Part shown: positions 1-64,000 of the stretch, one piece after another | How the letters are laid out: the number at the start of each line of letters is the position of its first letter | Numbering within the stretch: position 1 is the first letter of the stretch | From: Henriciella sp. | GTDB taxonomy: Bacteria > Pseudomonadota > Alphaproteobacteria > Caulobacterales > Hyphomonadaceae | Assembly (NCBI RefSeq): GCF_012960415.1 | Contig: NZ_DUBH01000043.1 | Span: 513-64,512, forward strand | Length of the DNA: 64,000 bases | Direction of reading: 5' to 3' | Made by a program: the position numbers and the translations under genes | The notes under the pieces: model-generated | Database searches by the model: none | What the model was told of the DNA's origin: nothing | The model's input: the letters and a program-made list of their open reading frames with translations, nothing else

Positions 1-468
1 TTCGGGGCGATCGACGGAATCTTCCACACCGCCGGTGTGGTTTCGGACGAACTCATCCAGTTGAAGGTCGACGCGGACATCGAGCGCGTCTTCGGCCCCA
101 AGATTGGCGGCCTCGAAGCTCTCATCTCTCAGCTCGATACAAGCCAGCTCAAGACCGTGGTTTTCTTCTCATCGGTCGCCGCCCGTTACGGAAATGCAGG
201 CCAGGCCGACTACGCCATGGCAAACGAAATCCTGAACCGCATGGCCTGGTGGCTGAAATCGGCCAATCCGGCCGCCGCGATCACCTCCATAAACTGGGGC
301 CCTTGGGATGGCGGCATGGTGGACGAGGGCCTCCGCGCCAAATTCGCAGAGCTTGGCGTCCCGCTGATCTCCAAGTCCGCCGGGGCGAACGCTTTTGCCG
401 ATGCAGTTCTCGCAGGTGCCGCCTGCCCCGTAGAGCTCGTCGCAGGTGCGGAGATCGCGCATGTCTGA
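1..468 (+). CDS. 3' end of a PfaA-like PKS/PUFA-synthase subunit (ketoreductase domain C-terminus); the 5' end lies upstream of the window
   Basis: Frame 1 is open from nt 1. The translation GAIDGIFHTAGVVSDE...VVFFSSVAARYGNAGQADYAMANE...INWGPWDGGMV matches the catalytic S...Y..AN region of type I PKS KR domains. The TGA at 466-468 overlaps the next gene's ATG (461) by 8 nt. Confidence 0.8.
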   Translation, partial: FGAIDGIFHTAGVVSDELIQLKVDADIERVFGPKIGGLEALISQLDTSQLKTVVFFSSVAARYGNAGQADYAMANEILNRMAWWLKSANPAAAITSINWGPWDGGMVDEGLRAKFAELGVPLISKSAGANAFADAVLAGAACPVELVAGAEIAHV

Positions 469-3400
469 GCCGAAATTCGACCCGATCGCCATTGTCGGGC
501 GCGGCTGCGTCCTCCCCGGCGCGCTTACCCCTGCCGAACTCTGGCAGGCCGTGCTTGAGGAAAGGAGCCTCATCACCGATGCCCCGCCGGGCAAATGGGG
601 CGTCACCGACGCCGAGCAGCAGGCCCTCGGCTACAAAGGCGCCTTCGTCACCGGCTTCGACAAAGTCTTCGACGCCGCCGCCCATGACCTCGGTGACATC
701 GACGCCGCAGATCTCGACCCAGTCTTTCAGTGGCTGCTGCATGCGGGCCGCGAAGCCTGGCGCGAAGCCGGACAGCCCAAGGCTCGAAAAAACCGCATCG
801 GCGTCATCGCTGGCAATCTCGGCTATCCGAGCCGCGCCCTCTCTGACTTTGCCGCAGACATCTGGCTGGACGGCACCTCGGGCATCCACCCACAGAACCG
901 TTTCAACACAGGCGGCCCTGCGCAGCTTCTTGCCCGCTCGCTTGGCGCGGCCGGACCGGCCTTCGCCATAGATGCAGCCTGCGCCTCCTCCCTCTATGCC
1001 ATCAAGCTCGCCTGCGACCGCCTGCAGGATCACAGCCTCGATATCGTCGTCGCGGCAGCCGTAAATGGCGCGGACAATCTCATTCTCCATCAGGGCTTTT
1101 CAGCCCTCAACGCGCTCTCACCGACAGGCCGCTCACGGCCATTCGTGGAGGGTGCAGATGGCCTTGTCCCGGCAGAAGGTGCCGCCGCCATCGTTCTGAA
1201 ACGCCTGTCAGACTGCGACCTCGCAGACCGAGTCTTCGGCGTCATTCGCGGCATCGGCCTTTCCAATGACGGGCGCCGCAAATCCCTTCTCGCGCCAGAC
1301 GGCGAAGGCCAGCGCGAAGCCATGGACGCCGCATGGGCAGGCGCGGGCCTCGACCCGTCACGCGACATCGGGCTCGTCGAAGCCCATGCCACAGGCACAC
1401 GCACGGGCGATGCCGTCGAGCTATCTGCCACCGCCGCCCATTTCCAAGGCGTAGACGGCCTCCCCATCGGGTCGCTCAAAGGCAATCTCGGCCACCTCAT
1501 CACGGCCGCTGGCATGGCGAGCCTCATCAAGCTCATCTTCACCGTCAATGAAGGCATCATCCCCCCGACGCGGCTTGAGGGCGATGCTATCGCGGGCTTT
1601 GGCGGCAGCCCGCTTACCCCCGCCCGGCACGGCCAATGGCCGGACGGCCGCCCACGCATCGCCGCCCTCTCCAATTTCGGCTTTGGCGGCAACAATGCCC
1701 ATCTGATCCTCGCCGCCGATGACGGCCACCGCGCCCGCCGAAAGGCCGCGAAGCCCGATCAGAAGCCGCCCCATATCGCCATCACCGCCACCGGCCTCTC
1801 CCTTGGCCCGGATCGCGGCGTCGCCCGCGTGGTTCAACGCCTGATGCGTCCGCCAAAGGATGCGCGCGGCGCGATGACAGAGACCCATGCCGACCCGAAA
1901 GCCCTACGCGCGCCGCCCTCGGATCTTTCTTCAGCGCAGGGCCAGCAGGTCGCGCTCTGGGACGCCGTTGACGAAGCCCTTGCCCGTTCGTCCCTCCCGG
2001 ATGGCGCGCGCGTCGGCGTCTACACCGGTTTCAGCTGCTCGCCCGAAGCGACCCGCTGGATGCTCCGTGCACGGATTTCAGAGCGTCTGGGACTCAACCC
2101 AACATCGCCAGAAGCTGACGCCGCCCGCAACTCCATCGCCGCGCCGCTGAAAGCTGGCGACGTCCTCGGCGCCATGCCGAATGTGTCTGCCAACCGGCTG
2201 AATGTACGCGGCGACTGGCGCGCGCTCGGCTTTGCGGTGATGGAGGAGGAAGCTTCTGGGCTTCGCGCCACAGAGCTCGCGATCCGCGCCCTTCAGGCGG
2301 GCGAGATTGACGCCGCCATCGTTGCTGCAGCCGACCTGTCCAGCGATGTGGTTCACACCGCCACGAGCAGCGCGCGCACAGGTGACGCCGCCGCCGCCGT
2401 CATCCTGCAGCGCAGCGTCGACGCCCCTTCGGCAACCAAAATCCGAGCGCTCCGCATTCAAGCGGGCCAGGCGCCCAATGCCCTCATCTCCCGCATCTAC
2501 GGCCATGCCCATGCGGCGGGCAGCCTCGTCGAGCTTGGCTTGCAGTCCGAAGCCGCCGCGCGCGGGCTGGAGCTTACCAACACGGGCCTCATCCCGCGCC
2601 TCGACAATTCAGCCACTCGCCCGGCTGTGGCAGGTGCTGCCGTCATACTGAAGACGCGCCCGCAACCCTCGCCAGACCTGCTGCGCCCGCCGCCGCTGCT
2701 CGAAACATACGGCGCCGACAGCCGCGACGCGCTCATCGCCTGTCTCGAAGCCCAAGAACAGGCCAGCGACGGCAGCCACCGCGTCGCTCTGCTCGCCTCC
2801 CGCCCGGAAGAGATGACGGCCCTTCGCCTCGAAGCTGCATCGCGTCTTCGTTCAGGCAGACTTGAAAGCGGCGAAGGCATCCATTTCGGTGAGGGCGCGC
2901 CAAAGGGCGATCTCGCCTTTGTATTTACCGGCGCGGCGGCTGCCTATCCCGGCATGGGGCGCGATCTCTTCTCTGCCTTCCCGTCCCTTGGCAAGCTTGT
3001 CGCCCAGCGTTTCCCGGCGGCTCAATCTGTTGCCGATACGTTGGCCACAGGCCTTGAAAGCGCCTTCAGCCAGCTGCGCGCCACCACGCTTGTCTCGCAG
3101 GCCCAGCATCTGCTCCTGACGAAGAAGCTTGGTCTCAACCCGACCGTCGCGATGGGTCTGTCATCCGGCGAGACCAATTCGCTCATCGCCTTCGGCGCAT
3201 GGGTCGATGCTGACGGGCTCATGGGAACGATTGGCGAAAGCGGCATGTATGATCGCTACCTCGCAGGCGCGTTTGAAACCGCCCGCAAGGCGTGGGGCGA
3301 GAAAGCCCAGATCGACTGGGAAACCTGGCGTCTGCGCAACAGCGAGGCCGCTGTGCGCGATGCAATCAAGCCTGAGCCGCGCTGCGACATTACCATCATC

Positions 3401-6400
3401 TACAGCGCCAGCGATGTCGTCATCTCTGGTGAGGCAGCCGCATGCCAGCGCGTCATAAAGCGGCTCGGCGCGGCGGCGATACGGGTCCCGCATGACCTTA
3501 CCGTGCACACCCCTGCCATGCTGCCCTATGAGAAGATCTGGCATCAGCTTCATTTCCGCAAGACGAAAGCGCCGAAGGGCGTGCGCTTCTACGCCAACGC
3601 CATAAACGGCGCGTACTATGTGTCCGCCGACAGCGCCGCCAACATGCTGACAGGTCAGGCCATCGCGCCAATCGATTTCCCGGCGACTCTCCGCGCGGCG
3701 CATGCCGACGGGGTAAGGACCTTCATCGAAATCGGCCCTCGCGATACGCTCACCGGAGCCATTCAGGAAACGCTTGGGGCCTCTGTCACAGCCCTGCCAG
3801 TAGACCGGTTCGGCACGCCCGCTCTCGACAGTATCGCCGCCCTCACCGCTCGCCTCTTCGCCGAAGGGCACGCCCTCAATGTCGACTGGCTGAAGGTACA
3901 GCTAGGTGAGGCTAGCGCCAACACACTGCCATTGCGGGTGAAAGACAGAAGCGCAGTTACCTTCGATGCGCATGTCCCGCCGCCGCGCCTGCCACAGCTT
4001 CCATCTGGCGCTTCGCACACGGCCCGCCGCCGTCTCTCTCCACCCAAGCGGCCATCCTTCAGTCCCGGTCCGCTCCCGCCAGCAAAACCTGCTCGCACGC
4101 GAACAATTCCACTGCCGCCCGGCACAAGCTGGGTCCCGCCCGTGGTGAAGACAGTTGGGACGACCGTTCTGGAGCGGACTCGAGCGGCAACGGCGACGAT
4201 GCCTGCAGCCGTGCCGACACCACCAACCGCACCCAAACCGAACCCCGCCAGGCGCATCACGCCTGCGTCGGCGGAAGCCCGTAGATCTATCACGCCGCTA
4301 GAGCGCAGGACGCCAACAGGCCCCTCCTTCACCCGGGCTCAGATCGAAGAAGCCGCGGTCGGCAACATCTCGGATGTCTTTGGCGAAGCCTTCGCCGCGC
4401 AGGACAAATTCCGCCGTCAGGTCCGGATGCCGCGCCCGCCCATGCTGCTCTGTGACCGGATTACCGGCATCGACGCAGACGCGCTTGTCCAGGGAAAGGG
4501 CACGATCTGGACCGAAACCGACGTCACTGCAGACCTATGGGCGGTCAGCGACGGCATGCTGCGTCCGGGCCCCTTGATCGAAGCGGGGCAGGCAGACCTT
4601 GCGCTCATCTCATGGATGGGCGCTGATATGCTGAACTGCTCGGACCGCGTCTACCGCCTGCTCGGCTGCGAACTTACCTTCCACGAAGGCGGCCTGCCGC
4701 GCGTTGGAGAGACATTGCGCTTCCAGATCTCGATCAAGGGCCATGCAGAGCTATCCGGCGTGCGCATGTTCTTCTTCGAATATGACTGCTATGCTGACGA
4801 GCGCCTGCTTCTGTCTGTTCGCAATGGGCAGGCAGGCTTCTTCACTGATGAGGAACTCGCCAACTCCAAGGGCGTGCTCTGGGACGCCAGCGAAGGCGCG
4901 CCGACGGCAGACCCGCGCCTCGACAAGACGTCGCCGACAAGCAAGCACAGCTTCAGCGCCGCCGAAGTCGCCGCCTTCCGCGCTGGCGACACCTATCGCT
5001 GTTTCGGCGAAGGGTTTGAGCGCGCGGCCCCGCACACGCGCCCTGCCCGCCTGCCAGCTGGCAAGCTCTCACTGTTCGATGATGTGGCCGAGTTCGATCC
5101 CACCGGCGGCCCTTGGGGTCGCGGCTATCTCAAGGCCCGCCACCGCGTCGCCAAACACGCCTGGTTCTATGATGGCCATTTCCATGAAGACCCGTGCATG
5201 CCCGGCACGCTCATGGCCGAGGCGGCTGTTCAGGCGCTTGAATTCACCGCCGCAGGACTTGGCCTCACCATTGAGCGCGACAGCCATGTCTTCGAACCGG
5301 CACCGGGCGCGTCTGCGACCTTCTACTGCCGGGGTCAGGTGACGCCCGATGAGGACCACGACATCACCTATGAAGTCTTCGTCGATGAAGTGATCGACGG
5401 CGAAGAACCCATGGTCTTCGCCAGCCTCCTTGCGCGCTCTGATGGCCGAAAGGTCTTCTACTGTCCGCGCTTTGGCGTCCGCCTTCGCCGCCAATGGCCA
5501 GACCAGCCAAAAGCCTCCGCACCGCCCCACTATGTGAATACTGATTGCGACGTGCGCGGTGATGAAGCGGCCCTCATGGAATGCGGCTCTGGCGCGCCAA
5601 GCAACGCCTTTGGCAGCATGTATGCGCCCTTCGACACCAAAGGCGCTGTCCCCCGCCTACCGCAACCGCCCTACCACATGGTCAGCCGTGTCCTGTCCGT
5701 TTCTGGCCCTGCTGGCCAGCAGTCGGCAGGCCTGAAAGCTGTTGCCGAATATGATGTCCCACCAGACGCTTGGTATTTCGAGGATGGCGGCACCGGCAAC
5801 ATGCCTTTCAGCGTGCTGACCGAAGTCATTCTGCAACCCTGTGGTTGGCTCGCTTCCTATTCGGGCTTTGCCCTGTCCGGTGAGACGCGCTTCCGCAATC
5901 TCGATGGCAGCGGCAAGCTTCACCGCCAGGTTCGCCCCGGCGATGGCATGGTCCGCACAACGACAACGCTGACCCGATGCTCGCGCGTTGGGCCGATGAC
6001 CATCGTCTTCTTCGCGCTCGAAGCCACGCTCGCTGATGGCACACCCATCATCTCGCTGGAGACGATCTTTGGCTTCTTCACCAAAGCGTCACTCGCCGCG
6101 CAGGCAGGCCTCAAGCCAACCGACACAGATCGCGACTTCGTCAGCGCGCCAGCCGACCCACCGAGCGAGGACGGCACGCGCCTTCAGGCCTCCCGCAACC
6201 GGCTTGCGCTGTTTGATGTCATCGACCGGTTCGAACCAGAAGGCGGTAGCGCCGGTCTTGGCCAGATCCGCGCCCGGCAGGCCGTCGATCCCTATGCCTG
6301 GTATTTCAAGGCGCACTTCTTCTCTGACCCGGTCCAGCCCGGCTCACTCGGCCTCGACATGCTGGTTCAGCTTCTCGCCCGCGCCGCTGACCTCAAAGGT

Positions 6401-7786
6401 CTCGCAGAGCGGTTCGAGCACCCTGTCTGGGAGCCGATTGCAGAAACCAATGAGGTAAACTGGGCCTATCGCGGCCAGGTCATGCCCACGGCGAAACAGG
6501 CGACCCCGATGGTCGAGATTCTTTCGGTCGAAGAGCACGATGACGCGACCATCGTGAAGGGGCGCGGCGTGCTCTGGGTCGATGGGCTGAAAATCTATGA
6601 GATGCGCGAACTAAGCGTCCGGATATGCACCGCCCATACACCGTCAGTGCACCGCCACTGCACCATGTTTTCTGCTGGAAACGAGGGCTGGCTCCAGTCG
6701 CATCGTCCAACGCATACCCTCCCCGCGCTCCCGCTTCTGGCGCAGGCCGGAATGGCTCTGCAGCAGGCGAGAGCGGCAGGCTTCGAAGGCTACCCGATTG
6801 AACTGAAAGCGTTTTCGCCAAAACGCTGGGGCAGTTTGAGTGCTGAGGGCCTCAGCGTAGAGGCCAGGGTAACACCAGACGGCGACGCAAAACTGCGCGG
6901 CCGCGATGCCCTCTGTGGCGACGCCCCCTGGTACGAAATTTCCGCCGGAAAGATTAGCCAGCCCGTTCGGGGGCCAAAGCCGAAACTCGGGCCCGAAAAA
7001 CATGGAAAAAAGCGTGCTGATCCCTATGCATCCGGCGACCTTTTCCACGGGCCCGCCATGCAGCCCGTCATCTCCATGCACCGTGACGCAAAGGGCTTCG
7101 AAGCTATTCTGGACCTTTCCGCCGCCATTCATCCCGGGGACCCGTTCGACCCGGTCATACTGGACGGCCTCGTCCATGGCCCGCCGCACGAAACGCCTGA
7201 AGAATGGTTCGAGGGCGCGGAAAACACTGCCATCTACCCCGTCCGGATCGACCGCCTGATTGTGCTCAGCGCCCTTCCGGAAAACGGCAAAGTCACCGTC
7301 AGGGGTCGTCCGCAATCACGACCGGAAGGCTCTGATGAGCTACCCGTCCTGATCGAGGCCTATCTTGAAGACGGCACGCTCTGGGCGCGGCTGGACCTCA
7401 TCGAGAAAGCGTATCCGAAAGGCAAGCTCGGCGCGCTCAACCCACTGGCAAGAAAGGCTTTTCTGACGGGCGCAAATGACGAGGTGGTCGCGCCGCTCAG
7501 CTGGCAGGGAGGCGAGCGCAGCCTCGTCGCGCCCGCCGACGTGATGGCGTGCGACTGGCTGCCCGGCACTGTCGCCGCCGCCTGGGGGCTGAATGGGCTA
7601 ACGGGCGCAGATCTCATCAAAGGCGTTGCCGTGAAGGAATTCTTCGCCCGCAAATGGGGTATCCATCCGCAAAAGTTGACGCTGGACCCACCTTTCGTCA
7701 TCGGCCCAAACGCCCGCAGCCGTTACGATCTGCGCTTCGATACCGCCGCGCGCGCCTGGTCTGTCGGAGATGATCCCCATGGATAA
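461..7786 (+). CDS. PfaC-like multidomain polyketide/PUFA synthase subunit, KS - CLF - AT - linker - FabA-DH - FabA-DH - PKS-type DH-like region
   Basis: A single 7.3-kb ORF. Motifs in order: KS (DAACASS with Cys codon 980-982, EAHATGT, NFGFGGNNAH); a CLF-like second KS without the Cys (VMEEEASG); AT (AMGLSSGE with Ser codon 3161-3163); a Pro/Arg/Thr-rich linker (~3970-4330); FabA-type DH (GHFHEDPCMPG, His 5177-5179); a second FabA-type DH (AHFFSDPVQPGSLGLD, His 6314-6316); and a PS-DH-like tail (YASGDLFHGPAMQP, LDGLVHG). ATG 461 (MSEPKFDPIAIVG) is preferred over GTG 446. Confidence 0.9.
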   Translation: MSEPKFDPIAIVGRGCVLPGALTPAELWQAVLEERSLITDAPPGKWGVTDAEQQALGYKGAFVTGFDKVFDAAAHDLGDIDAADLDPVFQWLLHAGREAWREAGQPKARKNRIGVIAGNLGYPSRALSDFAADIWLDGTSGIHPQNRFNTGGPAQLLARSLGAAGPAFAIDAACASSLYAIKLACDRLQDHSLDIVVAAAVNGADNLILHQGFSALNALSPTGRSRPFVEGADGLVPAEGAAAIVLKRLSDCDLADRVFGVIRGIGLSNDGRRKSLLAPDGEGQREAMDAAWAGAGLDPSRDIGLVEAHATGTRTGDAVELSATAAHFQGVDGLPIGSLKGNLGHLITAAGMASLIKLIFTVNEGIIPPTRLEGDAIAGFGGSPLTPARHGQWPDGRPRIAALSNFGFGGNNAHLILAADDGHRARRKAAKPDQKPPHIAITATGLSLGPDRGVARVVQRLMRPPKDARGAMTETHADPKALRAPPSDLSSAQGQQVALWDAVDEALARSSLPDGARVGVYTGFSCSPEATRWMLRARISERLGLNPTSPEADAARNSIAAPLKAGDVLGAMPNVSANRLNVRGDWRALGFAVMEEEASGLRATELAIRALQAGEIDAAIVAAADLSSDVVHTATSSARTGDAAAAVILQRSVDAPSATKIRALRIQAGQAPNALISRIYGHAHAAGSLVELGLQSEAAARGLELTNTGLIPRLDNSATRPAVAGAAVILKTRPQPSPDLLRPPPLLETYGADSRDALIACLEAQEQASDGSHRVALLASRPEEMTALRLEAASRLRSGRLESGEGIHFGEGAPKGDLAFVFTGAAAAYPGMGRDLFSAFPSLGKLVAQRFPAAQSVADTLATGLESAFSQLRATTLVSQAQHLLLTKKLGLNPTVAMGLSSGETNSLIAFGAWVDADGLMGTIGESGMYDRYLAGAFETARKAWGEKAQIDWETWRLRNSEAAVRDAIKPEPRCDITIIYSASDVVISGEAAACQRVIKRLGAAAIRVPHDLTVHTPAMLPYEKIWHQLHFRKTKAPKGVRFYANAINGAYYVSADSAANMLTGQAIAPIDFPATLRAAHADGVRTFIEIGPRDTLTGAIQETLGASVTALPVDRFGTPALDSIAALTARLFAEGHALNVDWLKVQLGEASANTLPLRVKDRSAVTFDAHVPPPRLPQLPSGASHTARRRLSPPKRPSFSPGPLPPAKPARTRTIPLPPGTSWVPPVVKTVGTTVLERTRAATATMPAAVPTPPTAPKPNPARRITPASAEARRSITPLERRTPTGPSFTRAQIEEAAVGNISDVFGEAFAAQDKFRRQVRMPRPPMLLCDRITGIDADALVQGKGTIWTETDVTADLWAVSDGMLRPGPLIEAGQADLALISWMGADMLNCSDRVYRLLGCELTFHEGGLPRVGETLRFQISIKGHAELSGVRMFFFEYDCYADERLLLSVRNGQAGFFTDEELANSKGVLWDASEGAPTADPRLDKTSPTSKHSFSAAEVAAFRAGDTYRCFGEGFERAAPHTRPARLPAGKLSLFDDVAEFDPTGGPWGRGYLKARHRVAKHAWFYDGHFHEDPCMPGTLMAEAAVQALEFTAAGLGLTIERDSHVFEPAPGASATFYCRGQVTPDEDHDITYEVFVDEVIDGEEPMVFASLLARSDGRKVFYCPRFGVRLRRQWPDQPKASAPPHYVNTDCDVRGDEAALMECGSGAPSNAFGSMYAPFDTKGAVPRLPQPPYHMVSRVLSVSGPAGQQSAGLKAVAEYDVPPDAWYFEDGGTGNMPFSVLTEVILQPCGWLASYSGFALSGETRFRNLDGSGKLHRQVRPGDGMVRTTTTLTRCSRVGPMTIVFFALEATLADGTPIISLETIFGFFTKASLAAQAGLKPTDTDRDFVSAPADPPSEDGTRLQASRNRLALFDVIDRFEPEGGSAGLGQIRARQAVDPYAWYFKAHFFSDPVQPGSLGLDMLVQLLARAADLKGLAERFEHPVWEPIAETNEVNWAYRGQVMPTAKQATPMVEILSVEEHDDATIVKGRGVLWVDGLKIYEMRELSVRICTAHTPSVHRHCTMFSAGNEGWLQSHRPTHTLPALPLLAQAGMALQQARAAGFEGYPIELKAFSPKRWGSLSAEGLSVEARVTPDGDAKLRGRDALCGDAPWYEISAGKISQPVRGPKPKLGPEKHGKKRADPYASGDLFHGPAMQPVISMHRDAKGFEAILDLSAAIHPGDPFDPVILDGLVHGPPHETPEEWFEGAENTAIYPVRIDRLIVLSALPENGKVTVRGRPQSRPEGSDELPVLIEAYLEDGTLWARLDLIEKAYPKGKLGALNPLARKAFLTGANDEVVAPLSWQGGERSLVAPADVMACDWLPGTVAAAWGLNGLTGADLIKGVAVKEFFARKWGIHPQKLTLDPPFVIGPNARSRYDLRFDTAARAWSVGDDPHG

Positions 7787-8360
7787 TTTTGAGATCATCC
7801 CCGTTACCGACGCCACGCGGCCCTTGGTCCAGCACCTGCGCTACCGGGTCTATTGCGCCGAGAAGCAGTTCGCCATGAAGGGAGCCGACCATGAAAGCCG
7901 ACTGCTGCGTGACGATGCTGACCCGCTGGGCGAGACTTTCGCGCTTTTCGATGGGGCTGACCTTGTCTCCAGCGCGCAGGTCATCCCAGTCCATGCGAGT
8001 GAAGCAACTGAAAGATTTTGGGTTTTCGACCTTGGATCAGTCCTCGCCGAAGGAGAAAGCTGCGTCGTCGTGTCGAAACTGGTCACCGCTCCAGAACGGC
8101 GCGGCTCCAAGACGCTCGGCCCGGTGATGCGCGCTGTCCTCGACTATGTGGCCCGCAACAAGCACCGCTATATCGCCATTCTGGCCGAAGCACAGATGCG
8201 TGAGTTTTATGGATCGATGGGCTTCGATATCCGCAAGGAAGGCATAGAAGCGCCGCCCTTCGGCACTGTTTCGCTTATGGTTTTTGACATGCAGGACGAG
8301 CGTCACACCAGTGGCAGATCACTCGCCGGATGGATGTTCAAATCGATTTTTGCGCGCTGA
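7779..8360 (+). CDS. Small GNAT-fold acyltransferase resembling the FeeM / N-acyl amino acid synthase / LuxI-like acyl-ACP-dependent family
   Basis: 193-196 aa. The pattern LRYRVYCAEKQF...DxxD...ALFDG.DLVSSAQV...VVSKLVTAPERRG...FYGSMGF fits the N-acyl amino acid synthase / autoinducer-synthase-like GNAT layout. GGAGA (7766-7770) lies 8 nt upstream of ATG 7779. The alternative start is ATG 7770. The gene overlaps the PKS stop (7784-7786). Confidence 0.6.
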   Translation: MDNFEIIPVTDATRPLVQHLRYRVYCAEKQFAMKGADHESRLLRDDADPLGETFALFDGADLVSSAQVIPVHASEATERFWVFDLGSVLAEGESCVVVSKLVTAPERRGSKTLGPVMRAVLDYVARNKHRYIAILAEAQMREFYGSMGFDIRKEGIEAPPFGTVSLMVFDMQDERHTSGRSLAGWMFKSIFAR

Positions 8361-8997
8361 ACGCGGCCGTGCAAACCGCATCGGGGCCAGCGTCGATCAC
8401 CGTCAACATTAGCGACAAGCCGCGATCTTTAGTTTCGATTTCGTCCAGACGCCCCCGAATGAATTCCGACGGTATTTCAACGCTCTTCGCGCCGCCGCGA
8501 AGCCCCTCTCCCCGGCATTTCAGAACTGCTTCCTTTGCGGTCCAGAGACGATAGAAAGCGGCCAGCTGTGCCAGTTCCGTGCCCGCGGAAATGACGGCAT
8601 CGCTCTCAGCTGGGGAGGCCGTCATCGAGAGGATCGCGCTCGTCTCGCGCGGTATCAGCCGCTCGATATCGATGCCGATGCGGCTCACTTCAGACAGTGC
8701 CGCTGCCGCGATTGATCCCGACTTCGACCAGCTGATAGCGAGCTCAGGCGCGCCAACAAGCTCCGGGCGGGCGTCGTCATAACTCTGAAGAACAGGCGTT
8801 CCAGGCTGTGGCCGTTGCTGCTGAATAAGCTGCCGCATCAGCCATCTGGCATGCAGAAAGTCGGCAGCGTCGTCGCTACGTCTAAGCTTAGAAGCACGTG
8901 CTTTTTCGGCCTCGTCGGCAGGCTCAAAGCTATGCTGAACATCCCGCCTGTCAGAAATTGCCCAGACCGGGCCAGCAGCTACAGAGCCGCCGCGCAT
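8338..8997 (-). CDS. Sfp-type 4'-phosphopantetheinyl transferase (PfaE-like)
   Basis: Carries the GIDIERL and WTAKEAVLK motifs. The start is either ATG 8997 (2 nt after the sigma gene's stop) or TTG 9003 (4-nt overlap). The 3' end overlaps the convergent GNAT gene by 23 nt. Confidence 0.85.
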   Translation of the reverse strand: MRGGSVAAGPVWAISDRRDVQHSFEPADEAEKARASKLRRSDDAADFLHARWLMRQLIQQQRPQPGTPVLQSYDDARPELVGAPELAISWSKSGSIAAAALSEVSRIGIDIERLIPRETSAILSMTASPAESDAVISAGTELAQLAAFYRLWTAKEAVLKCRGEGLRGGAKSVEIPSEFIRGRLDEIETKDRGLSLMLTVIDAGPDAVCTAAFSAQKSI

Positions 8998-8999
8998 GA

Positions 9000-9611
9000 T
9001 CAAATGGGGTGCTGGGCTGGTCCTGCCAATTCATCGAGCCGATGAAGCAGCGCTGGAAGCCCCTGCCCCTCAGGGCGCTTGACGGCATAGGATGAACGCT
9101 CGCTCGACACGAAACGCCGTTTCACGGTTTCACGCGCGCGGCTGACGCGGCTCTTGATCGTGCCTGCCGAGCAGCCACAGACCTCTCCGGCCTCATCATA
9201 GGTCATGCCTGCAGCGAGGATAAGGATCAGCGCGTCGCGCTGGTCGTCTGGTAGCTGGCTGATCAGCCGCTCCATCCGTGCAAAATCCTTGGCTGTTTCT
9301 TGGTGAGCTTCGGCGACGAGAGCCGCAGCGATCACATCTGGCTCCAGATTGACCGAGCGCCAGGATCGGCGCTTCTGCATGTAGAATTCGTTGCGCAGGA
9401 TTCTGAATAGCCAAGGACGCATCGGCTGGTCCGGCTCAAACATTTCCTGCGAGCTCCACGCCTTCAGGCAGGTATCCTGTACGAGATCGTCTGCGAGCGC
9501 GGCGTCGCGGCACAAACCTCTCGCAAAGGCTCTGAGCTCTGGAATCAGGGCTTCGAGGCGGGCGACGAAGGACGCTTCTATTTTCTCAACCAAACCACCC
9601 AACTCCAACAC
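9000..9611 (-). CDS. ECF sigma factor, EcfG-like (general stress response type)
   Basis: Region 2 reads RAFARGLCRDAALADDLVQDTCLKAW...RPWLFRILRNEF. Region 4 reads DQRDALILILAAGMTYDEAGEVCGCSAGTIKSRVSRARE. A NepR-like gene lies immediately upstream. Confidence 0.85.
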   Translation of the reverse strand: MLELGGLVEKIEASFVARLEALIPELRAFARGLCRDAALADDLVQDTCLKAWSSQEMFEPDQPMRPWLFRILRNEFYMQKRRSWRSVNLEPDVIAAALVAEAHQETAKDFARMERLISQLPDDQRDALILILAAGMTYDEAGEVCGCSAGTIKSRVSRARETVKRRFVSSERSSYAVKRPEGQGLPALLHRLDELAGPAQHPI

Positions 9612-9635
9612 GCGCGGGCCGGCTTTTGCCGTGCC

Positions 9636-9878
9636 TCAATCTCGTTTGTTTTCCTGCTCGCGCAGGCGCCGGATCAGATCCTGCAGCCGCTCAGGAACTG
9701 GCTCTTCAGCCACGTCCCGATAAGCCTTTCGCAGGGCTTCACCGACAGGCGGTTCCTTCATCCAGGGTGATGGCGATTTGCGGCCTTGCGCCGGCGACGA
9801 TTTCTTCTTGGTCAAAATTTCGTCCCGGCGATAGAAAATCAGGTCCGCTCTGGTGCCACACACCCCTTCAAGTCGCAA
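9636..9878 (-). CDS. nepR: NepR-family anti-sigma factor
   Basis: Small ORF 24 nt upstream of the ECF sigma gene. The C-terminal VGEALRKAYRDVAEEPVPERLQDLIRRL matches the conserved NepR sigma-binding helix as I recall it. The start is uncertain; an internal ATG lies at 9761. Confidence 0.65.
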   Translation of the reverse strand: MRLEGVCGTRADLIFYRRDEILTKKKSSPAQGRKSPSPWMKEPPVGEALRKAYRDVAEEPVPERLQDLIRRLREQENKRD

Positions 9879-10027
9879 CTATGCCTAATGCCATCTAACA
9901 TTCATTTTCCTAATCGCTTTCTAAATTCAGGTGAAAACTTCTGCCTTTCGCGCAGTTGCGCTGCATCAACTGCCGGGCCGGGACCGACGCTGCACATGTC
10001 GGAACTGTAAATTGCGCGAAGAAAGCG

Positions 10028-10052
10028 GAAACATAACAACGTCGACGACGTT
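10028..10052 (+). promoter_or_regulatory. Candidate EcfG-type promoter (GAAAC-N16-CGTT) overlapping a 17-bp palindrome, ~105 nt upstream of tamA
   Basis: GAAAC at 10028-10032, a 16-nt spacer, and CGTT at 10049-10052. This is one mismatch from the GGAAC-N16/17-CGTT consensus. The palindrome CAACGTCG-A-CGACGTTG spans 10037-10053. Confidence 0.3.
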
Positions 10053-10156
10053 GAATTTCAGTGCATTCAACATATCGCTTAAGTGAAGTCGTCGGCGTCC
10101 CAGGGCAGCCGCTGTCGATAGCGGTGTAGAGTTGTTGCCTAGCGAGCCAGGGACTG

Positions 10157-11923
10157 ATGATTAATCGACTTACCTTCTTTCTTGTCGCCGCCCTGGCGAT
10201 GGCAGCATCTGCTGCCGCAGAGAAAGTTGATATCGAGTTCGCAGGCGACAGGCCGAACGGTGAATTACGGTCAGTTCTTCAGAATGCCCTCGCCGATGAA
10301 AGCACGCCGCAGACAGCGCTGGAGGCGCGCCGGCAGGGAAGGCGCGCGGCCGAAGCGGTCCGCAGCGCGCTGAACAGCGAAGGCTATTACGACCCCCAGA
10401 TCGACCTCGCTGTGCTGGGCACGGACGCACCAGAGGCCCGGCTGCGGATCGATACGGGCCCTCGCTTCGCGCTTGGCAGGGTAAAGGTCTCATTCGTTGG
10501 CACGAGCCCCACCGAAGCCGATCAGGATCTGATCCGGAACGGCCTACCTGTTCGCGCGGGGCGCCCTGCTATTCCGGCGGATGTGATCGATGCGGAACGC
10601 TGGATCACGAACGAGCTGCGCAATGCCGGCTATCCCTATGCCGAAGTGGACGAACGCCGCGTCATTGGAGACCGCGACGCAGAAACGCTAAGCGTCACCT
10701 ATGAGACCCGCACTGGCCCGCGCGTCGTCTTCGGCGAGACCCGCTTTCCGAACGAGAAGATGAAGACAAAGGCGAGCTATCTCGACCGGCTCATTCCCTA
10801 TGAGGCGGGCGAGGTTTACGACCCTGCCGCGCTTTCCCAGTTCAACACACGGCTTGCCGAAACGCGCATGTTTAAGGTGGCGCGCGCCGACCTCACGAAC
10901 GAGCCGTCCGGTGAAACAGAAGACGGGCAGGAAATCCGCGATGTGGTCGTGACCCTGACCGAGCGGCCTCAGAACTCGATCGGGCTCGGCGGCAAGTACT
11001 CGACCAGCGAAGGCTTTGGTCTCAATGCGGAACTCACCCGCCGCAATCTGACCCGCCGCGGCGATGTGCTGAGCGCCGACCTCACTGTGGCCGAGCTTGA
11101 GCAGTCTTTGGAAGTTATCTGGCGCCGCCCGAATGAGTTCGGCTATGGCCGCGGGCTCGTTCTTTCGGCGGGCGTCAAGAATGAAACGACCGACGCCTAT
11201 GACCGTCAGGCGGTTTTCGCAGGCGTCGGCTTTGAAGTCGTCCGCAGTCCCGAGTTCACCTATTCCTATGGTGTACAGGGCGAAATCGCGAAAGAAGAAG
11301 ACGAGTATGGCGAGCGCGACCTTCAGATCGTCTCCGTCTATGCCGACGCCCGCCTCGACAAGACTGACAGCCTGCTCGACCCGCGCTCAGGCTGGCGGGC
11401 TAACGCACGGGTCGAACCAAGTTATGCCTTTGGCGACGAGGTCAGCCCGTACGTGCGCTCGGTTGGCCAGATTAGCGCCTATGTGCCCTTTGACGAGGAC
11501 AGGAAGTTTGTCCTTGCCGGGCGTTTCAAGGCGGGGGCTGTTGTGGGCGCCGATGTCGAGAATCTGCCCGTCGATACGCGCTTCTATTCTGGTGGCGGCG
11601 GCAGCGTGCGCGGCTATGCCTATCAGGCGATTGGGCCGCGCGCCGATGATGGCACGCCGCTTGGCGGCTCATCCGTCATTGAAGCCTCGATCGAGGGGCG
11701 TTATGCCGTGCGGCCGAACATCGGCGTGGTGGCCTTCCTCGATGCAGGGGCTGTCTCGACCAGCCAGTTCTCCGATTTCAGCGATGCGCGCTATGGCGCC
11801 GGCGTCGGCGTGCGCTACACCACGCCCGCAGGCCCGATCCGCCTTGATTTGGCGACACCGCTGAACCCCACAGATTTTGACGACCCGGTCCAGATCTACA
11901 TCTCGATCGGTCAGGCCTTTTAA
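10157..11923 (+). CDS. tamA: TamA, Omp85-family outer-membrane translocation and assembly module protein
   Basis: Has a signal peptide (MINRLTFFLVAALAMAASAAA), POTRA-like repeats, and a C-terminal Omp85 barrel (RFYSGGGGSVRGY ... IYISIGQAF, ending in Phe). It is followed by tamB with a TAATG overlap. Confidence 0.85.
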   Translation: MINRLTFFLVAALAMAASAAAEKVDIEFAGDRPNGELRSVLQNALADESTPQTALEARRQGRRAAEAVRSALNSEGYYDPQIDLAVLGTDAPEARLRIDTGPRFALGRVKVSFVGTSPTEADQDLIRNGLPVRAGRPAIPADVIDAERWITNELRNAGYPYAEVDERRVIGDRDAETLSVTYETRTGPRVVFGETRFPNEKMKTKASYLDRLIPYEAGEVYDPAALSQFNTRLAETRMFKVARADLTNEPSGETEDGQEIRDVVVTLTERPQNSIGLGGKYSTSEGFGLNAELTRRNLTRRGDVLSADLTVAELEQSLEVIWRRPNEFGYGRGLVLSAGVKNETTDAYDRQAVFAGVGFEVVRSPEFTYSYGVQGEIAKEEDEYGERDLQIVSVYADARLDKTDSLLDPRSGWRANARVEPSYAFGDEVSPYVRSVGQISAYVPFDEDRKFVLAGRFKAGAVVGADVENLPVDTRFYSGGGGSVRGYAYQAIGPRADDGTPLGGSSVIEASIEGRYAVRPNIGVVAFLDAGAVSTSQFSDFSDARYGAGVGVRYTTPAGPIRLDLATPLNPTDFDDPVQIYISIGQAF

Positions 11924-14900
11924 TGAGCACCACTGATCCAGCTCCAAGCCAGCCCGCCCAAAAGCGGAGCCTGACCCGCCGCCTTCTGAAATGGACGGCG
12001 ATTGGGCTCGGCGTGCTGCTGGCGCTGATCATTATCCTGATACTCGCAGCTCGATATGCCGCGCAGTCCGCCTTTGGCCGCGAATTCGTCGAGACCCGGA
12101 TCGAAGCGGCGGACCCGTCCGGTCAGGAGATTGAGGTCGAAGGCCTGTCAGGTGACCTACTTGGCACATTCCGGATCGAGCGGCTTACCGTCGCCGATGA
12201 GGACGGTGTCTGGCTGATCGCGGAAAACCTCCTCGCCGACTGGAAGCCGTTTGACCTGCGCCGGCGGGCGCTGACGATCGAAGCGCTGGAAGCGGACCTC
12301 ATTCATGTCCTGCGCCGCCCTATCCTGCAGCCTTCCGACCGCGAAACTTCTTCGGGCGGCTCCATGCCACTGCGCGCAGGCGAGCTTGGGCGCCTGCGCA
12401 TTGGAGAGCTGCGAACTGATGAAGGCGTCATTCCACGCCCGCTATCGCTGAATATCGAAGCTCAGGGCCGGATTGGCCGCGACGGCGGGCGCACCGAAAT
12501 GGCGGTCGTCCCGCTGGATGGTAATGGCGATGAACTGCTCGCAGACCTCACCTGGTCAGACGATTTCCGGGTTCAGGGCAATCTGGAGCTCGAAGGCCCC
12601 GCCGGCGGCCTGTTTGCGAGCCTTGCCCGCCTGGACCCGGACCAATCGATCTCTGCTACGCTGGACACACAAGGCGCGCTGAATGACTGGCAGGCCGATG
12701 CAGACATCGAAATTGGCGACTCGTCGCTCATCATGCTCGATGCTGAGGCGCGCGAGCAGGTCATCAGCTTTCAGTCAGATATTCAGCCAGCGCTGCACCC
12801 GTTGACGCGAAGGATCGCAGATACGCTTGGCGAAACCCTCTCGATTGAAGGTGACCTGTCGCGCGGCGAAGGGGGCCCGTCGCTTGACGTCACTGCTATC
12901 GCCGAAGGCCTGGAGCTGAGCGCGATCGCCCAGCAGAGCGAAGAGGGCGGCTACCGCGCCGACCTGCGGCTGACAGCGGACAATCCGACCCGCTATACCA
13001 ATGTCGAGAACGTATCTGTCGGCGAGGCCATGCTGGACGGCGTGCTTGTCTATACGGATGGCACGGCGCGCTTTGACGGCGATGTTCGGGCGTCTGGTGT
13101 TGATGTACCATCCTTTGCCGCTGACACTGTATCCGGACCGATGACGGCCATCTATGGCGACGGCCGTGCGAGTGTACGCACCACGCTGACCGCAGCGGGT
13201 GCAAACCTGCCAGGTATGAGCGGACAGATCGCAGGTCGCGCGCCGGTGCTCGTGCTGAATGGCGACTACAATATCGCAGACCGGACCATCGAACTTCGCG
13301 AGACGGTTGTGCGAGGTCGCGCGGGCCGTATCGCCGCCCAGGGCGATATCGCCTTGTCGCCTTCGCTGAGCGCCAATGTCTCTGGCAGCTTCCAGCTTGA
13401 TGGCAGCGCCGCCAGCCTCGCCCGCCCGGTGAACCTTCAAGGTAATTTTGAAGCGAGCCGTGCTGGCGCTGGCGCGACCCGGTTCAATACGCAGATCAAT
13501 GCGAGTGAGCTTGGTGCCCTGCCTGCCCCGTTGAGCGACTGGGCATCGGACGCCGCCTTGCTCAATGTAAACGGCGTGCTGCAGCCAGACAATGCCGTGG
13601 ATCTCAACCAGATTTCGCTGGAAAGCGGGACGTTATCACTCAATGGATCGGGCCGGCTCAGTAGCGAGCAGGCCATATCGGCGTCGCTGCACCTGCAGGC
13701 GGGCGAAGCGAATGTGGCAGGCTATGCGCTTGAGAGCGTGAGCGGGCGCGCTGACGTTTCCGGTACGCTGGACGCGATGGATTTCGTGGTGAACTTCAAT
13801 GCGCCGCAGCTTGCGAGCGAAAGCCTCACCTTCACAGATATCGGCCTTGGCGCGGACGGCACCTATGGCGGCGGCGCGCTGAACGCATCCGTTTCGCTAG
13901 GGGCCGGGACGACGAATGGACCGCTCGACGTTCAGACCGGTGTCGCCCTCAACGGGTCTGACTGGCGAGTTGAGGGGCTTGAGGCGAGCTGGGGTCCGCT
14001 AGCTGCGAACGCGACCGTCAGCGGCTCGGGTGGTAAGTTCGGCGCGATACGCGGCGAAGCGAATGTTCGCGGCGACCTGCCGGAAGGGCTGCCTGCCCGA
14101 CGCGTTGATGCCAGCGCTTTCATCGAAGGCGAGGCGCTGACGATTGATGCAACGCTGGAAGAAGTCGCCGCCGGGCCGACCCGCGCAGACGCTCTCGTCA
14201 TCCGCGCGACAGGTACGCCAGATAATGCCGACTTCATCGTCGAAATGGATGGCAGCACCGAGGTCGACGGCCTTTCCTATCGCACGCTCTTGAATGTCGA
14301 CGGCAATGTCAGCGGGCTGATCAGCGGCGCAATGGAGCTGACCGCGGGCCTCGACGCAAGCCTTGGCGACCTGACATTAGTGACGCAGGAACCGCTTCGC
14401 TACGCCTCGTTCGAAGACGGGATGGAAGTGTCGACAGAATTTGCAGCGCTTGGCGGCTCGCTATCAGCCAGCCTGACCACACGGGGCGACACACAGTTGC
14501 GGGCGTCGGCAGGCGGGCTCGAAGTCGCGCCCCTCCTGGTCCTCCTTGGTCGCCCCGCACTTGATGGCGCACTGGACCTGTCGCTGGCCTTCGATGAAGC
14601 AGCCGAAGGCGGACTGAGCGGTCCCATCGAAGCAGAGATGCGCGGTGTCTCGCGCCCGGGCTCAGACCTTCCACCAGTGAATTTGTTCGTGAGGGGCACG
14701 CTGCAGCCTGAACTCCTCGATCTGGTGCTCCGTGCTCTCGACAATGAAACGCTCGAAGCCCGCGCGGCGATTGAAGTGCCTGTGAACACGTATGAAAGCG
14801 CGCCATTCATACAGCCCGTTTCTGGCGCCAGCATGCCCTTCTCCGCCAATGCCAGCGGCCAGATCGAAGCGATAGCTGCGCTGTTTATCCCGCCGCAAAT

Positions 14901-16125
14901 GGTGCTGCAGGGCGTGGTGAATGCTGACGTGTCAGGCGAGCTGCCATCCCTGAATGAGAGCTTCTCGGGCAGGGTGCAGTTCTCTGAAGGCGTCTTCGAG
15001 CATGGTGACCTCGGCATGGTTCTCAACCAGATATCCGCTGATGCACGCCTCGGCAGCGGCACTGTGAACCTCGAAAGCTTCAGCGCACGCGGGCGATCCG
15101 GCGGCACGCTTGAGGGCAGCGGCACCATGGCCGTTGATGGATCGGGACGCAGCGATGTCCGGATCCGCGCCGATCAGCTGGTCGTCACAGAGCGACGTGA
15201 GGGCTCGGCGACAGTGAGCGGGACACTGTCACTGAACCAGCAGCCAGACCTGTTTGAGATCACAGGCGACCTCACGGTCGATGAAGGCTCTATCAACCTC
15301 GCAAACCTGCCGCAGGGCGGCCCGCCGACGCTGGATGTGACTTTCCGACAGCCGGATGAGGAAGAAGAAGAGGAAGACGTCGAGGAGGCCGCGACCCGTC
15401 TCGATATCAGCCTCAACGCGCCTGGTCGGATCGACATTAGCGGGCGCGGCGTCAATGCGGAGCTTGCCCTCGATGCCGACATTGAGGGCCCGATTGCCAT
15501 CCCGGTCATAACTGGTCAGGCAGAAATCGTGCGCGGCCGGTTTGACCTGATCGGCAAGCGGTTCGAGTTCGGAGAGAGCACCGTGCGGCTTGCGCCAGAC
15601 CTCGGTGAAAGCCGTCTGGCCGTCCGCGCCGAGCATGAGACGCGCGACGACATTACAGCAATCCTGAACGTGGTCGGGACGGTGTCGCGGCCAGAAATTG
15701 AGCTGACCTCGGAACCGGTGCTGCCGGAAGATGAGGTTCTCTCGCGTGTCCTCTTCGGCCGCTCGCCGACGCAGCTGACAGCGCTGGAAACCGCGCGTCT
15801 GGCAGCGGCGCTCGCCCAGCTTTCCGGCGGCGGCGGCTTTGACCTTCTTGGCGGCATTGAGACCGCGCTCGGCCTGGACACATTCGATGTCGGCAGCGGC
15901 GCGAGCGGCGGCGTCGAGGTGACAAGCGGCAAGTACCTTACCGACAATGTCTATCTTGAAGTGCGTTCAGGCGCGACGGGCGCGCCGGGCATCGCCATTG
16001 AGTGGGAGCCGATCGAGAATATCGAGATCGAGGCCGCCACGAATACGGGCGAGGACCTGGGTCAGGAACTCTCGATCCAGTGGACGCGCGACTTCGATGA
16101 TCCCGGAAGCGGTGACGAAGACTAG
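11923..16125 (+). CDS. tamB: TamB, inner-membrane-anchored translocation and assembly module protein (DUF490)
   Basis: 1400 aa with an N-terminal TM anchor (IGLGVLLALIIILILAA), long beta-rich repeats, and a C-terminal TamB-like region (SGKYLTDNVYLEVRSG). It is coupled to tamA. Confidence 0.85.
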   Translation: MSTTDPAPSQPAQKRSLTRRLLKWTAIGLGVLLALIIILILAARYAAQSAFGREFVETRIEAADPSGQEIEVEGLSGDLLGTFRIERLTVADEDGVWLIAENLLADWKPFDLRRRALTIEALEADLIHVLRRPILQPSDRETSSGGSMPLRAGELGRLRIGELRTDEGVIPRPLSLNIEAQGRIGRDGGRTEMAVVPLDGNGDELLADLTWSDDFRVQGNLELEGPAGGLFASLARLDPDQSISATLDTQGALNDWQADADIEIGDSSLIMLDAEAREQVISFQSDIQPALHPLTRRIADTLGETLSIEGDLSRGEGGPSLDVTAIAEGLELSAIAQQSEEGGYRADLRLTADNPTRYTNVENVSVGEAMLDGVLVYTDGTARFDGDVRASGVDVPSFAADTVSGPMTAIYGDGRASVRTTLTAAGANLPGMSGQIAGRAPVLVLNGDYNIADRTIELRETVVRGRAGRIAAQGDIALSPSLSANVSGSFQLDGSAASLARPVNLQGNFEASRAGAGATRFNTQINASELGALPAPLSDWASDAALLNVNGVLQPDNAVDLNQISLESGTLSLNGSGRLSSEQAISASLHLQAGEANVAGYALESVSGRADVSGTLDAMDFVVNFNAPQLASESLTFTDIGLGADGTYGGGALNASVSLGAGTTNGPLDVQTGVALNGSDWRVEGLEASWGPLAANATVSGSGGKFGAIRGEANVRGDLPEGLPARRVDASAFIEGEALTIDATLEEVAAGPTRADALVIRATGTPDNADFIVEMDGSTEVDGLSYRTLLNVDGNVSGLISGAMELTAGLDASLGDLTLVTQEPLRYASFEDGMEVSTEFAALGGSLSASLTTRGDTQLRASAGGLEVAPLLVLLGRPALDGALDLSLAFDEAAEGGLSGPIEAEMRGVSRPGSDLPPVNLFVRGTLQPELLDLVLRALDNETLEARAAIEVPVNTYESAPFIQPVSGASMPFSANASGQIEAIAALFIPPQMVLQGVVNADVSGELPSLNESFSGRVQFSEGVFEHGDLGMVLNQISADARLGSGTVNLESFSARGRSGGTLEGSGTMAVDGSGRSDVRIRADQLVVTERREGSATVSGTLSLNQQPDLFEITGDLTVDEGSINLANLPQGGPPTLDVTFRQPDEEEEEEDVEEAATRLDISLNAPGRIDISGRGVNAELALDADIEGPIAIPVITGQAEIVRGRFDLIGKRFEFGESTVRLAPDLGESRLAVRAEHETRDDITAILNVVGTVSRPEIELTSEPVLPEDEVLSRVLFGRSPTQLTALETARLAAALAQLSGGGGFDLLGGIETALGLDTFDVGSGASGGVEVTSGKYLTDNVYLEVRSGATGAPGIAIEWEPIENIEIEAATNTGEDLGQELSIQWTRDFDDPGSGDED

Positions 16126-17012
16126 AGCTCGCCTTTGAGACGGCGCATCACGCCGGAAAAATCGATATCGCCGAAGCCGTCTTCATCCAGCTTCGCATAG
16201 ATCTGCTGAGCGTGATTGCCGAGCGGCGTATCGGCCCCGACATCATCGCCCGCACCCATGGCAAGCCGCAGATCCTTCAGCATCATGGCGACCGCGAAGC
16301 CCGGCTTGTAGTCGCGGTTCGATGGCGCGGTCGGCACAGGCCCTGGCGCCGGGCAATAGCTGGTCATGGACCAGCACTGCCCGGACGCGGTGGACGAGAT
16401 GTCGTAGAAAGTCTGCGCATCGAGACCGAGCTTTTCAGCAAGGTTGAACGCCTCGCAGGTGCCGATCATGGAGATGCCGAGCAGCATGTTGTTCGCGATC
16501 TTCGCGACCTGTCCGTTGCCCGGATCGCCCGCATGGAAGACATTCTTGCCCATGACGTCGAGGATCGGCTTTGCCTTCTCGAACCCGTGCTTTGGGCCAC
16601 CCACCATGAAGGTCAGCGTGCCTGCCTCGGCAGCGGCAACACCACCCGACACCGGTGCGTCCATATAGGAAAAGCCCGCTTCTGCGGCTTTCCCGGCAGC
16701 ATCGCGCGCCTCTTCGACGGCGATAGTCGAACAGTCAAGGAAAAGCGTGCCCGGCTTTGCGTGTGCCGTCACACCACCCTCACCGAAATAGACCTGATGG
16801 ACATGCTTGCCCGCTGGCAGCATGGACACCACGACGTCGACATCGCTCACCGCCTCGCCGACAGTGGCAGCGGCCTTTGCTCCTGCCGCGACAGCGGCTT
16901 TCACCGCATCTCCGTTAAGATCGAAGGCGTGCACCTCATGTCCCGCCTTGGCGAGGTTTGCGCACATGCCGGAGCCCATATTGCCAAGGCCAATGAATGC
17001 AATCTTCGTCAT
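16122..17012 (-). CDS. mmsB: 3-hydroxyisobutyrate dehydrogenase
   Basis: Rossmann N-terminus MTKIAFIGLGNMGSGMCANL, overall HIBADH-family pattern, and a valine-catabolism operon context. Confidence 0.85.
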   Translation of the reverse strand: MTKIAFIGLGNMGSGMCANLAKAGHEVHAFDLNGDAVKAAVAAGAKAAATVGEAVSDVDVVVSMLPAGKHVHQVYFGEGGVTAHAKPGTLFLDCSTIAVEEARDAAGKAAEAGFSYMDAPVSGGVAAAEAGTLTFMVGGPKHGFEKAKPILDVMGKNVFHAGDPGNGQVAKIANNMLLGISMIGTCEAFNLAEKLGLDAQTFYDISSTASGQCWSMTSYCPAPGPVPTAPSNRDYKPGFAVAMMLKDLRLAMGAGDDVGADTPLGNHAQQIYAKLDEDGFGDIDFSGVMRRLKGEL

Positions 17013-17027
17013 GGTGAGATCTCCTCC

Positions 17028-18053
17028 CTAGAGAAATGTGAGCTCGTCTGCCCCTAGCGGCGCGAAGAAGCTGTCGACCAGCTTCTCATCCACTGAGGCC
17101 AGATCGGCCGGGACCCATTTGGGGTCATTATCACGGTCAACGAGTACGGCGCGGACGCCTTCGATGAAATTCTCGGTGCAGACCATGCGCGCGCCGATCC
17201 GGAATTCCATTTTCATGTTGTCCCGGAAGTCGCTGAGCTTGCCGCCTTCGCGGAGCTGTCGGTGCGCAACCTTGAGCGTGAGCGGTGATTTGGTTTTCAG
17301 CATGTCGGCCTGTTTCCGGGCCCACTCGCCGCCAGCTTCGAGGCAGGCGATGATCTCTTCGACCGTGTCCTTGCCAAAGCAGGTGTCGATTTCAGAGCGG
17401 TGTTCCGCAAAGCTGCCCGTTGCCGATTGCTCCAGATCATCCAGCGCGGAAACGCCCTGTCCTGCCAACTTGTCTGCGAGACCGCTCACATCCTCAGTGA
17501 AGTGCGTCGCAACGCCTGCGGCCAACACGTCCTTGCCTTTCAACCGAGCGCCGGTGAGTGCCAGCCACTGGCCAAGCTCGCCATCGAGGCGCGGCAGGAA
17601 CCAGCCGCCGCCAACATCGGGAAAGAGGCCGATACCGCTTTCTGGCATTGCAAATGTCGTGTTCGCTGTGGCGACCCGGTAATTGCCATGCACCGAAATG
17701 CCGACGCCGCCGCCCATCGTCACGCCATCGATAATGGCAACATAAGGTTTGGGATATTCCTCGATCAGCGTGTTCAGCTGGTATTCGGTCGCAAAGAAGT
17801 CCTTTGCTTCCTTGCCGCCGGCTTTGCCGGACTCCTGCAGCATGCGGATATCGCCGCCCGCGCAGAAACCGCGCGTGTCAGCCAGGTGATCAACGATAAC
17901 CAGCTCAACCGCATCATCTTCGCGCCAGGCCAGCAGCGCATCTATCATCAGCTCGCACATCTCCTGGTCGAGGGCGTGCAGAGCCTTGGGGCGGTTCAGC
18001 GTGATGCGGCCGGCGCGGCCCTCTTTGCGGGCGATGACAACTGGATCGCTCAT
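17028..18053 (-). CDS. 3-hydroxyisobutyryl-CoA hydrolase (enoyl-CoA hydratase/isomerase family)
   Basis: Crotonase-fold motifs ITLNRPKALHAL...FCAGGDI. The length (~341 aa) and the C-terminal extension are typical of HIBCH. It overlaps the upstream ACAD gene by 4 nt. Confidence 0.8.
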   Translation of the reverse strand: MSDPVVIARKEGRAGRITLNRPKALHALDQEMCELMIDALLAWREDDAVELVIVDHLADTRGFCAGGDIRMLQESGKAGGKEAKDFFATEYQLNTLIEEYPKPYVAIIDGVTMGGGVGISVHGNYRVATANTTFAMPESGIGLFPDVGGGWFLPRLDGELGQWLALTGARLKGKDVLAAGVATHFTEDVSGLADKLAGQGVSALDDLEQSATGSFAEHRSEIDTCFGKDTVEEIIACLEAGGEWARKQADMLKTKSPLTLKVAHRQLREGGKLSDFRDNMKMEFRIGARMVCTENFIEGVRAVLVDRDNDPKWVPADLASVDEKLVDSFFAPLGADELTFL

Positions 18054-19192
18054 ACCTGGCCTTTCATCATTTCACGCGCGACGATGACGCGCATGATTTC
18101 ATTGGTGCCTTCAAGGATCTGGTGAACGCGAAGATCGCGCACGATCCGCTCGACTTCATAATCACCGAGATAGCCATAGCCGCCATGAAGCTGGAGCGCT
18201 TCATTGGCGACCTTGGAGGCGGTGTCCGTCACGAAGCGCTTTGCCATGGCGCAGAACTTGGTCGCGTCAGGCGTCTTCCTGTCGAGCTTGGTGGCGGCTT
18301 CATAAAGGAGCGCGCGGGCAGCGGCGAGCTCTGTCTCCATGTCGGCGAGCTTGAATTGGGTCGCCTGAAACTCGATGATGGCGCGGCCGAACTGCTCACG
18401 TTCCTGCACGTAGGCAAAGGCGCGGTCGAGCGCATCCTGCGCCCCGCCCAGCGCGCACGCGGCGATGTTGAGCCGTCCGCCATCGAGGCCGGCCATGGCG
18501 AATTTGAAGCCATGCCCCTCATCGCCAACGCGGTTCGTCGCCGGAATGCGGCAGTCATCGAAATTGACCATCGCGGTGGGCTGGGCGCGCCAGCCCATCT
18601 TGTCTTCATGCTTGCCGAAGGAAAGACCCGGCGCATCCTTGTCGACAATGAAGGTCGAGACGCCCTTGGCGCCGCCATCATCGGTGCGCGCCATGACGAC
18701 ATAGACATCTGAAAAACCAGCACCGGAAATGAAGACCTTGGCGCCGTTGAGGACGTATTCATCGCCCTCCAGCTTTGCCGTTGTCTTGAGGCTGGCAGCA
18801 TCGGAGCCTGCGCCCGGTTCGGTGAGACAGTAGGAGGCAATCAGCTCTGTGGCTGTGAGGCGCGGGACATATTTCGCGCGCAGCTGGTCATGGGCGAAGC
18901 TGTCGATCATCCATGTCGCCATGTTGTGGATCGACAGGAAGGCCGCATGGCTGATGTCGCCGCGAGACAGCTGCTCGAAGATCAGCGCCGCGTCGAGCCG
19001 CGTCAGGCCAGAGCCGCCATGCTCTTCGGTCGTATAGATGCCGCCAAAGCCAAGCTCTCCAAGCGCTTCCAGCTTGGAGCGATCAAGATTGCCTTCCTTG
19101 TCCCACCTCGCCGCATTCGGGCGAAGCTCCTTCATGGCGAACCCCTTCGCCATGTCGGAAATCATCGTCTGTTCTTCGGTTAGAAGCGTCAT
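18050..19192 (-). CDS. Acyl-CoA dehydrogenase (isobutyryl-CoA dehydrogenase-like)
   Basis: ACAD pattern throughout (CLTEPGAGSD, YRVERIVRDLRVHQILEGTNEIMR). ATG 19192 has a GAGG upstream. The ORF extends to 19207. Confidence 0.85.
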   Translation of the reverse strand: MTLLTEEQTMISDMAKGFAMKELRPNAARWDKEGNLDRSKLEALGELGFGGIYTTEEHGGSGLTRLDAALIFEQLSRGDISHAAFLSIHNMATWMIDSFAHDQLRAKYVPRLTATELIASYCLTEPGAGSDAASLKTTAKLEGDEYVLNGAKVFISGAGFSDVYVVMARTDDGGAKGVSTFIVDKDAPGLSFGKHEDKMGWRAQPTAMVNFDDCRIPATNRVGDEGHGFKFAMAGLDGGRLNIAACALGGAQDALDRAFAYVQEREQFGRAIIEFQATQFKLADMETELAAARALLYEAATKLDRKTPDATKFCAMAKRFVTDTASKVANEALQLHGGYGYLGDYEVERIVRDLRVHQILEGTNEIMRVIVAREMMKGQV

Positions 19193-19228
19193 GGACTTAA
19201 CCCTCAAAATCTAGGACTTGGGTCAGAC

Positions 19229-20725
19229 TTATTGCATCGTCGGGATGATGAAAGCCTGGTCGCCAACATCGCCTTCCGGCCAGCGCTGGGTGACTGTCTT
19301 GATCTTGGTCCAGAATTTCACGCCTTCCGGGCCGTGCTGGTTGGTGTCGCCAAAGGCAGAGCGCTTCCAGCCACCGAACGTGTGATAGGAGACCGGCACC
19401 GGGATAGGCACATTGATGCCGACCATACCTACGTTGACCTGGGCCGCGAACTCACGCGCGGCGCGGCCATCGGAGGTGAAGATCGCAACGCCATTGCCGT
19501 ACTGGTGATTGCTTGGCAGGGCGGCGGCTTCTTCCAGTGTCTCGGCGCGCATGACCTGAAGGACCGGGCCGAAGATCTCTTCCTTGTAGGTCCGCATGTC
19601 CGGCTTGACGTGGTCGAACAGGCTTGGGCCGACAAAGAAGCCATTCTCATGGCCCTGAAGCGTGTGACCGCGGCCATCGAGTTTGAGCTCTGCGCCTTCT
19701 TCGACACCCATGCGGATATAGTCCTCGACCTTCGCCTTGTGGGCGGCAGAGACAACCGGGCCGTAATGGGCATCAGCATCGGTCGAGATACCAACTTTCA
19801 GGTTCTGCGCCGCTTCCAGCATGCGTTCGACGAACTCGTCGCCCGTCTTCTTGCCCACAGTGACAGCCACGGGCAGCGCCATACAGCGCTCGCCAGCCGA
19901 GCCATAGGCCGCGCCGACAATGTCTTTCACAGCCTGCTCCATATTGCAGTCAGGCATGATGATGCCGTGGTTCTTCGCCCCGCCCATGGCCTGCACGCGT
20001 TTGCCGTGCGCGGTACCGGTTGAATAGACATATTGGGCGATATCGGATGAGCCGACGAAGCTGACGGCCTTGATGTCGGGGTGTTTGAGGATGGCGTCGA
20101 CCGACATCTTGTCACCGTGGACGACATTGAGCACGCCTTCTGGCGCCCCGGCTTCGAGAAAGAGCTCGGCGAGGCGAACCGGGACGGACGGATCCTTCTC
20201 CGACGGTTTCAGCACGAATGTGTTGCCGCAGGCGATCGCGACCGCGAACATCCAGCAGGGGATCATTGCCGGGAAGTTGAACGGGGTGATACCGGCGCAG
20301 ACGCCGAGGGGCTGGCGCATTGAATAGACGTCGATGCCGGGGCCGGCGCCTTCTGTGTACTCACCCTTCTGAAGGTGCGGGATGCCACAGGCGAACTCGA
20401 CCACATCAATACCGCGCTGAACGTCGCCCTTGGAGTCGGCAACCACCTTGCCATGTTCCGACGACAGAAGCTCAGCCAGCTCGTCGATATTCTGCTCAAG
20501 CAGATCCTTGAACTTGAAGAGAATGCGCGCGCGGCGCTGCGGATTGGTGGCCATCCAGCCCGGCAGTGCGGCCTTGGCTGCTTCGACCGCCATGTCGACT
20601 TCAGCATCGAGCGCGAGGCCGACCTTTGCCTGAACTTCACCGGTGTTCGGATTGTAGATGTCACCGAAACGGCCAGAGGCGGTTTCAACGGATTTACCCG
20701 AAATGAAATGATGAACGCTGCGCAT
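19229..20725 (-). CDS. mmsA: Methylmalonate-semialdehyde dehydrogenase (CoA-acylating)
   Basis: ALDH-superfamily protein of ~498 aa (FNFPAMIPCWMF, GERCMAL catalytic Cys). GGGAGAAAG precedes ATG 20725. The ORF extends to 20740. Confidence 0.85.
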   Translation of the reverse strand: MRSVHHFISGKSVETASGRFGDIYNPNTGEVQAKVGLALDAEVDMAVEAAKAALPGWMATNPQRRARILFKFKDLLEQNIDELAELLSSEHGKVVADSKGDVQRGIDVVEFACGIPHLQKGEYTEGAGPGIDVYSMRQPLGVCAGITPFNFPAMIPCWMFAVAIACGNTFVLKPSEKDPSVPVRLAELFLEAGAPEGVLNVVHGDKMSVDAILKHPDIKAVSFVGSSDIAQYVYSTGTAHGKRVQAMGGAKNHGIIMPDCNMEQAVKDIVGAAYGSAGERCMALPVAVTVGKKTGDEFVERMLEAAQNLKVGISTDADAHYGPVVSAAHKAKVEDYIRMGVEEGAELKLDGRGHTLQGHENGFFVGPSLFDHVKPDMRTYKEEIFGPVLQVMRAETLEEAAALPSNHQYGNGVAIFTSDGRAAREFAAQVNVGMVGINVPIPVPVSYHTFGGWKRSAFGDTNQHGPEGVKFWTKIKTVTQRWPEGDVGDQAFIIPTMQ

Positions 20726-20786
20726 ACGGCTTTCTCCCATATCTATCTGGCGGCAGTTTATCTTTGGCGCACACGCAGTTAAACAC

Positions 20787-20817
20787 GCACATATGCAGGT
20801 TTAACCTGCATATGTGC
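20787..20817. promoter_or_regulatory. 31-bp perfect palindrome (15-bp arms), candidate LysR-type operator in the mmsA / lysR divergent intergenic region
   Basis: GCACATATGCAGGTT-T-AACCTGCATATGTGC was read directly and only the central base breaks the symmetry. It contains T-N11-A type cores. It lies 18 nt upstream of the regulator's GTG and 62 nt upstream of the mmsA ATG. Confidence 0.6.
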
Positions 20818-20834
20818 AGCCAAGGACAAGCCCC

Positions 20835-21731
20835 GTGAACTGGGACGACCTCAAACTCCTCCTCGAAATCAGCCGTCATGCGAAACTGTCTGACGCGGCC
20901 GCGCGCACAGGGCTCGACGCCACGACGGTCGGGCGGCGTCTGAGGCGGCTGGAAGCTGATCTCGGCCTGTCTTTGTTTGAGCGCACCCGGCGCGGCCACA
21001 TCCTGACGTCTGCGGGCGAAGCGATCGTCGCCAAGGCCGAGGCGATCGAGCAGTCTGCACTCGAAATCTCCGCGCAGGCCGACATAGGCGGGACGGAGGC
21101 GAGCGGCCGGGTCAGGCTAGGCGTCACTGAAGGCCTAGGAAATGCGCTGATCGCCCCTGCCCTAGCGAGCTTTCGCGACCGCTATCCATCTATCGCGCTC
21201 GACCTTATCGCCATGTCGGGCTTTGCAAGCGTGCCCAAGCGCGAGGCCGATATGGCCGTCATGCTGGCGCGGCCGACATCGGGCCGGTTGAAAGTGCGCA
21301 AGCTGTCAGACTATGCGCTGCACCTGTTTGCCAGCCGGGACTATCTCTCGCGCTGGGGCGCGCCGCAATCGCCCGCCGATCTCTCCCAGCACACGCTGAT
21401 CGGTTATGTGGACGATCTCATCTACTCACCGCAGCTTCGTTATCACGCTGAAATCGCACCGGATCTGACGCTGCAATTCTGCAGCCCGTCCATCATCGCG
21501 CAATTGCAGATGGCGCGGGCGGGGCTTGGCATCGCAGTCCTGCCAAACTTCATGGCGGCGCGCGATGAGGCGCTTCAGCCCGTCCTGAAGGAGGATGTCC
21601 GCGTCGAGCGGAGCTTCTGGCTGACGACCCATGAGGATCTCGCGCCCCTCGCCCGAATCCGCGCGCTGAGCGTCTTTCTTGCTGAGCTCTTCGACACGCA
21701 CCGGGACATTGTGCTGCCAGAAGGCGGCTGA
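20835..21731 (+). CDS. LysR-family transcriptional regulator, divergent from the valine-catabolism operon
   Basis: N-terminal wHTH VNWDDLKLLLEISRHAKLSDAAARTGLDATTVGRRLRRLEADLG. GTG 20835 gives the usual LysR N-terminus. The ORF is open from 20814. Confidence 0.85.
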   Translation: MNWDDLKLLLEISRHAKLSDAAARTGLDATTVGRRLRRLEADLGLSLFERTRRGHILTSAGEAIVAKAEAIEQSALEISAQADIGGTEASGRVRLGVTEGLGNALIAPALASFRDRYPSIALDLIAMSGFASVPKREADMAVMLARPTSGRLKVRKLSDYALHLFASRDYLSRWGAPQSPADLSQHTLIGYVDDLIYSPQLRYHAEIAPDLTLQFCSPSIIAQLQMARAGLGIAVLPNFMAARDEALQPVLKEDVRVERSFWLTTHEDLAPLARIRALSVFLAELFDTHRDIVLPEGG

Positions 21732-21736
21732 CGCCC

Positions 21737-22930
21737 CTAAAGCATCGCTGTGTCGGCAGGCTGGCCGAGATAAAGCCGCCCCGTTGTCTCCCAGGTCGAC
21801 GCGCCAACCATGATGTGCTGGGTCGCGACATGGATGTCGCGAAAGCGCCGCTGAATGGGCGACTGGCTATAGACGGCACTGCCACCCGCAAGTTCGTAGA
21901 TCCGATCGACGGCGCGCTTGGCAGACTGGACGGCGCTTGTTGTCGCGAGGCGCAGATCGCGGCGAAGCTCGAGCGGCACGGGCCCTTCCTGCGCAGCCTG
22001 CCAAGCCGCTTCGATGGCCTCAAAGAAGAATGCGCGGCCTTGGCGGATGTCAGCCTCGCTCAGCGCGACGTCGCGGTGTGTGAGTGCTTTTTCAGATAGT
22101 GTCTTGCTGCTACCCGACGGCTTCTTGGCGCCCGCAAGATCGTAGAAGTCGTCCATCGCGCCCCGCGCCGCGCCGAGCGCAACAGCAGCAATCCCGATCG
22201 CGAGCAGGCCGAATGCGGGAAAGCGGAAGGCCGCTTCATCCTGGCGCGTGCGGCCAAAGCCGGTAGTCACCCGGTCAGCCGGGACGAAGACGTCTTTAAC
22301 TTCGAAGTCGGTTGAGCCCGTGCCTTTGAGGCCGGTGACATGCCAGGTGTCCACGAAACTGATCTGGTCTGCCGCAAAGATTGGCGCAATTTGTATGGGG
22401 CCGCCCTTGGATGACATGATCAACTGGCCAGCCTCATCGGCGAGGAAGCAGCCGCCGCTGACCCAGTCGGCGTTCTGGCTGCCAGACCCCCAAGCCCAGC
22501 GCCCTGTGACGCGATAGCCTTTCTGGCCATCCTGCTCTGTTTCTACGGCGCGGCCCATCGGGGCGAACACGCCCGCCGTCTTCACGCCGGGCCGGCAAAG
22601 CAGCTCCCGCACTGAAGAACTGTCAGCGAAGGCCATGCCGAAGGCGGCGGTCGAAGCAATAAAGGCGCACCATGCGGGCGCCGCGTCGCCGCGCGCCAGT
22701 GTTTCAATCAGTTCGGCATATTCAATTGGGGTCGTGCCGGAGCCGCCATCACTCTCTGAATGGCAAAGCCCATAGAGACCATCGCGCGCGAGGCCATCAG
22801 CGATATCCTGCGGCAGTTTCCTGCACGCTTCGGCTTCTTCTGCGCGCGCGGCAAGCCTGGGACGCCAAACCTCAGCCCGCTCATACAGCGTCGCTTTCAT
22901 ATCAAGCGAGTTGATTGTATCTGCCGGCAT
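21737..22930 (-). CDS. Acyl-CoA dehydrogenase-fold flavoenzyme (ACAD / DszC-like family, substrate unknown)
   Basis: About 397 aa with ACAD-like middle and C-terminal domains (WAWGSG, YELAGGSAVY, FRDIHVATQH). GGGAGG lies 7 nt upstream of ATG 22930. Confidence 0.6.
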   Translation of the reverse strand: MPADTINSLDMKATLYERAEVWRPRLAARAEEAEACRKLPQDIADGLARDGLYGLCHSESDGGSGTTPIEYAELIETLARGDAAPAWCAFIASTAAFGMAFADSSSVRELLCRPGVKTAGVFAPMGRAVETEQDGQKGYRVTGRWAWGSGSQNADWVSGGCFLADEAGQLIMSSKGGPIQIAPIFAADQISFVDTWHVTGLKGTGSTDFEVKDVFVPADRVTTGFGRTRQDEAAFRFPAFGLLAIGIAAVALGAARGAMDDFYDLAGAKKPSGSSKTLSEKALTHRDVALSEADIRQGRAFFFEAIEAAWQAAQEGPVPLELRRDLRLATTSAVQSAKRAVDRIYELAGGSAVYSQSPIQRRFRDIHVATQHIMVGASTWETTGRLYLGQPADTAML

Positions 22931-23014
22931 GGCGCGCCTCCCATTCGTCCTGCAGTGTGAAAGCCTGCTTTCCTGGAATGGTAGCACAGGAGCGGCGGCG
23001 CTGTCGCCAATCGC

Positions 23015-24256
23015 TCAAGTTTCGCCAGCTGTTTCTTCGCTCTGATGGTGCGTTCTGAGATAGAGAGCGCCGATGATTGCGGCCGCAAATCCTGCAACTG
23101 CCCCTGCTCCAAGCCCCCAGCGGGGGCCAAGCACATCGGCAATCCAACCAATAATTGGCGCGCCTAGAGGCGCACCGCCCAAGGCGACAGCGATACGCAG
23201 CGCCATGACACGGCCACGCATTTCCGACGCGGTGGTCAGCTGCATCATGCTGTTCGTGGTGGTCATGAAGGTCAGCGCCGCCATGCCTGTGACGACGAGT
23301 GCAGCCGCAAACGTCCAGTAGCCAGGCGCGAGCGCCGCGCCGAGACAACCAACGCCGAAGAATGCCGCCCCCGTCACCATTAGCCCCATCGTATGGGTAC
23401 GGCGCCGCGCAGCCAGGAACGCACCGGCAACCGTACCAACTGCGATGAAGGATGAGAGGACGCCAAAGCCCTGCGCATCAGTCTGGAAGACCTTGGCCGC
23501 CATCGTCGCAACGAAAATTGAAAACTTGAAGCCGAAAGTCCCGATCAGGAAAAGCATGATGAGGGTGATACGTAGGTCCGGCCTGCGCCACACATAAATG
23601 AAGCCCGCGGTGAAGTTACCACGCTGACGCTCGGCTCGCTTCGCCTTGTGCAATTCGCGCACTCTCAGAAAGAAGAGCGATAGAAGGACAGCGAAATAGG
23701 AAGCGCCATTGATCAGGAAGGCCCAGCCTGTGCCAAAGGCGGCGATCAGGAAGCCAGCGACTGCCGGACCGGCCAGACGGGCGCTATTGAAGGACGCTGA
23801 GTTGAGCGCGACCGCGTTCGGTAGATCGGTGTCGCCGACAAGATCGCTGACGAACGTCTGCCTGACGGGCGCGTCGATGGCGGCTGCGCAGCCAAACAGA
23901 AACGAAAAAACATAGACATGCCAGAGCTCTACAAGCCCGGTCACGGTCAGCAGGCCGAGCAATAACGCAAGAATGCCCATGGAGACTTGTGTGAAGACCA
24001 GCAGTTTCCGGCGGTCGAAATAGTCTGCGGCAAAGCCGCTCCATGGCAGCAGGAGTAGCTGAGGCGCGAACTGGCAGGCGACGACAAAGCCGAGCGCAGT
24101 GGCATTGTGATCGGTCAGCTGGGTCAGGACGAGCCAGTCCTGCGCCGTGCGCTGGATCCAGGTGCCAAAGTTCGAAACCACAGAGCCGCTGGCCCAGACG
24201 CGGTAATTGAAGCTCCGAAAGGAGCGAAGCGCACCGTCTGCCGAGATCTGTATCAT
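23015..24256 (-). CDS. MFS transporter (EntS/MFS_3-like)
   Basis: 413 aa, about 12 predicted hydrophobic segments, with an MFS-like loop (GFAADYFDRRKLL). Confidence 0.75.
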   Translation of the reverse strand: MIQISADGALRSFRSFNYRVWASGSVVSNFGTWIQRTAQDWLVLTQLTDHNATALGFVVACQFAPQLLLLPWSGFAADYFDRRKLLVFTQVSMGILALLLGLLTVTGLVELWHVYVFSFLFGCAAAIDAPVRQTFVSDLVGDTDLPNAVALNSASFNSARLAGPAVAGFLIAAFGTGWAFLINGASYFAVLLSLFFLRVRELHKAKRAERQRGNFTAGFIYVWRRPDLRITLIMLFLIGTFGFKFSIFVATMAAKVFQTDAQGFGVLSSFIAVGTVAGAFLAARRRTHTMGLMVTGAAFFGVGCLGAALAPGYWTFAAALVVTGMAALTFMTTTNSMMQLTTASEMRGRVMALRIAVALGGAPLGAPIIGWIADVLGPRWGLGAGAVAGFAAAIIGALYLRTHHQSEETAGET

Positions 24257-24352
24257 GAGGAGTGCGCCGCCATACCCCGTGACTTAGACCAATCAAGAGA
24301 GTCGGAAAACGGCCAGGAGCTATCACGCTGAGACCAAAGCCCGCGCACAAAC

Positions 24353-24383
24353 AAAAAAAGCCCCCAATCCGAAGATCAGGGGC
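24353..24383 (-). terminator. Rho-independent terminator downstream of abiEii, preceded by a second hairpin at 24390-24409
   Basis: On the minus strand: GCCCC - 14-nt loop - GGGGC followed by TTTTTTTG. Upstream of it is a second hairpin, GGGTGCG-N6-CGCACCC. Confidence 0.7.
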
Positions 24384-24478
24384 TTATTTGGGTGCGGGAG
24401 GGCGCACCCAACAAAAGAGTAAGCTAGTAATTCCTTTTATTTCAGAGGGTTAGAGGTTTCCCTGCGAGCAACGATCAT

Positions 24479-25420
24479 TCAAAGTTCCGGCAGGCGCCGG
24501 CTGATGCGTGCCAGAATATCGTCAAAGAGTGCAGGCTCCCTGTAGTAAAGCGCTCGTGACTTCGCATAAGCGTCCGCGTACGCCTTTCGCGTTTCTGCGT
24601 CGCTCAACAGAAAGGCTTCGTTCCTGGTGAGGTCCGGTTCATCTGCCTTGCGGAACCTTTTGGCCTTGTGGTCCTTGTACGCGTCTGTTCCGATGAACTC
24701 TTTCACTGAGGCGTCAGCGAGCAGGCAGTACACGTCATAATAGTGGCGCATGAAATTGACAGGCATGTCGCCGTCCGCCTGCTGCTTTCGGAATTTCGTT
24801 GAGATGGTCTGGAGCTTTTCGACAAAAGTATAGCCCGGCTCATAGCAAGGCACATCGACCGCGCGGGTGTCGGTCAGGTCTGCAATCCCACTCTCGACTG
24901 CAAGTTCGTAAGCCCAGGACGAAATCGTACATGGCCGGTTCGGCGCCACCTGGTCGAACCCGACTTCGAGCAGGATGCCTGCCTTCAGCCCTTCTGGCAG
25001 TGGATTCACCGACTCATACTTCAATCGAATGCCTGCGCCGCGATAGTGGCGTGTGTCGTCGAACTCTTCGTCGCGGACCACTTCGATAATGCCAGGAATT
25101 TTGATGGCTTCGGCCAGACCGTTGAAGAATTCGAGACGCGCCTTTACCTGCGCAGGCTTGTTGTGGTTTGGGCCATACTGGAGGTCGGTCTCTGGGTGGA
25201 TCAGGATGTCGATGTCTTCCGAAAAACGGTCGATGAGGCCGTATCCCTTTGACAGCGAAGTTCCGCCTTTCAGCTCAAACTTATAGTCAAGCTGCTGCAG
25301 TCCCCAGAGGCAGTGCATCAACCAGTAGTCTTTTTCGATGAGGCCCGGATCGATAGTGTTGTTTCGCGCAGCAACAGCGATGAGGTCGGCAAAATCAGGC
25401 AGTGCGTGCAGGAGGGTCAC
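24479..25420 (-). CDS. AbiEii/AbiGii-family nucleotidyltransferase toxin (type IV TA)
   Basis: IEKDYWLMHCL...FELKGGTSLSKGYGLIDRFSEDIDILI is the DUF1814/AbiEii signature. It overlaps the upstream antitoxin gene by 4 nt. Confidence 0.85.
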   Translation of the reverse strand: MTLLHALPDFADLIAVAARNNTIDPGLIEKDYWLMHCLWGLQQLDYKFELKGGTSLSKGYGLIDRFSEDIDILIHPETDLQYGPNHNKPAQVKARLEFFNGLAEAIKIPGIIEVVRDEEFDDTRHYRGAGIRLKYESVNPLPEGLKAGILLEVGFDQVAPNRPCTISSWAYELAVESGIADLTDTRAVDVPCYEPGYTFVEKLQTISTKFRKQQADGDMPVNFMRHYYDVYCLLADASVKEFIGTDAYKDHKAKRFRKADEPDLTRNEAFLLSDAETRKAYADAYAKSRALYYREPALFDDILARISRRLPEL

Positions 25421-26010
25421 GCGGCGGTTGCCTGATCAGGGTTCAATACAGGCTTGAGGAGCCTTGCAGCCCGCGCCGATCCGAAATCCTTCACCGCACG
25501 TGACAGTCGCGCGCGGTCCATACGTCGCGCACGCCTAAGTGCCTTGGGAAGCACTGCTGCCTTTTCCTCGGGAAGCCGATCGAGGTTGTGCAACAGATCC
25601 ACCAGGAGGAATTCTTCGCTGAGGTTTGAAGGAACAGAGGTCCGCATGCGGAAGTCATAGCGTCGGCCATCCAGCTCGAAATGGCCGTGCCGTTTGCGAT
25701 TATAAACTACCGGCTCATTGTAGAGCTGCGTCGTTCCCAATTCGAGGCTGTTATAGGCGTTTGGCGAAACCATAAGAAACCGGTCATCCCCCAGGAATGA
25801 CTCAACCAGCTTCTCCGGCTTGGCGGGTGCCTGCCCGAACCGAGTTTTCTTCGGAGCCATATAGAGCCCTGCCCCAACCTTTTCGAGGCGTCCTTCGTCA
25901 AGCAGCTGTCCAACATGTCGATCGACAGCGTTTGACCAGGTCGCAAGCTCCTTGCGCCGGTACACCTGTCCGGGGCGCAATTTCCTTTTTAGTTTTGCAA
26001 GCGCGGTCAT
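25417..26010 (-). CDS. AbiEi-like antitoxin / transcriptional regulator (wHTH, DUF6088-like)
   Basis: 197 aa with an N-terminal wHTH-like GQVYRRKELATWSNAVDRHVGQLLDEGRLEKVGAGLY. It sits immediately upstream of AbiEii and is translationally coupled to it. Confidence 0.65.
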   Translation of the reverse strand: MTALAKLKRKLRPGQVYRRKELATWSNAVDRHVGQLLDEGRLEKVGAGLYMAPKKTRFGQAPAKPEKLVESFLGDDRFLMVSPNAYNSLELGTTQLYNEPVVYNRKRHGHFELDGRRYDFRMRTSVPSNLSEEFLLVDLLHNLDRLPEEKAAVLPKALRRARRMDRARLSRAVKDFGSARAARLLKPVLNPDQATAA

Positions 26011-26599
26011 GTTCTGTCTCCATCACCCACAATATAGGGGTCATGCTCCATATTATGCAACATTTCTTATTAAAAAGTCATGCACAACAAAGACAATAAA
26101 TACTCTCGACACAGGCGCAACATATTGATTTTACGATGTTTTATAGAATGAGGAAGCAGGTCTCTTAATCACTGGAATGGCACAATCCGTACTAAACAAA
26201 AGGGTCTGGGGTCCAATTTATTTATGAATTGAAGCTCGTACGCAGCGAAACCAGGTTGCCCTTTCGCCAAGAGCCGACAATGGATTCCGAACCGCGAGTG
26301 ACGCGCCCAGTAATCGTGCTTGAAATTAAATTAATTCAACGCACTATGGCACTCAAAACTTCGCTTGTTGTGCAGATTGTTTGCAATTTGTAGCGCAAAC
26401 TGTGGTGCAGCCCTTTCGTGTTGTCAAAGTTCGACGCTGCCTATCAACGACATTCACATCGCTAACATGATTTGCTGGCCGTTCAAATTCGCGCTGGAGC
26501 GTAGCCATGCAACTTTTCGCTCGGGACTGACCCGCGGGTCTGGGTTGATCCTGCTCCGTTACGACAAACCTTGAGTGCTCAGAGGTTCTTTCTTGATTT

Positions 26600-26616
26600 A
26601 AACCCCTATGGGGTAT
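26600..26616. promoter_or_regulatory. CsoR-type-like palindromic operator, copy 1 (AAACCC-CTATG-GGGTAT)
   Basis: One of three copies of xTACCC-N5-GGGTAT. It lies 12 nt upstream of ATG 26628 and is flanked by TTGATT (26593-26598) and TATAAG (26614-26619). Confidence 0.55.
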
Positions 26617-26627
26617 AAGTGGTAGTC

Positions 26628-27014
26628 ATGAACTTTGTTGTCGCAACTCTCGTGACGGTATTTTTCAGCCTGTCGCAGGTGCTCTGCGCGTGTCCCGTCG
26701 ATATGTCGGCGACGAATAGCATGGCAACCGAGTTCACCGCTCATTCTCACCAGGCGCCCGCCGATGGGCCTGAGGCGCCCTGCGATGATGAGACTGATCA
26801 CTGCAAGCTTCAGACAGCAACGGTCGCCCAAGCCGACAAGACGGCGAACCCGGTCCAGCACGTATTAGGCGATACGACGCCCATCGGGCTTGCTACACCC
26901 TCATGGCAACACGCATGGAAGCGCGTCGTCAATGTCCGCACGCCCTGGCCTGAGGTCCGAAGTTACCTGCTGCAACAAACGCCAGTCACATTGAAGGTGC
27001 GTTCCCTGAGCTGA
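26628..27014 (+). CDS. Small Cys/His-containing protein with an N-terminal hydrophobic segment, first gene of the copAB cluster
   Basis: 128 aa: MNFVVATLVTVFFSLSQVLCACP...HSHQ...CDDETDHC. I recognised no family. Its position is analogous to the small regulatory or metal-binding ORFs upstream of copA in other cop loci. The alternative start is GTG 26619. Confidence 0.4.
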   Translation: MNFVVATLVTVFFSLSQVLCACPVDMSATNSMATEFTAHSHQAPADGPEAPCDDETDHCKLQTATVAQADKTANPVQHVLGDTTPIGLATPSWQHAWKRVVNVRTPWPEVRSYLLQQTPVTLKVRSLS

Positions 27015-27072
27015 TTTCGTGCGTCGCTGCATTAGCAGCCCGATTGCATAAATTCACCTCATGGAGACGATT

Positions 27073-28914
27073 ATGTTGAACAGACGACGTATGTTGCAGA
27101 CGGTGCTCGGCACCGGCGCAACCTTGGGGGCAAGCAGCCTCCTGCCCGCTTGGGCAAAATCTTCCAGCAACGGAAACCTTGGTGTGCCCTCACTTTCGGG
27201 CACGCGCTTCGACCTCGAAATCGGGCAGTTCCCGGTCAGGCTCAACGGCAAAGTCGGTATGGCAACCGGAATCAATGGCACACTTCCCGGTCCGCTCTTG
27301 CGGTTGCGCGAGGGCGATGACGTTACAATGAACGTCACCAACCGGCTTGCCGAAGACACTTCGATCCATTGGCACGGACTGCTTGTCCCCTTCCATATGG
27401 ACGGCGTGCCGGGCGTCAGCTTCCCGGGCATCAAACCGGGCGAAACGTTCAAATATCAGTTCAAGGTGCCGCAAAATGGCACTTACTGGTATCACTCCCA
27501 TTCTGGTCTGCAGGAACAACTCGGCCATTACGGTCCGATCGTCATAGATCCGGCAGGTACAGACCCAGTGGCTTATGACCGGGAATATGTGCTCGTCCTC
27601 AGCGACTGGAGTTTCACGCATCCGCACCGGATCTTCGACAAGCTCAAGAAGAATGCCGAGAGCCTGAATTTCAACCGCCCGACCCTGTCGAACCCAACCG
27701 GACTTGGCGGCATGTGGGGGCAGATGCGAATGAGCCCGCGCGATCTCGCAGACGTGACCGGCGAAACCTACACCTACCTGATCAATGGCCATTCGACGGC
27801 CGATAATTTCAATATGGTCTTCCAGCCGGGCGAGCGGGTTCGCCTGCGCATTATCAACGCCTCCGCCATGACCCTCTTCAATGTCCGCCTCCCGGGCTTG
27901 CCGATGACGGTGGTCCAGGCCGACGGTCTGAATGTCCAGCCGGTTGAGACCGACGAGTTCCAGATGGGCGTGGCCGAGACGTATGATGTCATCATCGCGC
28001 CGACCGAAGCGCGCGCCTACGCCTTTGTTGCCGAATCGATCGACCGCTCCGGCCAGGCCGTCGCCACGCTCGGCCCGCGTGCCGGTATGCGGGTCGATGC
28101 GCCTGCGCTTCGAGCTGTGCCGATGCTGACCATGCGGGACATGGGAATGGCCCATGGAGACATGGCGGGCATGTCAGGCATGGGGAGAATGGATCATGGT
28201 CCGGACACCGCGACGGCCGGGGACGACATGAAAGGCCACGACATGGGTGCCATGTCGATGATGCCCGATCCTCATGGTCCGGCGGTCCAGCCCGTCAAGA
28301 TTGAAGCAGATATAGAGCGCGGCCCCGGTGTCGCAAAAGTATCAGGCATGACGATGAGCCGCTTGGGCGAACCCGGTCTCGGGCTTGATGATGTCCCCCA
28401 CCGCACGCTCACCTATAACCAGCTTCGCGCGCTCGACATGAATGAGGACCATCGCCCGCCTGGCCGCGAAATTGTCATTCATCTGACGTCGAACATGGAA
28501 CGCTACATGTGGTCGTTCGACGGTGTAAAATTCTCCGAGGTAACCGAGTCAATCAAGTTCTACGAGGGTGAACGTGTTCGCCTGACGCTCGTAAACGATA
28601 CAATGATGCCACACCCGATCCATTTGCACGGCATGTTTTTCGATCTCGTGAATGGCGGTGGTCATCACATGCCTCGAAAGCACACAGTAACGGTCAAGCC
28701 TGCAGACAGGGTCAGCGTCGACATCACCGCAGAACATGTCGGTGACTGGGCGTTCCACTGCCATCTGCTTTACCACATGCACGCTGGCATGATGCAGGTC
28801 GTCAGCGTCATTCCGCCAGCAGACGATACGACACCAGCTGAAAAAATGCCGGCAGGTCAGATGAATATGCCCATGGACCATCACGGCATGAACCATGGGG
28901 AGGGAAAATCATGA
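27073..28914 (+). CDS. copA: Copper-resistance multicopper oxidase CopA/PcoA (Tat-exported)
   Basis: Twin-arginine signal MLNRRRMLQTVLGTGATLGASSLLPAWA. Cupredoxin motifs HWHG, WYHSH, HPIHLHG and HCHLLYHMHAGMM. Met/His-rich insert MGMAHGDMAGMSGMGRMDHG. GGAGA lies upstream of ATG 27073. Confidence 0.92.
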   Translation: MLNRRRMLQTVLGTGATLGASSLLPAWAKSSSNGNLGVPSLSGTRFDLEIGQFPVRLNGKVGMATGINGTLPGPLLRLREGDDVTMNVTNRLAEDTSIHWHGLLVPFHMDGVPGVSFPGIKPGETFKYQFKVPQNGTYWYHSHSGLQEQLGHYGPIVIDPAGTDPVAYDREYVLVLSDWSFTHPHRIFDKLKKNAESLNFNRPTLSNPTGLGGMWGQMRMSPRDLADVTGETYTYLINGHSTADNFNMVFQPGERVRLRIINASAMTLFNVRLPGLPMTVVQADGLNVQPVETDEFQMGVAETYDVIIAPTEARAYAFVAESIDRSGQAVATLGPRAGMRVDAPALRAVPMLTMRDMGMAHGDMAGMSGMGRMDHGPDTATAGDDMKGHDMGAMSMMPDPHGPAVQPVKIEADIERGPGVAKVSGMTMSRLGEPGLGLDDVPHRTLTYNQLRALDMNEDHRPPGREIVIHLTSNMERYMWSFDGVKFSEVTESIKFYEGERVRLTLVNDTMMPHPIHLHGMFFDLVNGGGHHMPRKHTVTVKPADRVSVDITAEHVGDWAFHCHLLYHMHAGMMQVVSVIPPADDTTPAEKMPAGQMNMPMDHHGMNHGEGKS

Positions 28915-29714
28915 TGAAACCGAATTTGGCAGCCCCTCTCCTCCTCGGCTTCGCGCTCTACGCGACCGGCAGCGCGTTCGCGGAAGACACAAATCAAACC
29001 CCGCCCTGGGATCAGGCCGACGCCATCTACGGCGAGGATGCAATGGCGGACGCTCGCCGGGACGTTCTTGCGGAAGGCGGAGACCAGAAGAGCTTCTACA
29101 TCCTCTTCAACCAGCTCGAGGCTCAGATGTCTGACGAGGGCGACAGTTTGTACTGGAACGGACAGGCTTGGTATGGGGGCGATATCAACAAGCTCTGGTT
29201 CAAGAGCGAGGGCCGCGCCTCTCTGAATGGAGAGGGCGTGGATGATGCCGAGATCCAGGCGCTCTATTCCCGCGCGGTTGCGCCTTTCTGGAATGTTCAG
29301 GCGGGCGTTCGCTACGACATCGAACCGGATAGTCTCGCGCATGGGGTCGTCGCACTGAATGGTCTGGCGCCCTACTGGTTCGAAGTCGACGCTTCCGCCT
29401 TTCTCAGTGAAAAAGGCGATGTAACGGCCCGCATCGAGGCTGAATATGAGTTGCTCCTGACCCAGCGGTTGATCTTGCAGCCTCGGATCGAAGCAAATCT
29501 TTCCGCGCAGGACATACCGGAAAGGGAAACGGGCGCGGGACTTAGCACACTCGATGCCGGCTTGCGGCTTCGTTATGAAATCAGGAGGGAGTTTGCGCCT
29601 TATGTCGGCGTCGAATGGCAAAGCGCCTTCGGTGAGACACGCGACATGATCAAAGCCGCAGGCGGTGAAGGCGACGATATCGTCTTTCTCGTGGGCCTGC
29701 GGACCTGGTATTAG
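28911..29714 (+). CDS. copB: Copper resistance protein B (outer-membrane CopB/PcoB)
   Basis: ATGA overlap with copA. Has a signal peptide, and the CopB-family C-terminal barrel region reads ...EAEYELLLTQRLILQPRIE...LRLRYEIRREFAPYVGVEWQ...LVGLRTWY. Confidence 0.85.
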   Translation: MMKPNLAAPLLLGFALYATGSAFAEDTNQTPPWDQADAIYGEDAMADARRDVLAEGGDQKSFYILFNQLEAQMSDEGDSLYWNGQAWYGGDINKLWFKSEGRASLNGEGVDDAEIQALYSRAVAPFWNVQAGVRYDIEPDSLAHGVVALNGLAPYWFEVDASAFLSEKGDVTARIEAEYELLLTQRLILQPRIEANLSAQDIPERETGAGLSTLDAGLRLRYEIRREFAPYVGVEWQSAFGETRDMIKAAGGEGDDIVFLVGLRTWY

Positions 29715-29723
29715 GAGAACAAA

Positions 29724-30818
29724 ATGGGCGGTTTCATAGAACCCAATATTCACCCCGTGCTGGTGCATTTTACCTATGCCCTCGGCACATCTGCAGCCTT
29801 GGCATATGTGGCTGGCCTCCTCGTACCTGCAGGCCGCTGGCGCGACAGCCTTCGACCGGCCGCCGACTGGATGCTGGCATTGGCTGCCTTGGCGGTTCTG
29901 GCCACCATCGCGGCCGGGTTTCAGGCCTATTACAGCGTTGCTCACGATGCGCCGTCCCATGAAGCGATGACAACCCATCGCAACTGGGCTGTTCCCACGG
30001 GCCTCGCATTACTGGCCCTCGCCGGTTGGCGCTGGCTGAGAAGGGCCTCGTCGCCCGGCCCGGTATTTGCGATCAGTGCCCTGGCGGTGGCAGGTCTTTT
30101 GACGGTTACAGCGTGGTGGGGAGGCACAATTGTCTACAAGTACGGACTTGGCGTGCAGACCCTTCCTGAAGCCAGCGGGCCAGGCCACGATCATGATCAT
30201 GGCGGCGGAGCCGGTCATGGCGACCAAGGCACCGTAAATTCAACAGACGATCATCAAGACGCTCACGGAGCGCCTCCATCCGACACGATGGATGGATCAT
30301 CGGCGAGCGGCGATGGACATGATCACGACCATACCGACGGTGCAGCTGATCGAGAAATGTCAGGCACGGTCCCCGCCGGACACGACAACTCCGACGGCCA
30401 TCACGACACCAAACCGGTCTCGACTGATGAACAGGCGATCCTGGATATCATGGCCGCGATCGAAACCGGTTGGGAGACCGGCGATGGCGAACTGTTCCGA
30501 CAGAACTTTCTCGACTGGTCAGGCGCCCGGTACTTTGAGTCAGGCGGCGAGAATACTGGCCTGCTCGACCTTGTCGAAAATCATGTCGAGCCCGAAAAAG
30601 ATACCATTCCGGATCTCGAACTCGACTTCTCGAATATAGACGTGCAATTCGAGGGAAGTGACTTTGCATGGGCTGTCGCGGACACAGCGATCAGTGGAAC
30701 GTTCAGCTCCAATGGCGAACGCCTGGAGCGTATCGGGAAACAAACGGTGCTGTTCCGCAAGGTCGCCGGCACCTGGCAGGTCATTCACACGCACTCGTCC
30801 TCTCGTGCGCCGCGATAA
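29724..30818 (+). CDS. Fusion protein: DUF2231-like 4-TM domain, His/Asp-rich linker, NTF2-like (SnoaL/DUF4440-like) domain
   Basis: The N-terminus IEPNIHPVLVHFTYAL...HRNWAV...TAWWGGTIVYKYGLGV resembles DUF2231. The linker reads GHDHDHGGGAGHGDQG...DGHDHDHTDG...HDNSDGHHD. The C-terminus ILDIMAAIETGWETGD...VLFRKVAGTWQVIHTHSS is NTF2-like. AGGAGA RBS is present. Confidence 0.6.
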   Translation: MGGFIEPNIHPVLVHFTYALGTSAALAYVAGLLVPAGRWRDSLRPAADWMLALAALAVLATIAAGFQAYYSVAHDAPSHEAMTTHRNWAVPTGLALLALAGWRWLRRASSPGPVFAISALAVAGLLTVTAWWGGTIVYKYGLGVQTLPEASGPGHDHDHGGGAGHGDQGTVNSTDDHQDAHGAPPSDTMDGSSASGDGHDHDHTDGAADREMSGTVPAGHDNSDGHHDTKPVSTDEQAILDIMAAIETGWETGDGELFRQNFLDWSGARYFESGGENTGLLDLVENHVEPEKDTIPDLELDFSNIDVQFEGSDFAWAVADTAISGTFSSNGERLERIGKQTVLFRKVAGTWQVIHTHSSSRAPR

Positions 30819-30887
30819 GGAGGAAATCCAAACTGCCGCGTGCTGGCCAAGTTGAAATGCAATCGGCAAGCGGCGATGATATTGAGT

Positions 30888-30904
30888 ATACCCCATATGG
30901 GTAT
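30888..30904. promoter_or_regulatory. CsoR-type-like palindromic operator, copy 2 (ATACCC-CATAT-GGGTAT)
   Basis: Perfect 6-bp arms. TTGAGT lies directly upstream (30882-30887). The site ends 6 nt before ATG 30911. Confidence 0.55.
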
Positions 30905-30910
30905 TAGGTC

Positions 30911-31315
30911 ATGACTGTCCTGTCCTTCCCCCAGAAACCCTACTTCAAACTGGCCCATAAAGTGCGGGCTGGACATTGGTTTGAAGCTGACGCTGCTGCT
31001 TTTGTGAGCACCGAAGGCGACGTCACGGCACGGGTCGAGGCCGAATATGAGTTGCTGCTAACCCAGCGTCTGATCCTTCAACCCCGCTTAGAAGCGAGCC
31101 TTTCTGCTCAGGATATGCCTGACCTGCAACTCAGTTCTGGTTTAACCAGCGTTGATGCCGGCCTGCGCCTTCGCTACGAAATTGTTCGCGAATTCGCGCC
31201 ATATATTGGCGTCGAATGGCAAAGCGCTATTGGCGATACCGCAGACTTCATTGAGGCGTCTGGAGGCGAAAAAGATCAAACGGCATTGCTCGTCGGTGTG
31301 CGAACCTGGTTCTAA
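30911..31315 (+). pseudogene. copB: Truncated copB paralog (C-terminal ~110 aa of CopB only)
   Basis: From about nt 30975 the translation (WFEADAAAFVSTEGDVTARVEAEYELLLTQRLILQPRLE...LRLRYEIVREFAPYIGVEWQ...LVGVRTWF) aligns with CopB residues ~155-267 encoded at 28911-29714. The first ~22 aa are unrelated. There is no signal peptide and no N-terminal half. Confidence 0.75.
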
Positions 31316-31333
31316 ACATGATGGAGATCTAAA

Positions 31334-31549
31334 TTGGCCGATATGGGGCATATGATTTTCGGCAATCTTGGCGCGCTGATTTTTTGGGGCGTCCTGGCAT
31401 TGCTGATCTATGTCGCTGTGCGTGCGACCATCAATCGGGACGGGGCGGACTCCAAGTCCAACGACCCGGTCGATATCCTCCGGCGACGATATGCGCGCGG
31501 CGAAATAGACAAGGAAGAATTTGATCGTCGCATGAAAGACCTGAGCTAA
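31334..31549 (+). CDS. SHOCT-domain small membrane protein
   Basis: One TM segment (IFGNLGALIFWGVLALLIYVAV) followed by ILRRRYARGEIDKEEFDRRMKDL, the SHOCT motif. The start is uncertain (TTG 31334, ATG 31343 or ATG 31352). Confidence 0.6.
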   Translation: MADMGHMIFGNLGALIFWGVLALLIYVAVRATINRDGADSKSNDPVDILRRRYARGEIDKEEFDRRMKDLS

Positions 31550-31646
31550 CGCCGCTTGCAGACCCCACAATTCTTGAGGGGTCAGGCAAGTGTCCGGCGT
31601 ATCACCCAGACAATGCCAGTCGCTGAAGATAGCGACGCTCACGCAT

Positions 31647-32705
31647 ATGGCTAACTGGGAGACGCTTTTGGGCGATTTGATTGAACCGAACCTGCATCCG
31701 ATTCTGGTGCATTTTGCCTATGCGCTTAGCCTCACGGCTTTGGCCTCTTATGTGTTGGCCGCCTTTTCGCCTGTCGAGCGATGGCGAGAGACTCTGCGCC
31801 CGGCCGCGGACTGGATGCTGGCCTTTAGTGCGATCGCAATCGTGCTGACAATCGCGGCAGGATTTCAAGCCTATTACACGGTAGATCATGACGCGCCGTC
31901 GCATGCAGCGATGACCACCCACCGCAACTGGGCTGTACCATCCGGCCTCGCCATCCTCCTATTGGCGGCCTGGCGATGGACGGGAAGAGCAAAAGCCGCC
32001 TCAGGCATTTTCGTCACAGGCTTGGCTGCGGCCGCGCTCGCCTTAACCGTCACGGCCTGGTGGGGCGGCAAAATCGTCTATGGCTACGGCCTTGGGGTCA
32101 AAAGCCTGCCGCAGGTGACAGGAGATGGCCACGACCATGATCATGGCGGCGGCGGCGTCACGGCAGATCATGATATGGATCCCATGCCAGATTTAGCGCC
32201 GACCGCGGCTGCCCATGAAAACTCCGATGGCCATCACGACGTCGCTCCAATCAGTCATGACAATAGTGATGGGCACCATGATGGAGACAGCCCGTCCACA
32301 ACACCCGCGCCACAAGCTGGATCGCCGGCGAGCGTCGCTGACGCTTTCGGCGAAGCGTTAAAAGCAGGTGATGAGGCGGCGCTGCGCGCGCTGTTTTCCC
32401 CCGACGTCGTGATCGCTGAGGGCGGCGGCGCCGAGCGCTCATTCGAAGAGTATGCCGGCCATCATATGCCCGCAGACATGGCTTATACAGCCGCGGTTTC
32501 ATTCGATCTCAAAGACCGAAACATTCTCGAGAATAGCGATATCGCTACGGTGATCTCTCAATCGGAGATTAATGGCGCCTATAGAGGCGAGCCCGTGCAC
32601 CGCCAAGCTATGGAAACCATGGTTCTCAAACGCGACGCTGGGGTCTGGAAGATTCACCATGTCCATTGGTCATCCGCGCCGATCACCGAAGATCACGAGC
32701 ACTGA
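31647..32705 (+). CDS. Second DUF2231-like / His-rich / NTF2-like fusion protein (paralog of 29724-30818)
   Basis: Roughly 65 % identity by eye over the membrane domain (LIEPNLHPILVHFAYAL...HRNWAVPSG...TAWWGGKIVYGYGLGV). The linker reads GDGHDHDHGGGG...HENSDGHHD...HDNSDGHHD. The NTF2-like C-terminus is diverged (MVLKRDAGVWKIHHVHWSS). ATG 31647 aligns with the paralog's start. The ORF is open from 31590. Confidence 0.6.
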   Translation: MANWETLLGDLIEPNLHPILVHFAYALSLTALASYVLAAFSPVERWRETLRPAADWMLAFSAIAIVLTIAAGFQAYYTVDHDAPSHAAMTTHRNWAVPSGLAILLLAAWRWTGRAKAASGIFVTGLAAAALALTVTAWWGGKIVYGYGLGVKSLPQVTGDGHDHDHGGGGVTADHDMDPMPDLAPTAAAHENSDGHHDVAPISHDNSDGHHDGDSPSTTPAPQAGSPASVADAFGEALKAGDEAALRALFSPDVVIAEGGGAERSFEEYAGHHMPADMAYTAAVSFDLKDRNILENSDIATVISQSEINGAYRGEPVHRQAMETMVLKRDAGVWKIHHVHWSSAPITEDHEH

Positions 32706-32708
32706 TAA

Positions 32709-33782
32709 ATGGCTGGGGGTGGCCAAACACAGCTTGCGGACCCGCTGATGGGTCAAAACCACTTCACCGCGGTGCGGTGGGTGTTGGCGATCGCTGTAGT
32801 ACTCGGTCATATCTGGCTCCTCACGACAGGGTTCGAACCGTTTCGCATCCACGAATGGACTGCCAGCTATATGGCCGTGAACGGGTTCTTCGTCCTGTCA
32901 GGCCTCTTGATTGCCAAGAGTCTTCATACAAGGCGCGATATGAAGGCTTATGCAGTTTCACGGTTTCTGCGGATCTACCCAGCTCTGGTGATTATACTTG
33001 CGGCTTTTGTCCTCGTCTTCGCGCCTGTCTATTCGGCCGAGGGCGGCGGATCATTGTTTCAGCCGGAGACCTGGCAATACACCTACAAAGTCTTGGCGCT
33101 TGGCGATCCCGACAGCGCGCCCGCACAGATATTCTCTCAGAATTTGGAAACCGACTTTAACGGGCCGCTCTGGACCATTCGGTTCGAGCTAGCAGCGTAC
33201 ATCCTAGCGGGCATCGCGTTCATGTTTGGCACCGTCAACGGCCCATGGCGTGTTCTTAGCGTCTTCTTGCTTGTGCAATCGGTCTATCTTAGCGCGCCTT
33301 TGTTCATCGATACGAGTGCGCTCCCGCCGAGCGTGATGTCCTTGCTCCGCCTCTCATCGGCCTTTCTGCTCGGAATGACGCTTTGGCAGTGGCCTATTTT
33401 GCGCAGACCGCCCCTCTTGGCGGTCGCAGGTCTGATTGCAGCGTTCGCGCTCCTTGGCGGCGGCCCCCTCGGCGAATTGTTTGCGACCCTTGCCCTCACA
33501 AGCCTAATGCTTCGAGCTGGATTGCCAAAACGTGCGTCCGTCCGCATCGCCAAAATTCCGGACTATTCGTACGGGATTTATATCTGGCACTACCCGCTTT
33601 TGCAGGTATTTCTGGTTGGACAACCAGATGTTAGCCCCGCTGTCCTGGCTATAATGACCGCGCCGCTCATTCTGCTCGTCGCGGCCACTTCGTGGCATGT
33701 CATCGAAAAGCCAGTGCTTGCTCTGAAGCTGCGCGCCCGCTCGATAAACCAAAAAACCGTATCGCCGGAGGTGGCCGCATGA
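32709..33782 (+). CDS. Acyltransferase family 3 (integral membrane O-acyltransferase)
   Basis: 357 aa with about 10 TM segments. Acyl_transf_3-like features: VRWVLAIAVVLGH at the N-terminus, FFVLSGLLI, PLWTIRFELAAY, SYGIYIWHYPL. Confidence 0.75.
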   Translation: MAGGGQTQLADPLMGQNHFTAVRWVLAIAVVLGHIWLLTTGFEPFRIHEWTASYMAVNGFFVLSGLLIAKSLHTRRDMKAYAVSRFLRIYPALVIILAAFVLVFAPVYSAEGGGSLFQPETWQYTYKVLALGDPDSAPAQIFSQNLETDFNGPLWTIRFELAAYILAGIAFMFGTVNGPWRVLSVFLLVQSVYLSAPLFIDTSALPPSVMSLLRLSSAFLLGMTLWQWPILRRPPLLAVAGLIAAFALLGGGPLGELFATLALTSLMLRAGLPKRASVRIAKIPDYSYGIYIWHYPLLQVFLVGQPDVSPAVLAIMTAPLILLVAATSWHVIEKPVLALKLRARSINQKTVSPEVAA

Positions 33783-34141
33783 CCTCCGCGTCGCATTCAC
33801 TGATTGAAACATTGCTTCGGGCTCAAAGCCAATTTGAGAAGCTTATAAGCAGCGCATCTGAAAACACACCCGCAACTAAGTTTGCAGAAATGGCATTCAT
33901 GACGGCCGAGGTGTGCATTCTTCTTTCTGAGGCATTTGCGAAGTCGATCGAACACCGCCGAGAAAATCTCCTCAGGGCACTACGAGCGATGGCAGGTATT
34001 TTCAGAGGCCTTGAAAGAGCCTCGCTGGAAACGACGAGCAACAGCCCGAACAGGCTCGGGACCGCGTGCGGTCAATGCGAAACAGCGATCTACGCTTTTC
34101 TTAAAGCAACCGAGCCTGACACTCAGGGGAGATTGAAATGA
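33779..34141 (+). CDS. Hypothetical helical protein with three Cys (one in VCILL, two in a CxxC pair), no family recognised
   Basis: 120 aa. ATGA overlaps with both neighbours (33779-33782 and 34138-34141). Predicted helical, with VCILL and CGQCE. Confidence 0.4.
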   Translation: MTSASHSLIETLLRAQSQFEKLISSASENTPATKFAEMAFMTAEVCILLSEAFAKSIEHRRENLLRALRAMAGIFRGLERASLETTSNSPNRLGTACGQCETAIYAFLKATEPDTQGRLK

Positions 34142-34863
34142 GCGCGGCGCCCTGGTCTGGCGCGTTGGCCATCGGGGTCGGCTGGGCCGCGCTCGACGCT
34201 CGCCTTGGCAAGAACACGGCACATGCTCATTTGGCACATCAGGCCATACTCGGGCTGGATGGCGCAGTCGTGGTGACGACAAACTCAGAGATAGTAGCCC
34301 CGACCGGCAAGGCTATTCACATCCCTACTGGGCAGACCCATTCCATCGGTCCTGAGGGACGCCTGACGCGCTCGATCTATATTGACCCGCGCTTTTCCGG
34401 AATTCGAAACGATCAGCAATGCAATCAGCCTGCCTGCCTTTCGGATGATCTATCAGCCGCTCTAGAGCACATCAGCGACATTAATCAGGCGCGCGATTGG
34501 GCGAAAAGGTTCGCGGGCCGGTTGCCTGGTTCGGCCATAGATTCACGCCTGCAAAAAGCCCTTGGCAACGTTCGCGCACTCGCCAATCCCGCCGCTCTGG
34601 CGCGCGAGCTCGCGCTGTCTCCAACTCGGCTGCGAGAGATCGTCAAGGCGGACTTCGGTGTTCCGCCCAGCAAGCTATTGCAATGGTTGCAATTGCTCGG
34701 CGCCGCTAAGGCAATGGAGGCGTCGTCCAGTCTCGCTGATGCAGCGGCCGCGGGCGGTTTTGCTGACCAGGCGCATTTCACTCGCCGACTGCAACAATGG
34801 TTCGGGGTGACCCCAAAAATTGGCCTGTCGGGTTTGGAGGTGTCCGTCGATGATCTCAGCTGA
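34138..34863 (+). CDS. AraC-family transcriptional regulator (cupin-like N-terminus, HTH_18 C-terminus)
   Basis: The C-terminus ALARELALSPTRLREIVKADFGVPPSKLLQWLQLLGAAKAM...AAAGGFADQAHFTRRLQQWFGVTP is a typical AraC double HTH. Confidence 0.8.
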   Translation: MSAAPWSGALAIGVGWAALDARLGKNTAHAHLAHQAILGLDGAVVVTTNSEIVAPTGKAIHIPTGQTHSIGPEGRLTRSIYIDPRFSGIRNDQQCNQPACLSDDLSAALEHISDINQARDWAKRFAGRLPGSAIDSRLQKALGNVRALANPAALARELALSPTRLREIVKADFGVPPSKLLQWLQLLGAAKAMEASSSLADAAAAGGFADQAHFTRRLQQWFGVTPKIGLSGLEVSVDDLS

Positions 34864-34947
34864 TCCCTCATCCAACGCGGATTGGTCGGCGCGCTTGTCT
34901 TGCTCAAGACAACGATGCGGGCCCTAAGTATATATACGGAGTAACCA

Positions 34948-34964
34948 ATACCCCCTATGGGTAT
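34948..34964. promoter_or_regulatory. CsoR-type-like palindromic operator, copy 3 (ATACCC-CCTAT-GGGTAT, extendable to AATACCC/GGGTATT)
   Basis: Perfect 7-bp arms. It lies 75 nt upstream of ATG 35040 (small membrane protein followed by the Cu ATPase). TATTAA overlaps the right arm. Confidence 0.55.
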
Positions 34965-35039
34965 TAACTCATTTTCGAAGCAACGCATCGCTGTCGCACG
35001 AATTATGTGGCGGCAACAACCAAAGAGAAGGAAAACACC

Positions 35040-35291
35040 ATGCGCCTCATCCCCACTGGGCACGCCCTATCCATTTTTCTCGCCATCACGTTTACGCTCT
35101 GTATCGCATGGGGGTTGGTCGCACCGCCTAGTCTCCACATGCACGGTGCGTGGGAACAGCTCCTACCCGGATTTGAATTCATTTCGGTTTCAAGCTTCTT
35201 CCTCGGCCTCATCGAGTCCTACGTTTACGGCTGGTATATCGCGCTTGTCTTCGTACCGCTCTACCGACTGTTCAATCGCCAAAAAGCCTAA
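35040..35291 (+). CDS. Small two-TM membrane protein upstream of the Cu ATPase (possibly DUF5676-like)
   Basis: 83 aa: MRLIPTGHALSIFLAITFTLCIAWGL...HMHGAWEQLLPGF...GLIESYVYGWYIALVFVPLY. AAGGA lies upstream of ATG 35040. The family name is from memory and unverified. Confidence 0.5.
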   Translation: MRLIPTGHALSIFLAITFTLCIAWGLVAPPSLHMHGAWEQLLPGFEFISVSSFFLGLIESYVYGWYIALVFVPLYRLFNRQKA

Positions 35292-35377
35292 TGCCAGAAC
35301 TCCATTAGAGATCAGCCGCCCAACCCGGGCGCTGACCTTTAAGAGTGACACTGAAGCCAAACCCCGGAGGGGCGGAT

Positions 35378-37636
35378 ATGACCAATACCGATCATAAACA
35401 TCACGACCATGGACATCATGATCACCACCACGGGGATGATCATGATTGTTGCCATGGTGGCGGAGACGCCGATGCCGGCGCGGACGGCAAATATGATCTC
35501 GTCCCGCAGGGCTACACAGGCACGGTCTATACATGCCCGATGCATCCAAACGTTCGCGACGTCCGAAACTCCGGGTGCCCTATCTGCGGCATGGCGCTGG
35601 AGCCAGAAGGTGTTGTCGTAGGCGAAGAAGACACTTCAGAACTCGACGATATGACCCGTAGATTCTGGATCAGCGCCATCTTCACCATCCCGCTTGCCAT
35701 TTACGCCATGGGTGACCTGATCTCCGGCAAACCCCTCGAAGGGCTTTTGCCCGCCGGTTGGTCCCAATGGGCTCAATTCGTGCTGGCGGCTCCTGTCGTC
35801 CTCTGGGGCGGATGGCCATTCTTCGTCCGTGGTGTTCGGTCGGTACGGACGATGAACCTCAACATGTTCACCCTTATCTCTCTCGGCGTAGGCGTTGCTT
35901 TTGTCTTCTCGCTTGTTGCAACAGCTTTGCCAGGCATCTTTCCGCACGCATTTCGCAATGAGGCTGGCGAAGTCGCTGTATATTATGAAGCGGCCGCGGT
36001 GATCACGACGCTCGTATTGCTCGGGCAGGTTCTTGAGCTGCGAGCCCGAAGCGCAACATCGGGAGCAATCCGCGCGCTCCTGGAACTCACCCCGCCGACA
36101 GCAAACCGAATCGTGGCGGACGGACAGGAAGAAGAGGTTTCCGTCGACGATGTCCAGAGCGGTGACCGGCTACGGGTCCGGCCAGGCGAAAAAGTACCTG
36201 TCGACGGCGAAGTTGTTGAAGGGCGTTCGAATGTCGACGAGTCCATGATCACTGGAGAACCTATTCCAGTCGAGAAAGCAGCAGGGGATCCGATTACCGG
36301 CGGTACAGTTAACGGCACCGGATCACTCGTCATGGCCGCGACGCGCGTCGGCGAAGATACAATGCTATCGCAAATCGTACGCATGGTCGCCGAAGCTCAG
36401 CGCTCACGCGCGCCCATCCAGAAGCTCGCCGACACAGTGGCCGGCCTGTTTGTCCCGGCCGTCGTCGTGATCGCGATTATCACTTTCATCGTCTGGGCGA
36501 TTTTTGGGCCTCACCCGGCCATGGCTTTTGCGATCGTCAACGCCGTGGCTGTGTTAATTATTGCGTGTCCCTGCGCGCTTGGCCTTGCAACGCCGATGTC
36601 AATTATGGTCGCCACAGGAAAGGGCGCACAGAGCGGCATTCTGATCAAAAATGCTGAAGCGCTCGAGACGTTTGAAAAAGTCGACACGATCGTCGTCGAT
36701 AAGACCGGCACTTTGACAGAGGGCCACCCCAAACTTGTGACAGTCGAGCCTGCGAGTGGTCTCGCAGAAGCAGACTTCCTGGCTTACGCTGCCGCGATTG
36801 AACGCGGGAGCGAGCACCCTCTTGCGCAAGCCATCGTCAACGGGGCCGAAGAGCGCGGCGCAGCGCGCCTGGAGTCGACCGATTTTGAATCAGTCACCGG
36901 AGAAGGCGCGCAGGGCCGGGTCGATGGAAAGCTTTTCGCCATCGGCAACGCCAAGATGATGCGCCGGGTCGGTGCTTTTGACGAAACACTGAAAGCCCAT
37001 GCTGAAACCTATCGCCGCGACGGCCAGACGGTGATGTTCGCCGCTCTGGACGGCAAACCGGCGGGCCTGATTGGGGTCGCCGATCCAATCAAAGAAACGA
37101 CCCCTGAAGCCATAGCCGCCTTGCACAAGGCGGGCATGAAAGTCGTCATGCTGACGGGCGACAGCCTGGCAACAGCGCAAGCGGTTGCACGCCAAATTGG
37201 CATTGATGAGGTGGAGGCCGATGTGTCACCAGAAGACAAAAACCGGATCGTGCGCGAACTCCAATCGAAAGGTGCGGTCGTCGCCATGTGCGGCGACGGC
37301 ATCAATGACGCGCCTGCCCTTGCTCAAGCGGATATCGGAATAGCCATGGGAACCGGTACAGATGTGGCCATGGAGAGCGCCAGTGTCACCCTGGTCAAAG
37401 GCGATCTTCGCGGTGTCGCCCGCGCGCAGCGGCTGAGCCGCGCGACGATGGGCAATATTCGCGAAAACCTGTTCTTTGCCTTTATCTATAATTCGCTCGG
37501 CGTGCCGGTTGCTGCCGGCATCCTCTATCCGTTCTTTGGGCTCCTTCTCAGTCCAATCATCGCCGCCGCCGCGATGAGCCTCAGTTCATTCTCAGTCATT
37601 GCGAATGCGCTGCGACTTCGCTCCGTCAAACTATAA
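35378..37636 (+). CDS. Heavy-metal (Cu+) translocating P1B-type ATPase
   Basis: His-rich N-terminus [29 protein letters not shown]...CPICGM zinc-ribbon-like metal-binding domain. TGE. CPC (36566-36574). DKTGTLT (Asp 36698-36700). [18 protein letters not shown] precedes ATG 35378. Confidence 0.92.
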
Positions 37637-37653
37637 TTTCGAAGGAAACACTT

Positions 37654-38151
37654 ATGTCAAAATGGATTCTTGGTGCCTTGGCCGCCGCCCTTTTTGCGCT
37701 TGCCGCTGGGTTTTTCGTCTCGGGCGGTTTGGCGAGCCCCGCAAATGCGCAAACCATTACCGTCTATAAAACACCCTGGTGTGGATGCTGTACGGCCTGG
37801 ATAAAACACCTTCAGCGCGATGGTCTTGAAGTACGTGTTATCGAACGCGAAGACCTTGCACCTGTGCGGGCCTCGCTGAACGTGCCCGATGAACTTGCCT
37901 CCTGCCACACCGCGTCGGTTGATGGCTACGCGATTGAGGGCCATGTCCCAGCCTCGGAAATTCGTAAGCTTCTTGAAACCCGGCCAGATGCGGCGGGGCT
38001 TTCGGTGCCCGGCATGCCAATGGGCTCTCCCGGAATGGAAACCACAAGCCCGCCTGACGCCTATGATGTCATTCTGTTCAGTGCGGAGCAGCAAAGCGTA
38101 TTCGCGAGCTATGTCGGCCGCTTCCCGGCTGAACAGGCGGTTGGGCAATGA
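37654..38151 (+). CDS. DUF411 (CopG-like) periplasmic metal-binding protein
   Basis: Signal peptide followed by VYKTPWCGCCTAWIKHL...CHTASVDGYAIEGHVP...GMPMGSPGME, the DUF411 signature. Confidence 0.8.
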   Translation: MSKWILGALAAALFALAAGFFVSGGLASPANAQTITVYKTPWCGCCTAWIKHLQRDGLEVRVIEREDLAPVRASLNVPDELASCHTASVDGYAIEGHVPASEIRKLLETRPDAAGLSVPGMPMGSPGMETTSPPDAYDVILFSAEQQSVFASYVGRFPAEQAVGQ

Positions 38152-39479
38152 AATCCGAAATCTATAAAAAAGGCTCGCTAAGTCTCGCAGGAACCATTGC
38201 GATGGGCACCGGTGTCATGATTGGCGCCGGGATCTTCGCACTGACCGGGCAAGTCGCGCAATTCTCAGGACCGGCGTTTCCGCTCGCCTTTTTGCTTGCG
38301 GCCGTGGTCAGCGGGTTCAGCGCCTACACCTACATCAAAATGTCGAACAAATATCCGTCGGCCGGCGGCATCGCGATGATCCTTCAAAAAGCCTATGGGC
38401 CAACGACAATTGCCGCCGCCAGCGCGCTGCTCATGACTATGTCGATGATCATCAATGAGAGCCTCGTCGCTCGCACATTCGGCGCCTACACATTGCAACT
38501 CTTTGATGTTTCGAAAGACAGTATTCTGGTACCAGTTCTAGCCGTCGGATTGATCGTTTTTGCGTTTGTAATCAACATATCCGGAAACAAAATCATTGGC
38601 GGCGTATCCAAAGTTGCTGCGGTCCTGAAAGTTGGCGGCATTCTGATCTTTGCTGGCGCGGCGCTCTGGGCGTCCGGCCTTTCTTTTGAAGCAGCCTCCT
38701 CGGCCACAACAAATGAGACTGGACCTGGGGGATTCCTCGCCGGCGTCGCCCTCGCCATTCTTGCTTTTAAAGGGTTCACCACGATCACCAATAGCGGCGA
38801 TGAGGTGAAAAACCCCAATAAGAATGTCGGCCGCGCGATCATCTGGTCGCTGGCGATCTGCCTTGTTGTCTACATGGCTGTCGCTCTAGCGGTTGGGTCC
38901 TCACTGACACTTGAAGAAATTGTCGCAGCCAAGGATTTCTCGCTCGCAGAAGCCTCGCGCCCGGCCTTTGGTGATTTTGGCGTGGCGTTTACCGTGATCA
39001 TCGCAATCATTGCCACCGCGTCGGGACTACTCGCCAGTGTCTTCGCGGTTTCGCGCATGCTCGCCATGCTGACGAATATGAACCTGATCCCCCACAAGCA
39101 TTTTGGCATGCCCGGCGGCATCCAGAAACACACGCTTGTCTATACTGTTGTTTTGGCTGCCTTCCTGGCCGCTTTCTTCGATCTTGGGCGGATCGCTTCA
39201 CTCGGCGCGATTTATTATCTCGTAATGGATATTATTATCCACTACGGCGTGCTGCGCTATTTACGCGAAGATGTCGGCGCCCGCGCCTCTATTCTAGTCG
39301 CCGCCATATTATTCGACCTGATTGCCCTTGGCGCCTTCCTGTTCATCAAAGCGACCGCAGACCCGATGATCGTCATCATCGCGATTGGGTCAATGGCTGC
39401 AATCTTTGCTTTCGAAGCGCTCTATCTCGGCCGGATCCGCGACAAGGAGGCGCCCGATCATGCGCACTCTCACTCATGA
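38148..39479 (+). CDS. APC-superfamily amino acid permease
   Basis: 443 aa with about 12 TM segments. The N-terminal GTGVMIGAGIFALTGQVA is typical of APC transporters. ATGA overlap with the DUF411 gene. Confidence 0.75.
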   Translation: MKSEIYKKGSLSLAGTIAMGTGVMIGAGIFALTGQVAQFSGPAFPLAFLLAAVVSGFSAYTYIKMSNKYPSAGGIAMILQKAYGPTTIAAASALLMTMSMIINESLVARTFGAYTLQLFDVSKDSILVPVLAVGLIVFAFVINISGNKIIGGVSKVAAVLKVGGILIFAGAALWASGLSFEAASSATTNETGPGGFLAGVALAILAFKGFTTITNSGDEVKNPNKNVGRAIIWSLAICLVVYMAVALAVGSSLTLEEIVAAKDFSLAEASRPAFGDFGVAFTVIIAIIATASGLLASVFAVSRMLAMLTNMNLIPHKHFGMPGGIQKHTLVYTVVLAAFLAAFFDLGRIASLGAIYYLVMDIIIHYGVLRYLREDVGARASILVAAILFDLIALGAFLFIKATADPMIVIIAIGSMAAIFAFEALYLGRIRDKEAPDHAHSHS

Positions 39480-39632
39480 TGTAACTGGTCCGCCGAGGGT
39501 AAACCTGATCGAGTTCTGCGAGCGAGCGGTGAGCAGGACTGGGATCCTTATTGGTTTAAAAGCGATGGCGCACCCTATCGCGGGGCGTATGAGAATGGTT
39601 TCGCGGCCCCGGCACACCGCGAGGTTCGCGCC

Positions 39633-40061
39633 ATGATCCTGGCGATTGTCATCTCCGCAGTCACCTTCGTGCTATCCGGCGCGCTTCACTATGCGATTGT
39701 CTCAGGCGCAATCCGCCACCTCGGAGCTGCGAGCTATCATCGCGGCCGCAAACTTGTCACTGCGCTTTGCGTCTCGGGGATTGCGCATCTCGCGGCGGCC
39801 AGTCTTTACGCCCTCGCTTATGGCCTGGGCCGCGCCCTAGAGATAGGTGATCTAAGCGGTGATACGCCGACGACAGCCATGGACGTCTTTTACTTTTCGC
39901 TCGTCAGTTACACCTCACTCGGTCTTGGCGACATTGTTCCAACCGGCCATTTGCGCTTCGTCGCCGGTGTCGAGGCGCTGAATGGTTTTCTGCTCATCAG
40001 TTGCTCGGCGGCGATGCTGTTTCTGTTCATGACGGAGCAGAGCGAGGAACGCAGGCAATGA
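39633..40061 (+). CDS. Small two-TM potassium-channel-like protein (Ion_trans_2)
   Basis: 142 aa. The pore helix plus filter-like FYFSLVSYTSLGLGDIVP is followed by an inner helix. Confidence 0.6.
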   Translation: MILAIVISAVTFVLSGALHYAIVSGAIRHLGAASYHRGRKLVTALCVSGIAHLAAASLYALAYGLGRALEIGDLSGDTPTTAMDVFYFSLVSYTSLGLGDIVPTGHLRFVAGVEALNGFLLISCSAAMLFLFMTEQSEERRQ

Positions 40062-40157
40062 GCCCCCCACACACGCTTCAATACAGTTGCACCTGAAATG
40101 TTTGGCGCGCGCCTGCGCCTATCAGGGAAAGAACTCGGGCACGCGTATTATTGAGGA

Positions 40158-41171
40158 ATGGGGGCACAAGTGACCAATCTGGTAAAACGCTATGGTCTGA
40201 TCGGCATCGCCATCGTCTTCCTCGCTGCCGCGATTGTCGGCTGGACACAGCTACGCAACCCCCATGAAGAGCGCGGCCATATCGAAGTGTTCGGTAATGT
40301 CGATGTGCGCCAGGTCAATCTGGGTTTCAAAGTTCCCGGGCGCCTCGCCGAAATGATGGTCGATGAAGGCGACAAGGTCGCTGCAGGCGCAGTTGTCGCA
40401 AAACTCGAGCCGGTTGACTATGAAAATGAAGTGAAACTCGCGCAAGCGCGGGTCGCACGGTCTCAAGCTGCGCTCAGCGTTCTGCTCGCCGGCTCCAGGC
40501 CCCAGGAAATCGCCCAAGCTGAAGCGCAGCTCGCCGCAGCAGAAGCGGCTCTGACCGTCGCTGAAACCACCCTGTCGCGACAGGAGTTTCTTGCCGAGCG
40601 AGATATCGCCTCACACCAGGCACATGAGGAAGCCGAAGCGCGGCATGGCGCGGCCATTGCGCAGCGTGACGCCGCCGCAAAAAGCTTGGAGTTGGCGCGC
40701 ATTGGACCGCGCTCTGAGGATATCGATCAGGCGCGTTCGGTGCTGGCCGCCGAACAAGCCGCTCGCGCCCTGGCTGAGCAACGCGTCGCCGATACGATGC
40801 TGACCGCCCCAAATGAAGGCATCATTTTGACACGTGTTCGCGAGCCGGGCGCAATCATCGGCGCAGGGGAAACCATTTATACCTTAACCTTGACCTCGCC
40901 GGTCTGGGTGCGCGCCTATATTGAAGAGCCAGATCTTGATTTCATCCAGGCCGGTATGGACGCTGAGGTGCGCACCGACTCCGGACGCGTCTACACAGGC
41001 CAAATCGGGTTCATCTCGCCGGTCGCCGAGTTCACGCCAAAGACGGTCGAAACCCGGTCATTGCGAACCAGCCTTGTCTACCGCGTGCGCATCATCGTTG
41101 AAGATCCAGAACACCGCCTGAAACAGGGCATGCCGGTTACAGTCATGCTCAGCCCCGACCGGGATGTTTGA
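40158..41171 (+). CDS. HlyD-family membrane fusion protein (YbhG-like)
   Basis: N-terminal TM segment, coiled-coil Ala/Gln/Glu-rich hairpin, and C-terminal beta domain (GMPVTVML). First gene of a four-gene exporter operon. Confidence 0.8.
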   Translation: MGAQVTNLVKRYGLIGIAIVFLAAAIVGWTQLRNPHEERGHIEVFGNVDVRQVNLGFKVPGRLAEMMVDEGDKVAAGAVVAKLEPVDYENEVKLAQARVARSQAALSVLLAGSRPQEIAQAEAQLAAAEAALTVAETTLSRQEFLAERDIASHQAHEEAEARHGAAIAQRDAAAKSLELARIGPRSEDIDQARSVLAAEQAARALAEQRVADTMLTAPNEGIILTRVREPGAIIGAGETIYTLTLTSPVWVRAYIEEPDLDFIQAGMDAEVRTDSGRVYTGQIGFISPVAEFTPKTVETRSLRTSLVYRVRIIVEDPEHRLKQGMPVTVMLSPDRDV

Positions 41172-42907
41172 GCGTGCCGGGCCCGCTGATCCAGATAGAT
41201 CAACTCAGCAAGCGCTTTGATAAGGGCGCCCTTGCGGCGCTCGATTCTGTTACGGCCCATTTCAATGCAGGGGAAGTCACTGGTCTGGTTGGTCCCGATG
41301 GGGCTGGAAAAACCACATTGCTGCGTCTGATCGCAGGCTTACTGGTTCCCTCAACAGGTAAGATCACTGTCAACGGTCTGGATCCTGTCACGGATAGCGG
41401 AGCGGTTCACCGGATTGTGTCCTATATGCCCCAGCGGTTTGGGCTCTACGAAGATCTGAGCGTCCAGGAAAACCTGACGCTGTACGCTGATCTGCGGTCA
41501 GTTCTAGGGTCAGACCGCGAAGAGGCCTTCGAGCGGCTTTTGGGATTTACAGGCCTCGCACCTTTTACGAACCGGCTGGCTGGAGCGCTTTCCGGCGGTA
41601 TGAAGCAAAAGCTTGGCCTTGCCTGCGCCCTCATCAAGAAACCCGACTTGCTGTTGCTTGACGAACCAAGCGTTGGCGTCGATCCGATCTCCCGGCGAGA
41701 GCTTTGGCGCATGGTCTATGAACTGGTCGATCAGGGGATTGGCGTCGTCTGGAGCACGGCCTATTTAGATGAAGCTGAACAATGCGCCCGCGTGCTGCTC
41801 CTGAATGAAGGCGCCTTGCTTTATGCAGGCTCGCCGCAAGACCTCACAGACCGGGTCGCCGGTCGCACCTACCAGATCCGGCATATCGACACCGATCGCC
41901 GCGAAGTCCTAAGCGAAGCAACAAAGCTGGCAACCGTGATTGACGGCGTTATCCAGGGAAGCCGCGTGCGTCTGGTCATGGCCGAAGGTGCCGATCCGCC
42001 AAATCTCGCGCCGCTGAACGCGGGCCTAGCAGCTGAAATCTCGCAAATCCAGCCGCGGTTTGAAGATGCCTTCATGGATCTGATCGGCGGTGGATTTCGC
42101 GCGACCTCACCTTTTGCCAATCGAGAGGATAGCGCCGAACATACTATGAATCAGGTGGTCGAGGCGCGTGCGCTAACGCGGCGGTTCGGGGATTTCACAG
42201 CTGCTGATAATATCAGCTTCGAAGTGGGGCGCGGTGAAATCTTTGGCCTGATTGGACCCAATGGCGCTGGCAAGTCGACCACGTTCAAAATGCTGTGCGG
42301 TTTGCTCCAGCCGAGCGAGGGCTCGGCCCGTGTGGTTGGCCTTGATTTGCAAAACGCCCCAAGCAAGGCGCGCGGCCGGATCGGCTATATGGCTCAAAAA
42401 TTCTCGCTCTATGGCGATCTTAGCGTTCAGCAGAACCTCGATTTTTTTGCTGGTGTTTATGGCCTGACAGGCAAATCCCGCAAAGACGCCATCTCTCAAA
42501 TGATTGAGACGTTCGGGTTTGCTGACAGGCTGGATGTCAACGCCATGGGGCTGCCGCTTGGCTATAAACAACGCCTGGCGCTCGCCTGCGCGGTTATGCA
42601 CGAACCGGATGTCCTTTTCCTTGATGAGCCGACATCCGGTGTTGATCCACGCACCCGGCGAGAGTTCTGGACCCATATCAATGCGATGGTCGCCAATGGC
42701 GTCACGATCATGGTGACAACGCACTTCCTGGATGAGGCGGAATATTGCGATCGGATGGCGCTTATTTATCGCAGCAAGATGATCGCCAGTGGCTCACCTG
42801 ATGAGTTGAAAGACCGCGCCCGCGCAAGCGGCATGATGGACCCAACGCTTGAGGACGCGTTCATTGCGCTGGTTGAGCAGAGTGATCGAGAGCGCGAGGC
42901 GGGATGA
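41168..42907 (+). CDS. ABC transporter ATP-binding protein with two fused ATPase domains (YbhF-like)
   Basis: Two Walker A sites (GPDGAGKTT, GPNGAGKST), two signatures (LSGGMKQKL, LPLGYKQRL) and two Walker B sites (LLLLDEP, VLFLDEP). Confidence 0.9.
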   Translation: MSVPGPLIQIDQLSKRFDKGALAALDSVTAHFNAGEVTGLVGPDGAGKTTLLRLIAGLLVPSTGKITVNGLDPVTDSGAVHRIVSYMPQRFGLYEDLSVQENLTLYADLRSVLGSDREEAFERLLGFTGLAPFTNRLAGALSGGMKQKLGLACALIKKPDLLLLDEPSVGVDPISRRELWRMVYELVDQGIGVVWSTAYLDEAEQCARVLLLNEGALLYAGSPQDLTDRVAGRTYQIRHIDTDRREVLSEATKLATVIDGVIQGSRVRLVMAEGADPPNLAPLNAGLAAEISQIQPRFEDAFMDLIGGGFRATSPFANREDSAEHTMNQVVEARALTRRFGDFTAADNISFEVGRGEIFGLIGPNGAGKSTTFKMLCGLLQPSEGSARVVGLDLQNAPSKARGRIGYMAQKFSLYGDLSVQQNLDFFAGVYGLTGKSRKDAISQMIETFGFADRLDVNAMGLPLGYKQRLALACAVMHEPDVLFLDEPTSGVDPRTRREFWTHINAMVANGVTIMVTTHFLDEAEYCDRMALIYRSKMIASGSPDELKDRARASGMMDPTLEDAFIALVEQSDREREAG

Positions 42908-44046
42908 AGGACCGCGAACCCCTTGCGCTGCGGTGGCGACGTCTGACCGGCCTGATCGTAAAGGAGTCGCGCCAGGTTCTGCGCGACCCGAGTTCCGTCT
43001 TGATCGCGGGCGTGATGCCGCTCTTGCTTCTCTTCCTGTTCGGCTATGGCGTAACCTTTGATCCACGCCAACTTGATGTCGCATTGGTGGTTGAGCAGCA
43101 GTCATCGGAAACTGCGAGCTTCCAAGCCTCGCTTGAAAACTCAACCCTGTTCGAGGTCGAAACGGGCCCGGATCGTCGCCTGTTCGAGCGCGCGCTGACA
43201 CTTGGCGAATTGGATGGGTTAATCGTACTGCAAGCTGATTTCGCGGAGAAAGCGTTTCGGGCCGAAGGCGCGCCTATTCAGGTTATCGTGGACGGCGGTG
43301 ATCCGAACACGGCATATCTGGTCAGTGGTTATGTCGAGCTCCTATGGGCCAACTGGCTGGAACAGGAATGGATCAGCCGTGGACGACCGGCCCTGGCGCC
43401 AAGTGTGCAGCTGGAACCGCAAGTCTGGTTCAATCCGGAGATTTCGAGCCGAAACTATCTCGTGCCAGGATCGATTGCGATCATTCTGACAACGATTGGC
43501 GCGCTCCTCACCGCCCTGGTCGTCGCACGCGAATGGGAGCGTGGCACGATGGAGGCATTGCTCGCGACGCCGGTTGGTATCTTGGAGCTGCTGATTGGCA
43601 AACTGGTGCCATACTTCCTGCTCGGGCTGGGCTCCATGGCGCTCGCGGTCATCACAGCCGTGCTTTTGTTCGGCGTGCCGTTTCGGGGTTCGCTCGCCGT
43701 GCTCATTCTGTCCTCATCGCTCTTCATGCTGTGCTCGCTCGGTCAGGGCCTTCTGATCTCTACCTTGACCCGCAACCAACTGGTCGCCGCGCAAACCTCA
43801 GTTTTAACCGCCTTCCTACCGGCTTTCTATTTTTCGAACTTCGTATTCGAAATTGACAGTATGCCGCTCGCATTGCGCCTGATCAGCTATGGCGTCCCCG
43901 CCCGATACTATGTCTCGACCTTGCAAACTGAGTTTCTCGCAGGCGACGTCTGGAGCGTTATCGTTCCGGATCTGATTGGGCTCGGCGTGTTTGCGCTCAT
44001 CATCTTCGCTCTCACGGCGCTGACCACGCGCACGCGTCTGGAATAG
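42904..44046 (+). CDS. ABC-2 type permease (YbhS-like)
   Basis: 380 aa with one N-terminal TM segment, a large loop and five C-terminal TM segments. 4-nt overlap with the ATPase gene. Confidence 0.8.
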   Translation: MKDREPLALRWRRLTGLIVKESRQVLRDPSSVLIAGVMPLLLLFLFGYGVTFDPRQLDVALVVEQQSSETASFQASLENSTLFEVETGPDRRLFERALTLGELDGLIVLQADFAEKAFRAEGAPIQVIVDGGDPNTAYLVSGYVELLWANWLEQEWISRGRPALAPSVQLEPQVWFNPEISSRNYLVPGSIAIILTTIGALLTALVVAREWERGTMEALLATPVGILELLIGKLVPYFLLGLGSMALAVITAVLLFGVPFRGSLAVLILSSSLFMLCSLGQGLLISTLTRNQLVAAQTSVLTAFLPAFYFSNFVFEIDSMPLALRLISYGVPARYYVSTLQTEFLAGDVWSVIVPDLIGLGVFALIIFALTALTTRTRLE

Positions 44047-44050
44047 CGGC

Positions 44051-45157
44051 ATGTTTCAACGCATCTGGTCTCTCATTATCAAGGAGCTTCTCGCCAGCGC
44101 CCGCGACCCGCAAACTCGCTGGGTCGTGCTGTTTTCGCCGCCTTTCCTTCTGGTGATTTACGCCTTCGCCATCACCCAGGAAATCTCCAGCGTCACGCTC
44201 GGCGTGTACACCCAGGATCGCGGCGTCGAGGCGCGAGAACTGATCAGCAGATTCGAGGGTTCACCGACGTTTGAAGAAATTCTCTATCTGCGTCGCGACG
44301 CCGATATCGCCGCGGCAATTGATTCTCGTTCGGTCGATTTGGTCTTGAGGATCGGTCCGGACTTTTCCCGGCAATTGGAGCGCGGTGAACCAGCGAACGT
44401 ACAGCTCATTCTGGATGGCCGCGCCTCCAACGCCGCCCAAATCCTTGCAGGTTATTCTGGGCGGATCGTCCAGGATTTCAACGAAGATCAAGCGACCGCG
44501 CTCGGTGTGCCGACCCTCACCAAGGTCGTGACCCGTGTTTGGTACAATCCAAATCTCGATCCGCTTTGGTCAGCCGTACCAGCGCTGTTTGCCGTCCTGA
44601 CCGCGATTGTCGGGTTCATGGTCTCGGCCCTGTCCATCGCACGCGAGCGCGAACTTGGTACATTCGAGCAGCTGCTTGTGTCGCCGCTCAGGCCAACAGA
44701 GATTCTGATCGGCAAGGCGGTGCCGGCTCTGATGATCGCCCTGGCAAGCGCGACAGCAATGCTGATCCTTGGCTGGCTGGTTCTGGATGTTCCCCTGCGC
44801 GGGTCTCTGCTTCTGCTTTATGCCAGTATGATCATCTATCTCGCCGCGATCATCGGGATTGGTCTGTTTATCTCTTCGCTCGCAGCAACACAGCAACAGG
44901 CGATCATCGGTCTTTTCATCTACATGATGCCAGCTGTCCTATTGTCAGGGTATGCAACCCCGGTCGCCAATATGCCCGATTGGCTCCAAGCTTTGAACGA
45001 GTCCAATCCGATCATGCATTTCATCGTGATCAGCAAGGCCGTCTATATGAAGGACGCGCCAGCTGAACTCTTCTTCCACCATACCTGGCCCATGGCGGTT
45101 ATCGCTGTCGTGACCCTTACCGCAGGCGCCTGGCTGTTTCGCAGGCGCGTGTCCTGA
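44051..45157 (+). CDS. ABC-2 type permease (YbhR-like)
   Basis: 368 aa with the same topology as the preceding permease, to which it is paralogous. Confidence 0.8.
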   Translation: MFQRIWSLIIKELLASARDPQTRWVVLFSPPFLLVIYAFAITQEISSVTLGVYTQDRGVEARELISRFEGSPTFEEILYLRRDADIAAAIDSRSVDLVLRIGPDFSRQLERGEPANVQLILDGRASNAAQILAGYSGRIVQDFNEDQATALGVPTLTKVVTRVWYNPNLDPLWSAVPALFAVLTAIVGFMVSALSIARERELGTFEQLLVSPLRPTEILIGKAVPALMIALASATAMLILGWLVLDVPLRGSLLLLYASMIIYLAAIIGIGLFISSLAATQQQAIIGLFIYMMPAVLLSGYATPVANMPDWLQALNESNPIMHFIVISKAVYMKDAPAELFFHHTWPMAVIAVVTLTAGAWLFRRRVS

Positions 45158-45189
45158 CCCAAAATTAAGCAATCAAGAGGACCAAAAAT

Positions 45190-45879
45190 ATGTGCCTATC
45201 AGCAGAAGTCAGTTTCATCGCCGCCGCAGGGCTTATCCCGGCAGGCGCGCTTAGCATGCGCCAGGCCTGGCGGGGCGACCGGCGTTATTTGCCACTGGCA
45301 ACCCTGCCACTCCTGTTCGGACTGCAACAGCTTGCTGAAGGCGTTGTCTGGGTTGCCGGCGCCGGCCAGAATACCGAGCTCATTGCCACCGCTTCACTCA
45401 GTTATATGTTCTTTTCCTGGCTCGCATGGCCTGTCTGGATCCCGGTCTCGACTTTCGCCTTGGAGCCGGCGAAGCGAAAGCCCTACTTCCTCATATTCGT
45501 GATTGTCGGCGCGATGCTCGGCGCCTTGCAATATGTGCCTTACTTCGCGCATGCGGATTGGCTCAACACGCGCTTCCTCTCGCACGTGATCATCTATGAA
45601 GGTACTGAGCTGCTGGACTTTGTCGGACGCCGAGAGATTACCTATGCGATCTATGTGTCAGTTGTGATCCTGCCACTTTTACTATCATCGGTACGCGGCG
45701 TGCGTATCTTCGGTTTTCTCGCGTTTGGCGTTCTCATCACAACCTATACGTTCTTCGCATACGCCTATGTTTCGGTCTTCTGTTTCGGCGGGGCGGTCAT
45801 GTCATCCTATCTGGTCTGGATGATGTACCGGGGTGACGGTTCGAAACACGGCACACGACCTCAAACAACACCTGCGTGA
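45190..45879 (+). CDS. Hypothetical multi-pass membrane protein
   Basis: 229 aa with about 7 hydrophobic segments. I recognised no motif. Coding potential is inferred from length, position and hydrophobic periodicity. Confidence 0.5.
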   Translation: MCLSAEVSFIAAAGLIPAGALSMRQAWRGDRRYLPLATLPLLFGLQQLAEGVVWVAGAGQNTELIATASLSYMFFSWLAWPVWIPVSTFALEPAKRKPYFLIFVIVGAMLGALQYVPYFAHADWLNTRFLSHVIIYEGTELLDFVGRREITYAIYVSVVILPLLLSSVRGVRIFGFLAFGVLITTYTFFAYAYVSVFCFGGAVMSSYLVWMMYRGDGSKHGTRPQTTPA

Positions 45880-46062
45880 GCCAGAAGTGATGGCACTCGA
45901 CCCATTCGCCATTGCCGGCATTGACACCGCCCGCCTGACACGCGTGAGCAGTCGTTTCGAGCCGCGTTTGGCGTCCGCAGTGTCGGCCCGTGTCGCAAAA
46001 TGCAGGAAATAGGTGCATCGCTTTTTTAGAGTGGGTGAAGACCGGCGCCTTCTGAGCCCCCC

Positions 46063-46504
46063 TCAGAAGGATAGCTCAACGCCCATCAGGAACTCAAACG
46101 GCTTTCCCGGGCGAAGACCGGCCGGGTCTATTGAGGCAACATACACGTCGTCAAAAAGTTTCTCGGCCTTTACCCGCACGCGGATGCGATCCGTCAGGTC
46201 ACTCCATATTGCAGCATCCGCCACCCAACGCGCCTCGATGAGTTGCGCCGCCTCGATTGCGCCCTGCCCGGCGCGCCCGTGCATCGGACACATAGTTTGC
46301 CGACAGATCCCTACCCCAGCGATTGGTCTCGACACCTGCGTTCCATGTCAGCTGTTTGTCGGACACATAGGGTAACTTGTCCCCAGCGGCGACATAATCC
46401 CACGGTACATAGTCGCGCTCGAAACGCCGCTGGAATTTTGCATCTGTGAGCGTATAGACGAACCCTGGCGGAAGGGCGAATTCTACCCCCAAAAGGGTTG
46501 CCGC
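46063..46504 (-). pseudogene. Remnant of a TonB-dependent receptor (last ~145 aa only, with an internal frameshift near 46290-46335)
   Basis: Two overlapping minus-strand ORFs give GVEFALPPGFVYTLTDAKF...GDKLPYVSDKQLTWNAGVE...LSANYVSD and ...LIEARWVADAAIWSDLTDRIRVRVKAEKLFDDVYV...FEFLMGVELSF. Together these form the typical C-terminal barrel strands with a terminal Phe. An in-frame stop at 46505-46507 and the absence of plug and N-terminal barrel regions upstream confirm the truncation. Confidence 0.65.
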
Positions 46505-46643
46505 ATCACAGCTGGCAGTGGCTTACATGGACTTGCACGCTCACTTCACCGCCATTGAACGGGTCACCAAAGTACAGTCGTCGCCGAACGACGCCGTGCA
46601 GGTTCCGATAGTCGCTGACAATCCGGATACGGGACATGCTCTC

Positions 46644-47141
46644 TTATATGATCAGCTCAGTGCGCAGGCTCGCATCCGCAACGAGGCGCCGCTGCAATCC
46701 CGGTTCAACCTGATATGCCAGCGCGAACACATCGGGCATACGGGCGGGCTTGCCGGTGGAAAGCGCGATACAGACATATTTGGATGCGCCCAGAATCAGT
46801 GTTTGATGATCATCTGCCCGCACGACCTGGAAGTACCGATTGGCTCGCAATCTGCCATCATTGAACGTTATCCAGTTTGCGATGATGACCCCGTCGCCAA
46901 GTCGCGCAGGCCGCTGATAAACCAGCCTAGTTTCCCGAACCGCCATACCTCGGTCCAGATCGACGCACGCTTCAGCGGGCAGTCCAACCGACGCTGAATG
47001 TTCCATGGCGCAGTCATTCATCCATTTCAGATAAACTGCATTGTTCACATGGCTGAACGCATCAATGTCTGACGCAGCGACAGTCAAGCGAGATGTGAAT
47101 GCGTCGGAAAACAGGAGGCCGCTCTGCTGATCGACAGGCAT
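46644..47141 (-). CDS. Acyl-CoA thioesterase, 4HBT/YbgC-like hotdog fold
   Basis: The motif DIDAFSHVNNAVYLKWMNDCAMEH, typical of YbgC/4HBT-II thioesterases. Confidence 0.75.
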   Translation of the reverse strand: MPVDQQSGLLFSDAFTSRLTVAASDIDAFSHVNNAVYLKWMNDCAMEHSASVGLPAEACVDLDRGMAVRETRLVYQRPARLGDGVIIANWITFNDGRLRANRYFQVVRADDHQTLILGASKYVCIALSTGKPARMPDVFALAYQVEPGLQRRLVADASLRTELII

Positions 47142-47146
47142 GACTT

Positions 47147-47974
47147 CTACCTCCCTCTTCGCTGAATATGATCATGTGCTTCCGCGGCGTTCAATTCGCG
47201 CGTCGAATTTCCGGTGCGGACATAATATTTCGAGGTATCCGACAAGACGAGAAAGACTGGTTCTGCGGCGCGCTCTACGAGCACCCAGCATATTGTCATG
47301 TCGTCGATCTTCAGGAACCGGCACCTGATCAGCGTGCAAGCGACACCCCCCAGATACGTCTTTACGATCCCCGTCAAGGCGCGCTCAAATTCATCAACTG
47401 ACGGCTGCCGAAGCGTTTTAAGATCCTGTTCAATTCCGGTCAGCTCGCCTGCATCTGTCACGCCGATTAGGAGACGACCGCCTTCATGGTTCATCAATCC
47501 AGCGATTGTCTTGGCAATGACTTGCTCAAGACTTCTATTGGTCCTCGATTCATTGATATCCCACCGCAAAGTGGATTTGAACTCGGTGAATTCGTTCTCA
47601 CCTCCGGCAATGACACTTGGCAATGCCGTTTGGAGATCCTCAAGGAGTCCCTCAGCTTTACGCAACTGAACAGAGAGTGCACGTGTCAGAACGGCAAAGA
47701 CCATTCCGATTGCCGCGCCGAGTGCAGCGAAAATGCCATTCATAGCCATGAGATGGTAAACTGGCGCGCCACTCACCCGCTCCCAGGCAAATCGGCCAAA
47801 GTCAGAATATTCGGGTGAAAACAGAGCGCCATACTCCATCCACAAGACGAGCGTAATGATGGGGTGAAGAACAATGACCCCTATGATCGCGCCCATGGCG
47901 GCATAAAGAAGAAAATGCCGTACAGGACGGTAAAGTCCGATTCCTGAGCGTCCAAGAGCAAGACGGCGTGTCAA
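47147..47974 (-). CDS. Membrane-anchored AlbA_2 (Schlafen-like, divergent AAA) domain protein
   Basis: Two N-terminal TM segments, then [15 protein letters not shown]...[30 protein letters not shown]...[12 protein letters not shown], which matches the AlbA_2 putative DNA-binding domain pattern. A TTG start at 47974 overlaps the arcC stop. The alternative start is ATG 47896. Confidence 0.6.
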
Positions 47975-48901
47975 ACTGATTCCTCTCTCAGGCCGCGAAC
48001 CGAGTTGATGATGAGGGTGCCAGCCGCACCTGCAACAATCGCCTCGATATCCTTCAATGCACCGATCGCTGCTTTTGCGCCGCTATGGCGCACAAACGCG
48101 CAGGCAGCTCTGACTTTTGGGCCCATTGATCCTGCCGGGAACTCATACGTGTCCAGAGCATCAGGCCCCGCTTCTATAATGCGCCGCTGTGAGGGCTGCC
48201 CCCAGTCGACATAGACCGCATCGACATCGGTCGCCATGATGAAGAGATCCACTTCAAGTTCGCGGGCCAGCAACGCGCTGGCAAAATCCTTGTCGATGAC
48301 GGCTTCAACTCCCTTGAGCCGACCATCTTCTCCCCGGATTGTCGGAATCCCCCCTCCACCGGCGCAGATAACAATTACGCCGCGGTCGAGCATCCATTTG
48401 ATTGGATCCAGTTCAAGAATTTTCTGAGGTTTGGGCGACGCAACAACCCGGCGCCAATCCTGACCATCCGCTTTGATCTGCCATTTTTTTTCGGCCGCAA
48501 GACGTTCTGCATCAGCCCGGGAATAAACCGGTCCGACAAATTTGCTCGGCGCGTCAAACGCCGGATCAAGCGTATCGACCTCGATCATGGTGAGCAGTGT
48601 CGCGATCTCTTTGTCCCCTTGCAGGCAGTTTCGAAGCTCGCGCTCGATCACGTACCCGATCATGCCCTCGGTCTCGGCGCCGAGAACATCCAAAGGGAAG
48701 GCTTCGTCTGGCTTGTAGGCCGCCCCTTGCAGTGCCAGCAATCCGACCTGGGGCCCATTGCCATGCGTAACAATCAGTTCGTGTTTCCAGGGGGGCAAGC
48801 GCGCTTGCTGCAATTTTTACATTGGCGCGCTGGTTTTCGACCGTCAGTGCTTCACCGCGTTTCAAAAGGGCGTTTCCGCCAAGGGCAACCAGTATACGCA
48901 T
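47971..48901 (-). pseudogene. arcC: Carbamate kinase, interrupted by a +1 frameshift in a C6 homopolymer (or a sequencing error)
   Basis: The N-terminal frame gives [37 protein letters not shown]. The second frame continues [25 protein letters not shown]... to the end. The switch occurs at the G6 run 48790-48795 (C6 on the coding strand). Removing one C restores a contiguous carbamate kinase of ~309 aa. Confidence 0.85.
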
Positions 48902-48904
48902 GGA

Positions 48905-49906
48905 TCAACCGCCGATCGTGGCCACAAGAATGGCCTTGATCGTGTGCAGCCGGTTCTCGGCCTGTTCGAACTGGATTCCCGCGGGCGATTCAAAGACCGC
49001 GTCAGTAACTTCCATTTCGGGTATCCCGAATTTCTCCAGCATGTCCCGGCCGACGTCGGTTTCTGCATTGTGGAATGCCGGCAGGCAATGCATGAATTTG
49101 GTTGTCGGCTTGCCTGTTGCCGCCATCAAATCGGCATTGACCTGATAAGGCCTGAGCAATTTGATCCGTTCTTCCCAGACCTCGGCTGGCTCGCCCATCG
49201 ACACCCAGACATCAGTATTGATGAAGTCACAGTCCTTGACGGCTTCGACCGGGTCTTCGGTGATCGTCAGCCGGGCTCCATACCGGGCTGCCAGCTCTTT
49301 GGCAGGCTGCAAATAGTCGTCGCTTGGCCAGAGGCTCCCGGGCGAAGCGATGCGGACATCCATACCCATCAGACACCCGGCGATCATGAGGGAATGACCC
49401 ACATTGCTATGGGCATCGCCGACAAAGGCGTAGGATATGTCGCGGAGCGGCTTGTCGGCATGTTCGTGCATCGTCATCAGGTCCGCCAGCATCTGGGTCG
49501 GGTGCCATTCATCCGTCAGACCGTTGAATACGGGCACGCCCGCATAGGCGGCAAGTTCTTCGACCTTTCCCTGCCCAAACCCGCGATATTCGATCGCATC
49601 GTACATTCGCCCAAGGACCCGAGCCGTGTCCTTCATTGATTCCTTGTGACCGATATGCGAGCCGGACGGCCCGAGATAGGTAAAGCCTGCTCCCTGATCC
49701 ATGGCCGCAACTTCGAACGCACACATCGTACGCGTCGAGGCCTTCTCGAAGATCAGGCAGATATTCTTGCCTTTCAGGCTTTGGTGTTCGATGCCGGAAT
49801 ATTTCGCGCGTTTCAGATCACGCGACAGATCGAGAAGATAGCGCATTGCGCGCTGGTCGAAATCCAGCAGTTTCAGGAAACTGCGTCCTTGAAGATTATA
49901 GGCCAT
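48905..49906 (-). CDS. arcB: Ornithine carbamoyltransferase (catabolic)
   Basis: The motifs [25 protein letters not shown] and HCLPAFH, in an arc operon context. Confidence 0.92.
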
Positions 49907-49947
49907 TATACGTCCTCATCATGAATATACGGGTGCCAAACGGGCAC

Positions 49948-51177
49948 TTAAAAATCGACCGGATCGCGCCAGACCGGGCAGGTCATGCAATGGCCGCCGC
50001 CGCGGCCTCGCCCGAGTTCGGATCCACGGATCGTGATCACTTCGATACCGGCTTTGCGCAGGAGCGTGTTGGTCGATGTGTTGCGGTCGTACGCGACAAC
50101 GACCCCCGGTTCGAGGGCGACGACATTGTTGCCGTCGTCCCATTGCTCGCGCTCCTGATTGTAGGCGTCGCCGCCCGTTTGAACGATGTTCAGCTTTTTG
50201 AGCCCAAGCGCCTCAGCCGCTATCACAAAAAGGTGACGGCTCTCCTTTGTGACGCATACGTGGTCGGGCTTGTCGCAGGGTTGCAATGTATAGCATTGGA
50301 TCTGGTCGCAAACCTCGACAAAAGCCGTCGCGACATCCCGGTCACAATGGGAAAAGACCGTGTCCAGGTGCATCGCGCTGCGTGCGCGCGGCATCTGACA
50401 GGCGATGACACGGGTCGCGGCCCCGTTTTTAAACAAGGCGCGCGCCACTTGTCCAACCGCCTGCGGGCTGGTGCGTTCGCCCATCCCGATAAGGACAGTG
50501 CCGTTGCCCCATGGCATGACGTCGCCGCCCTCCAGCGTCGCGGGGCCGTGATCGGTATCCGGATCGCCCCACCAGACTTTGAAATCACCGTGTGCAAATG
50601 CCGGGTGAAATTTGTAGACAGCGGCGACGAGCAGCGTTTCGGGCCGCCGCGCGGGCCAGAACATCGGGTTCAATGTCAGGCCGTTGCCGATCCAGCAACT
50701 ATTGTCGCGCGGGAACTGCGTGTTTGGCAGTGGCGGTATGACAAATCCGTCCGGACCCAGATAGCTGCCGAACATGTCAGTGGCCTTAAACGGCAGGTCA
50801 TGAACGGCAATTCCGCCTATCAGAAACACCGCCAGTTGATAGGGGGGAAGTTCGCTCAGCCAGGCGCGCAACTCCTCCGGCATGCCGACGCCGACCTGGT
50901 CGTCGGTCACCCGCCGGTCGAGGATCCAGTTGCGGGCCTCAGGCATCGCGACAATCTCACTCAAGAGGTCATGAAATTCGTAGACTTCAACCCCGCGATT
51001 GGCCATTTTCATGCGAAAGTCGGCATGATCGGTTCTGGCTTCCTGCACCCAGAGAACATCATCGTAGAGCAACGCATCGGCGTTTGCGGGCGTTAGCCGT
51101 GAGTGCGCGAGCCCTGGCTGACAGGTAATGACTTTGCGCAGCTTGCCGATTTCAGAATGTACACCGAAGCCTGTCAT
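49948..51177 (-). CDS. arcA: Arginine deiminase
   Basis: 409 aa. The C-terminal catalytic motif is [15 protein letters not shown], with ADI-family similarity throughout. Confidence 0.92.
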
Positions 51178-51243
51178 TGGAGAGGTCCTTTCAAAAACAC
51201 GTTGAATTGCGGTTCAGTATGCGGCGTTGAAGACTGTGCCCGC

Positions 51244-52689
51244 TCAGTTGATCAGGGTTGCGATCGTCAGAGACCCCATAACCAGGACGACCAGCCCGAG
51301 CAGGAGCGGCCACATGAACCGGAGCCAGCGCTGGTAGGGCACACCGCCAATCGCGAGTGCTCCCATGACGACCGCAAAGGTCGGGTTGATGAGGTTCACC
51401 AGCCCGTTCGCCGACTGATAGGCGGTCACCACAAGCGAGCGGTCAACGTCCGAGAAATCGGCAAGCGGTGCCATGATTGGCATGCTCAAGACGGCAAGAC
51501 CCGAGGACGATGGTACCAGGAAGGACAATCCAAGCTCTATCCCGAACATGGTGTTGATGAACCCGATGGGCCCGAGCCCGCTCAAGGCGCCTTCGCCCGC
51601 ATGCAGGATCGTGTCCGTCATCTTGCCTGCGTCCATGATCACCACGATTCCGCGTGCAATGCCGATTATGAGCGCCACGCCGAGAAGGTCTTTCGCGCCC
51701 GCCATGAAGGCGTCGATAAAGCCCTCTTCACCCATCCAGGAGGCGACCCCGACAAGGATAGATGCAGCGATGAACAGGGCCGACATCTTGTCCATCCACC
51801 AGCCTTGCGAAGATACGCCCCATATCATGATGGCGAAGGTCGCAGCGAAAATGATCAGGGTCAGGATTTGTGATCGTGAGAGCGGCGCGTCCGGATCATG
51901 GCCGTCGCTCTTGAAGCGGGCAGCGATTTCGTTTTTCTTGTCGGCGATGATCGATTTGGAGGGATCTGCTCTCACCTTGACGGCGTAGCGCATCACGTAG
52001 GCCGAACAGATCGCCCAGCCTGTTACCAGAATGAAAACCCGCAGGGTCAGCCCGTCCGTAAACGCGATGCCAGCCGCGTTTGAAGCGATAACCGTGGCGA
52101 ACGGGTTTATCGTCGAACCGAGGACGCCGATCCCCGCCCCGAGCAGGATAACGGCAACGGCGACGACGGCATCAAACCGGGCGGCCAGCATGACCGGTAT
52201 CAGGAGCCCATAAAAGGCGAGCGATTCTTCGGCCATGCCATAGGTCGTGCCGCCAACAGCAAAGAAGGCCATAAGGATCGGGATCATCCAGATCTCTCGC
52301 CCCCTCAAGGCCGACATGCAGCGTTCGATTGCATGATCGATGGCGCCTGTCCGGGTCACAACGCCGAGAAATCCACCGATGATGATCACGAACAGCGCGA
52401 CATCGATAGCCTGCGCTTGATTGCTGTCCGGGTTATAGAACCCGCCAATCGGTGCGAGAAATACATCGACAATCCCTTGCGGGTTGGCATCAACGGTTTC
52501 GTATGTCCCTGGAATCGGTACCTCACGGCCCAGTTCCGCATTCTCCGCTCGCTGATATTGCCCTGCCGGTACAATCCATGTCCCCAACGCAACGAGGGCA
52601 ATGAGCGCGAACAGGATTGTATAGGCAGTTGGAAACTTGAAGCCCTTCGATGGGGCCTGTGCATCGTCCGTTTCAATTGAGTCTGACAT
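51244..52689 (-). CDS. YfcC / C4-dicarboxylate-anaerobic-carrier family transporter (putative arginine/ornithine exchanger)
   Basis: About 481 aa, polytopic. The N-terminal FKFPTAYTILFALIALVALGTWIVPAG is typical of YfcC-family proteins. GGAGAGGGG RBS precedes ATG 52689. The function is inferred from its position directly upstream of arcA. Confidence 0.7.
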   Translation of the reverse strand: MSDSIETDDAQAPSKGFKFPTAYTILFALIALVALGTWIVPAGQYQRAENAELGREVPIPGTYETVDANPQGIVDVFLAPIGGFYNPDSNQAQAIDVALFVIIIGGFLGVVTRTGAIDHAIERCMSALRGREIWMIPILMAFFAVGGTTYGMAEESLAFYGLLIPVMLAARFDAVVAVAVILLGAGIGVLGSTINPFATVIASNAAGIAFTDGLTLRVFILVTGWAICSAYVMRYAVKVRADPSKSIIADKKNEIAARFKSDGHDPDAPLSRSQILTLIIFAATFAIMIWGVSSQGWWMDKMSALFIAASILVGVASWMGEEGFIDAFMAGAKDLLGVALIIGIARGIVVIMDAGKMTDTILHAGEGALSGLGPIGFINTMFGIELGLSFLVPSSSGLAVLSMPIMAPLADFSDVDRSLVVTAYQSANGLVNLINPTFAVVMGALAIGGVPYQRWLRFMWPLLLGLVVLVMGSLTIATLIN

Positions 52690-52705
52690 GTTTTCAGCCC
52701 CTCTC

Positions 52706-54082
52706 CTAGAATGCGACGGATGCGTAGAGCATGAAGTGAGACCAGGTCTCATCACCGCCCGTAAATTGTTTGGCGCCGTCGCCCGGCACCATCACAGCGG
52801 CTGCCGCCGACAGGAACAAGCGATCGGTCGCCTGCCAGTCGAGGAAGATATCGACTTCGTCTCCGAACGCCTCATCGTCCACACCGATCTGGCCAGGTTC
52901 ATCCAGAGTGAAATTGAGCCAGGAAGCGGTCAGCGACACGGTGTCAGTCAGCGTGGCAGAGCCTTTGACCATATGGGTTTTCTGGTTGGAGTTCCCGAAA
53001 ATCCAGTTGCCCGTGATCTCACCCTGATACCATTGGCCGTAATCGGTGAAGCCGTAGGCGAGCGGTACGAATTCTTCATTTTGCGGCGTCGACGGATCAT
53101 CGCCTGTGACGACGGCGTAGCGATAGGTGATTGTCGGCTCAAACGGCAAGCTATCGAGCTTGTAGCGGCCTTGAAGGTAGCCGCCTTGGCCCTCATAGAA
53201 ACCGGCCCCTTCCTGCAGGGCGTACTCGCCAGAAAATGTTAACCGGTCAGAGACGTCAATCGCGGCGCGCACATCGTAGGTTTTCAGTTCCTCGGCTGTG
53301 TTTGCGGTGACCGGGTCATCAAAATGGGCAACTTCGACATAGGTTGCGCCAATTGAGGCGCGCTCGGAGATGTCATACTCGGCATTGACCCCGCCGACAT
53401 GCGCCTTGATACCGGCCCGGCCCGGATTGTTGCCAAGCCAGAACCCTTCCAGCAGCAGATCTCCTTGCTTCAGGCGAACGAGGCCGCTGCTGCGCGACGC
53501 CGAACGGGCACCCAGGTAGAAGCCGCCTCGGTCGCCGCCATCACGGCCACCATCCTTGATCAGGAAGCCGGTACCAATTTCATAGTCAAAATCGCCGCCG
53601 ATGACCTCGAAGAAATCATCTTCGCCAAGTTCTGCCTTCCAGCCGACATAGAGCTTTTCGAGCGTCGCCTTGCCGGGGTCGCTGATCCCGGCGGCGAAAC
53701 CTTCTGCGCTCTCGCCGTATGTCTTCGTCCCGACAGCAGACAGGCCGGCTGACAATTCCCCCCCAAATACATTTTTCAATGTCAGGTACAGTTGCGGCTC
53801 AACTGCGAACTCCGCCCATGTGCTTGTATCGACACCGATGTTCGCTTCGGGCTCTCCAAACCAGGGATTGCTTTGCGCAAAAACGACTGTGGCTGCGTCG
53901 AGACCAACATCAATGGCGACAACGTCACTGTCGTAGAGATTGATCTGGGCCATGGCTGGAAGGGCCGCAACGCCGAGTCCAATAATTGACAGAAGCGCTG
54001 TTCTGCAGGCAGGGCCCCGGGGACAATGCGCACGCACGTGTGAGTGAGGCGTATACGTGTCGGCCTTGAGGTTTCTCATCAT
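52706..54082 (-). CDS. Outer-membrane beta-barrel porin (alginate-export-like family), first gene of the arc operon
   Basis: Signal peptide ...ALLSIIGLGVAALPAMAQ. Alternating beta-strand pattern, Gly/Asp/Tyr-rich, with a terminal ...FMLYASVAF. The start is uncertain (ATG 54109 or 54082, GTG 54037). Confidence 0.6.
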   Translation of the reverse strand: MMRNLKADTYTPHSHVRAHCPRGPACRTALLSIIGLGVAALPAMAQINLYDSDVVAIDVGLDAATVVFAQSNPWFGEPEANIGVDTSTWAEFAVEPQLYLTLKNVFGGELSAGLSAVGTKTYGESAEGFAAGISDPGKATLEKLYVGWKAELGEDDFFEVIGGDFDYEIGTGFLIKDGGRDGGDRGGFYLGARSASRSSGLVRLKQGDLLLEGFWLGNNPGRAGIKAHVGGVNAEYDISERASIGATYVEVAHFDDPVTANTAEELKTYDVRAAIDVSDRLTFSGEYALQEGAGFYEGQGGYLQGRYKLDSLPFEPTITYRYAVVTGDDPSTPQNEEFVPLAYGFTDYGQWYQGEITGNWIFGNSNQKTHMVKGSATLTDTVSLTASWLNFTLDEPGQIGVDDEAFGDEVDIFLDWQATDRLFLSAAAAVMVPGDGAKQFTGGDETWSHFMLYASVAF

Positions 54083-54206
54083 CGGTGTCTCCAATGCGCA
54101 TGGGACCAAGCCTGCCGCAAATGGGAGCGATCAGCCTTTATGGTGATACGGCATGGACGCCACCTTCCCTCACTCATTACACCGGGAACTTACACAGCCG
54201 CCGTTT

Positions 54207-54232
54207 TTCAATACAGTTGAAACATTCAATAC
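54207..54232. promoter_or_regulatory. Nested repeat element TTCAATAC-AGTTGAAACA-TTCAATAC in the porin/arc - methyltransferase divergent region
   Basis: A direct repeat of TTCAATAC (54207-54214 and 54225-54232) also forms the palindromes TTCAA-N5-TTGAA and TTGAA-N3-TTCAA. Confidence 0.3.
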
Positions 54233-54263
54233 TGGCGGGTTTGCTCCGCTCTAGGGTCGGGTG

Positions 54264-54932
54264 ATGACCAAGTTACCAGCTCCTAACTACACGCCCGCAC
54301 TCGGCCCTCATGGTTCGATAGAACTTTATGATCGCGCCATTGCTCTCCTGACCCGTGAGAAAACATGGCGAGCCAGGCTGCTCGTCGCTTTGGCCCCCAG
54401 AGGCGGAGAGACAATCATCGATATCGGCGCGGGCACTGCGAGCATGGCGTGTCTGATCAAAACAACGCAGCCTGGCATTCGCATGATCGCAATTGATCCG
54501 GACCCCGACATACGAACGATCGCCGAAGCGAAAGCGGTAAGAGCTGGAGCCGCTATCGAATTCGTAACCGCGATGGGCGACAAAAAGATTGACCACATTG
54601 TCCGGCCGGGAAGCGCGGACAAGATTCTGATCAGCCTCGTGCTCCACCAGTGCCCGGTCTCTGTTAAAACAAGTATCCTCGCAAACGCTTTTCGCCTCCT
54701 CAAACCCGGTGGCGAGTTGCTGATCGCTGATTACGGTCGGCAGCGCTCAATACCGATGAAGCTTGCTTTCAACCTGGTCCGCCTGACCGATGGCTATGCC
54801 GACACCAGAGCCAACAAGGACGGCCGGCTGCCCGAATTCATGCGGGGTGCGGGATTTACGCATGCCAAAGAGCAGAGCGTCACGCTCACGCCGACCGGAT
54901 CGATCTCCATCTATTCGGGCACCAAACCCTAG
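54264..54932 (+). CDS. Class I SAM-dependent methyltransferase
   Basis: Motif I IIDIGAGTASMA and a post-I acidic residue (MIAIDPD). The C-terminal LKPGGELLIADY is typical of Methyltransf_11/25 proteins. Confidence 0.75.
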   Translation: MTKLPAPNYTPALGPHGSIELYDRAIALLTREKTWRARLLVALAPRGGETIIDIGAGTASMACLIKTTQPGIRMIAIDPDPDIRTIAEAKAVRAGAAIEFVTAMGDKKIDHIVRPGSADKILISLVLHQCPVSVKTSILANAFRLLKPGGELLIADYGRQRSIPMKLAFNLVRLTDGYADTRANKDGRLPEFMRGAGFTHAKEQSVTLTPTGSISIYSGTKP

Positions 54933-55008
54933 GCTCACTGCCAGGCGGTTTGGCGCCGCGACGTACCGATCTTGCAACGCACACGCCTCGGTCCACGCCA
55001 TCACGGTT

Positions 55009-56046
55009 TCAATAGAGCGCCGATCCAATACCGAGGGCGGCATTGGTCTTCGCGATGGATTTTTGTGAATCTGTCGAAAGCCCTGTCAGCGCCCTGATCG
55101 CATCAATCGTTTCCGGGATGACGATCGCCTGATTGTCGACCATATAGGCATAAAAGAGTTCATTATTCTGAATCGTAACCAGGTCTTCCCAAAGAGCGAC
55201 TTCGTATAGGTTGTCATTTGGACGTTTCAGGTCGGCCATGAGTTCCTTGACACTGTTTATACCCGTCAGTCCGTCGTCCAGTCTGACCATGGCGATACGC
55301 GTCGAAGAGTGAAATGCCGCCAATACCTCCTCTCGGTCGGTGGCGCGCGACAGTTCAACGTTCCAATAATGCAGATGCGCAAGTGTTTCCGGCACCTTGA
55401 CCGCCATCGTCACGACATCGAAATCCGGATCGACGCTTTGGGCATCCGGGCCTTGATGGCTTGGAATGCTTTGTTCCGGGACTAGCGTGTTCATGATGCC
55501 GCTCTGATGGCTTTCCCAGGGATCGGTGGCGCGGCGCAAAAGCGTGCCGCGCGCCTTTTTGAGCAAACCTGCCCGTTTCAGCGCGCCGAGCGTTCGAACA
55601 ATCGACGTCGTGTTGCAGGAGACAATCCGCGTTTCATATCTGCCCACAGCGCTGTCAAAATTCGATTCGGCGACGAATGAGTGCTCGGTAAGGGCGTGGG
55701 GTTCGCCACCTTGTACAATGAATCTGAGCCCCCGCTTTCGGAAGAGAGCAACATTTCCGGTTGCAACATGTTTCGGTGTGCAATCGACGACAATATCTGC
55801 CTCGTCCAGGAGGTCATCCAAATTGCCTGACAGTACTATACCCGCTTTGCTCATCGATGTGTGCGCCTTTGGGGTTGCCGCAAAGACTCGATAGCCTCGC
55901 TGGTTCGCGACACGCAGCCGCCAGTCAACAGATGTATCAGCGATGCCTGCCAGCTGCATATCGTCCTGGCGTGTCACGGCATCGGCAACGCGTTTGCCGA
56001 TGACACCGTAACCGTTTACGGCGACCCGGATTGACTTGTCAGACAT
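55009..56046 (-). CDS. gap: Type II (archaeal-type) glyceraldehyde-3-phosphate dehydrogenase
   Basis: Colinear with archaeal GAPDH as I recall it: VAVNGYGVIGKRVADAV..QDDM, EADIVVDCTP, IVSCNTTSIVRTL (catalytic Cys), IPSHQGPD, ALWEDL, KSIAKTNAALG. Confidence 0.85.
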   Translation of the reverse strand: MSDKSIRVAVNGYGVIGKRVADAVTRQDDMQLAGIADTSVDWRLRVANQRGYRVFAATPKAHTSMSKAGIVLSGNLDDLLDEADIVVDCTPKHVATGNVALFRKRGLRFIVQGGEPHALTEHSFVAESNFDSAVGRYETRIVSCNTTSIVRTLGALKRAGLLKKARGTLLRRATDPWESHQSGIMNTLVPEQSIPSHQGPDAQSVDPDFDVVTMAVKVPETLAHLHYWNVELSRATDREEVLAAFHSSTRIAMVRLDDGLTGINSVKELMADLKRPNDNLYEVALWEDLVTIQNNELFYAYMVDNQAIVIPETIDAIRALTGLSTDSQKSIAKTNAALGIGSALY

Positions 56047-57079
56047 GCTCTTGCTCCTTCAGTGACAGATTTTTCTGCGTTGCGACCAGGTTTTGCGGCT
56101 CGCCCGCTAGATACGTCTTGATGTTCTTGATTGTGGTTTCGGCAATGCGGGCGATGGCTTCTCGCGTATTGAAAGCGGAGTGAGGTGTCACGATCACATT
56201 GGGCATTCGCAATAGAACCTGGTCGGCAACCAGGGTGCGCAGATCATCTCCGTCACAATCAACCGAACAGATCAGCTCTGCCTCTTCGCGAAGCATGGGT
56301 TCATCAGGCAGGACGTCAAGTCCGGCCGCCGCCACCTTTCCGCTCTTTAAAGCCTCGATGAGCGCATGGCTATCGACCACGTCGCCGCGCGCCGTGTTGA
56401 TGATTACGACACCGTCCTTCATGCGCATGAAGGCGTCCGCAGATAGGAGATGACGGGTCTGAGGCGTGGACGGCACGTGCAGGGATATTATGTCTGCGGT
56501 CGTTAGGAGGTCGTCAAAAGTCCGATAAGAAAAGCCCTCGCGCGTCGCAAAATCGGAATCCGGCACGATGTCAAATGCACAAACATGCATGCCAAACCCG
56601 TGAGCAATGCGGACAACATGCCGCCCGATGGCGCCGGTGCCCACCAGGCCTAGTGTCTTACCGGCGAGATCGAAGCCCGTCAGTCCGGCAGGAGAGAATG
56701 GCCCTGAGCGAGCGCGCTCCACCGCCTCGAGCAAGCGATGGCTGAGTGCAAGGAGGAGGGCGAAGACATGTTCGGCGACAGTATTTTCGCCATAGACCGG
56801 CACATTGCAGACACGAATGCCGCGTTCGGCGCACAGGGCGGTGTCAATGTGGTCAAATCCTGTCGATCGCGTCGCGATCAATTTGAGCGCTGGCAGCTGA
56901 TCCAGAACCGCACGATCGATGGCCGAATTTATGAAGGTGGAAACAATTTCGGCATCAACGAAGGCGCCGGCATTTCCGGCCGAGAGAGCTTCATCTGTCA
57001 GTCTCAGACTGTTGCCTGGCTTCAGACTGTCAAACGTTGCCGCGTCTCGCGGCTCTATTTCGAAAAACGCAATTTGCAT
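56039..57079 (-). CDS. D-isomer-specific 2-hydroxyacid dehydrogenase (LdhA/PGDH-like)
   Basis: NAD site GLVGTGAIGRHV. Catalytic region INTARGDVVD...LDVLPDEP...VTPHSAF. ATG 57079 (MQIAFFEIEP) gives the family-typical N-terminus; the ORF is open to 57262. There is an 8-nt overlap with the gap start. Confidence 0.8.
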   Translation of the reverse strand: MQIAFFEIEPRDAATFDSLKPGNSLRLTDEALSAGNAGAFVDAEIVSTFINSAIDRAVLDQLPALKLIATRSTGFDHIDTALCAERGIRVCNVPVYGENTVAEHVFALLLALSHRLLEAVERARSGPFSPAGLTGFDLAGKTLGLVGTGAIGRHVVRIAHGFGMHVCAFDIVPDSDFATREGFSYRTFDDLLTTADIISLHVPSTPQTRHLLSADAFMRMKDGVVIINTARGDVVDSHALIEALKSGKVAAAGLDVLPDEPMLREEAELICSVDCDGDDLRTLVADQVLLRMPNVIVTPHSAFNTREAIARIAETTIKNIKTYLAGEPQNLVATQKNLSLKEQEHV

Positions 57080-57380
57080 CACTCTGAACCATGCTCCTCG
57101 ATGGCGACAACCTGTACGAAACTGAAGCCGGGCCGCCGCGGATTCAGCGCGTTCTTTCGCAGAGGCAACCCAGGCGATCGGGGGCCTTCCCGGTGCGAAC
57201 TGGCTCATTTGGCTCAAAGTAAATGACGGTTTTTTCCGACGCCTGTGCTCAGCATGTTTCATGAAAGACTAATACAGATACGCGGCAGTGGTCCGGCGCA
57301 CTCATACGCAGACGAAATTCTTCACGAGGCATGATGCTGCGCAGAACTGATCACCAGCCCCCATCGCGGGAAAAGCGCTC

Positions 57381-58715
57381 TTGGTTTCATACAACGCGAA
57401 TAGTTTGCGCTTGTCAGGATACCTTGATCTATTGACGGCCTGGCCAAGGGGTGAACCCCAACCAGACGTATCTGACTGTGTGGATAAAGCCCCTTTCATT
57501 CCAGATCCGAAGGCAGCCACCGCAGACGCCGGCCATCTGCCTGCCGATTCAAGCGCGTCGACACGGCATGCTGCGCTTGCCGTTTTCGCAGCCATGTCCA
57601 TCGCTTTTATCTGGGTTAATTCTCCGGCTGTTGGGACCTACGATTTTATCCATCATACGCCTTTCTCGATTCAACTCGGAGAGGTCGGGCTGTCCAAACC
57701 ACTTGTCGATTGGATCAATGAGGGCCTGATGGTCTTCTTCTTCTTTGCGGTCGGGCTCGAAATCAAACGAGAAGTTTTGGTCGGCGACCTTGCATCGCCG
57801 CGCAGGATCGCCCTTCCCGCGATTGGCGCACTGGGCGGTATGCTCGCCCCTGCTGCAATCTATCTGATGTTCAATGCGGGTAATCCGGACACCGAACATG
57901 GCTGGGCGGTACCGGTCGCGACCGATATTGTACTCGCACTCGCCGTCTTGTCGGTACTTGGTGCCCGCGTTCCGGCCAGTCTGAAAGTCTTCCTGATGGC
58001 GCTCGCCGTATTCGATGATTTCGGAACGCTGGCTGTCATCGCGCTCTTCTATACTGAGGGGGTGAGCCTCGTCCCGCTGACTATGGCTGGTTTCGGCCTT
58101 GCCGTCCTGATCGGGTTCAACCGAATGCGCATTTCAAATATGACGCCCTATGTCCTGATAGGCATATTTGTGTGGGTCGCGGTTCTGGAATCAGGCGTGC
58201 ATGCGACCATTGCCGGTGTCCTCGTGGCCTGGACCATTCCGCTTACAATCAATGGGCGCCCCGTACTTGCGGTCATCGAAGCGGGCATGAAGCCATGGGT
58301 CGCTTATGGGGTTGTCCCGATCTTCGCCTTTTTCAACTCCGGCATTCACTTGGCGGGCATAACGCCATCCTCCCTGCTCGGACCCGCCAGCCTCGGCGCC
58401 GGGCTGGGCCTTTTCCTTGGCAAGCCGCTTGGTGTATTTGGTGCGGCCAGCCTGGCTGTCTGGAGTGGGTTAGGCAAACGACCTTTCGGCGTCAGCTGGC
58501 TGCATTTGCTCGGCGCGTCCTTTCTGGCGGGGGTTGGGTTTACAATCAGCCTGTTCGTGGCGGCGCTCGCATTCGATAGTCCAACCGCTTTGCAAGGGGT
58601 CACTTTGAGTGTGATCATCGGGTCCACGCTTTCGGCGGTGACCGGGCTTGGCCTGCTTGCTGCCGCCAGACAAAGGCTCCAGCCACTCAGACCCGATGAG
58701 ACATTCGCTCGATGA
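57381..58715 (+). CDS. nhaA: Na+/H+ antiporter NhaA
   Basis: WINEGLMVFFFFAVGLEIKRE, the DD pair in FDDFG (ALAVFDDFGTLAVIALFY), and overall NhaA colinearity. The start is uncertain (TTG 57381 or GTG 57480). Confidence 0.85.
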   Translation: MVSYNANSLRLSGYLDLLTAWPRGEPQPDVSDCVDKAPFIPDPKAATADAGHLPADSSASTRHAALAVFAAMSIAFIWVNSPAVGTYDFIHHTPFSIQLGEVGLSKPLVDWINEGLMVFFFFAVGLEIKREVLVGDLASPRRIALPAIGALGGMLAPAAIYLMFNAGNPDTEHGWAVPVATDIVLALAVLSVLGARVPASLKVFLMALAVFDDFGTLAVIALFYTEGVSLVPLTMAGFGLAVLIGFNRMRISNMTPYVLIGIFVWVAVLESGVHATIAGVLVAWTIPLTINGRPVLAVIEAGMKPWVAYGVVPIFAFFNSGIHLAGITPSSLLGPASLGAGLGLFLGKPLGVFGAASLAVWSGLGKRPFGVSWLHLLGASFLAGVGFTISLFVAALAFDSPTALQGVTLSVIIGSTLSAVTGLGLLAAARQRLQPLRPDETFAR

Positions 58716-59208
58716 TAATGTTGCTGGTGCGCCCTTACTGGCCATTTGCGGCGATGCCAATCGTGTTGCCACCCAATTGGCGTCCCCACCGATGAAGACC
58801 TCGTACGGCTGAGCCGGATGCGGTCGCAGGCGTTCAAATCGACCACACAATCACCTGAAATATTTGGACCGCTTGCAAGCCAGGATACACCGACCTGCCA
58901 GCTGGGATAGAAACGATATCCGAATATTGGGCGCAATCCTGCAATGATTCCTTAGGTGGCGTCGCCTTCGACTTGGCACGTTCACTCCGAGGGCGCGAAC
59001 GGCTGCGGTCCCAGCCTCGTGAGTGAGTCTAGAATGGGTCTCGCAATGTCGCGGAAGCGCCTGCGGGCTGGACGTCTTGTTTCGTTTAGCTGCAAAAAAA
59101 CTGAAACGTGTAATGCGCGGCCAAGGTCTGCGTCTGTTCGTCTTGCAGTCCTATTGGCTGCGATGTGGCTCGGACGGCGAACCACATCACAATACAGGAA
59201 AGTTTAAG

Positions 59209-59541
59209 ATGAACTCTCACCAAAGTCCCCGCCGGCAAACTTCCGATGGCTCAAGCCACTCCTCCCACACTTTACCCAAGGTCTTGACCTGCGTCATATC
59301 CAGCCTTGGGATTGGCCTGTTTGGCGTGGGACTAGGTGCAATCGTGGCACCTTATATCGCAGAAACCGCTGCGCTGATTGCCCTTCTCGGACTGACGGTT
59401 CACCTTGTCGCCTTGATCCGCAGCGTTCGCCACAGACGCCCAGGCATATCCGATCAGCAACTTTGGCTCACAGCAATCTATCTAAGCTGCTGGACCATAC
59501 TGATCGTGCTCACTTTACGCCTGTTTAAGGTTTGGTTTTGA
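59209..59541 (+). CDS. Hypothetical small membrane protein (3 TM segments)
   Basis: 110 aa. AGGAAAG lies upstream of ATG 59209. Three hydrophobic segments. No family recognised. Confidence 0.4.
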   Translation: MNSHQSPRRQTSDGSSHSSHTLPKVLTCVISSLGIGLFGVGLGAIVAPYIAETAALIALLGLTVHLVALIRSVRHRRPGISDQQLWLTAIYLSCWTILIVLTLRLFKVWF

Positions 59542-59723
59542 TGGATCCTGGGCAATTGATACCTCATTGAAGGAATACGGAGCGGCCATGACGAGGCGTT
59601 CAAAGTTGACGAGAAAGAGTGATTGCGCGCGTCTTTCGCTGAATGTCGCGTCTGCTTGCGGGCGGCAAAGTCCAAAAAGCGCAAGGGGATTGGTTTGAGC
59701 CAGGATATCAGGGACCGACAATA

Positions 59724-60494
59724 TCAGGCGGATTTGACGGTAATATCGTGCAGAATATCGCCGGCATGCGCAAAGTGATCGGCCGCATTTGAGAGGTGGC
59801 GATAAATTTCCCGACGCTTGAGCGTCTCCATGACAAAGGAAACCCCTTTCAGGACAGAGTCGCAGCTCGCCTTATCGTCCGGTTCGAGCAAAGGTCGTAA
59901 ATCCTCACTGAGGTCCTTGCGTCGCGCCGCCAAATCGTTGGCATAATGCTGCGGGCTGAATAATTCGGCTATCGCTCGCCGATAGACTTTCTCAACGTGA
60001 CGCTCGGTCTTGCGAACAGCGTTTGCGGCGCGTTCCGCTTCCCCCGGATTGGTTTTCAGAACACTGAATCCGCGTTGCAGTGATCTGGCGCCCTGCAGCA
60101 GCAAGTCAGCCATTTCAGCCATAGGCTTGTCGGGGCTCACTCCAAGAACATCCATCTCCCACACCGAGGTTTTGGCATAGTTGAGCCCATCATCGATAGC
60201 GGTAATCGCGCGGTAGATGTCTTCACGATCATAGGGCGTTGCGAAGGAACGGTTCAGTATATCGATGTTTCTTGCTTTCAAACTGTCGCCTTCGTGTTCG
60301 AGCTGGCGAACCCTGTCGGCAGCGGCTTGGTCCCCCGTCATCATGAATTCAGCAAAAACCTCCATCCCCTGCACGACGAGTTCACATTGATCATTGAGCA
60401 ACTGATGAAAATCTGGCGTGCGCGGAAACAGTCCGTTCAAAATCCGAACAAGGCTCGGAGGACGCTTAACGTCACCTGGGCGTTTCGACATCAT
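59724..60494 (-). CDS. DUF47 / PhoU-like phosphate-transport regulator (Pit accessory protein)
   Basis: 256 aa, helical. The TIGR00153-like pattern FPRTPDFHQLLNDQCELVVQGMEVFAEFM...EHEGD...REDIY lies directly downstream of a Pit transporter gene. Confidence 0.7.
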   Translation of the reverse strand: MMSKRPGDVKRPPSLVRILNGLFPRTPDFHQLLNDQCELVVQGMEVFAEFMMTGDQAAADRVRQLEHEGDSLKARNIDILNRSFATPYDREDIYRAITAIDDGLNYAKTSVWEMDVLGVSPDKPMAEMADLLLQGARSLQRGFSVLKTNPGEAERAANAVRKTERHVEKVYRRAIAELFSPQHYANDLAARRKDLSEDLRPLLEPDDKASCDSVLKGVSFVMETLKRREIYRHLSNAADHFAHAGDILHDITVKSA

Positions 60495-60527
60495 ACTTCC
60501 TTTCTCGCGTGCCCCGAGGGCGTCCTG

Positions 60528-61568
60528 CTAAACGATTGCGCCAAGCGCTTGCATAAGAAGATACAGCGCGATCGATATCGCGGCTGCACCGGGCATGGTA
60601 ATCAGCCAGGCGCCTATGATGTGCTGCGCCGTGCCCCAGCGGACCGACTTTGGACGCTCAGATGCACCGATGCCCATTATGGACGTGCTCACGACCTGAG
60701 TGGTTGAAACCGGCGCGCCCGTCATGGACGCGGCCAGAATCAGGCTTGCCGATGCAAGCTGGGCATCAAGCGCATGAATGGGTCTGACTTTGTAGATCCC
60801 GAAGCCGAGCGTTCGAACGATCCGCCAACCACCTGAAAACGTGCCCAAAGTGATGGAAGTTGCGCTTGCGAGGATCACCCAAATCGGCACGGTGAACTCT
60901 GCATTGACGCCGCTGATCACAAGTAACATGGCGATAATCCCCATCCCCTTTTGAGCGTCATTCGTACCATGAGAAAAGGCGAGCGCTGCGGTCGCCACCC
61001 ATTGAAATCCGCGCAAGTTACGATTGACGGCCGGACGAGCGCCGCGCAGCGCAAATCTTACCAAGCGGTGGATAATCCAGCCGAACAGAAATCCGAGGAC
61101 TGGCGAAATAAGCAGCGCACCCAGGACCTTGGTGACGCCGCTCACGCGCCCTGCGTTCAACTCGGACATCCCCCATTCGACATGCTCTGGTCCGGCAGAA
61201 ACCAGCACAGCCCCAACCAGACCGCCTACGAGCGCTTGAGAAGAGGATGCTGGCAGTCCGAACCACCAGGTAATTAAATTCCACCCGATTGCGCCCCCCA
61301 AGCCTGAAAGCACAATCGTGAGCGACGCGATATTCTGTAGATCAGTGACATCAATAAAGTTGCCGATCGTATTGGCAACGGCTGTTCCACCCAGAACAGG
61401 GCCAAGAAAGGTGAATACGGACACAAGTATCGCGGCTTGTATTGGCGTTGCTGCTCGCGAGGCGACAATTGTGGCAAGCATATTCGCGGCGTCCTGGAGG
61501 CCATTGGTATAATCATAGGCCAGCACGATCAGAATTCCGGCGATCAACAAGACAAGAGTGTTGGTCAT
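60528..61568 (-). CDS. pitA: Inorganic phosphate transporter, PiT (PHO4) family
   Basis: The two PHO4 signature repeats, YDYTNGLQDAANMLAT and FSHGTNDAQKGMG. ATG 61568 (MTNTLVLLIAG). The ORF is open to 61628. Confidence 0.88.
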   Translation of the reverse strand: MTNTLVLLIAGILIVLAYDYTNGLQDAANMLATIVASRAATPIQAAILVSVFTFLGPVLGGTAVANTIGNFIDVTDLQNIASLTIVLSGLGGAIGWNLITWWFGLPASSSQALVGGLVGAVLVSAGPEHVEWGMSELNAGRVSGVTKVLGALLISPVLGFLFGWIIHRLVRFALRGARPAVNRNLRGFQWVATAALAFSHGTNDAQKGMGIIAMLLVISGVNAEFTVPIWVILASATSITLGTFSGGWRIVRTLGFGIYKVRPIHALDAQLASASLILAASMTGAPVSTTQVVSTSIMGIGASERPKSVRWGTAQHIIGAWLITMPGAAAISIALYLLMQALGAIV

Positions 61569-61736
61569 CGACCCGCCCGCAGGATTTAAGAGACTGAAGA
61601 CACAGCAGCTGCGCTGCGCACACGCCACAATCGCTTCCCTGTCGCGGGTTCGTTTGGCCGGGAGAGACAGCTCATTCTGCGGCAGTCAACCGGATCTGGC
61701 GATCGTCGCAAGATCTCGATTTGGTCAGGCCGAGAT

Positions 61737-61883
61737 CTATGCGCGCCAGTGTCCGGCGAAGTCGCACAGCTTCTGGTGTATGGCCGTCCCCGCACGTTCC
61801 AGCTTTGCCAGTTTCTCCCGGAAGATTGGCACATAGACCATGATGACTGGTCGCCCGTCACATTGATCCTGACTGTCTGTCAT
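61737..61883 (-). CDS. Hypothetical 48-aa protein
   Basis: A perfect AGGAGG lies 7 nt upstream of ATG 61883. Product: MTDSQDQCDGRPVIMVYVPIFREKLAKLERAGTAIHQKLCDFAGHWRA. No family recognised. Confidence 0.3.
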   Translation of the reverse strand: MTDSQDQCDGRPVIMVYVPIFREKLAKLERAGTAIHQKLCDFAGHWRA

Positions 61884-62174
61884 CTGGCGGCCTCCTGGTC
61901 GGCGATCGACGCGGAAAACGGATTGTCGCGTCTGCGATAGGGTGATCAACATCAAACGGATGCAAACGTTTGAGTTTACTCTGATATGATACGCATATGA
62001 CGCGCGAGGCCCTCATACGTTACAGTTCCAACTGTTTGGACCGAGCTGCGGCCGCATCGAAAATCAGCCGAACGGGCTGCTCTGACATTTCCATGCTGGC
62101 AAGAGTCCGGGTCGAGAGTGCGCCCCTGTTCCAGGTTACAGCGTCTAGCATCGTGTGCTGGAAGACGAAGTGAA

Positions 62175-62978
62175 TCATCGATGCAGGGCTGCAATGGTTT
62201 TCTTTGTGGCCTGCAAGACAATTGTTTCATCGGGAACGGCCAGGGCCTTGTCCGTCTCCGGACAATCAATCGATTTGATGATATGCCGGATCGTATTCAA
62301 TCGCGCCTGGCGCTTGTCGTCGGTGTGAACGGCAAACCACGGCGCGTGCGTCAAGTCCGTACGACGCAGCATGTCATCGCGCGCAGCCGTATAGTCATCC
62401 CACTTTTCGAGTGCGACCGCATCAATCGGGCTTTTCTTCCATTGTTTGAGCGGATCTTTATCACGGTCTGCGAGGCGGCGCGACTGTTCAGGCTTGCTTA
62501 TGTCGAGATAGTATTTGAGAATCTGGGTTCCGTCGCCAACCAGCATTTTTTCGAACGCGCCAACATTGTCATAAAACGCTTCAACCTGGTCATCACTGGC
62601 AAATCCCATGACCCGTTCCACCCCGGCGCGATTGTACCATGACCGATTGAACAGGACGATTTCTCCATCGGCTGGCAAATGCGACGCGTAGCGTTGGAAA
62701 TACCAGCTCCGCGTGTCCCGGTCTGACGGCTTTCCAAGCGCAACGACGCGCGTCTCTCGCGGACTGAGATGTTCGGTGATCCGCTTGATGATGCCGTCTT
62801 TGCCAGCCGCATCCCGTCCTTCAAATATTATTAGTATACGATGGTTATGCGCTATTGCCCGTCGCTGAATTTTGACAAGCTCAATCTGCAGGTCACGCAA
62901 GTCATGTTTGTAGACTTTCTTGGAGCGTCCTGCCTCTTTTTTGTCATCTCTGGGCATTGGCGAACGGTCTTTCATCAT
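62175..62978 (-). CDS. ppk2: Polyphosphate kinase 2 (single-domain PPK2)
   Basis: ILIIFEGRDAAGKDGIIKRI (Walker A-like), WYFQRY, and FNRSWYNRAGVERVMGF (lid). The start is uncertain (62978, 62975 or 62957). Confidence 0.88.
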   Translation of the reverse strand: MMKDRSPMPRDDKKEAGRSKKVYKHDLRDLQIELVKIQRRAIAHNHRILIIFEGRDAAGKDGIIKRITEHLSPRETRVVALGKPSDRDTRSWYFQRYASHLPADGEIVLFNRSWYNRAGVERVMGFASDDQVEAFYDNVGAFEKMLVGDGTQILKYYLDISKPEQSRRLADRDKDPLKQWKKSPIDAVALEKWDDYTAARDDMLRRTDLTHAPWFAVHTDDKRQARLNTIRHIIKSIDCPETDKALAVPDETIVLQATKKTIAALHR

Positions 62979-64000
62979 TTACGGGCGACACCTGTCGAAG
63001 GGGGCCACGCGCGGGCTCAGTCCGATACAGATAGTCGCGTGTCAGCGGCACAGCATCCTGGCGTTTGGCGAGTTGAAGCTGGAAGACGTTGTGGACGCCA
63101 TGCCGGAATGACAATTCACTGCACACGAGGTAGAAATCCCACATACGTACAAAGCGATCATCATAGAGCGCTTTGGCCTCGTCTGCTCGCGCGAGAAACC
63201 GTGATCGCCAGGCTTTGAGGGTTTCTGCATAGTGCAGGCGCAGGATTTCAACATCGAGGACCATCAGGCCGGCTTTTTCGATCGCAGGCAGGATTTCAGA
63301 TAGCGCCGGTATGTAACCGCCTGGAAAAATGTGGCGGGCGATCCATGGATTCGTCGCTCCCGGTCCTGGGGTCCGCCCAATCGTGTGAATGAGCGCCGTG
63401 CCGTTATCTTTCAGGCACGTCGCAATCTGATCGAAATATTCGCGATAGTGCGGCACACCGACATGCTCAAACATGCCTACCGAGACGATACGGTCATAAC
63501 GCCCGGTCAGATTGCGATAATCCTGAAGCTCGAACTCCACTCTATCGCTGACGCCCATGTCGTCCGCGCGCTCGCGGGCAAGGCAATGCTGCTCGCATGA
63601 CAGAGTGACCCCGTGAACACGGACATTTTCACGGCCGGCAAGATGTAAGGCCAGTCCGCCCCACCCGCATCCGATATCGAGCACAGTGTCGCCCGGTTTC
63701 AGGCACAGCTTGCGTGCGACATGATCTTTCTTGAAGCGTTGTGCATCGGCCAGAGACGTCTCCGGGTCAGGGAAGTAGGCGCATGAATACTGCATGTCCT
63801 CATCGAGGAAGAGGCGGTAAAGATCGTTGCCGATATCATAATGGTGCGCGACATTTCGAGCCGAGCGTGCGCGTGGATTGAACTGCGCGACCGCCCGAAA
63901 CGTCTTTCTGAGGAATGCCGGTAGCGAGGCACTCGGGCTGCCATCAGACAATATATTCGTCCAGAAAATATCCAGCAGATCATAAAGGTCGCCCGCTTCC
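62944..64000 (-). CDS. cfa: Cyclopropane-fatty-acyl-phospholipid synthase family methyltransferase; the 5' end lies beyond the window
   Basis: HYDIGNDLYRLFLDEDMQYSCAYF, VLDIGCGWGGLALHLA and MFEHVG are CFA-synthase hallmarks. The reading frame stays open to nt 64000 (EAGDLYDLLDIFWTNILSDG...). Confidence 0.88.
   Translation of the reverse strand, partial: EAGDLYDLLDIFWTNILSDGSPSASLPAFLRKTFRAVAQFNPRARSARNVAHHYDIGNDLYRLFLDEDMQYSCAYFPDPETSLADAQRFKKDHVARKLCLKPGDTVLDIGCGWGGLALHLAGRENVRVHGVTLSCEQHCLARERADDMGVSDRVEFELQDYRNLTGRYDRIVSVGMFEHVGVPHYREYFDQIATCLKDNGTALIHTIGRTPGPGATNPWIARHIFPGGYIPALSEILPAIEKAGLMVLDVEILRLHYAETLKAWRSRFLARADEAKALYDDRFVRMWDFYLVCSELSFRHGVHNVFQLQLAKRQDAVPLTRDYLYRTEPARGPLRQVSPVNDERPFANAQR

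Follow-up and report, generated by a model that had tools for sequence, protein, structure and literature searches.

A PUFA-synthase-like assembly line of Henriciella with a FeeM-like N-acyltransferase gene in the position of the terminal AGPAT domain

The locus analysed here raises the question of how a PUFA-synthase-like assembly line without the usual AGPAT domain would release its chain, and what constitutes the C-terminal region of its largest protein. The window (the whole stretch of DNA analysed, 64,000 nt from Henriciella sp.) contains a genuine fatty-acid/polyketide assembly line; the bacterium is marine and Henriciella-like, and in all but the terminal domain the system follows the plan of soil-bacterial PUFA synthases. 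The features are itemized in Table 1. The central open reading frame spans 446–7786 on the forward strand, with the ATG at 461 as its likely start. The order of domains originally read from the sequence (KS, Cys-less CLF, AT, Pro-rich linker, two FabA-type DHs and a PKS-type DH) was confirmed by domain calls and motifs, and 461–7786 encodes the multidomain protein described. Full-length relatives with 67–93% identity are present within Henriciella.

Table 1. Features of the locus, with positions in the window
Feature	Position	Strand	Basis or content
Stand-alone ketoreductase gene, 3′ end	1..468	+	Pfam KR PF08659 5.8e-24; ends directly after KR, without DH′
Pfa3-like megasynthase subunit, 2,441 aa	461..7786	+	KS, CLF, AT, linker, DH(FabA), DH(FabA), DH(PKS-type ‘DH4’), C-terminal subdomain
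Ketosynthase, residues 7-370	479..1570	+	PF00109 5e-59, PF02801 2e-30
Chain-length factor, residues ~450-750	1808..2710	+	KS-like; weak ketoacyl-synt match 3.8e-14 (isolated segment)
PfaB-like acyltransferase, residues 820-1106, GLSSG motif	2918..3778	+	PF00698 1.2e-9
Pro/Arg/Thr-rich low-complexity linker, residues ~1160-1290	3938..4330	+	direct sequence reading
Two FabA-type dehydratase/isomerase units, each pseudo-hotdog + FabA hotdog	4331..6625	+	PF07977 1.2e-36 and 1e-38 on two segments
PKS-type double-hotdog dehydratase (‘DH4’ position), residues ~2056-2320	6626..7420	+	family profile, AF2 model, Foldseek
C-terminal subdomain ‘tailC’, residues ~2321-2441, mixed alpha/beta	7421..7783	+	conserved across tail family
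FeeM-like GNAT N-acyltransferase, proposed chain-release enzyme	7770..8360	+	PF21926 FeeM 1.2e-12
Sfp-type 4′-phosphopantetheinyl transferase (PPTase; PfaE equivalent)	8338..9003	-	PF01648 4.9e-14; AcpT and HetI models

The ketosynthase has its active-site cysteine in DAACASS and, from reading of the sequence, both histidine motifs (EAHATGT and KGNLGH). The corresponding cysteine position of the CLF is occupied by E (MEEEASG), so that the CLF is Cys-less. The best AT-type model for the acyltransferase is that of the PfaB family (TIGR02816, pfaB_fam; 3.9e-18, below the cutoff). Family matches were sought for the linker, and none was found. The FabA cores comprise residues 1531–1666 and ~1912–2057, with the FabA equivalog models matching 1913–2057, and their histidine motifs are HFHEDPCMPG (1573) and HFFSDPVQPG (1952).

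The upstream ketoreductase is read in frame 1 and runs off the start of the window. It matches positions 2122–2268 of the 2582 in the PfaA model TIGR02813, and thus the gene stops where a canonical PfaA continues into DH′; together with the PF08659 match this bears out the earlier reading that the gene ends after its KR. Its stop codon is located at 466–468 and not at ~462, giving an overlap of 8 nt with the next ATG (ATGTCTGA). The genes further upstream were read in relatives with 85–91% identity in the tail (H. marina ~88% over the whole protein). Their clusters begin with a PfaD-type ER (534 bits on the PfaD model, above the cutoff of 449), followed by KS-MAT-ACP-ACP with two ACPs (997 bits on the PfaA model), the stand-alone KR (PfaA positions 1911–2267), the Pfa3-like protein, the FeeM-like GNAT and the PPTase. 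The KR gene of the relatives encodes ~469 aa, and in three Henriciella species a conserved stop separates the 469-aa KR-only gene from KS-MAT-ACP2. Judged from these genes, the change in the Henriciella-like lineage is loss of DH1 and the splitting of KR into its own gene. At the other end the PPTase gene is convergent with that of the GNAT, overlapping its 3′ end by 23 nt, and it occupies the same convergent position in related loci (L004, L006, L007, L009 and L010–L016). The further downstream genes are those of a stress sigma factor, TamAB and valine catabolism. No acceptor-supplying or acceptor-modifying gene was found among the neighbouring genes examined.

As predicted originally, the 2,441-aa protein contains no AGPAT domain, which in myxobacterial Pfa3 is the proposed chain-terminating step (PMC6731297, PMC8436480). 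The GNAT gene sits where most relatives carry that domain. It did not feature in the original prediction. Starting at ATG 7770 the GNAT has 196 aa and overlaps the stop codon of the megasynthase by 17 nt; starting at ATG 7779 it has 193 aa and overlaps by 8 nt. It matches FeeM (PF21926) over its full length with 48.4 bits (gathering cutoff 27), with a weak OlsB match and matches to general GNAT models such as Acetyltransf_9. Against solved structures the GNAT family profile has as its best match the acetyl-CoA-dependent plant serotonin N-acetyltransferase (2e-6), and it matches solved FeeM (2G0B) only at E 0.2.

In every related locus examined the GNAT follows the tail module immediately; in L004, L008 and L009, H. 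marina among them, it is a gene of its own next to tailC. In three relatives (P0002, P0082 and P0125) it is fused to the tail module; the fused GNAT of P0082, the only one scanned against Pfam, falls short of the FeeM cutoff of 27 bits with a score of 24.7. When metagenomes were scanned with the GNAT as sole query, seven loci came back, at identities down to 36–41%. The tail lies directly upstream in all six that include upstream DNA, and the PPTase is convergent in six of the seven. Since the linkage between GNAT and tail holds at 36–41% identity, it is older than the genus. In a rough NJ tree of KS-CLF sequences the GNAT-associated and Hyphomonadaceae proteins form one clade, nested among AGPAT-type proteins. 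The GNAT is likely to be a substitute for AGPAT.

The subunit belongs to a ‘secondary lipid’ FAS/PKS that is PUFA-synthase-like and iterative, of the pfa1-pfa2-pfa3 lineage (ER-first, myxobacterial or Type-L-like) in a Henriciella-like alphaproteobacterium. We incline, with some reserve, to the explanation that the region is a GNAT-terminated variant of the pfa1-3 type, with predicted release of N-acyl amino acids or amines. KS/CLF, KR, the FabA-type DH/isomerases, the PKS-type DH and the ER would together assemble the acyl chain on the two ACPs, giving a long, probably cis-unsaturated acyl-ACP. In most relatives the finished chain would pass to the C-terminal AGPAT domain, yielding phosphatidic acid. 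In this lineage AGPAT would have given way to a GNAT from the N-acyl-amino-acid-synthase (FeeM) family whose translation is coupled to that of the megasynthase. This enzyme would accept the acyl group off the ACP thioester, perhaps with the internal PfaB-like AT as intermediary, and attach it to an amino acid or amine at the amino group, releasing an N-acyl amino acid-type lipid. Because the phospholipid-making end domain is replaced by a coupled N-acyltransferase gene, the product is probably an undescribed N-acylated lipid and not an ordinary omega-3 membrane lipid. The earlier suggestion that it may not be of the classical EPA/DHA type is plausible. Among the papers searched, none connects FeeM or N-acyl amino acids to PUFA synthases.

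The location of the GNAT exactly in the AGPAT position, its physical fusion there in three relatives, the overlap of its start with the megasynthase stop, the linkage in six of six independent loci down to 36–41% identity and the FeeM match above the Pfam threshold all argue against an accessory role. We therefore think it rather unlikely that the output is an ordinary fatty acid or PUFA, freed through hydrolysis or through the action of the internal PfaB-like AT and then passed into phospholipids by housekeeping acyltransferases, with the GNAT serving, for example, as a protein or small-molecule acetyltransferase. That reading draws on the presence of the PfaB-like AT with GLSSG (PfaB being reported as a terminal acyltransferase; PMC12895367), and on the acetyl-CoA dependence of the best solved relative of the GNAT profile. 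It draws also on Hyphomonas clusters that lack both tail and GNAT, so that the chain of such a synthase can evidently be released another way.

GNAT domains prime chains in some PKS loading modules (CurA-type). A similar role in initiation, by malonyl decarboxylation and acetyl priming of the ACP, would fit the matches to general models such as Acetyltransf_9, but it is very improbable: the GNAT lies at the C-terminal end, after the last domain and in the terminating AGPAT slot, an initiator of this kind is neither required in AGPAT-type relatives nor present in Hyphomonas relatives, and the best family match is to FeeM, a family of acyl-ACP-dependent N-acyl amino acid synthases.

The tail that precedes the GNAT had no match in Pfam, NCBIfam or the PDB when searched as a sequence alone. 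Its family profile matches the DHs of CurH, AlnB, GphF, PpsC and CurK in the PDB (1e-10 to 1e-5, with CurH at 1e-10). The AlphaFold model (pLDDT 86.7, pTM 0.85) places the DH and the C-terminal subdomain in one unit; in Foldseek it superposes on the PKS DH double hotdogs of AlnB, CurH, GphF and CurJ (E ~1e-14), with TM values of 0.66–0.80 relative to the target. The DH motifs are H2081-R-P-T-H-T-L-P-A-L-P, LFHGP (2194–2198) and L-D2235-G-L-V-H2239. The first had been taken as a sign that the DH may be non-catalytic, yet it agrees with the family consensus D-H-x-P-T-[YWHF]-T-x-P-A-L-P, in which the ‘G’ position normally holds an aromatic residue. His2081 is conserved in 172 of 173 family members, Asp2235 and the H/Q of DxxxH in all 173, and FHGP is near-invariant. 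Since the histidine and aspartate are near-invariant the DH is probably catalytic, with an intact His/Asp dyad. The PKS-like DH4 of Minicystis rosea Pfa3 is active, and mutation of its histidine abolishes the effect of DH4 on the product (PMC6731297).

A search with the tail profile matched 883 cluster representatives, 329 of them below 1e-30. Among the best ~150 listed, whose architecture was inspected, the tail module (~390 aa) always follows the FabA DH pair. Of the tail-bearing proteins, 98 continue into a PF01553 AGPAT-type domain, three into this GNAT and ~65 stop. From this distribution the C-terminal ~390 aa is a ‘DH4 plus extension’ module, widespread and resident in Pfa3-type proteins. 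Its position is that of M. rosea Pfa3 DH4 (PMC6731297), an equivalence drawn from position and family and not from direct alignment to the M. rosea sequence; the Pfa3 architecture behind the original prediction (KS-CLF-AT-DH-DH-AGPAT) had left out DH4. Three related clusters (L006, L007 and L008) have both a Pfa2 DH1 and the tail module, and the tail of the window matches their Pfa3 position with E of 1e-58 to 1e-41 and DH1 only with E of at least 4e-4. The proposal that a PfaA DH′ had relocated to the PfaC-like gene’s 3′ end and decayed to a non-catalytic form beside a lineage-specific orphan tail, suggested by the KR gene ending without a DH, the missing HxxxG glycine and the lack of a Pfam match to the tail alone, is rejected as scarcely credible, being contradicted by this coexistence and only remote similarity to DH1, by conservation of the module in hundreds of Pfa3-like proteins including its last ~120 aa, by the near-invariant His, Asp, FHGP and DxxxH, and by the activity of the published DH4 (PMC6731297). 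What stands of the original interpretation is the absence of AGPAT, the non-standard layout and a plausibly non-classical product; relocation and a non-catalytic DH′ do not. With DH1 lost from Pfa2, this lineage would have no other PKS-type DH than the one in the tail.

Of the last ~180 aa, in which nothing had been recognised, the first ~60 are the final strands of the DH hotdog, while residues ~2320–2441 are indeed without a recognised family: tailC has no match in Pfam for 80 family members, nor among PDB sequences. It is modelled at pLDDT ~63–89 and contains the motifs DWLPGT and A-x-K-E-H/F-x-A-R together with H2402-P2403, which is invariant. Nearly every family member has tailC alongside the DH, irrespective of whether AGPAT, GNAT or the end of the protein follows. 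By this pattern it is conserved family-wide, not a lineage-specific orphan. Its probable role is to position either the terminal acyltransferase or the ACP.

The domain calls agree with the earlier view that the cluster has neither the marine pfaA-D nor the textbook pfa1-3 layout. With the marine gammaproteobacterial pfaABCDE (EPA/DHA) systems it shares KS, MAT, tandem ACP, KR, KS-CLF, two FabA DHs, a PfaD ER and a PPTase, and the PfaA and PfaD models match it strongly. It differs in gene order, in the AT fused into the PfaC-like protein, in a KR gene of its own without DH′, in the extra PKS-type DH and subdomain after the FabA DHs, in the GNAT, and in having two ACPs as against 4–6. With myxobacterial Pfa1-Pfa2-Pfa3 it has in common the ER gene in first place, KS-CLF-AT followed by two FabA-like DH/isomerases and a PKS-like DH, an Sfp-type PPTase, and an acyltransferase in the terminal slot; Pfa3 of the M. 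rosea AA/DTA type is KS2-CLF-AT2-DH2-DH3-DH4-AGPAT (PMC6731297, PMC8436480). Unlike those systems, it has a separate FeeM-like GNAT and no AGPAT, its counterpart of Pfa2 lacks DH1 and consists of two genes, KS-MAT-ACP2 and a stand-alone KR, there are only two ACPs, and the PPTase lies within the cluster.

In the text descriptions of the types of Shulse & Allen, Type L starts with pfaD on its 5′ side and carries a fused pfaBC homologue with an acyltransferase at its end, and Type H has a split pfaA and fused pfaBC (PMC3098273). The present cluster resembles both in those features, and AT-less relatives with the tail and AGPAT look like Type L; none of the types as described there ends in a GNAT, and Hyphomonadaceae are absent from the survey as its text presents it (PMC3098273).

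The Hyphomonas-type cluster (for example that of H. neptunium ATCC 15444, L005) shares ER, KS-MAT-ACP, stand-alone KR and KS-CLF-DH-DH. Its protein has 46–50% identity over the first 84% of the protein and ends after the second FabA DH, without the PKS-type DH, subdomain, GNAT or adjacent PPTase. FeeM-type N-acyl amino acid synthases and OlsB-type N-acyltransferases transfer acyl groups from acyl-ACP to give amide-linked lipids. The GNAT shares their fold family (PF21926 above threshold, a weak OlsB match), with marginal similarity to solved FeeM (E 0.2); known members are served by type II FAS acyl-ACPs or by a small ACP dedicated to them, and none is known to work with a PUFA-synthase megasynthase. 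The zeamine, fabclavine, megapolipeptin and chitinimine systems are PUFA-synthase-like and feed NRPS/PKS lines; in them, as proposed here, a secondary-lipid chain is joined, by an amide or another linkage, to a head group that is not a lipid and does not enter phospholipid (PMC13291983). Those systems use NRPS/PKS condensation with extra AMT/TR domains (PMC13291983), whereas here a single small GNAT is the sole candidate for the coupling.

The series of domains anticipated in the original prediction, in which KS, a Cys-less CLF (chain-length factor), an AT (GLSSG), a Pro/Arg-rich linker and two FabA DHs are carried on the 2,441-aa protein, is confirmed by domain calling and motif reading (Table). 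As in the Pfa family, KS is followed by the Cys-less CLF within a single polypeptide, the catalytic His motifs are intact in both of the tandem FabA-type dehydratase/isomerase domains, and a dedicated Sfp-type PPTase is encoded in the cluster. The stop of the upstream gene (466-468) overlaps the megasynthase ATG at 461 by 8 nt (ATGTCTGA). This gene does stop right behind its KR, as judged by both the PF08659 match and an alignment to the PfaA model; the fragment corresponds to positions 2122-2268 of 2,582, and therefore ends where canonical PfaA continues into DH′ (the DH at the PfaA end). The absence of an AGPAT domain is likewise upheld, there being no PF01553 match in the window protein, which ends behind a DH4-type module (DH4 is the PKS-like DH near the Pfa3 end).

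Features of the megasynthase, its cluster and the flanking DNA in the window
Feature	Position	Strand	Remarks
Upstream KR gene, 3′ end	frame 1, open at window start; stop 466-468	+	PF08659
Megasynthase ORF	446-7786	+	likely start ATG 461, giving 2,441 aa
KS	residues 7-370	+	motifs DAACASS, EAHATGT, KGNLGH
CLF, KS-like	residues ~450-750	+	Cys position is E (MEEEASG), Cys-less
AT	residues 820-1106	+	GLSSG; PfaB family is the best AT-type model, below cutoff
Pro/Arg-rich linker	residues ~1160-1290	+	
Two FabA units		+	PF07977, 1e-36 and 1e-38; HFHEDPCMPG and HFFSDPVQPG
C-terminal subdomain	7421-7783 (residues ~2321-2441)	+	shared, behind the PKS-type DH, by hundreds of Pfa3-like proteins
FeeM-like GNAT	7770-8360; alternative ATG 7779	+	Pfam FeeM PF21926
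Sfp-type PPTase	8338-9003	-	PF01648, 4.9e-14
ECF sigma factor	9000-9611	-	Sigma70_r2/r4, PhyR_sigma2; beside cluster PPTase
TamA (Omp85/POTRA, 588 aa) and TamB (1,400 aa)	10157-16125	+	directly downstream
Valine or branched-chain catabolism operon, predicted	16122-21731	-	with divergent LysR regulator
AbiEii-type toxin gene	24479-25420	-	at G+C boundary
Upstream 197-aa partner of AbiEii-type toxin	25417-26010	-	
Multicopper oxidase	27061-28914		

Searched alone, the last 391 aa of the window protein (the tail) give no Pfam, NCBIfam or PDB sequence match. A word-indexed search returned three tail homologues from the single sequence, and again three from a 22-sequence profile. Exhaustive HMMER searching with a small tail alignment matches 883 cluster representatives; E is below 1e-30 for 329, and most matches cover nearly the whole of the ~400-aa profile. 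Reading the tail as a rare domain is thus an artefact of the word index, which seems to under-sample domains at the ends of very long proteins; a word-indexed full-length query added ~25 tail-bearing proteins to those recovered with the tail. The surrounding domains were mapped by phmmer in the best ~150 of the 883 clusters together with the earlier matches, and in all of those inspected the module sits behind the FabA DH pair of KS-CLF-(AT)-DH-DH proteins. Beyond the module 98 of the tail-bearing proteins run on for 300-400 aa matching PF01553 (AGPAT-type, ‘ANHQVxIES’) and three into a GNAT, while ~65 end after it.

Several lines of evidence identify the beginning of the tail as a PKS-type double-hotdog dehydratase. 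Pfam models miss most of it, with only faint PKS_DH_N or PS-DH matches in some members. Used as a profile, the 22-sequence tail alignment matches PKS DH structures (CurH, 1e-10). Structure prediction of the protein end, a check proposed at the outset, was run on the tail with AlphaFold; an alignment of four sequences gave a pLDDT of 46, and a repeat with 22 diverse sequences gave a pLDDT of 86.7 and a pTM of 0.85. The first ~280 residues of this model superpose on the DHs of AlnB, CurH, GphF and CurJ (Foldseek; E about 1e-14, TM 0.66-0.80 on target), revealing the DH double hotdog. Of the PKS-DH motifs, the window protein has His2081, Asp2235-x3-His2239 and FHGP, and these hardly vary among 173 relatives: His2081 is kept in 172, Pro2083 and Asp2235 in all 173, and the FHGP residues in 153-171, while position 2239 is His in 159 and Gln in 14. 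The sole replaced motif residue is the ‘Gly’ of HxxxG, which is Y, W, H or F across the whole tail family. With the dyad and FHGP near-invariant and an aromatic at the ‘Gly’ position family-wide, H-RPT-H-TLPALP is the normal motif of the family and no sign of decay, and the suggestion that its atypical form marks a non-catalytic DH is not borne out at the level of sequence conservation.

A PKS-like DH is thus present between the FabA DHs and the slot of the terminal acyltransferase, and the same module precedes AGPAT in the 98 relatives. In position the tail DH corresponds exactly to the slot described for DH4 of Minicystis rosea, where Pfa3 is KS2-CLF-AT2-DH2-DH3-DH4-AGPAT, DH4 is termed ‘PKS-like’, and its His to Ala substitution abolishes the effect of DH4 on the product spectrum (PMC6731297). 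The domain picture of Pfa3-type proteins is corrected accordingly: the PKS-like DH4, together with the unannotated subdomain that follows it, is widespread and missed by Pfam, and is not a peculiarity of Minicystis.

The last ~120 aa form a mixed alpha/beta subdomain in the AlphaFold model, consisting of two short helices, a hairpin, two further short helices, a long helix and four strands, with pLDDT 63-89 and modelled as one unit with the DH. It is conserved family-wide regardless of the domain that follows, with PKGxLG, DWLPGT, A-x-K-E-H-x-A-R and a near-invariant His-Pro; H2402 is found in 170 and Trp2366 in 162 of 173 relatives. There is no Pfam family match in 80 members scanned one by one, and no match of the subdomain profile to PDB sequences. 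Since the subdomain always follows the DH and precedes the terminal acyltransferase, we infer a role in docking or positioning. The motif KEFFARKWG.HP and the order of helices and strands raised the idea of an Sfp-type PPTase half-domain, like that in the DH-PPTase of enediyne PKSEs. This idea was rejected at the sequence level, with an hhalign probability of 0.5%, no ACPS or AASDHPPT_N match in the 80 members and no PDB sequence match.

The original prediction suggested that DH′ had moved from the end of the PfaA-like gene to that of the PfaC-like gene. This does not survive comparison with three clusters (L006, L007 and L008) in which Pfa2 ends in KR-DH1, DH1 being the Pfa2-end DH, and Pfa3 also carries the tail module. 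DH1 of L006 has the canonical motif H-RIE-G-AAVL-P. Compared with the Pfa3 position of the three clusters, the window tail gives E values of 1e-58 to 1e-41, versus at least 4e-4 with a single sequence and about 1e-13 with a profile for Pfa2 DH1, to which it is only distantly alike; the latter similarity is at the level expected from a shared fold. The arrangement in Hyphomonadaceae is derived, DH1 having been lost and KR split off, and the ‘reshuffled domain order’ is largely ordinary for the ER-first lineage.

The exact sequence of the window protein has no database record, and the genes upstream were therefore read from Henriciella marina and Henriciella algicola. All of the full-length orthologues (67-93% identity) are from Henriciella, and the tail is 85-91% identical to those of H. 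algicola, H. barbarensis and H. marina. The window itself holds only the end of KR; the upstream cluster genes are known from H. marina (locus L004; orthologue 88% identical, 2,435 aa). The order there is PfaD-family ER (534 bits, cutoff 449), KS-MAT-ACP-ACP (1,302 aa; 997 bits on the PfaA model), stand-alone KR (469 aa, mapping to PfaA model 1911-2267), megasynthase, FeeM-like GNAT, convergent PPTase, sigma factor with NepR, TamA and TamB. A PfaA-type KS-MAT-tandem ACP-KR and a PfaD-type ER thus occur in the same cluster, which spans ~16 kb with its six genes. The proposed ACP count and search for an upstream ER are in this way answered from H. marina; the ACPs number two, and in the Henriciella relatives the Pfa2 side lacks a DH of PKS type. 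Three Henriciella species share the stop that separates ACP2 from KR, so the gene split is real. The same split between KS-MAT-ACP2 and KR-only genes, the latter without DH1, occurs in Hyphomonas.

In Hyphomonas neptunium ATCC 15444 (CP000158 1861324-1887404) the locus comprises ER, KS-MAT-ACP, stand-alone KR and KS-CLF-DH-DH, with no PKS-type DH, subdomain, GNAT or adjacent PPTase. Its last protein (2,026 aa) stops behind the second FabA DH, a form shared by about 100 relatives of ~2,030 aa. The KS-CLF phylogeny suggested with the original prediction was built as an unbootstrapped NJ tree, in which GNAT-linked and Hyphomonadaceae proteins fall in one clade nested among those of AGPAT type. 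The tail-less Hyphomonas proteins lie inside this clade, and their position suggests that the tail has been lost secondarily.

The GNAT gene, which the original prediction does not mention, begins before the megasynthase stop; the overlap is 17 nt, and with ATG 7779 as start it is 8 nt (ATGGATAA). Its product passes the gathering score of PF21926, the FeeM family of N-acyl amino acid synthases (48.4 bits, cutoff 27; model 3-149 of 158); the match to OlsB is weak, and a single-sequence PDB search with it gives no match. Three relatives (P0002, P0082 and P0125) have the GNAT fused to the end of the tail; the GNAT of the 2,627-aa P0082, the only fused one scanned, scores 24.7 bits on PF21926 (cutoff 27). 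A separate, overlapping GNAT gene is found in H. marina, L008 and L009, the megasynthase of L009 being only 48% identical. Scanning metagenomes from the GNAT alignment alone gives seven loci (36-91% identity). The tail subdomain lies directly upstream of the GNAT in all six having upstream DNA, and a convergent PPTase is present in six of the seven. L007, a relative of the AGPAT lineage, has a protein that stops behind the tail, and its PF01553 acyltransferase is not a C-terminal domain but a gene of its own at the 5′ end of the cluster (1-875, +); therefore the terminal acyltransferase can be fused or separate in either flavour, and it is evidently a mobile module in the tail-bearing family.

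The enzyme inventory, the intact catalytic motifs and a conserved genetic link between GNAT and module are shown, and from these a product may be proposed. The synthase would iteratively build a long, probably cis-unsaturated acyl chain on two ACPs, and the GNAT would replace AGPAT as the chain-releasing transferase, joining the chain to an amino acid or amine through an amide bond. We propose tentatively, with somewhat less than even confidence, that a clade including Henriciella and uncultured marine or soil relatives has swapped AGPAT for a dedicated GNAT that amidates an amino acid or amine with the long unsaturated chain, taken directly from the megasynthase ACP once it is complete, the ~120-aa subdomain being an adaptor between the synthase and its terminal acyltransferase of either kind. 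No hint of the acceptor is seen among the genes near the GNAT. Alternatively the internal PfaB-like AT may itself perform this step, PfaB being reported to be a terminal acyltransferase (PMC12895367). Hyphomonas manages without tail or GNAT, and the match of the GNAT to solved FeeM is marginal (E 0.2), its best solved relative being an acetyl-CoA enzyme; both speak against release by the GNAT. If release by the GNAT is correct, a new bacterial lipid class is predicted, N-acyl amino acids whose chains are possibly polyunsaturated, the compact six-gene cluster making expression feasible, and the subdomain with its near-invariant His-Pro would be a previously unrecognised adaptor. The exit of the chain from PUFA-synthase-like synthases is still debated, and a natural exchange of AGPAT for GNAT in one and the same slot, as fused domain or coupled gene, provides a comparative handle on chain release.

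Several features flank the cluster. The sigma factor of the H. marina locus is EcfG-type and adjoins a 41-aa NepR gene (19157-19282); the two are the alphaproteobacterial general-stress-response pair. TamA and TamB are syntenic in all Henriciella loci, with TamB near the cluster in L009 too, and an RND efflux pair is located just downstream of the PPTase in L007. The catabolism operon includes 3-hydroxyisobutyrate dehydrogenase-like, ECH_2 enoyl-CoA hydratase, acyl-CoA dehydrogenase and aldehyde dehydrogenase genes. At about 24 kb the G+C content falls from ~0.61-0.65 to ~0.54-0.57 and stays lower to the end of the window; an acquired island may have its border in the region ~24000-29000. Rfam gives no match at or above a family's gathering score over the whole 64-kb window.

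The cluster belongs to the Pfa/secondary-lipid synthase family and its ER-first lineage, which includes the myxobacterial pfa1-3 clusters and, as described in the text of Shulse & Allen, Types L and H of their survey. We found nothing published on pfa clusters of Henriciella or Hyphomonas, and no paper tying PUFA synthases to N-acyl amino acids or enzymes of FeeM type. The known secondary-lipid products listed in a 2026 survey are few, and none is N-acyl amino acid-type; they are PUFAs, heterocyst glycolipids, phenolic lipids and the zeamine/fabclavine/megapolipeptin/chitinimine hybrids (PMC13291983). Two defining myxobacterial features are lacking. Myxobacterial Pfa3 has a C-terminal AGPAT (PF01553), whereas the window protein has none, and myxobacterial Pfa2 is KS-AT-ACPn-KR-DH1 on one polypeptide, whereas its Henriciella equivalent is split and without DH1. 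The parts worth following are the substitution of AGPAT by the GNAT and the unannotated conserved subdomain.

Follow-up and report, generated by a model that had tools for sequence, protein, structure and literature searches.

A FeeM-type GNAT coupled to a Pfa-type synthase in Henriciella probably releases the acyl chain as an N-acyl amide

In a stretch of Henriciella sp. DNA of 64,000 nucleotides (the window), a GNAT gene overlaps the end of a PKS gene. We consider this GNAT to be, with some confidence, a dedicated component of a Pfa-type synthase that releases the chain as an N-acyl amide lipid, where the donor, acceptor and product are predicted. An off-loading role had been suggested in an earlier note on this DNA, and our analysis supports that interpretation, with its chemistry still a prediction. 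The relevant features are as follows.

1-468, plus strand: 3' end of a pfaA2-like stand-alone ketoreductase (KR) gene (partial; stop TGA 466-468), the frame-1 translation being the KR tail YGNAGQADYAMANE
461-7786, plus strand: PfaBC-like megasynthase subunit (the PKS), 2441 aa, KS-CLF-AT-(pseudoDH+FabA DH)x2-PKS-type DH, from Pfam, NCBIfam and motifs
2906-3850, plus strand: PfaB-type acyltransferase (AT) domain of the PKS (aa ~816-1130), a possible competing off-loader, from Acyl_transf_1 and TIGR02816 pfaB_fam, with the GxSxG serine intact
6632-7783, plus strand: C-terminal extension of the PKS (aa 2058-2441, 384 aa), a PKS-type double-hotdog dehydratase fold with a helical subdomain of ~100 aa, from AF2 and Foldseek
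7766-7770, plus strand: Shine-Dalgarno-like GGAGA for the GNAT within the 3' end of the PKS gene, read from the sequence
7779-8360, plus strand: FeeM-type GNAT N-acyltransferase, 193 aa, the proposed chain-terminating (off-loading) enzyme, from family, fold, synteny, fusions and dN/dS
8338-9003, minus strand: Sfp/AcpT-type 4'-phosphopantetheinyl transferase (PPTase; PfaE-like), convergent with the GNAT, Pfam ACPS 4.9e-14

The GNAT gene runs from an ATG at 7779-7781 to a TGA at 8358-8360. The PKS stop TAA (7784-7786) falls inside its 5' end, and 8 nt are common to both ORFs (ATGGATAA). Eight nucleotides also separate the GGAGA, which is identical in L001, from the ATG. These coordinates confirm the description of an ORF of ~193 aa that overlaps the PKS stop by 8 nt and has its own GGAGA. 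All motifs quoted for it earlier are likewise present, namely LRYRVYCAEKQF (residues 20-31), the acidic stretch D45-D46-A47-D48, VVSKLVTAPERRG (residues 97-109) and FYGSMGF (residues 143-149). The ORF is a real gene and not a chance ORF, because it has a significant FeeM HMM score, 36 homologues of conserved length, a low dN/dS (0.04-0.18 versus eight Henriciella orthologues) and a confident GNAT-fold model; it is under purifying selection. An alternative in-frame ATG at 7770, which would give 196 aa, is not supported, since the 18 homologues aligned in A1 start where M1 does (MDN/MSE...).

The best HMM match of the GNAT is Pfam FeeM (PF21926), at 48.4 bits versus a gathering score of 27. Its AlphaFold2 model (mean pLDDT 90.9) has GNAT topology, and FeeM chains (2G0B) top its Foldseek list over the full length with two-way TM scores of 0.71-0.75; AHL synthases and generic GNATs come next, the E-values of FeeM and the generic GNATs being less than tenfold apart. 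FeeM is therefore the best match by both profile and structure, and the off-loading idea withstands this comparison. Of the earlier label "FeeM/LuxI-like", the FeeM half holds by HMM and fold, while the LuxI half fails by HMM, with no match to Autoind_synth (PF00765) at E<=10. The scores also place the GNAT outside OlsB, its best NCBIfam match (26.7 versus a cut-off of 350), outside PF13444 (20.8, under the cut-off of 22.4) and outside PEP-CTERM-NAS. When the PDB was searched by sequence only, rice SNAT, SACOL1063 and ElaA ranked above AHL synthases and FeeM. The generic-GNAT matches in these searches span the C-terminal half of the GNAT only, and FeeM was found at E=2.8e-4 over 50 residues only.

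The canonical CoA P-loop [QR]xxGx[GA] is missing in the window GNAT (ERRGSK) and is not conserved in its subfamily. GNATs that depend on a carrier protein, FeeM and SbzI among them, are described as typically having such a non-canonical P-loop (PMC11685415). FeeM and the window GNAT are alike in being single GNAT folds of ~190 aa with this kind of P-loop, and in having a dedicated carrier protein encoded in the same cluster. In contrast, they are only 13-16% identical in structural alignment, and FeeM is barely detectable by sequence profile. FeeM is paired with a discrete ACP (FeeL), whereas the window GNAT has as its partner an iterative Pfa-type megasynthase that bears tandem ACPs. Further, the window subfamily can be fused to the synthase and is marked by an invariant C-terminal motif, [KR][ST]LAGW[ML][FY], which is not found in the wider family. 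This subfamily is very rare, with nine representatives at E<=1e-30 among 1.84 billion. Among distant relatives, two (P0064 and P0167) are fused to FAAL-ACP, so that an acyl carrier again adjoins this GNAT-type domain, and two (P0106 and P0138) are AGPAT-FeeM fusions.

The cluster around the GNAT is a complete Pfa-type (PUFA-synthase-like) synthase, in the order pfaD, pfaA1, KR, pfaBC, GNAT and convergent PPTase. PfaD and PfaA models are matched in the orthologous cluster. The full-length KR orthologue in L001 (469 aa; Pfam KR 4.8e-35) also matches positions 1911-2268 of the PfaA model TIGR02813. PfaBC matches ketoacyl-synt twice, Acyl_transf_1 once and FabA three times in Pfam, and NCBIfam pfaB_fam at aa 814-1093; its motifs include DAACASS (Cys174), GLSSG (Ser901) and the FabA histidines His1573 and His1952. 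Domain searches found no PP-binding, AGPAT or thioesterase domain in PfaBC. The PfaB-type AT, with Ser901 intact, had been overlooked earlier as a candidate off-loader. The PPTase overlaps the 3' end of the GNAT by 23 nt, and its best NCBIfam matches, under the cut-off, are AcpT and HetI-type PPTases; a convergent PPTase also directly follows the GNAT in L010, L016, L017 and L101. Canonical marine pfaABCDE systems, in which either the PfaB AT or a separate thioesterase off-loads the chain, share with this cluster the KS-CLF, the AT, two FabA-type DHs, an adjoining PPTase and matches to the PfaD and PfaA models. The split pfaA and fused pfaBC resemble types D and H of Shulse & Allen 2011 (PMC3098273). 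Unlike the canonical systems, the Henriciella cluster has an extra PS-DH that ends PfaBC rather than standing on PfaA, and an additional GNAT gene. Its end product is unlikely to be a PUFA in free or phospholipid-bound form.

The C-terminal extension of the PKS has no Pfam match in the window copy, and the equivalent region of P0041 matches PKS_DH_N and PS-DH. Its AF2 model (pLDDT 85.7) is best matched in Foldseek by the DH domains of AlnB, CurH, CurJ and GphF (TMt 0.70-0.76 over ~280 aa). A PS-DH-like extension of ~385 aa is found in every GNAT-linked PKS and in many AGPAT-terminated relatives; PfaC proteins whose last domain is the second FabA lack it. In L088 and L043 a homologous extension, which can be aligned as far as window PKS residue ~2410-2435, is followed by an AGPAT (PF01553), and an AGPAT was present on seven of nine other C-terminal tails tested. 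The GNAT looks like a swap for this AGPAT, because the closest database relatives of the extension are proteins that bear an AGPAT at that position. The earlier premise that the megasynthase lacks a thioesterase or AGPAT was correct, since Pfam gives no PF01553 or thioesterase match in the window and the unannotated C-terminus has the predicted fold of a PKS-type dehydratase. Comparison makes the premise stronger: related synthases have an AGPAT where this clade has the GNAT.

AGPAT is the acyltransferase described as chain-terminating in myxobacterial PUFA synthases (PMC8436480). These synthases (Pfa3: KS-CLF-AT-DH-DH'-AGPAT) and their relatives in uncultured bacteria have the same overall layout as the window synthase, with a homologous PS-DH-like extension before the terminator and the terminator at the extreme C-terminus. 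However, theirs is a PlsC-type AGPAT that O-acylates lysophosphatidate, whereas the proposed terminator in Henriciella is a GNAT, encoded by a separate, translationally coupled gene. The GNAT-for-AGPAT exchange would put a predicted N-acylation, giving an amide, in place of O-acylation as the exit of a PUFA synthase.

The PKS-GNAT order is found in nine Henriciella genomes and in L020. Linkage outside the genus is more telling. In eight non-Henriciella lineages (P0187, P0193, P0194, P0192, P0037, P0190, P0186 and P0185), whose identity among themselves or with the window is 28-49%, the GNAT always begins inside the PfaC/PfaBC gene, 4-8 nt ahead of its stop, and the other neighbours differ. Two metagenomic proteins, P0213 (2686 aa) and P0215 (2642 aa), are single polypeptides of the form KS-CLF-AT-DH-DH-PS-DH-GNAT, and P0041 and P0195 are fragments of the same PfaBC-GNAT fusion architecture. 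The linkage thus reaches far beyond the genus, and the off-loading idea is not refuted by synteny either. None of the contexts read shows the GNAT apart from a PKS; relatives at the next level of similarity (P0046 onward, E 1e-16 to 1e-10) lie outside this set. In the distant Henriciella genomes L005-L008 the GNAT is as conserved as the PKS (69-72% versus 67-70% identity), and the PPTase is only 40-44% identical. The cluster has no conserved companion gene for amine supply or export; only in the P0193 and P0194 lineages is the GNAT followed by a Na+/alanine symporter.

Taken together, the GNAT most likely hands the completed acyl chain over to an amine, giving an undescribed N-acyl amide lipid, because it is coupled at the end of the synthase exactly where related synthases have a lipid-releasing domain. 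We infer that the donor is acyl-ACP, not acyl-CoA, and that the acceptor is an amine or amino acid; the nature of the chain and product is likewise predicted. In the proposed mechanism, a long acyl chain would be built on the PfaA1 ACPs by iterative FAS/PKS, with PfaD as enoyl reductase, PfaA1 as KS-MAT-tandem ACPs, PfaA2 as KR and PfaBC as KS-CLF-AT-DH(FabA)x2-DH(PKS). Through the 8-nt overlap, the GNAT would be made in step with PfaBC. It would bind the acyl-phosphopantetheine arm and catalyse attack on the thioester by an amine, for which the alpha-amino group of a free amino acid is the likeliest candidate. This attack would free the N-acyl amide lipid and regenerate holo-ACP. The GNAT would then be the functional counterpart of the C-terminal AGPAT domain that terminates by O-acylation in myxobacterial-type PUFA synthases. 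Literature searches gave no record that Henriciella makes N-acyl amino acids or PUFAs, and no published description of this PKS-GNAT architecture.

The GNAT may be neither the only nor the main exit for the chain, because an apparently active PfaB-type AT is kept in the PKS. In canonical systems, off-loading or terminal transfer is credited to PfaB, for which terminal acyltransferase and hydrolase activities are reported (PMC12895367). The AT, with its intact Ser901, could thus be what actually off-loads the chain, either hydrolysing it or passing it on to another ACP or to CoA, and the GNAT would be a later or parallel tailoring enzyme acting on released acyl-CoA or on acyl-ACP of the housekeeping FAS; the CoA-dependent BjaI and RpaI of the neighbouring LuxI family are among its structural matches. 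We regard this as unlikely, since in the L010 lineage the AT is gone and the GNAT is kept, the P-loop is non-canonical, and both the megasynthase fusions and the positional swap with AGPAT favour an enzyme that works directly on the ACPs of its synthase.

Alternatively, the GNAT may off-load the chain onto an acceptor other than a free amino acid, such as a membrane or envelope amine (lyso-aminolipid, phospholipid head group, LPS or polyamine) or a protein lysine or N-terminus, the product being a structural lipid or a lipidated protein. The aminolipid N-acyltransferases OlsB, OlsF and GlsB (PF13444), which use acyl-ACP to N-acylate an amino acid, belong to the same GNAT branch. The AGPAT-FeeM relatives recall the bifunctional aminolipid synthases, the replaced AGPAT feeds membrane lipid synthesis, and the subfamily-specific C-terminal motif suggests a distinct acceptor or docking mode. 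However, the GNAT falls under both the PF13444 and, by far, the OlsB equivalog cut-offs, and neither a second-step O-acyltransferase gene in the cluster nor a conserved adjacent target gene was found. This makes such an acceptor rather improbable.

Synthesis of an unusual long-chain AHL from the Pfa product, with SAM as acceptor, is very unlikely. LuxI-type synthases have a related fold, and BjaI, RpaI, LasI, MesI and TofI are full-length structural and profile matches; enzymes of this type link the acyl group through an amide bond to an amine derived from an amino acid, and many of them use acyl-ACP. The N-terminal RYRVY...E and DxxD motifs of the GNAT presumably resemble those of LuxI enzymes. 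Against this stand the missing PF00765 match, the lack of a LuxR-type gene in any context read, and the better fit of FeeM by HMM and fold.

PKS loading modules are known to include GNAT-like decarboxylases that depend on a carrier protein (PMC11685415), and a priming GNAT like those of CurA/GphF or YiiD/MadA would decarboxylate malonyl-ACP/CoA or load a starter. This role is highly improbable here, as the GNAT lies at the C-terminal end of the last subunit, where a loading enzyme would sit N-terminally, swaps with an AGPAT that terminates synthesis, has FeeM as its best HMM, and has no CurA or GphF GNAT among its best 50 structural matches. Generic small-molecule GNATs lead the sequence-only PDB searches, but an unrelated housekeeping or resistance N-acetyltransferase merely beside the PKS is effectively refuted by an overlap that is invariant down to 28% identity in otherwise different neighbourhoods, by the full-length fusions, and by the rarity of a subfamily never seen off a PKS in the contexts read.

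At its other end, the PKS starts at the ATG at 461 and not at the mechanically called GTG at 446. This ATG overlaps the KR stop by 8 nt (ATGTCTGA), the same kind of overlap as at the PKS/GNAT junction.

The 193-aa GNAT proposed to release the acyl chain from the Pfa-type synthase belongs to a gene cluster arranged as follows.

Window start, upstream of the PKS: 3' end (~150 codons) of a stand-alone KR gene
461-7786, + strand, starting with ATG 461: PfaBC-like PKS subunit of 2441 aa (KS-CLF-AT, two FabA-type domains, PKS-type DH)
7779-8360, + strand: GNAT
8338 onward, - strand: Sfp/AcpT-type PPTase, convergent with the GNAT

The GNAT starts with the ATG at 7779 and the PKS stops with the TAA at 7784-7786, so that the two genes overlap by 8 nt (ATGGATAA), as read from the sequence; a GGAGA lies at 7766-7770, and the GNAT ORF is closed by the TGA at 8358-8360 to give a product of 193 aa. 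The earlier note had claimed this overlap, a separate GGAGA and a length of about 193 aa, all of which were found, and the motifs that it quoted are all present in the product. An in-frame ATG at 7770 was rejected as the start, as the M1 position coincides with the start of 18 homologues in alignment A1. The true PKS start, ATG 461, in turn overlaps the stop of the KR gene by 8 nt. The KR/PKS (461-468, ATGTCTGA) and PKS/GNAT (7779-7786) junctions therefore share one 8-nt overlap design, ATGnnnTGA/TAA, and because it occurs at both junctions we regard KR, PKS and GNAT as one tightly coupled gene series. In other lineages the PKS/GNAT junction is a 4-nt ATGA overlap. A promoter/terminator scan and an Rfam scan of 7000-10300 returned nothing above chance. 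With a Pfam FeeM match well over the gathering score, 36 homologues of equal length, dN/dS of 0.04-0.18 against eight orthologues and a confident AF2 model with a GNAT fold (mean pLDDT 90.9), the GNAT is a real gene. All of its close homologues come from Henriciella (Hyphomonadaceae, Alphaproteobacteria), and among the genomes H. algicola matches best, with a GNAT at 96%.

The GNAT scored 48.4 bits with the Pfam family FeeM (PF21926), whose gathering score is 27, over residues 18-162 and model positions 3-149 of 158, and its homologues also bear precomputed PF21926 matches. The next Pfam match was Acetyltransf_9 (26.3 bits, cut-off 25), while Acetyltransf_5 and Acetyltransf_7 both fell below their cut-offs. 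Autoind_synth (PF00765), the family of LuxI-type AHL synthases, was absent from the Pfam matches even at E<=10. Scores stayed under threshold for PF13444 (20.8, cut-off 22.4), for the NCBIfam OlsB equivalog NF052554 (26.7 against 350) and for TIGR03694, the PEP-CTERM/exosortase-associated N-acyl amino acid synthase (19.3 bits, cut-off 111.95, N-terminal 45 residues only); membership of the LuxI, OlsB and TIGR03694 families was rejected on these results. When the AF2 model was compared with the PDB by Foldseek, the top four matches were FeeM chains (2G0B; TMq 0.69-0.73, TMt 0.72-0.75), followed by generic GNATs mixed with the AHL synthases BjaI, RpaI, LasI and MesI, the margin of FeeM being small. 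A single-sequence search of the PDB gave no match. In profile searches of the PDB generic GNATs ranked first, but over the C-terminal half only; AHL synthases aligned over the full length (TofI and BjaI at E 1e-6 to 3e-3), and the match to FeeM was weak and confined to FeeM residues 120-168 (E=2.8e-4). His145 and Phe148 have been named among the catalytic and ACP-contact residues of FeeM (PMC11685415). Taken together, the HMM, Foldseek and profile results support the first half of the label "FeeM/LuxI-like" given earlier, and reduce the second half to a mere resemblance of fold.

Few proteins belong to the subfamily: when 1.84 billion representatives were searched exhaustively with a profile, 379 matched at E<=1e-3 but only 9 at E<=1e-30. 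Its members share an invariant C-terminal motif, [KR][ST]LAGW[ML][FY], that is missing in the wider family. Invariant residues of the GNAT include R21, D48, G109 and W185. The canonical CoA P-loop is absent from the window GNAT, which has ERRGSK instead, and the P-loop is not conserved across the subfamily. Such substitutions are typical of carrier-protein-dependent GNATs, FeeM included, according to the structural study of SbzI (PMC11685415), and the non-canonical loop is thus suggestive of a carrier-protein rather than a CoA donor; the criterion is only weakly informative and not decisive, since two subfamily members (P0037 and P0038) formally fit [QR]xxGx[GA] in register. Distant FeeM-like relatives (P0055, P0060, P0068, P0064, P0167, P0106, P0138) are cyclic-nucleotide-binding, FAAL-ACP or AGPAT fusions.

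As an exact-protein look-up of the window PKS matched no record, the part of the cluster that lies upstream of the window was inferred from three orthologous loci, L001, L018 and L020. In L020 the order is PfaD (TIGR02814, 526 bits, cut-off 449), PfaA1 with KS-MAT-ACPn (TIGR02813, 1059, cut-off 1010), and then KR, PfaBC, GNAT and PPTase; L001 and L018 agree. The cluster has the set of a Pfa-type (PUFA-synthase-like) secondary lipid synthase, that is PfaA-type, KR, PfaC-type, PfaD and PPTase, and the catalytic motifs of the PKS are intact (KS Cys174, AT Ser901 in GLSSG, FabA-type His1573 and His1952). With its split pfaA and fused pfaBC it resembles the uncharacterised/Bacteroidetes-type "secondary lipid" clusters listed by Shulse & Allen (PMC3098273). 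The PPTase gene and the ECF sigma-factor gene upstream of it share 4 nt (9000-9003; both on the - strand, 8338-9611), and owing to this overlap co-transcription is probable. The sigma factor matches Sigma70_r2/r4 and PhyR_sigma2, and an extended ORF in L020 (19199-20635) adds a NepR anti-sigma motif, a hint of general-stress-response control over activation of the synthase ACPs. In one Henriciella MAG (L009, 4188-5305) the PPTase is missing, the GNAT ending at 4766 and the sigma match beginning at 4832.

Within Henriciella the GNAT region is collinear throughout, including the neighbouring TamAB and valine catabolism genes, and because the entire neighbourhood is collinear this synteny says little about the tie between PKS and GNAT. 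That tie, which the earlier note had proposed to test across genomes, proved to be kept outside the genus amid differing flanks: in eight non-Henriciella lineages (P0187, P0193, P0194, P0192, P0037, P0190, P0186, P0185; contigs of 64-72% GC) the GNAT starts 4-8 nt ahead of the stop of a PfaC/PfaBC-like gene. The identity of these GNATs, with the window protein or among themselves, is 28-49%, and the gene upstream aligns through the extreme end of the window PKS. Downstream the genes vary by lineage (peptidase S8, Na+/alanine symporter, prepilin peptidase), and a convergent PPTase follows in four of the eight. Among the contexts read, no subfamily member was seen without an adjoining PKS. In two metagenomic proteins, P0213 (2686 aa, 436-kb contig) and P0215 (2642 aa), the association is a complete KS-CLF-AT-DH-DH-PS-DH-GNAT fusion, where PS-DH denotes the PKS-type dehydratase; the fragments P0041 and P0195 share this architecture. 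The fusions sit inside one of two GNAT subclades, beside stand-alone members at 54-66% identity. In a survey of 80 metagenomic loci with split-KR relatives, the GNAT was found in L020 only. The GNAT-linked PfaC-like protein of L010/L011 (4081-10008) has 1975 aa and no PfaB-type AT; in its cluster the KS-AT-ACP gene is unsplit and the KR separate, with TamB nearby as in Henriciella.

Sixteen PfaC-like proteins from loci with a visible gene end stop 2-14 residues past the second FabA-like DH, and every GNAT-linked PKS carries a further extension of ~385 aa. Pfam gave no match on this extension in the window PKS. Its model (pLDDT 85.7) shows a PKS-type double-hotdog dehydratase followed by a helical subdomain of ~100 residues, the top Foldseek matches being the DH domains of AlnB, CurH, CurJ and GphF, and the copy in the fusion protein matches PKS_DH_N and PS-DH. 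PF01553, the AGPAT domain, was absent by Pfam from the window PKS and from its C-terminal 384 aa. A thioesterase or AGPAT hidden in the unannotated C-terminus was rejected because the region folds as a PKS dehydratase, which bears out the earlier statement that the megasynthase has neither. In two other loci (L088, L043) the homologous extension is followed by an AGPAT, which was also present in seven of nine other C-terminal tails tested; PF01553 occupies the equivalent position in L088, L043, L027, L031, L039, L048 and P0197-P0212. In the tail of L045 it is placed before the PS-DH. In the database the extension has its nearest relatives in proteins that end in an AGPAT, e.g. of Pyrinomonadaceae and Polyangiaceae. 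As the acyl transfer that ends the chain has been described for the AGPAT of myxobacterial Pfa3 (PMC8436480) and relatives bear an AGPAT at this place, the GNAT fills, in this clade, the slot of a known off-loading acyltransferase. Unlike the AGPAT-terminated (myxobacterial-type) PUFA synthases, the window PKS has no C-terminal PF01553 and the GNAT stands at that position. The helical subdomain (PKS aa ~2340-2441, window ~7480-7783) lies right before the terminator. GNAT-linked and AGPAT-terminated relatives alike conserve it (e.g. DWLPGT...VAVKE...HP), and since it is kept with both terminator types it may serve as an adaptor or for docking; none of the PDB DH structures covers it.

Product release by PUFA-type megasynthases is debated, the candidates being the PfaB AT, discrete thioesterases and AGPAT, and it is the exit step that sets the lipid class of the chain. 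We tentatively propose, as a real possibility somewhat short of probable, that Pfa-type synthases have a third termination logic, aminolysis by a built-in FeeM-type GNAT that can be swapped with AGPAT and gives N-acyl amide products. For the window cluster we hold the following mechanism somewhat more likely than not: the synthase would build a long acyl chain on the ACPs of PfaA1, and the GNAT would bind the acyl-phosphopantetheine and catalyze its aminolysis, with an amino acid as the most plausible amine; the N-acyl amide would be released with regeneration of holo-ACP. The points that bear, indirectly, on a putative ACP donor are the megasynthase fusion, the FAAL-ACP fusions of distant relatives and the ERRGSK loop. 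The main complication is that the PfaB-type AT of the window PKS is intact, and in canonical systems terminal transfer or hydrolysis is ascribed to this domain (PMC12895367), as would suit a GNAT that acts as a tailoring step after AT-mediated release; the GNAT-linked lineage L010, however, has lost the AT, and we consider this alternative unlikely. Less likely again is off-loading onto a lipid or protein amine instead of a free amino acid. The sole hint that the acceptor may be an amino acid is a Na+/alanine symporter gene (PF01235) that two lineages with GNATs 78% identical carry behind the GNAT, on its strand and at a distance of 130-180 nt (L013, 10800-12242; L098, 3229-4671). AHL-synthase-like chemistry, for all the resemblance of fold, is very improbable given the missing PF00765 match at E<=10. 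A starter-unit enzyme is more improbable still: a PKS loading-module GNAT of the CurA/GphF type was rejected because the position of the GNAT is C-terminal, at the end of the last subunit, and not N-terminal, and because no CurA or GphF GNAT structure was among its top 50 Foldseek matches. Least probable of all is an unrelated acetyltransferase, set beside the conserved linkage to the PKS and the fusions.

If the proposed aminolysis is true, it would be a termination route additional to hydrolysis/AT transfer and AGPAT O-acylation, and undescribed so far. On this reading long-chain, possibly polyunsaturated N-acyl amino acids or amines would be built on a megasynthase by marine Henriciella as well as by several uncultured high-GC bacteria. 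These products would be bacterial counterparts of endocannabinoid-like N-acyl amides, and GNAT and AGPAT would be interchangeable terminator cassettes behind a conserved PS-DH and helical adaptor. "Secondary lipid" clusters are widespread and, to our knowledge, mostly without a known product; a FeeM-type N-acyltransferase wired into the synthase, by coupled genes in Henriciella and by fusion in other bacteria, would define a new product class for them. N-acyl amino acid synthases would thereby gain a natural source of long-chain donors, and amide-lipid engineering a portable terminator cassette. The family assignment itself is not new, because proteins of Henriciella already bear the FeeM-domain label in public annotation. 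No description of a Pfa-type synthase with a GNAT/FeeM terminator, of such fusions or of the exchange with AGPAT was found in the literature searched, a partial coverage in which absence is not proof, and term look-ups in two surveys, on secondary lipid synthases (2011) and on Pfa hybrids (2026), gave none either.

Immediately downstream of the cluster lies a TamA (Omp85/POTRA) and TamB pair (10157-16125), which is collinear in all Henriciella loci. It is followed on the - strand, at 16122-21731, by genes for a 3-hydroxyisobutyrate dehydrogenase-like protein, an ECH_2 hydrolase, an acyl-CoA dehydrogenase and an aldehyde dehydrogenase, with a divergent LysR regulator, and this looks like a valine/isobutyrate catabolic operon. 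The GC content of the window is about 0.61-0.66 over 1-24000 and about 0.54-0.59 over 24000-64000.

Follow-up and report, generated by a model that had tools for sequence, protein, structure and literature searches.

Putative type-2 CsoR operators in the copper-resistance promoters of a recombinant Hyphomonadaceae island that lacks csoR

Three 17-bp dyads found in the window, the whole 64-kb stretch of DNA that we analysed, are very probably type-2 CsoR operators, set in the copper-resistance promoters of a horizontally mobile Hyphomonadaceae island that would have lost csoR by recombination and would now be repressed in trans. The identity of these dyads as CsoR operators, already proposed by the sequence-only reading, is strongly supported by sequence comparison: they equal experimentally defined operators, their footprint is conserved in relatives, and the same dyad is found at the start of most csoR genes in related loci. 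Our comparison set consists of 80 related Hyphomonadaceae cop loci, labelled with L-numbers, and the two island types that matter most here are named after their representatives L002 and L033.

The dyads and their promoters

All three palindromes described in the sequence-only reading are present, and none is assigned a strand. Dyad 1 (AAACCCCTATGGGGTAT, 26600-26616) is a predicted CsoR-type operator in the promoter of a plus-strand unit that begins with sORF128 (26628-27014), a small Cys/His protein that is hydrophobic at its N-terminus and has no Pfam or NCBIfam family, and continues with copA (27061-28914), coding for a copper-resistance multicopper oxidase (TIGR01480, E 1e-224), a full-length copB (28911-29714) for the outer-membrane copper resistance protein B, and a first copy of a DUF2231-SnoaL fusion membrane protein (29724-30818). 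The distribution of sORF128 is narrow: it is conserved upstream of copA in L001-L016, L030 and L069, and its homologues are too few to be informative. Dyad 2 (ATACCCCATATGGGTAT, 30888-30904) is followed on the plus strand by a copB remnant (30911-31315) that keeps the C-terminal half alone (Pfam CopB profile positions 85-208 of 208), by a small SHOCT-domain protein (31334-31549) and by a second DUF2231-SnoaL fusion (31647-32705) that comes from the L033-type island. In the parental island, this dyad is the putative operator of a DUF5676-ATPase operon. Finally, dyad 3 (ATACCCCCTATGGGTAT, 34948-34964) is the putative operator of an L033-type plus-strand unit, which encodes a DUF5676 two-TM protein (35040-35291, with a GAAGGA Shine-Dalgarno sequence 5' of it), a predicted copper-exporting P1B-type ATPase with an N-terminal HMBD (35378-37636; the longest ORF starts at 35345, and relatives are called at 752 aa), a DUF411 (CopG-like) protein (37654-38151), an amino-acid-permease-family transporter (38148-39479) and an Ion_trans_2 channel protein (39633-40061), the last two being syntenic with both island types.

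The 17-bp palindrome of the sequence-only reading stands, and its 6-5-6 division is better replaced by a 7-3-7 one (ATACCCC-N3-GGGGTAT). With at most two mismatches to this pattern, dyads 1-3 are the only matches in the 64-kb window, vs 0.03 expected, and none of 100 shuffles gave three of them; the shorter TACCC-N5-GGGTA with at most one mismatch has three matches in the window vs 0.41 expected. Dyads 2 and 3 read TACCCC(A/C)TATGGGTA, that is, the TAC-N9-GTA bracketing C/G tracts that characterizes type-2 CsoR operators, and in each of them one G-to-T change weakens the right G-tract to TGGG. Dyad 1 is AAC-N9-GTA, canonical in its right arm only, and its AAC left arm is kept in all the copA-unit sites of the relatives.

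The -35-like and -10-like hexamers that the sequence-only reading had named are all there. The promoter-like frame of unit 1 (26593-26619, plus strand) is made of TTGATT (26593-26598), dyad 1 and a TATAAG overlapping its right arm (26614-26619), with a 15-bp spacer; around dyad 2 the hexamers are TTGAGT (30882-30887) and TATTAG (30902-30907), 14 bp apart, and dyad 3 overlaps TATTAA (34962-34967). At the dyads, a strict sigma-70 scan allowing spacers of 16-18 bp detected no promoter on the plus strand. The promoter architecture is therefore drawn from comparative footprints, where conserved TTGA and TATAnn blocks flank the dyads, which lie 12-76 nt 5' of the first gene start. Past dyads 2 and 3, the -10 position is occupied by TAGGTC and TAACTC, which are poorer than the TATAnn of the relatives. 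The ATG of sORF128 comes 8 nt past TATAAG without a Shine-Dalgarno sequence, so its mRNA is possibly leaderless, by analogy with the leaderless csoR of Bradyrhizobium. Poor -10 sequences, the negative sigma-70 scan, the AAC arm of dyad 1 and the weakened right G-tract of dyads 2 and 3 were counted against the model.

Conservation of the dyad and its linkage to csoR

Conservation of the motif in homologous cop islands, which the sequence-only reading had raised as a check, is indeed observed, since the dyad is kept as a footprint in diverged relatives. Besides the -35 TTGA and the TATAnn box, it is the sole conserved promoter element of the 80 loci. Among 9 copA units and 17 ATPase units, the upstream regions are otherwise unalignable, TTGA, the dyad arms and TATAnn being the only conserved parts, and the central 3 nt of the dyad vary freely between fixed arms, as expected for a protein-binding dyad. 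In the copA units, the footprint reads CTTGA, 3-4 nt, AAACCCC-N3-GGGGTATA, about 9 nt, ATGAAC, and nothing beyond it aligns among loci whose CopA proteins are 79-100% identical. The counterpart of dyad 2 in L001-L008 is exactly ATACCCCCTAGGGGTAT, and that of dyad 3 in the diverged L081-L083 is a perfect ATACCCCTATGGGGTAT.

This pattern weighs on another reading of the 17-mers, as ends of a repeated mobile element or as transcription terminator hairpins, which we consider highly improbable. Module boundaries do lie near the dyads, as similarity to some islands begins at 26573-26590, close to dyad 1, and the chimera junction described below is at 30921; a sequence scan also flagged dyad 3 and its tail as terminator-like. 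However, the likeness among the three copies stops at 17 bp plus the short promoter hexamers, neither a transposase nor an integrase lies next to them, the T-run that follows dyad 3 is missing in L081, and fixed arms around a variable centre point to a protein-binding site. Both forms of this reading were rejected.

As the sequence-only reading had stated, the window contains no csoR. CsoR, RcnR and FrmR queries detected no CsoR-family ORF in the 64 kb by tblastn (best E 0.15), and PF02583 had no match in Pfam scans of 30 window ORFs, whereas a similar search readily detects csoR in related loci. There, 29 csoR genes were found among the 80 loci, several of which have two copies, and 25 of these genes have an ATAC-N9/10-GTAT motif at most 140 bp from their start; its background frequency is 0.006 per 100 bp. 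The genomic linkage of dyad and csoR is thus seen in the relatives and not in the window itself. The ATG codons of csoR and of sORF128 are 5-12 nt distant from their dyads.

The CsoR of the island, the product of L002 20881-21156, is a well-marked member of its family (PF02583, E 1e-26, 93.5 bits for a cut-off of 22.8 bits); among NCBIfam families it matches the copper sensor RicR best. It aligns to the solved CsoR structures 4M1P (6e-15) and 4ADZ (6e-14), its RYCID and DDHIATC segments falling on their Cys/His/Cys positions, and its RRLARIEGQ (RLxR motif) and CIDVIRQ (Gln of helix 2) segments align with their S. lividans CsoR counterparts. The His of the x-Cys-His-Cys Cu(I) ligand set is present in the island CsoR, unlike in CstR. 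As CsoR-family paralogues that respond to other effectors, such as CstR and RcnR, have operators of similar appearance, copper sensing is not proved by the dyad alone. The roles of the Cys/His/Cys residues follow PMC3902906, PMC5057107 and what is generally known of the family. Within Hyphomonas and Henriciella, csoR is very common, with 2092 relatives at E<=1e-10; the listed members of ten CsoR clusters include none from Hyphomonas atlantica, the named species to which the right-hand segment of the window is most closely related.

A recombinant island and the source of its repressor

Judging from sequence identity, the island of the window is a recombinant of two island types. Positions 24356-30921, which include dyads 1 and 2, are 99.5% identical to the L002-type island. 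Similarity to L002 reaches its left limit at 24356, and the left edge of this segment carries, on the minus strand, an AbiEii toxin gene (24479-25420) preceded by its partner (25417-26010). From 30975 to at least 40411, the window is 96.9% identical to the L033-type island and includes dyad 3. The recombination junction (30922-30974, no strand assigned) is made of 53 bp that match neither representative, and the same chimera is found in L030 and L084. The three dyads therefore originate from two different islands joined by recombination. In the L002-type island, a presumably autoregulated csoR of its own follows the copA start at a distance of about 10 kb, and the L033-type island, with a single dyad, is devoid of csoR within 10 kb. 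The sequence-only reading had described three dyad-headed units; the three dyads hold, and unit 2 turns out to be a scar, in which a former DUF5676-ATPase promoter now reads into a truncated copB. Between Hyphomonas, Henriciella and Aquisalinus, the copper island retains 99-100% identity. A search of the plasmid collection found no close relative of it, an exact-sequence look-up of the window CopA returned no record, and neither Rfam nor tRNA scans gave a hit in the window.

Between the second DUF2231-SnoaL fusion and dyad 3, the plus strand encodes an acyltransferase-3 family membrane protein (32709-33782), h120, a 120-aa helical protein without family match (33779-34141), and an AraC-family regulator with an N-terminal cupin (34138-34863), whose start overlaps the h120 stop. 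The sequence-only reading had left the choice between a regulator encoded elsewhere and one of these last two proteins, and it is the first option that is favoured. That the AraC protein, alone or with h120, binds the dyad appears very improbable. In favour of a regulator encoded in the window are the position of the two genes, immediately 5' of dyad 3, their constant linkage to this dyad in L033-type islands and the two invariant Cys residues of h120; but about 30 loci have the same dyad, with csoR adjoining it, and lack both genes. Moreover, h120 belongs to no DNA-binding family. It was also considered as a cryptic CsoR, and this was rejected since it gives no pairwise alignment to CsoR. Its AlphaFold2 model has four helices at low confidence (pLDDT 62.5), and the best PDB match of this model is a non-significant one to a Csp copper-storage bundle (E 0.42). 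A better candidate target for the AraC protein is an invariant 19-bp box (CTAAGTATATATACGGAGT, 34924-34942, plus strand), 5 bp upstream of dyad 3, which is found only in islands with h120 and AraC.

In the csoR-less island type (the window, L030, L032, L033 and L081-L089), the ATPase promoter no longer has its -35 and has acquired this 19-bp box. Such islands might host a hybrid circuit, in which an AraC-type activator would be required and the CsoR of the host would hold a veto, or AraC and h120 might have replaced CsoR; we regard this as a minority possibility. Under a hybrid circuit, h120 could perhaps be the metal-binding partner of the AraC-type activator.

A reading that we consider unlikely is that the dyads are relics, in a genome without a cognate CsoR whose promoters are constitutive or otherwise controlled and whose operators are decaying. 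Such decay would agree with the csoR not found in the 64 kb, with the G-to-T changes of dyads 2 and 3, and with the 7 substitutions that separate the 40 bp around dyad 2 from L002 next to a leftward 6.5 kb that is 99.5% identical. However, the natural csoR operator of S. lividans itself has the same C4/G3 asymmetry (PMC3902906), and csoR is very common in these genera. The L033-type lineage also retains its dyad with no csoR nearby, and the dyad is perfect in L081-L083, though their h120 is only 59% identical to that of the window. The keeping of the dyad in a csoR-less, diverged lineage argues for continued selection, hence for a binder acting in trans.

Proposed mechanism and known systems

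Repression by CsoR in trans would operate as follows. An apo-CsoR tetramer would bind the TAC-N9-GTA / G-tract dyad, with two tetramers per site in the Streptomyces model. With CsoR on a dyad that occupies the spacer between -35 and -10 and extends over the -10, RNA polymerase would be excluded, until Cu(I) bound at the Cys-His-Cys site frees the DNA of CsoR and transcription of the units begins. That the window lacks csoR would result from the recombinant nature of the island: the join of the two islands presumably deleted the csoR module, and dyad 2 came to read into a truncated copB. With this module lost, repression must come in trans, most likely from a csoR elsewhere in the source genome, whose existence we infer. 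CsoR binding, the copper response and the exact promoter elements are likewise what we infer here.

This is a known kind of system, with no new mechanism. It assigns a predicted regulator and operator to a widespread and horizontally exchanged copper-resistance island of marine Hyphomonadaceae, and it would widen the CsoR regulon in Proteobacteria to the copA-copB multicopper-oxidase operon. Recombination at promoter/operator edges appears to give rise to islands with operators that rely on a repressor encoded outside them, and for annotation the dyad may serve as a reliable marker of CsoR-controlled promoters in Hyphomonadaceae.

The S. lividans CsoR consensus is ATATACCCCTNAGGGGTATAT; the copZA operators contain TACCCCCTAGGGGTA, their TAC-N9-GTA is essential for binding, and a TAC/GTA base swap abolished it (PMC3902906). 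The csoR, copZA1 and copZA2 operators of this species resemble our case in that the core TACCCCCTAGGGGTA is that of dyad 2 in the parental island and in that a genome carries several operators, one at csoR itself. They differ in that the targets here, in an alphaproteobacterium, include a periplasmic copA-copB multicopper-oxidase operon and a DUF5676-ATPase operon rather than copZA, and that the repressor gene is missing in the window. Closer in taxonomy is the csoR-cueA divergon of Bradyrhizobium liaoningense, with an alphaproteobacterial Cys-His-Cys CsoR, a box, TATACCCCTACCGGGTATA, placed over the -10 and a leaderless csoR mRNA (PMC5057107), to which the 5-12 nt between our dyads and the ATG of csoR or sORF128 can be likened; there, however, one box lies in a divergent promoter beside csoR, vs three on a mosaic island without it. 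Finally, in S. aureus USA300, the horizontally acquired copXL (copB-mco) locus is repressed by the core-genome CsoR, which has the sites ATACCtataGGGGGTAC and ATACCctggGTGGGTAT (PMC5947656; PMC6191537). This is likewise an acquired copper-resistance operon, on a mobile element, with a CsoR operator and no csoR; its trans-acting csoR is known and binding was seen by EMSA, whereas both are predicted here, where the absence of csoR would stem from recombination between two island types.

The three dyads and the genes they precede

All three 17-bp palindromes proposed as CsoR-like sites by the sequence-only reading were found, at 26600-26616, 30888-30904 and 34948-34964 (dyads 1, 2 and 3). They are best read as a 7-3-7 dyad: the pattern ATACCCC-N3-GGGGTAT, with up to 2 mismatches allowed, has 3 matches in the 64-kb window, which are exactly dyads 1-3, when 0.03 are expected by chance and 0 of 100 dinucleotide-preserving shuffles gave three. 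The looser pattern TACCC-N5-GGGTA also gives 3 matches (0.41 expected). Each dyad is one position off the perfect form, in the left arm for dyad 1 (AAACCCC) and in the right arm for dyads 2 and 3 (TGGGTAT). The promoter hexamers previously named around them do exist, though with spacers of 15 and 14 bp, and a strict sigma-70 scan called no plus-strand promoter over any of the three dyads.

According to Pfam and NCBIfam scans, dyad 1 is followed on the plus strand by sORF128 (26628-27014), the multicopper oxidase gene copA (27061-28914), copB (28911-29714) and a first DUF2231-SnoaL gene (29724-30818). Dyad 2 is followed, on the same strand, by the C-terminal half of a second copB (30911-31315), a SHOCT gene (31334-31549), a second DUF2231-SnoaL gene (31647-32705), an acyltransferase-3 gene (32709-33782), h120 (33779-34141), which encodes a 120-aa helical protein of no family, and the gene of an AraC-type regulator with a cupin domain (34138-34863). 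Dyad 3 then precedes, still on the plus strand, DUF5676 (35040-35291), a Cu P1B-ATPase with an HMBD (about 35378-37636), DUF411 (37654-38151), an amino-acid-permease-family transporter (38148-39479) and a small ion channel (39633-40061), after which comes an HlyD/ABC-2 transporter. The island is flanked by housekeeping genes. A type IV toxin-antitoxin pair, composed of an AbiEii nucleotidyltransferase toxin gene and the partner upstream of it (24479-26010, minus strand), lies at its left edge, and two very long ORFs lie upstream of the island, at 446-7786 (2446 aa) and 11923-16125 (1400 aa).

Promoter footprints and the link to CsoR

With the window CopA as query, we retrieved 80 loci from species-representative genomes, nearly all of Hyphomonadaceae and allied marine Alphaproteobacteria (genera include Hyphomonas, Henriciella, Aquisalinus, Algimonas, Ponticaulis, Hirschia and Robiginitomaculum). 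The dyad was found again in about 35 of them, its arms invariant and its centre varying freely, and footprint alignments of the otherwise unalignable upstream regions revealed conservation in three blocks. For the copA unit (sORF128-copA-copB-DUF2231), the footprint is CTTGA, 3-4 nt, AAACCCC-N3-GGGGTATA, about 9 nt and the ATGAAC of sORF128; for the ATPase unit (DUF5676-ATPase-DUF411-permease-channel), TTGAnT abuts the 17-bp dyad, which constitutes the spacer, and TATAnn follows. Given this order of blocks, the dyad would fill the -35/-10 spacer and overlap the -10, the place from which a repressor would occlude RNA polymerase; that the dyads are a mobile-element end or a terminator is scarcely credible. 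In L012 and L013, two of the related loci, the sORF128-copA promoters (about 9530-9560) carry a variant dyad, TGTCCCCC-N3-GGGGGTGTA, in place of AAACCCC-N3-GGGGTAT, which may confer a different operator specificity.

The sORF128 gene is conserved upstream of copA and its ATGAAC start is invariant; since this start is very near the -10 region and has no Shine-Dalgarno, its transcript is likely leaderless. The product belongs to no family; its N-terminus is hydrophobic, it contains Cys/His motifs, and a large protein database yielded just 3 clusters of homologues.

The 80 loci contain 29 csoR genes (tblastn), which form two clades, and 25 of the 29 have an ATAC-N9/10-GTAT dyad at most 140 bp from their start, and in most cases 5-12 nt ahead of the ATG (background rate: 0.006 per 100 bp). 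The csoR product of L002, representative of the csoR-bearing islands, matches PF02583 (E 1e-26), has the copper sensor RicR as best NCBIfam match and aligns to the solved CsoR structures 4M1P, 4ADZ, 2HH7 and 3AAI, whose Cys, His and Cys ligands, RLxR motif and helix-2 Gln it keeps in full. The window dyad also matches published CsoR operators: the Streptomyces lividans consensus is ATATACCCCTNAGGGGTATAT, with copZA sites containing TACCCCCTAGGGGTA and a TAC/GTA dyad that is essential for CsoR binding (PMC3902906); the Bradyrhizobium CsoR box, TATACCCCTACCGGGTATA, lies over the -10 of a leaderless csoR mRNA (PMC5057107); and in Staphylococcus aureus the copA site is ATACCtataGGGGGTAC and the copX site ATACCctggGTGGGTAT (PMC5947656). 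Because of this match and of the csoR linkage in relatives, the prediction that the dyads are CsoR operators is well founded.

The sequence-only reading had also considered h120 and AraC as possible regulators, which finds no support here: both are missing from about 30 loci with the same dyad, and it is highly unlikely that either binds it. The few h120 homologues all belong to the csoR-less island type described below; h120 does not align to CsoR, and its AlphaFold2 model, four helices of low confidence (pLDDT 62.5), has as best PDB match a Csp copper-storage bundle that is not significant (E 0.42), so that it was rejected as a CsoR-like binder. As for AraC, a better candidate target than the dyad is an invariant 19-bp box, CTAAGTATATATACGGAGT (34924-34942), located 5 bp upstream of dyad 3 and holding the palindrome GTATATATAC. 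This box occurs once in every island with h120 and AraC (12 loci) and nowhere else, and the ATPase-unit promoters that contain it are devoid of the TTG -35 found in the others; it could serve as an AraC site or as an alternative core promoter.

A mosaic island that lost csoR

As previously noted, the window contains no CsoR-like ORF: tblastn of the window with approximate CsoR, RcnR and FrmR queries gave a best E of 0.15, and no window ORF scanned matched PF02583. In the canonical island (L001-L009, from Hyphomonas, Henriciella and Aquisalinus), whose CopA is 97-100% identical to that of the window, dyad 1 and sORF128-copA-copB-DUF2231 are followed by dyad 2 and DUF5676-ATPase-DUF411-permease-channel-DUF305-(MBL-rhodanese), and then by a dyad ATACCCTGTATGGGGTAT and csoR-p139. 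Between 24356 and 30921 the window shares 99.5% identity with this island, and beyond that point the similarity ends. From 30975 to at least 40411, its identity is 96.9% with a second island type, of which L033 (Hyphomonas atlantica), L032 and the more diverged L081-L083 are representatives. The gene order of this type is copA-copB-SHOCT-DUF2231-acyltransferase-h120-AraC-dyad-DUF5676-ATPase-DUF411-permease-channel-HlyD-ABC; it has only one dyad, and there is no csoR gene within 10 kb. The joint falls inside the second-type copB, 17 nt past dyad 2 of the first type; its 53 bp (30922-30974) match neither representative, and the same chimera exists in two further assemblies (L030, L084). Since the window is a chimera, its three dyads have two origins: dyads 1 and 2 derive from the csoR-bearing island and dyad 3 from the csoR-less one. 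The csoR module was removed by the recombination.

Dyad 2 is a scar, its predicted promoter now reading into the truncated copB and the genes beyond; in the second parental island, no dyad separates these genes from the copA and copB that precede them. In the 40 bp around dyad 2, the window differs from L002 by 7 substitutions, and the adjoining 6.5 kb is 99.5% identical; bases at the -10 position are among those changed (TATACT in L002, TAGGTC in the window), so this promoter may be weak. Together with the unmatched 53 bp, these substitutions suggest local decay or the contribution of a third donor.

Near-identity to L002-type islands does not begin at the same point in all genomes (24356, 26293, 26573-26590). 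In several of them it starts 10-27 bp upstream of dyad 1, which suggests an exchange of cop modules at promoter edges. The 99-100% identity of the island across three genera indicates its recent horizontal transfer. In the canonical island (L002 18765-21156; also L001, L003-L005, L015 and L069), a DUF305 gene and an MBL-fold/rhodanese fusion resembling persulfide dioxygenase precede csoR. This context recalls the persulfide sensor CstR; the regulator nevertheless keeps the Cys-His-Cys copper ligands.

Proposed control in trans and known systems

We consider it probable that the dyads are CsoR operators at which a CsoR encoded elsewhere in the source genome, whose existence we infer, would repress the units at low copper and be released by Cu(I). 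Such a trans-acting factor is supported by the perfect dyad that the csoR-less lineage retained through considerable divergence, and by the abundance of CsoR genes in Hyphomonas and Henriciella; that the dyads are relic operators and expression is constitutive seems unlikely. The motif, the regulator family and its presence in Alphaproteobacteria, leaderless csoR and the trans control of acquired loci are already published; what is new is a Hyphomonadaceae regulon, so far uncharacterised, to which copA-copB belongs, and island mosaicism as the explanation of a missing repressor. For the trans control proposed in the window, S. aureus copXL, a horizontally acquired copper operon under the control of the core-genome CsoR (PMC5947656), is a direct precedent.
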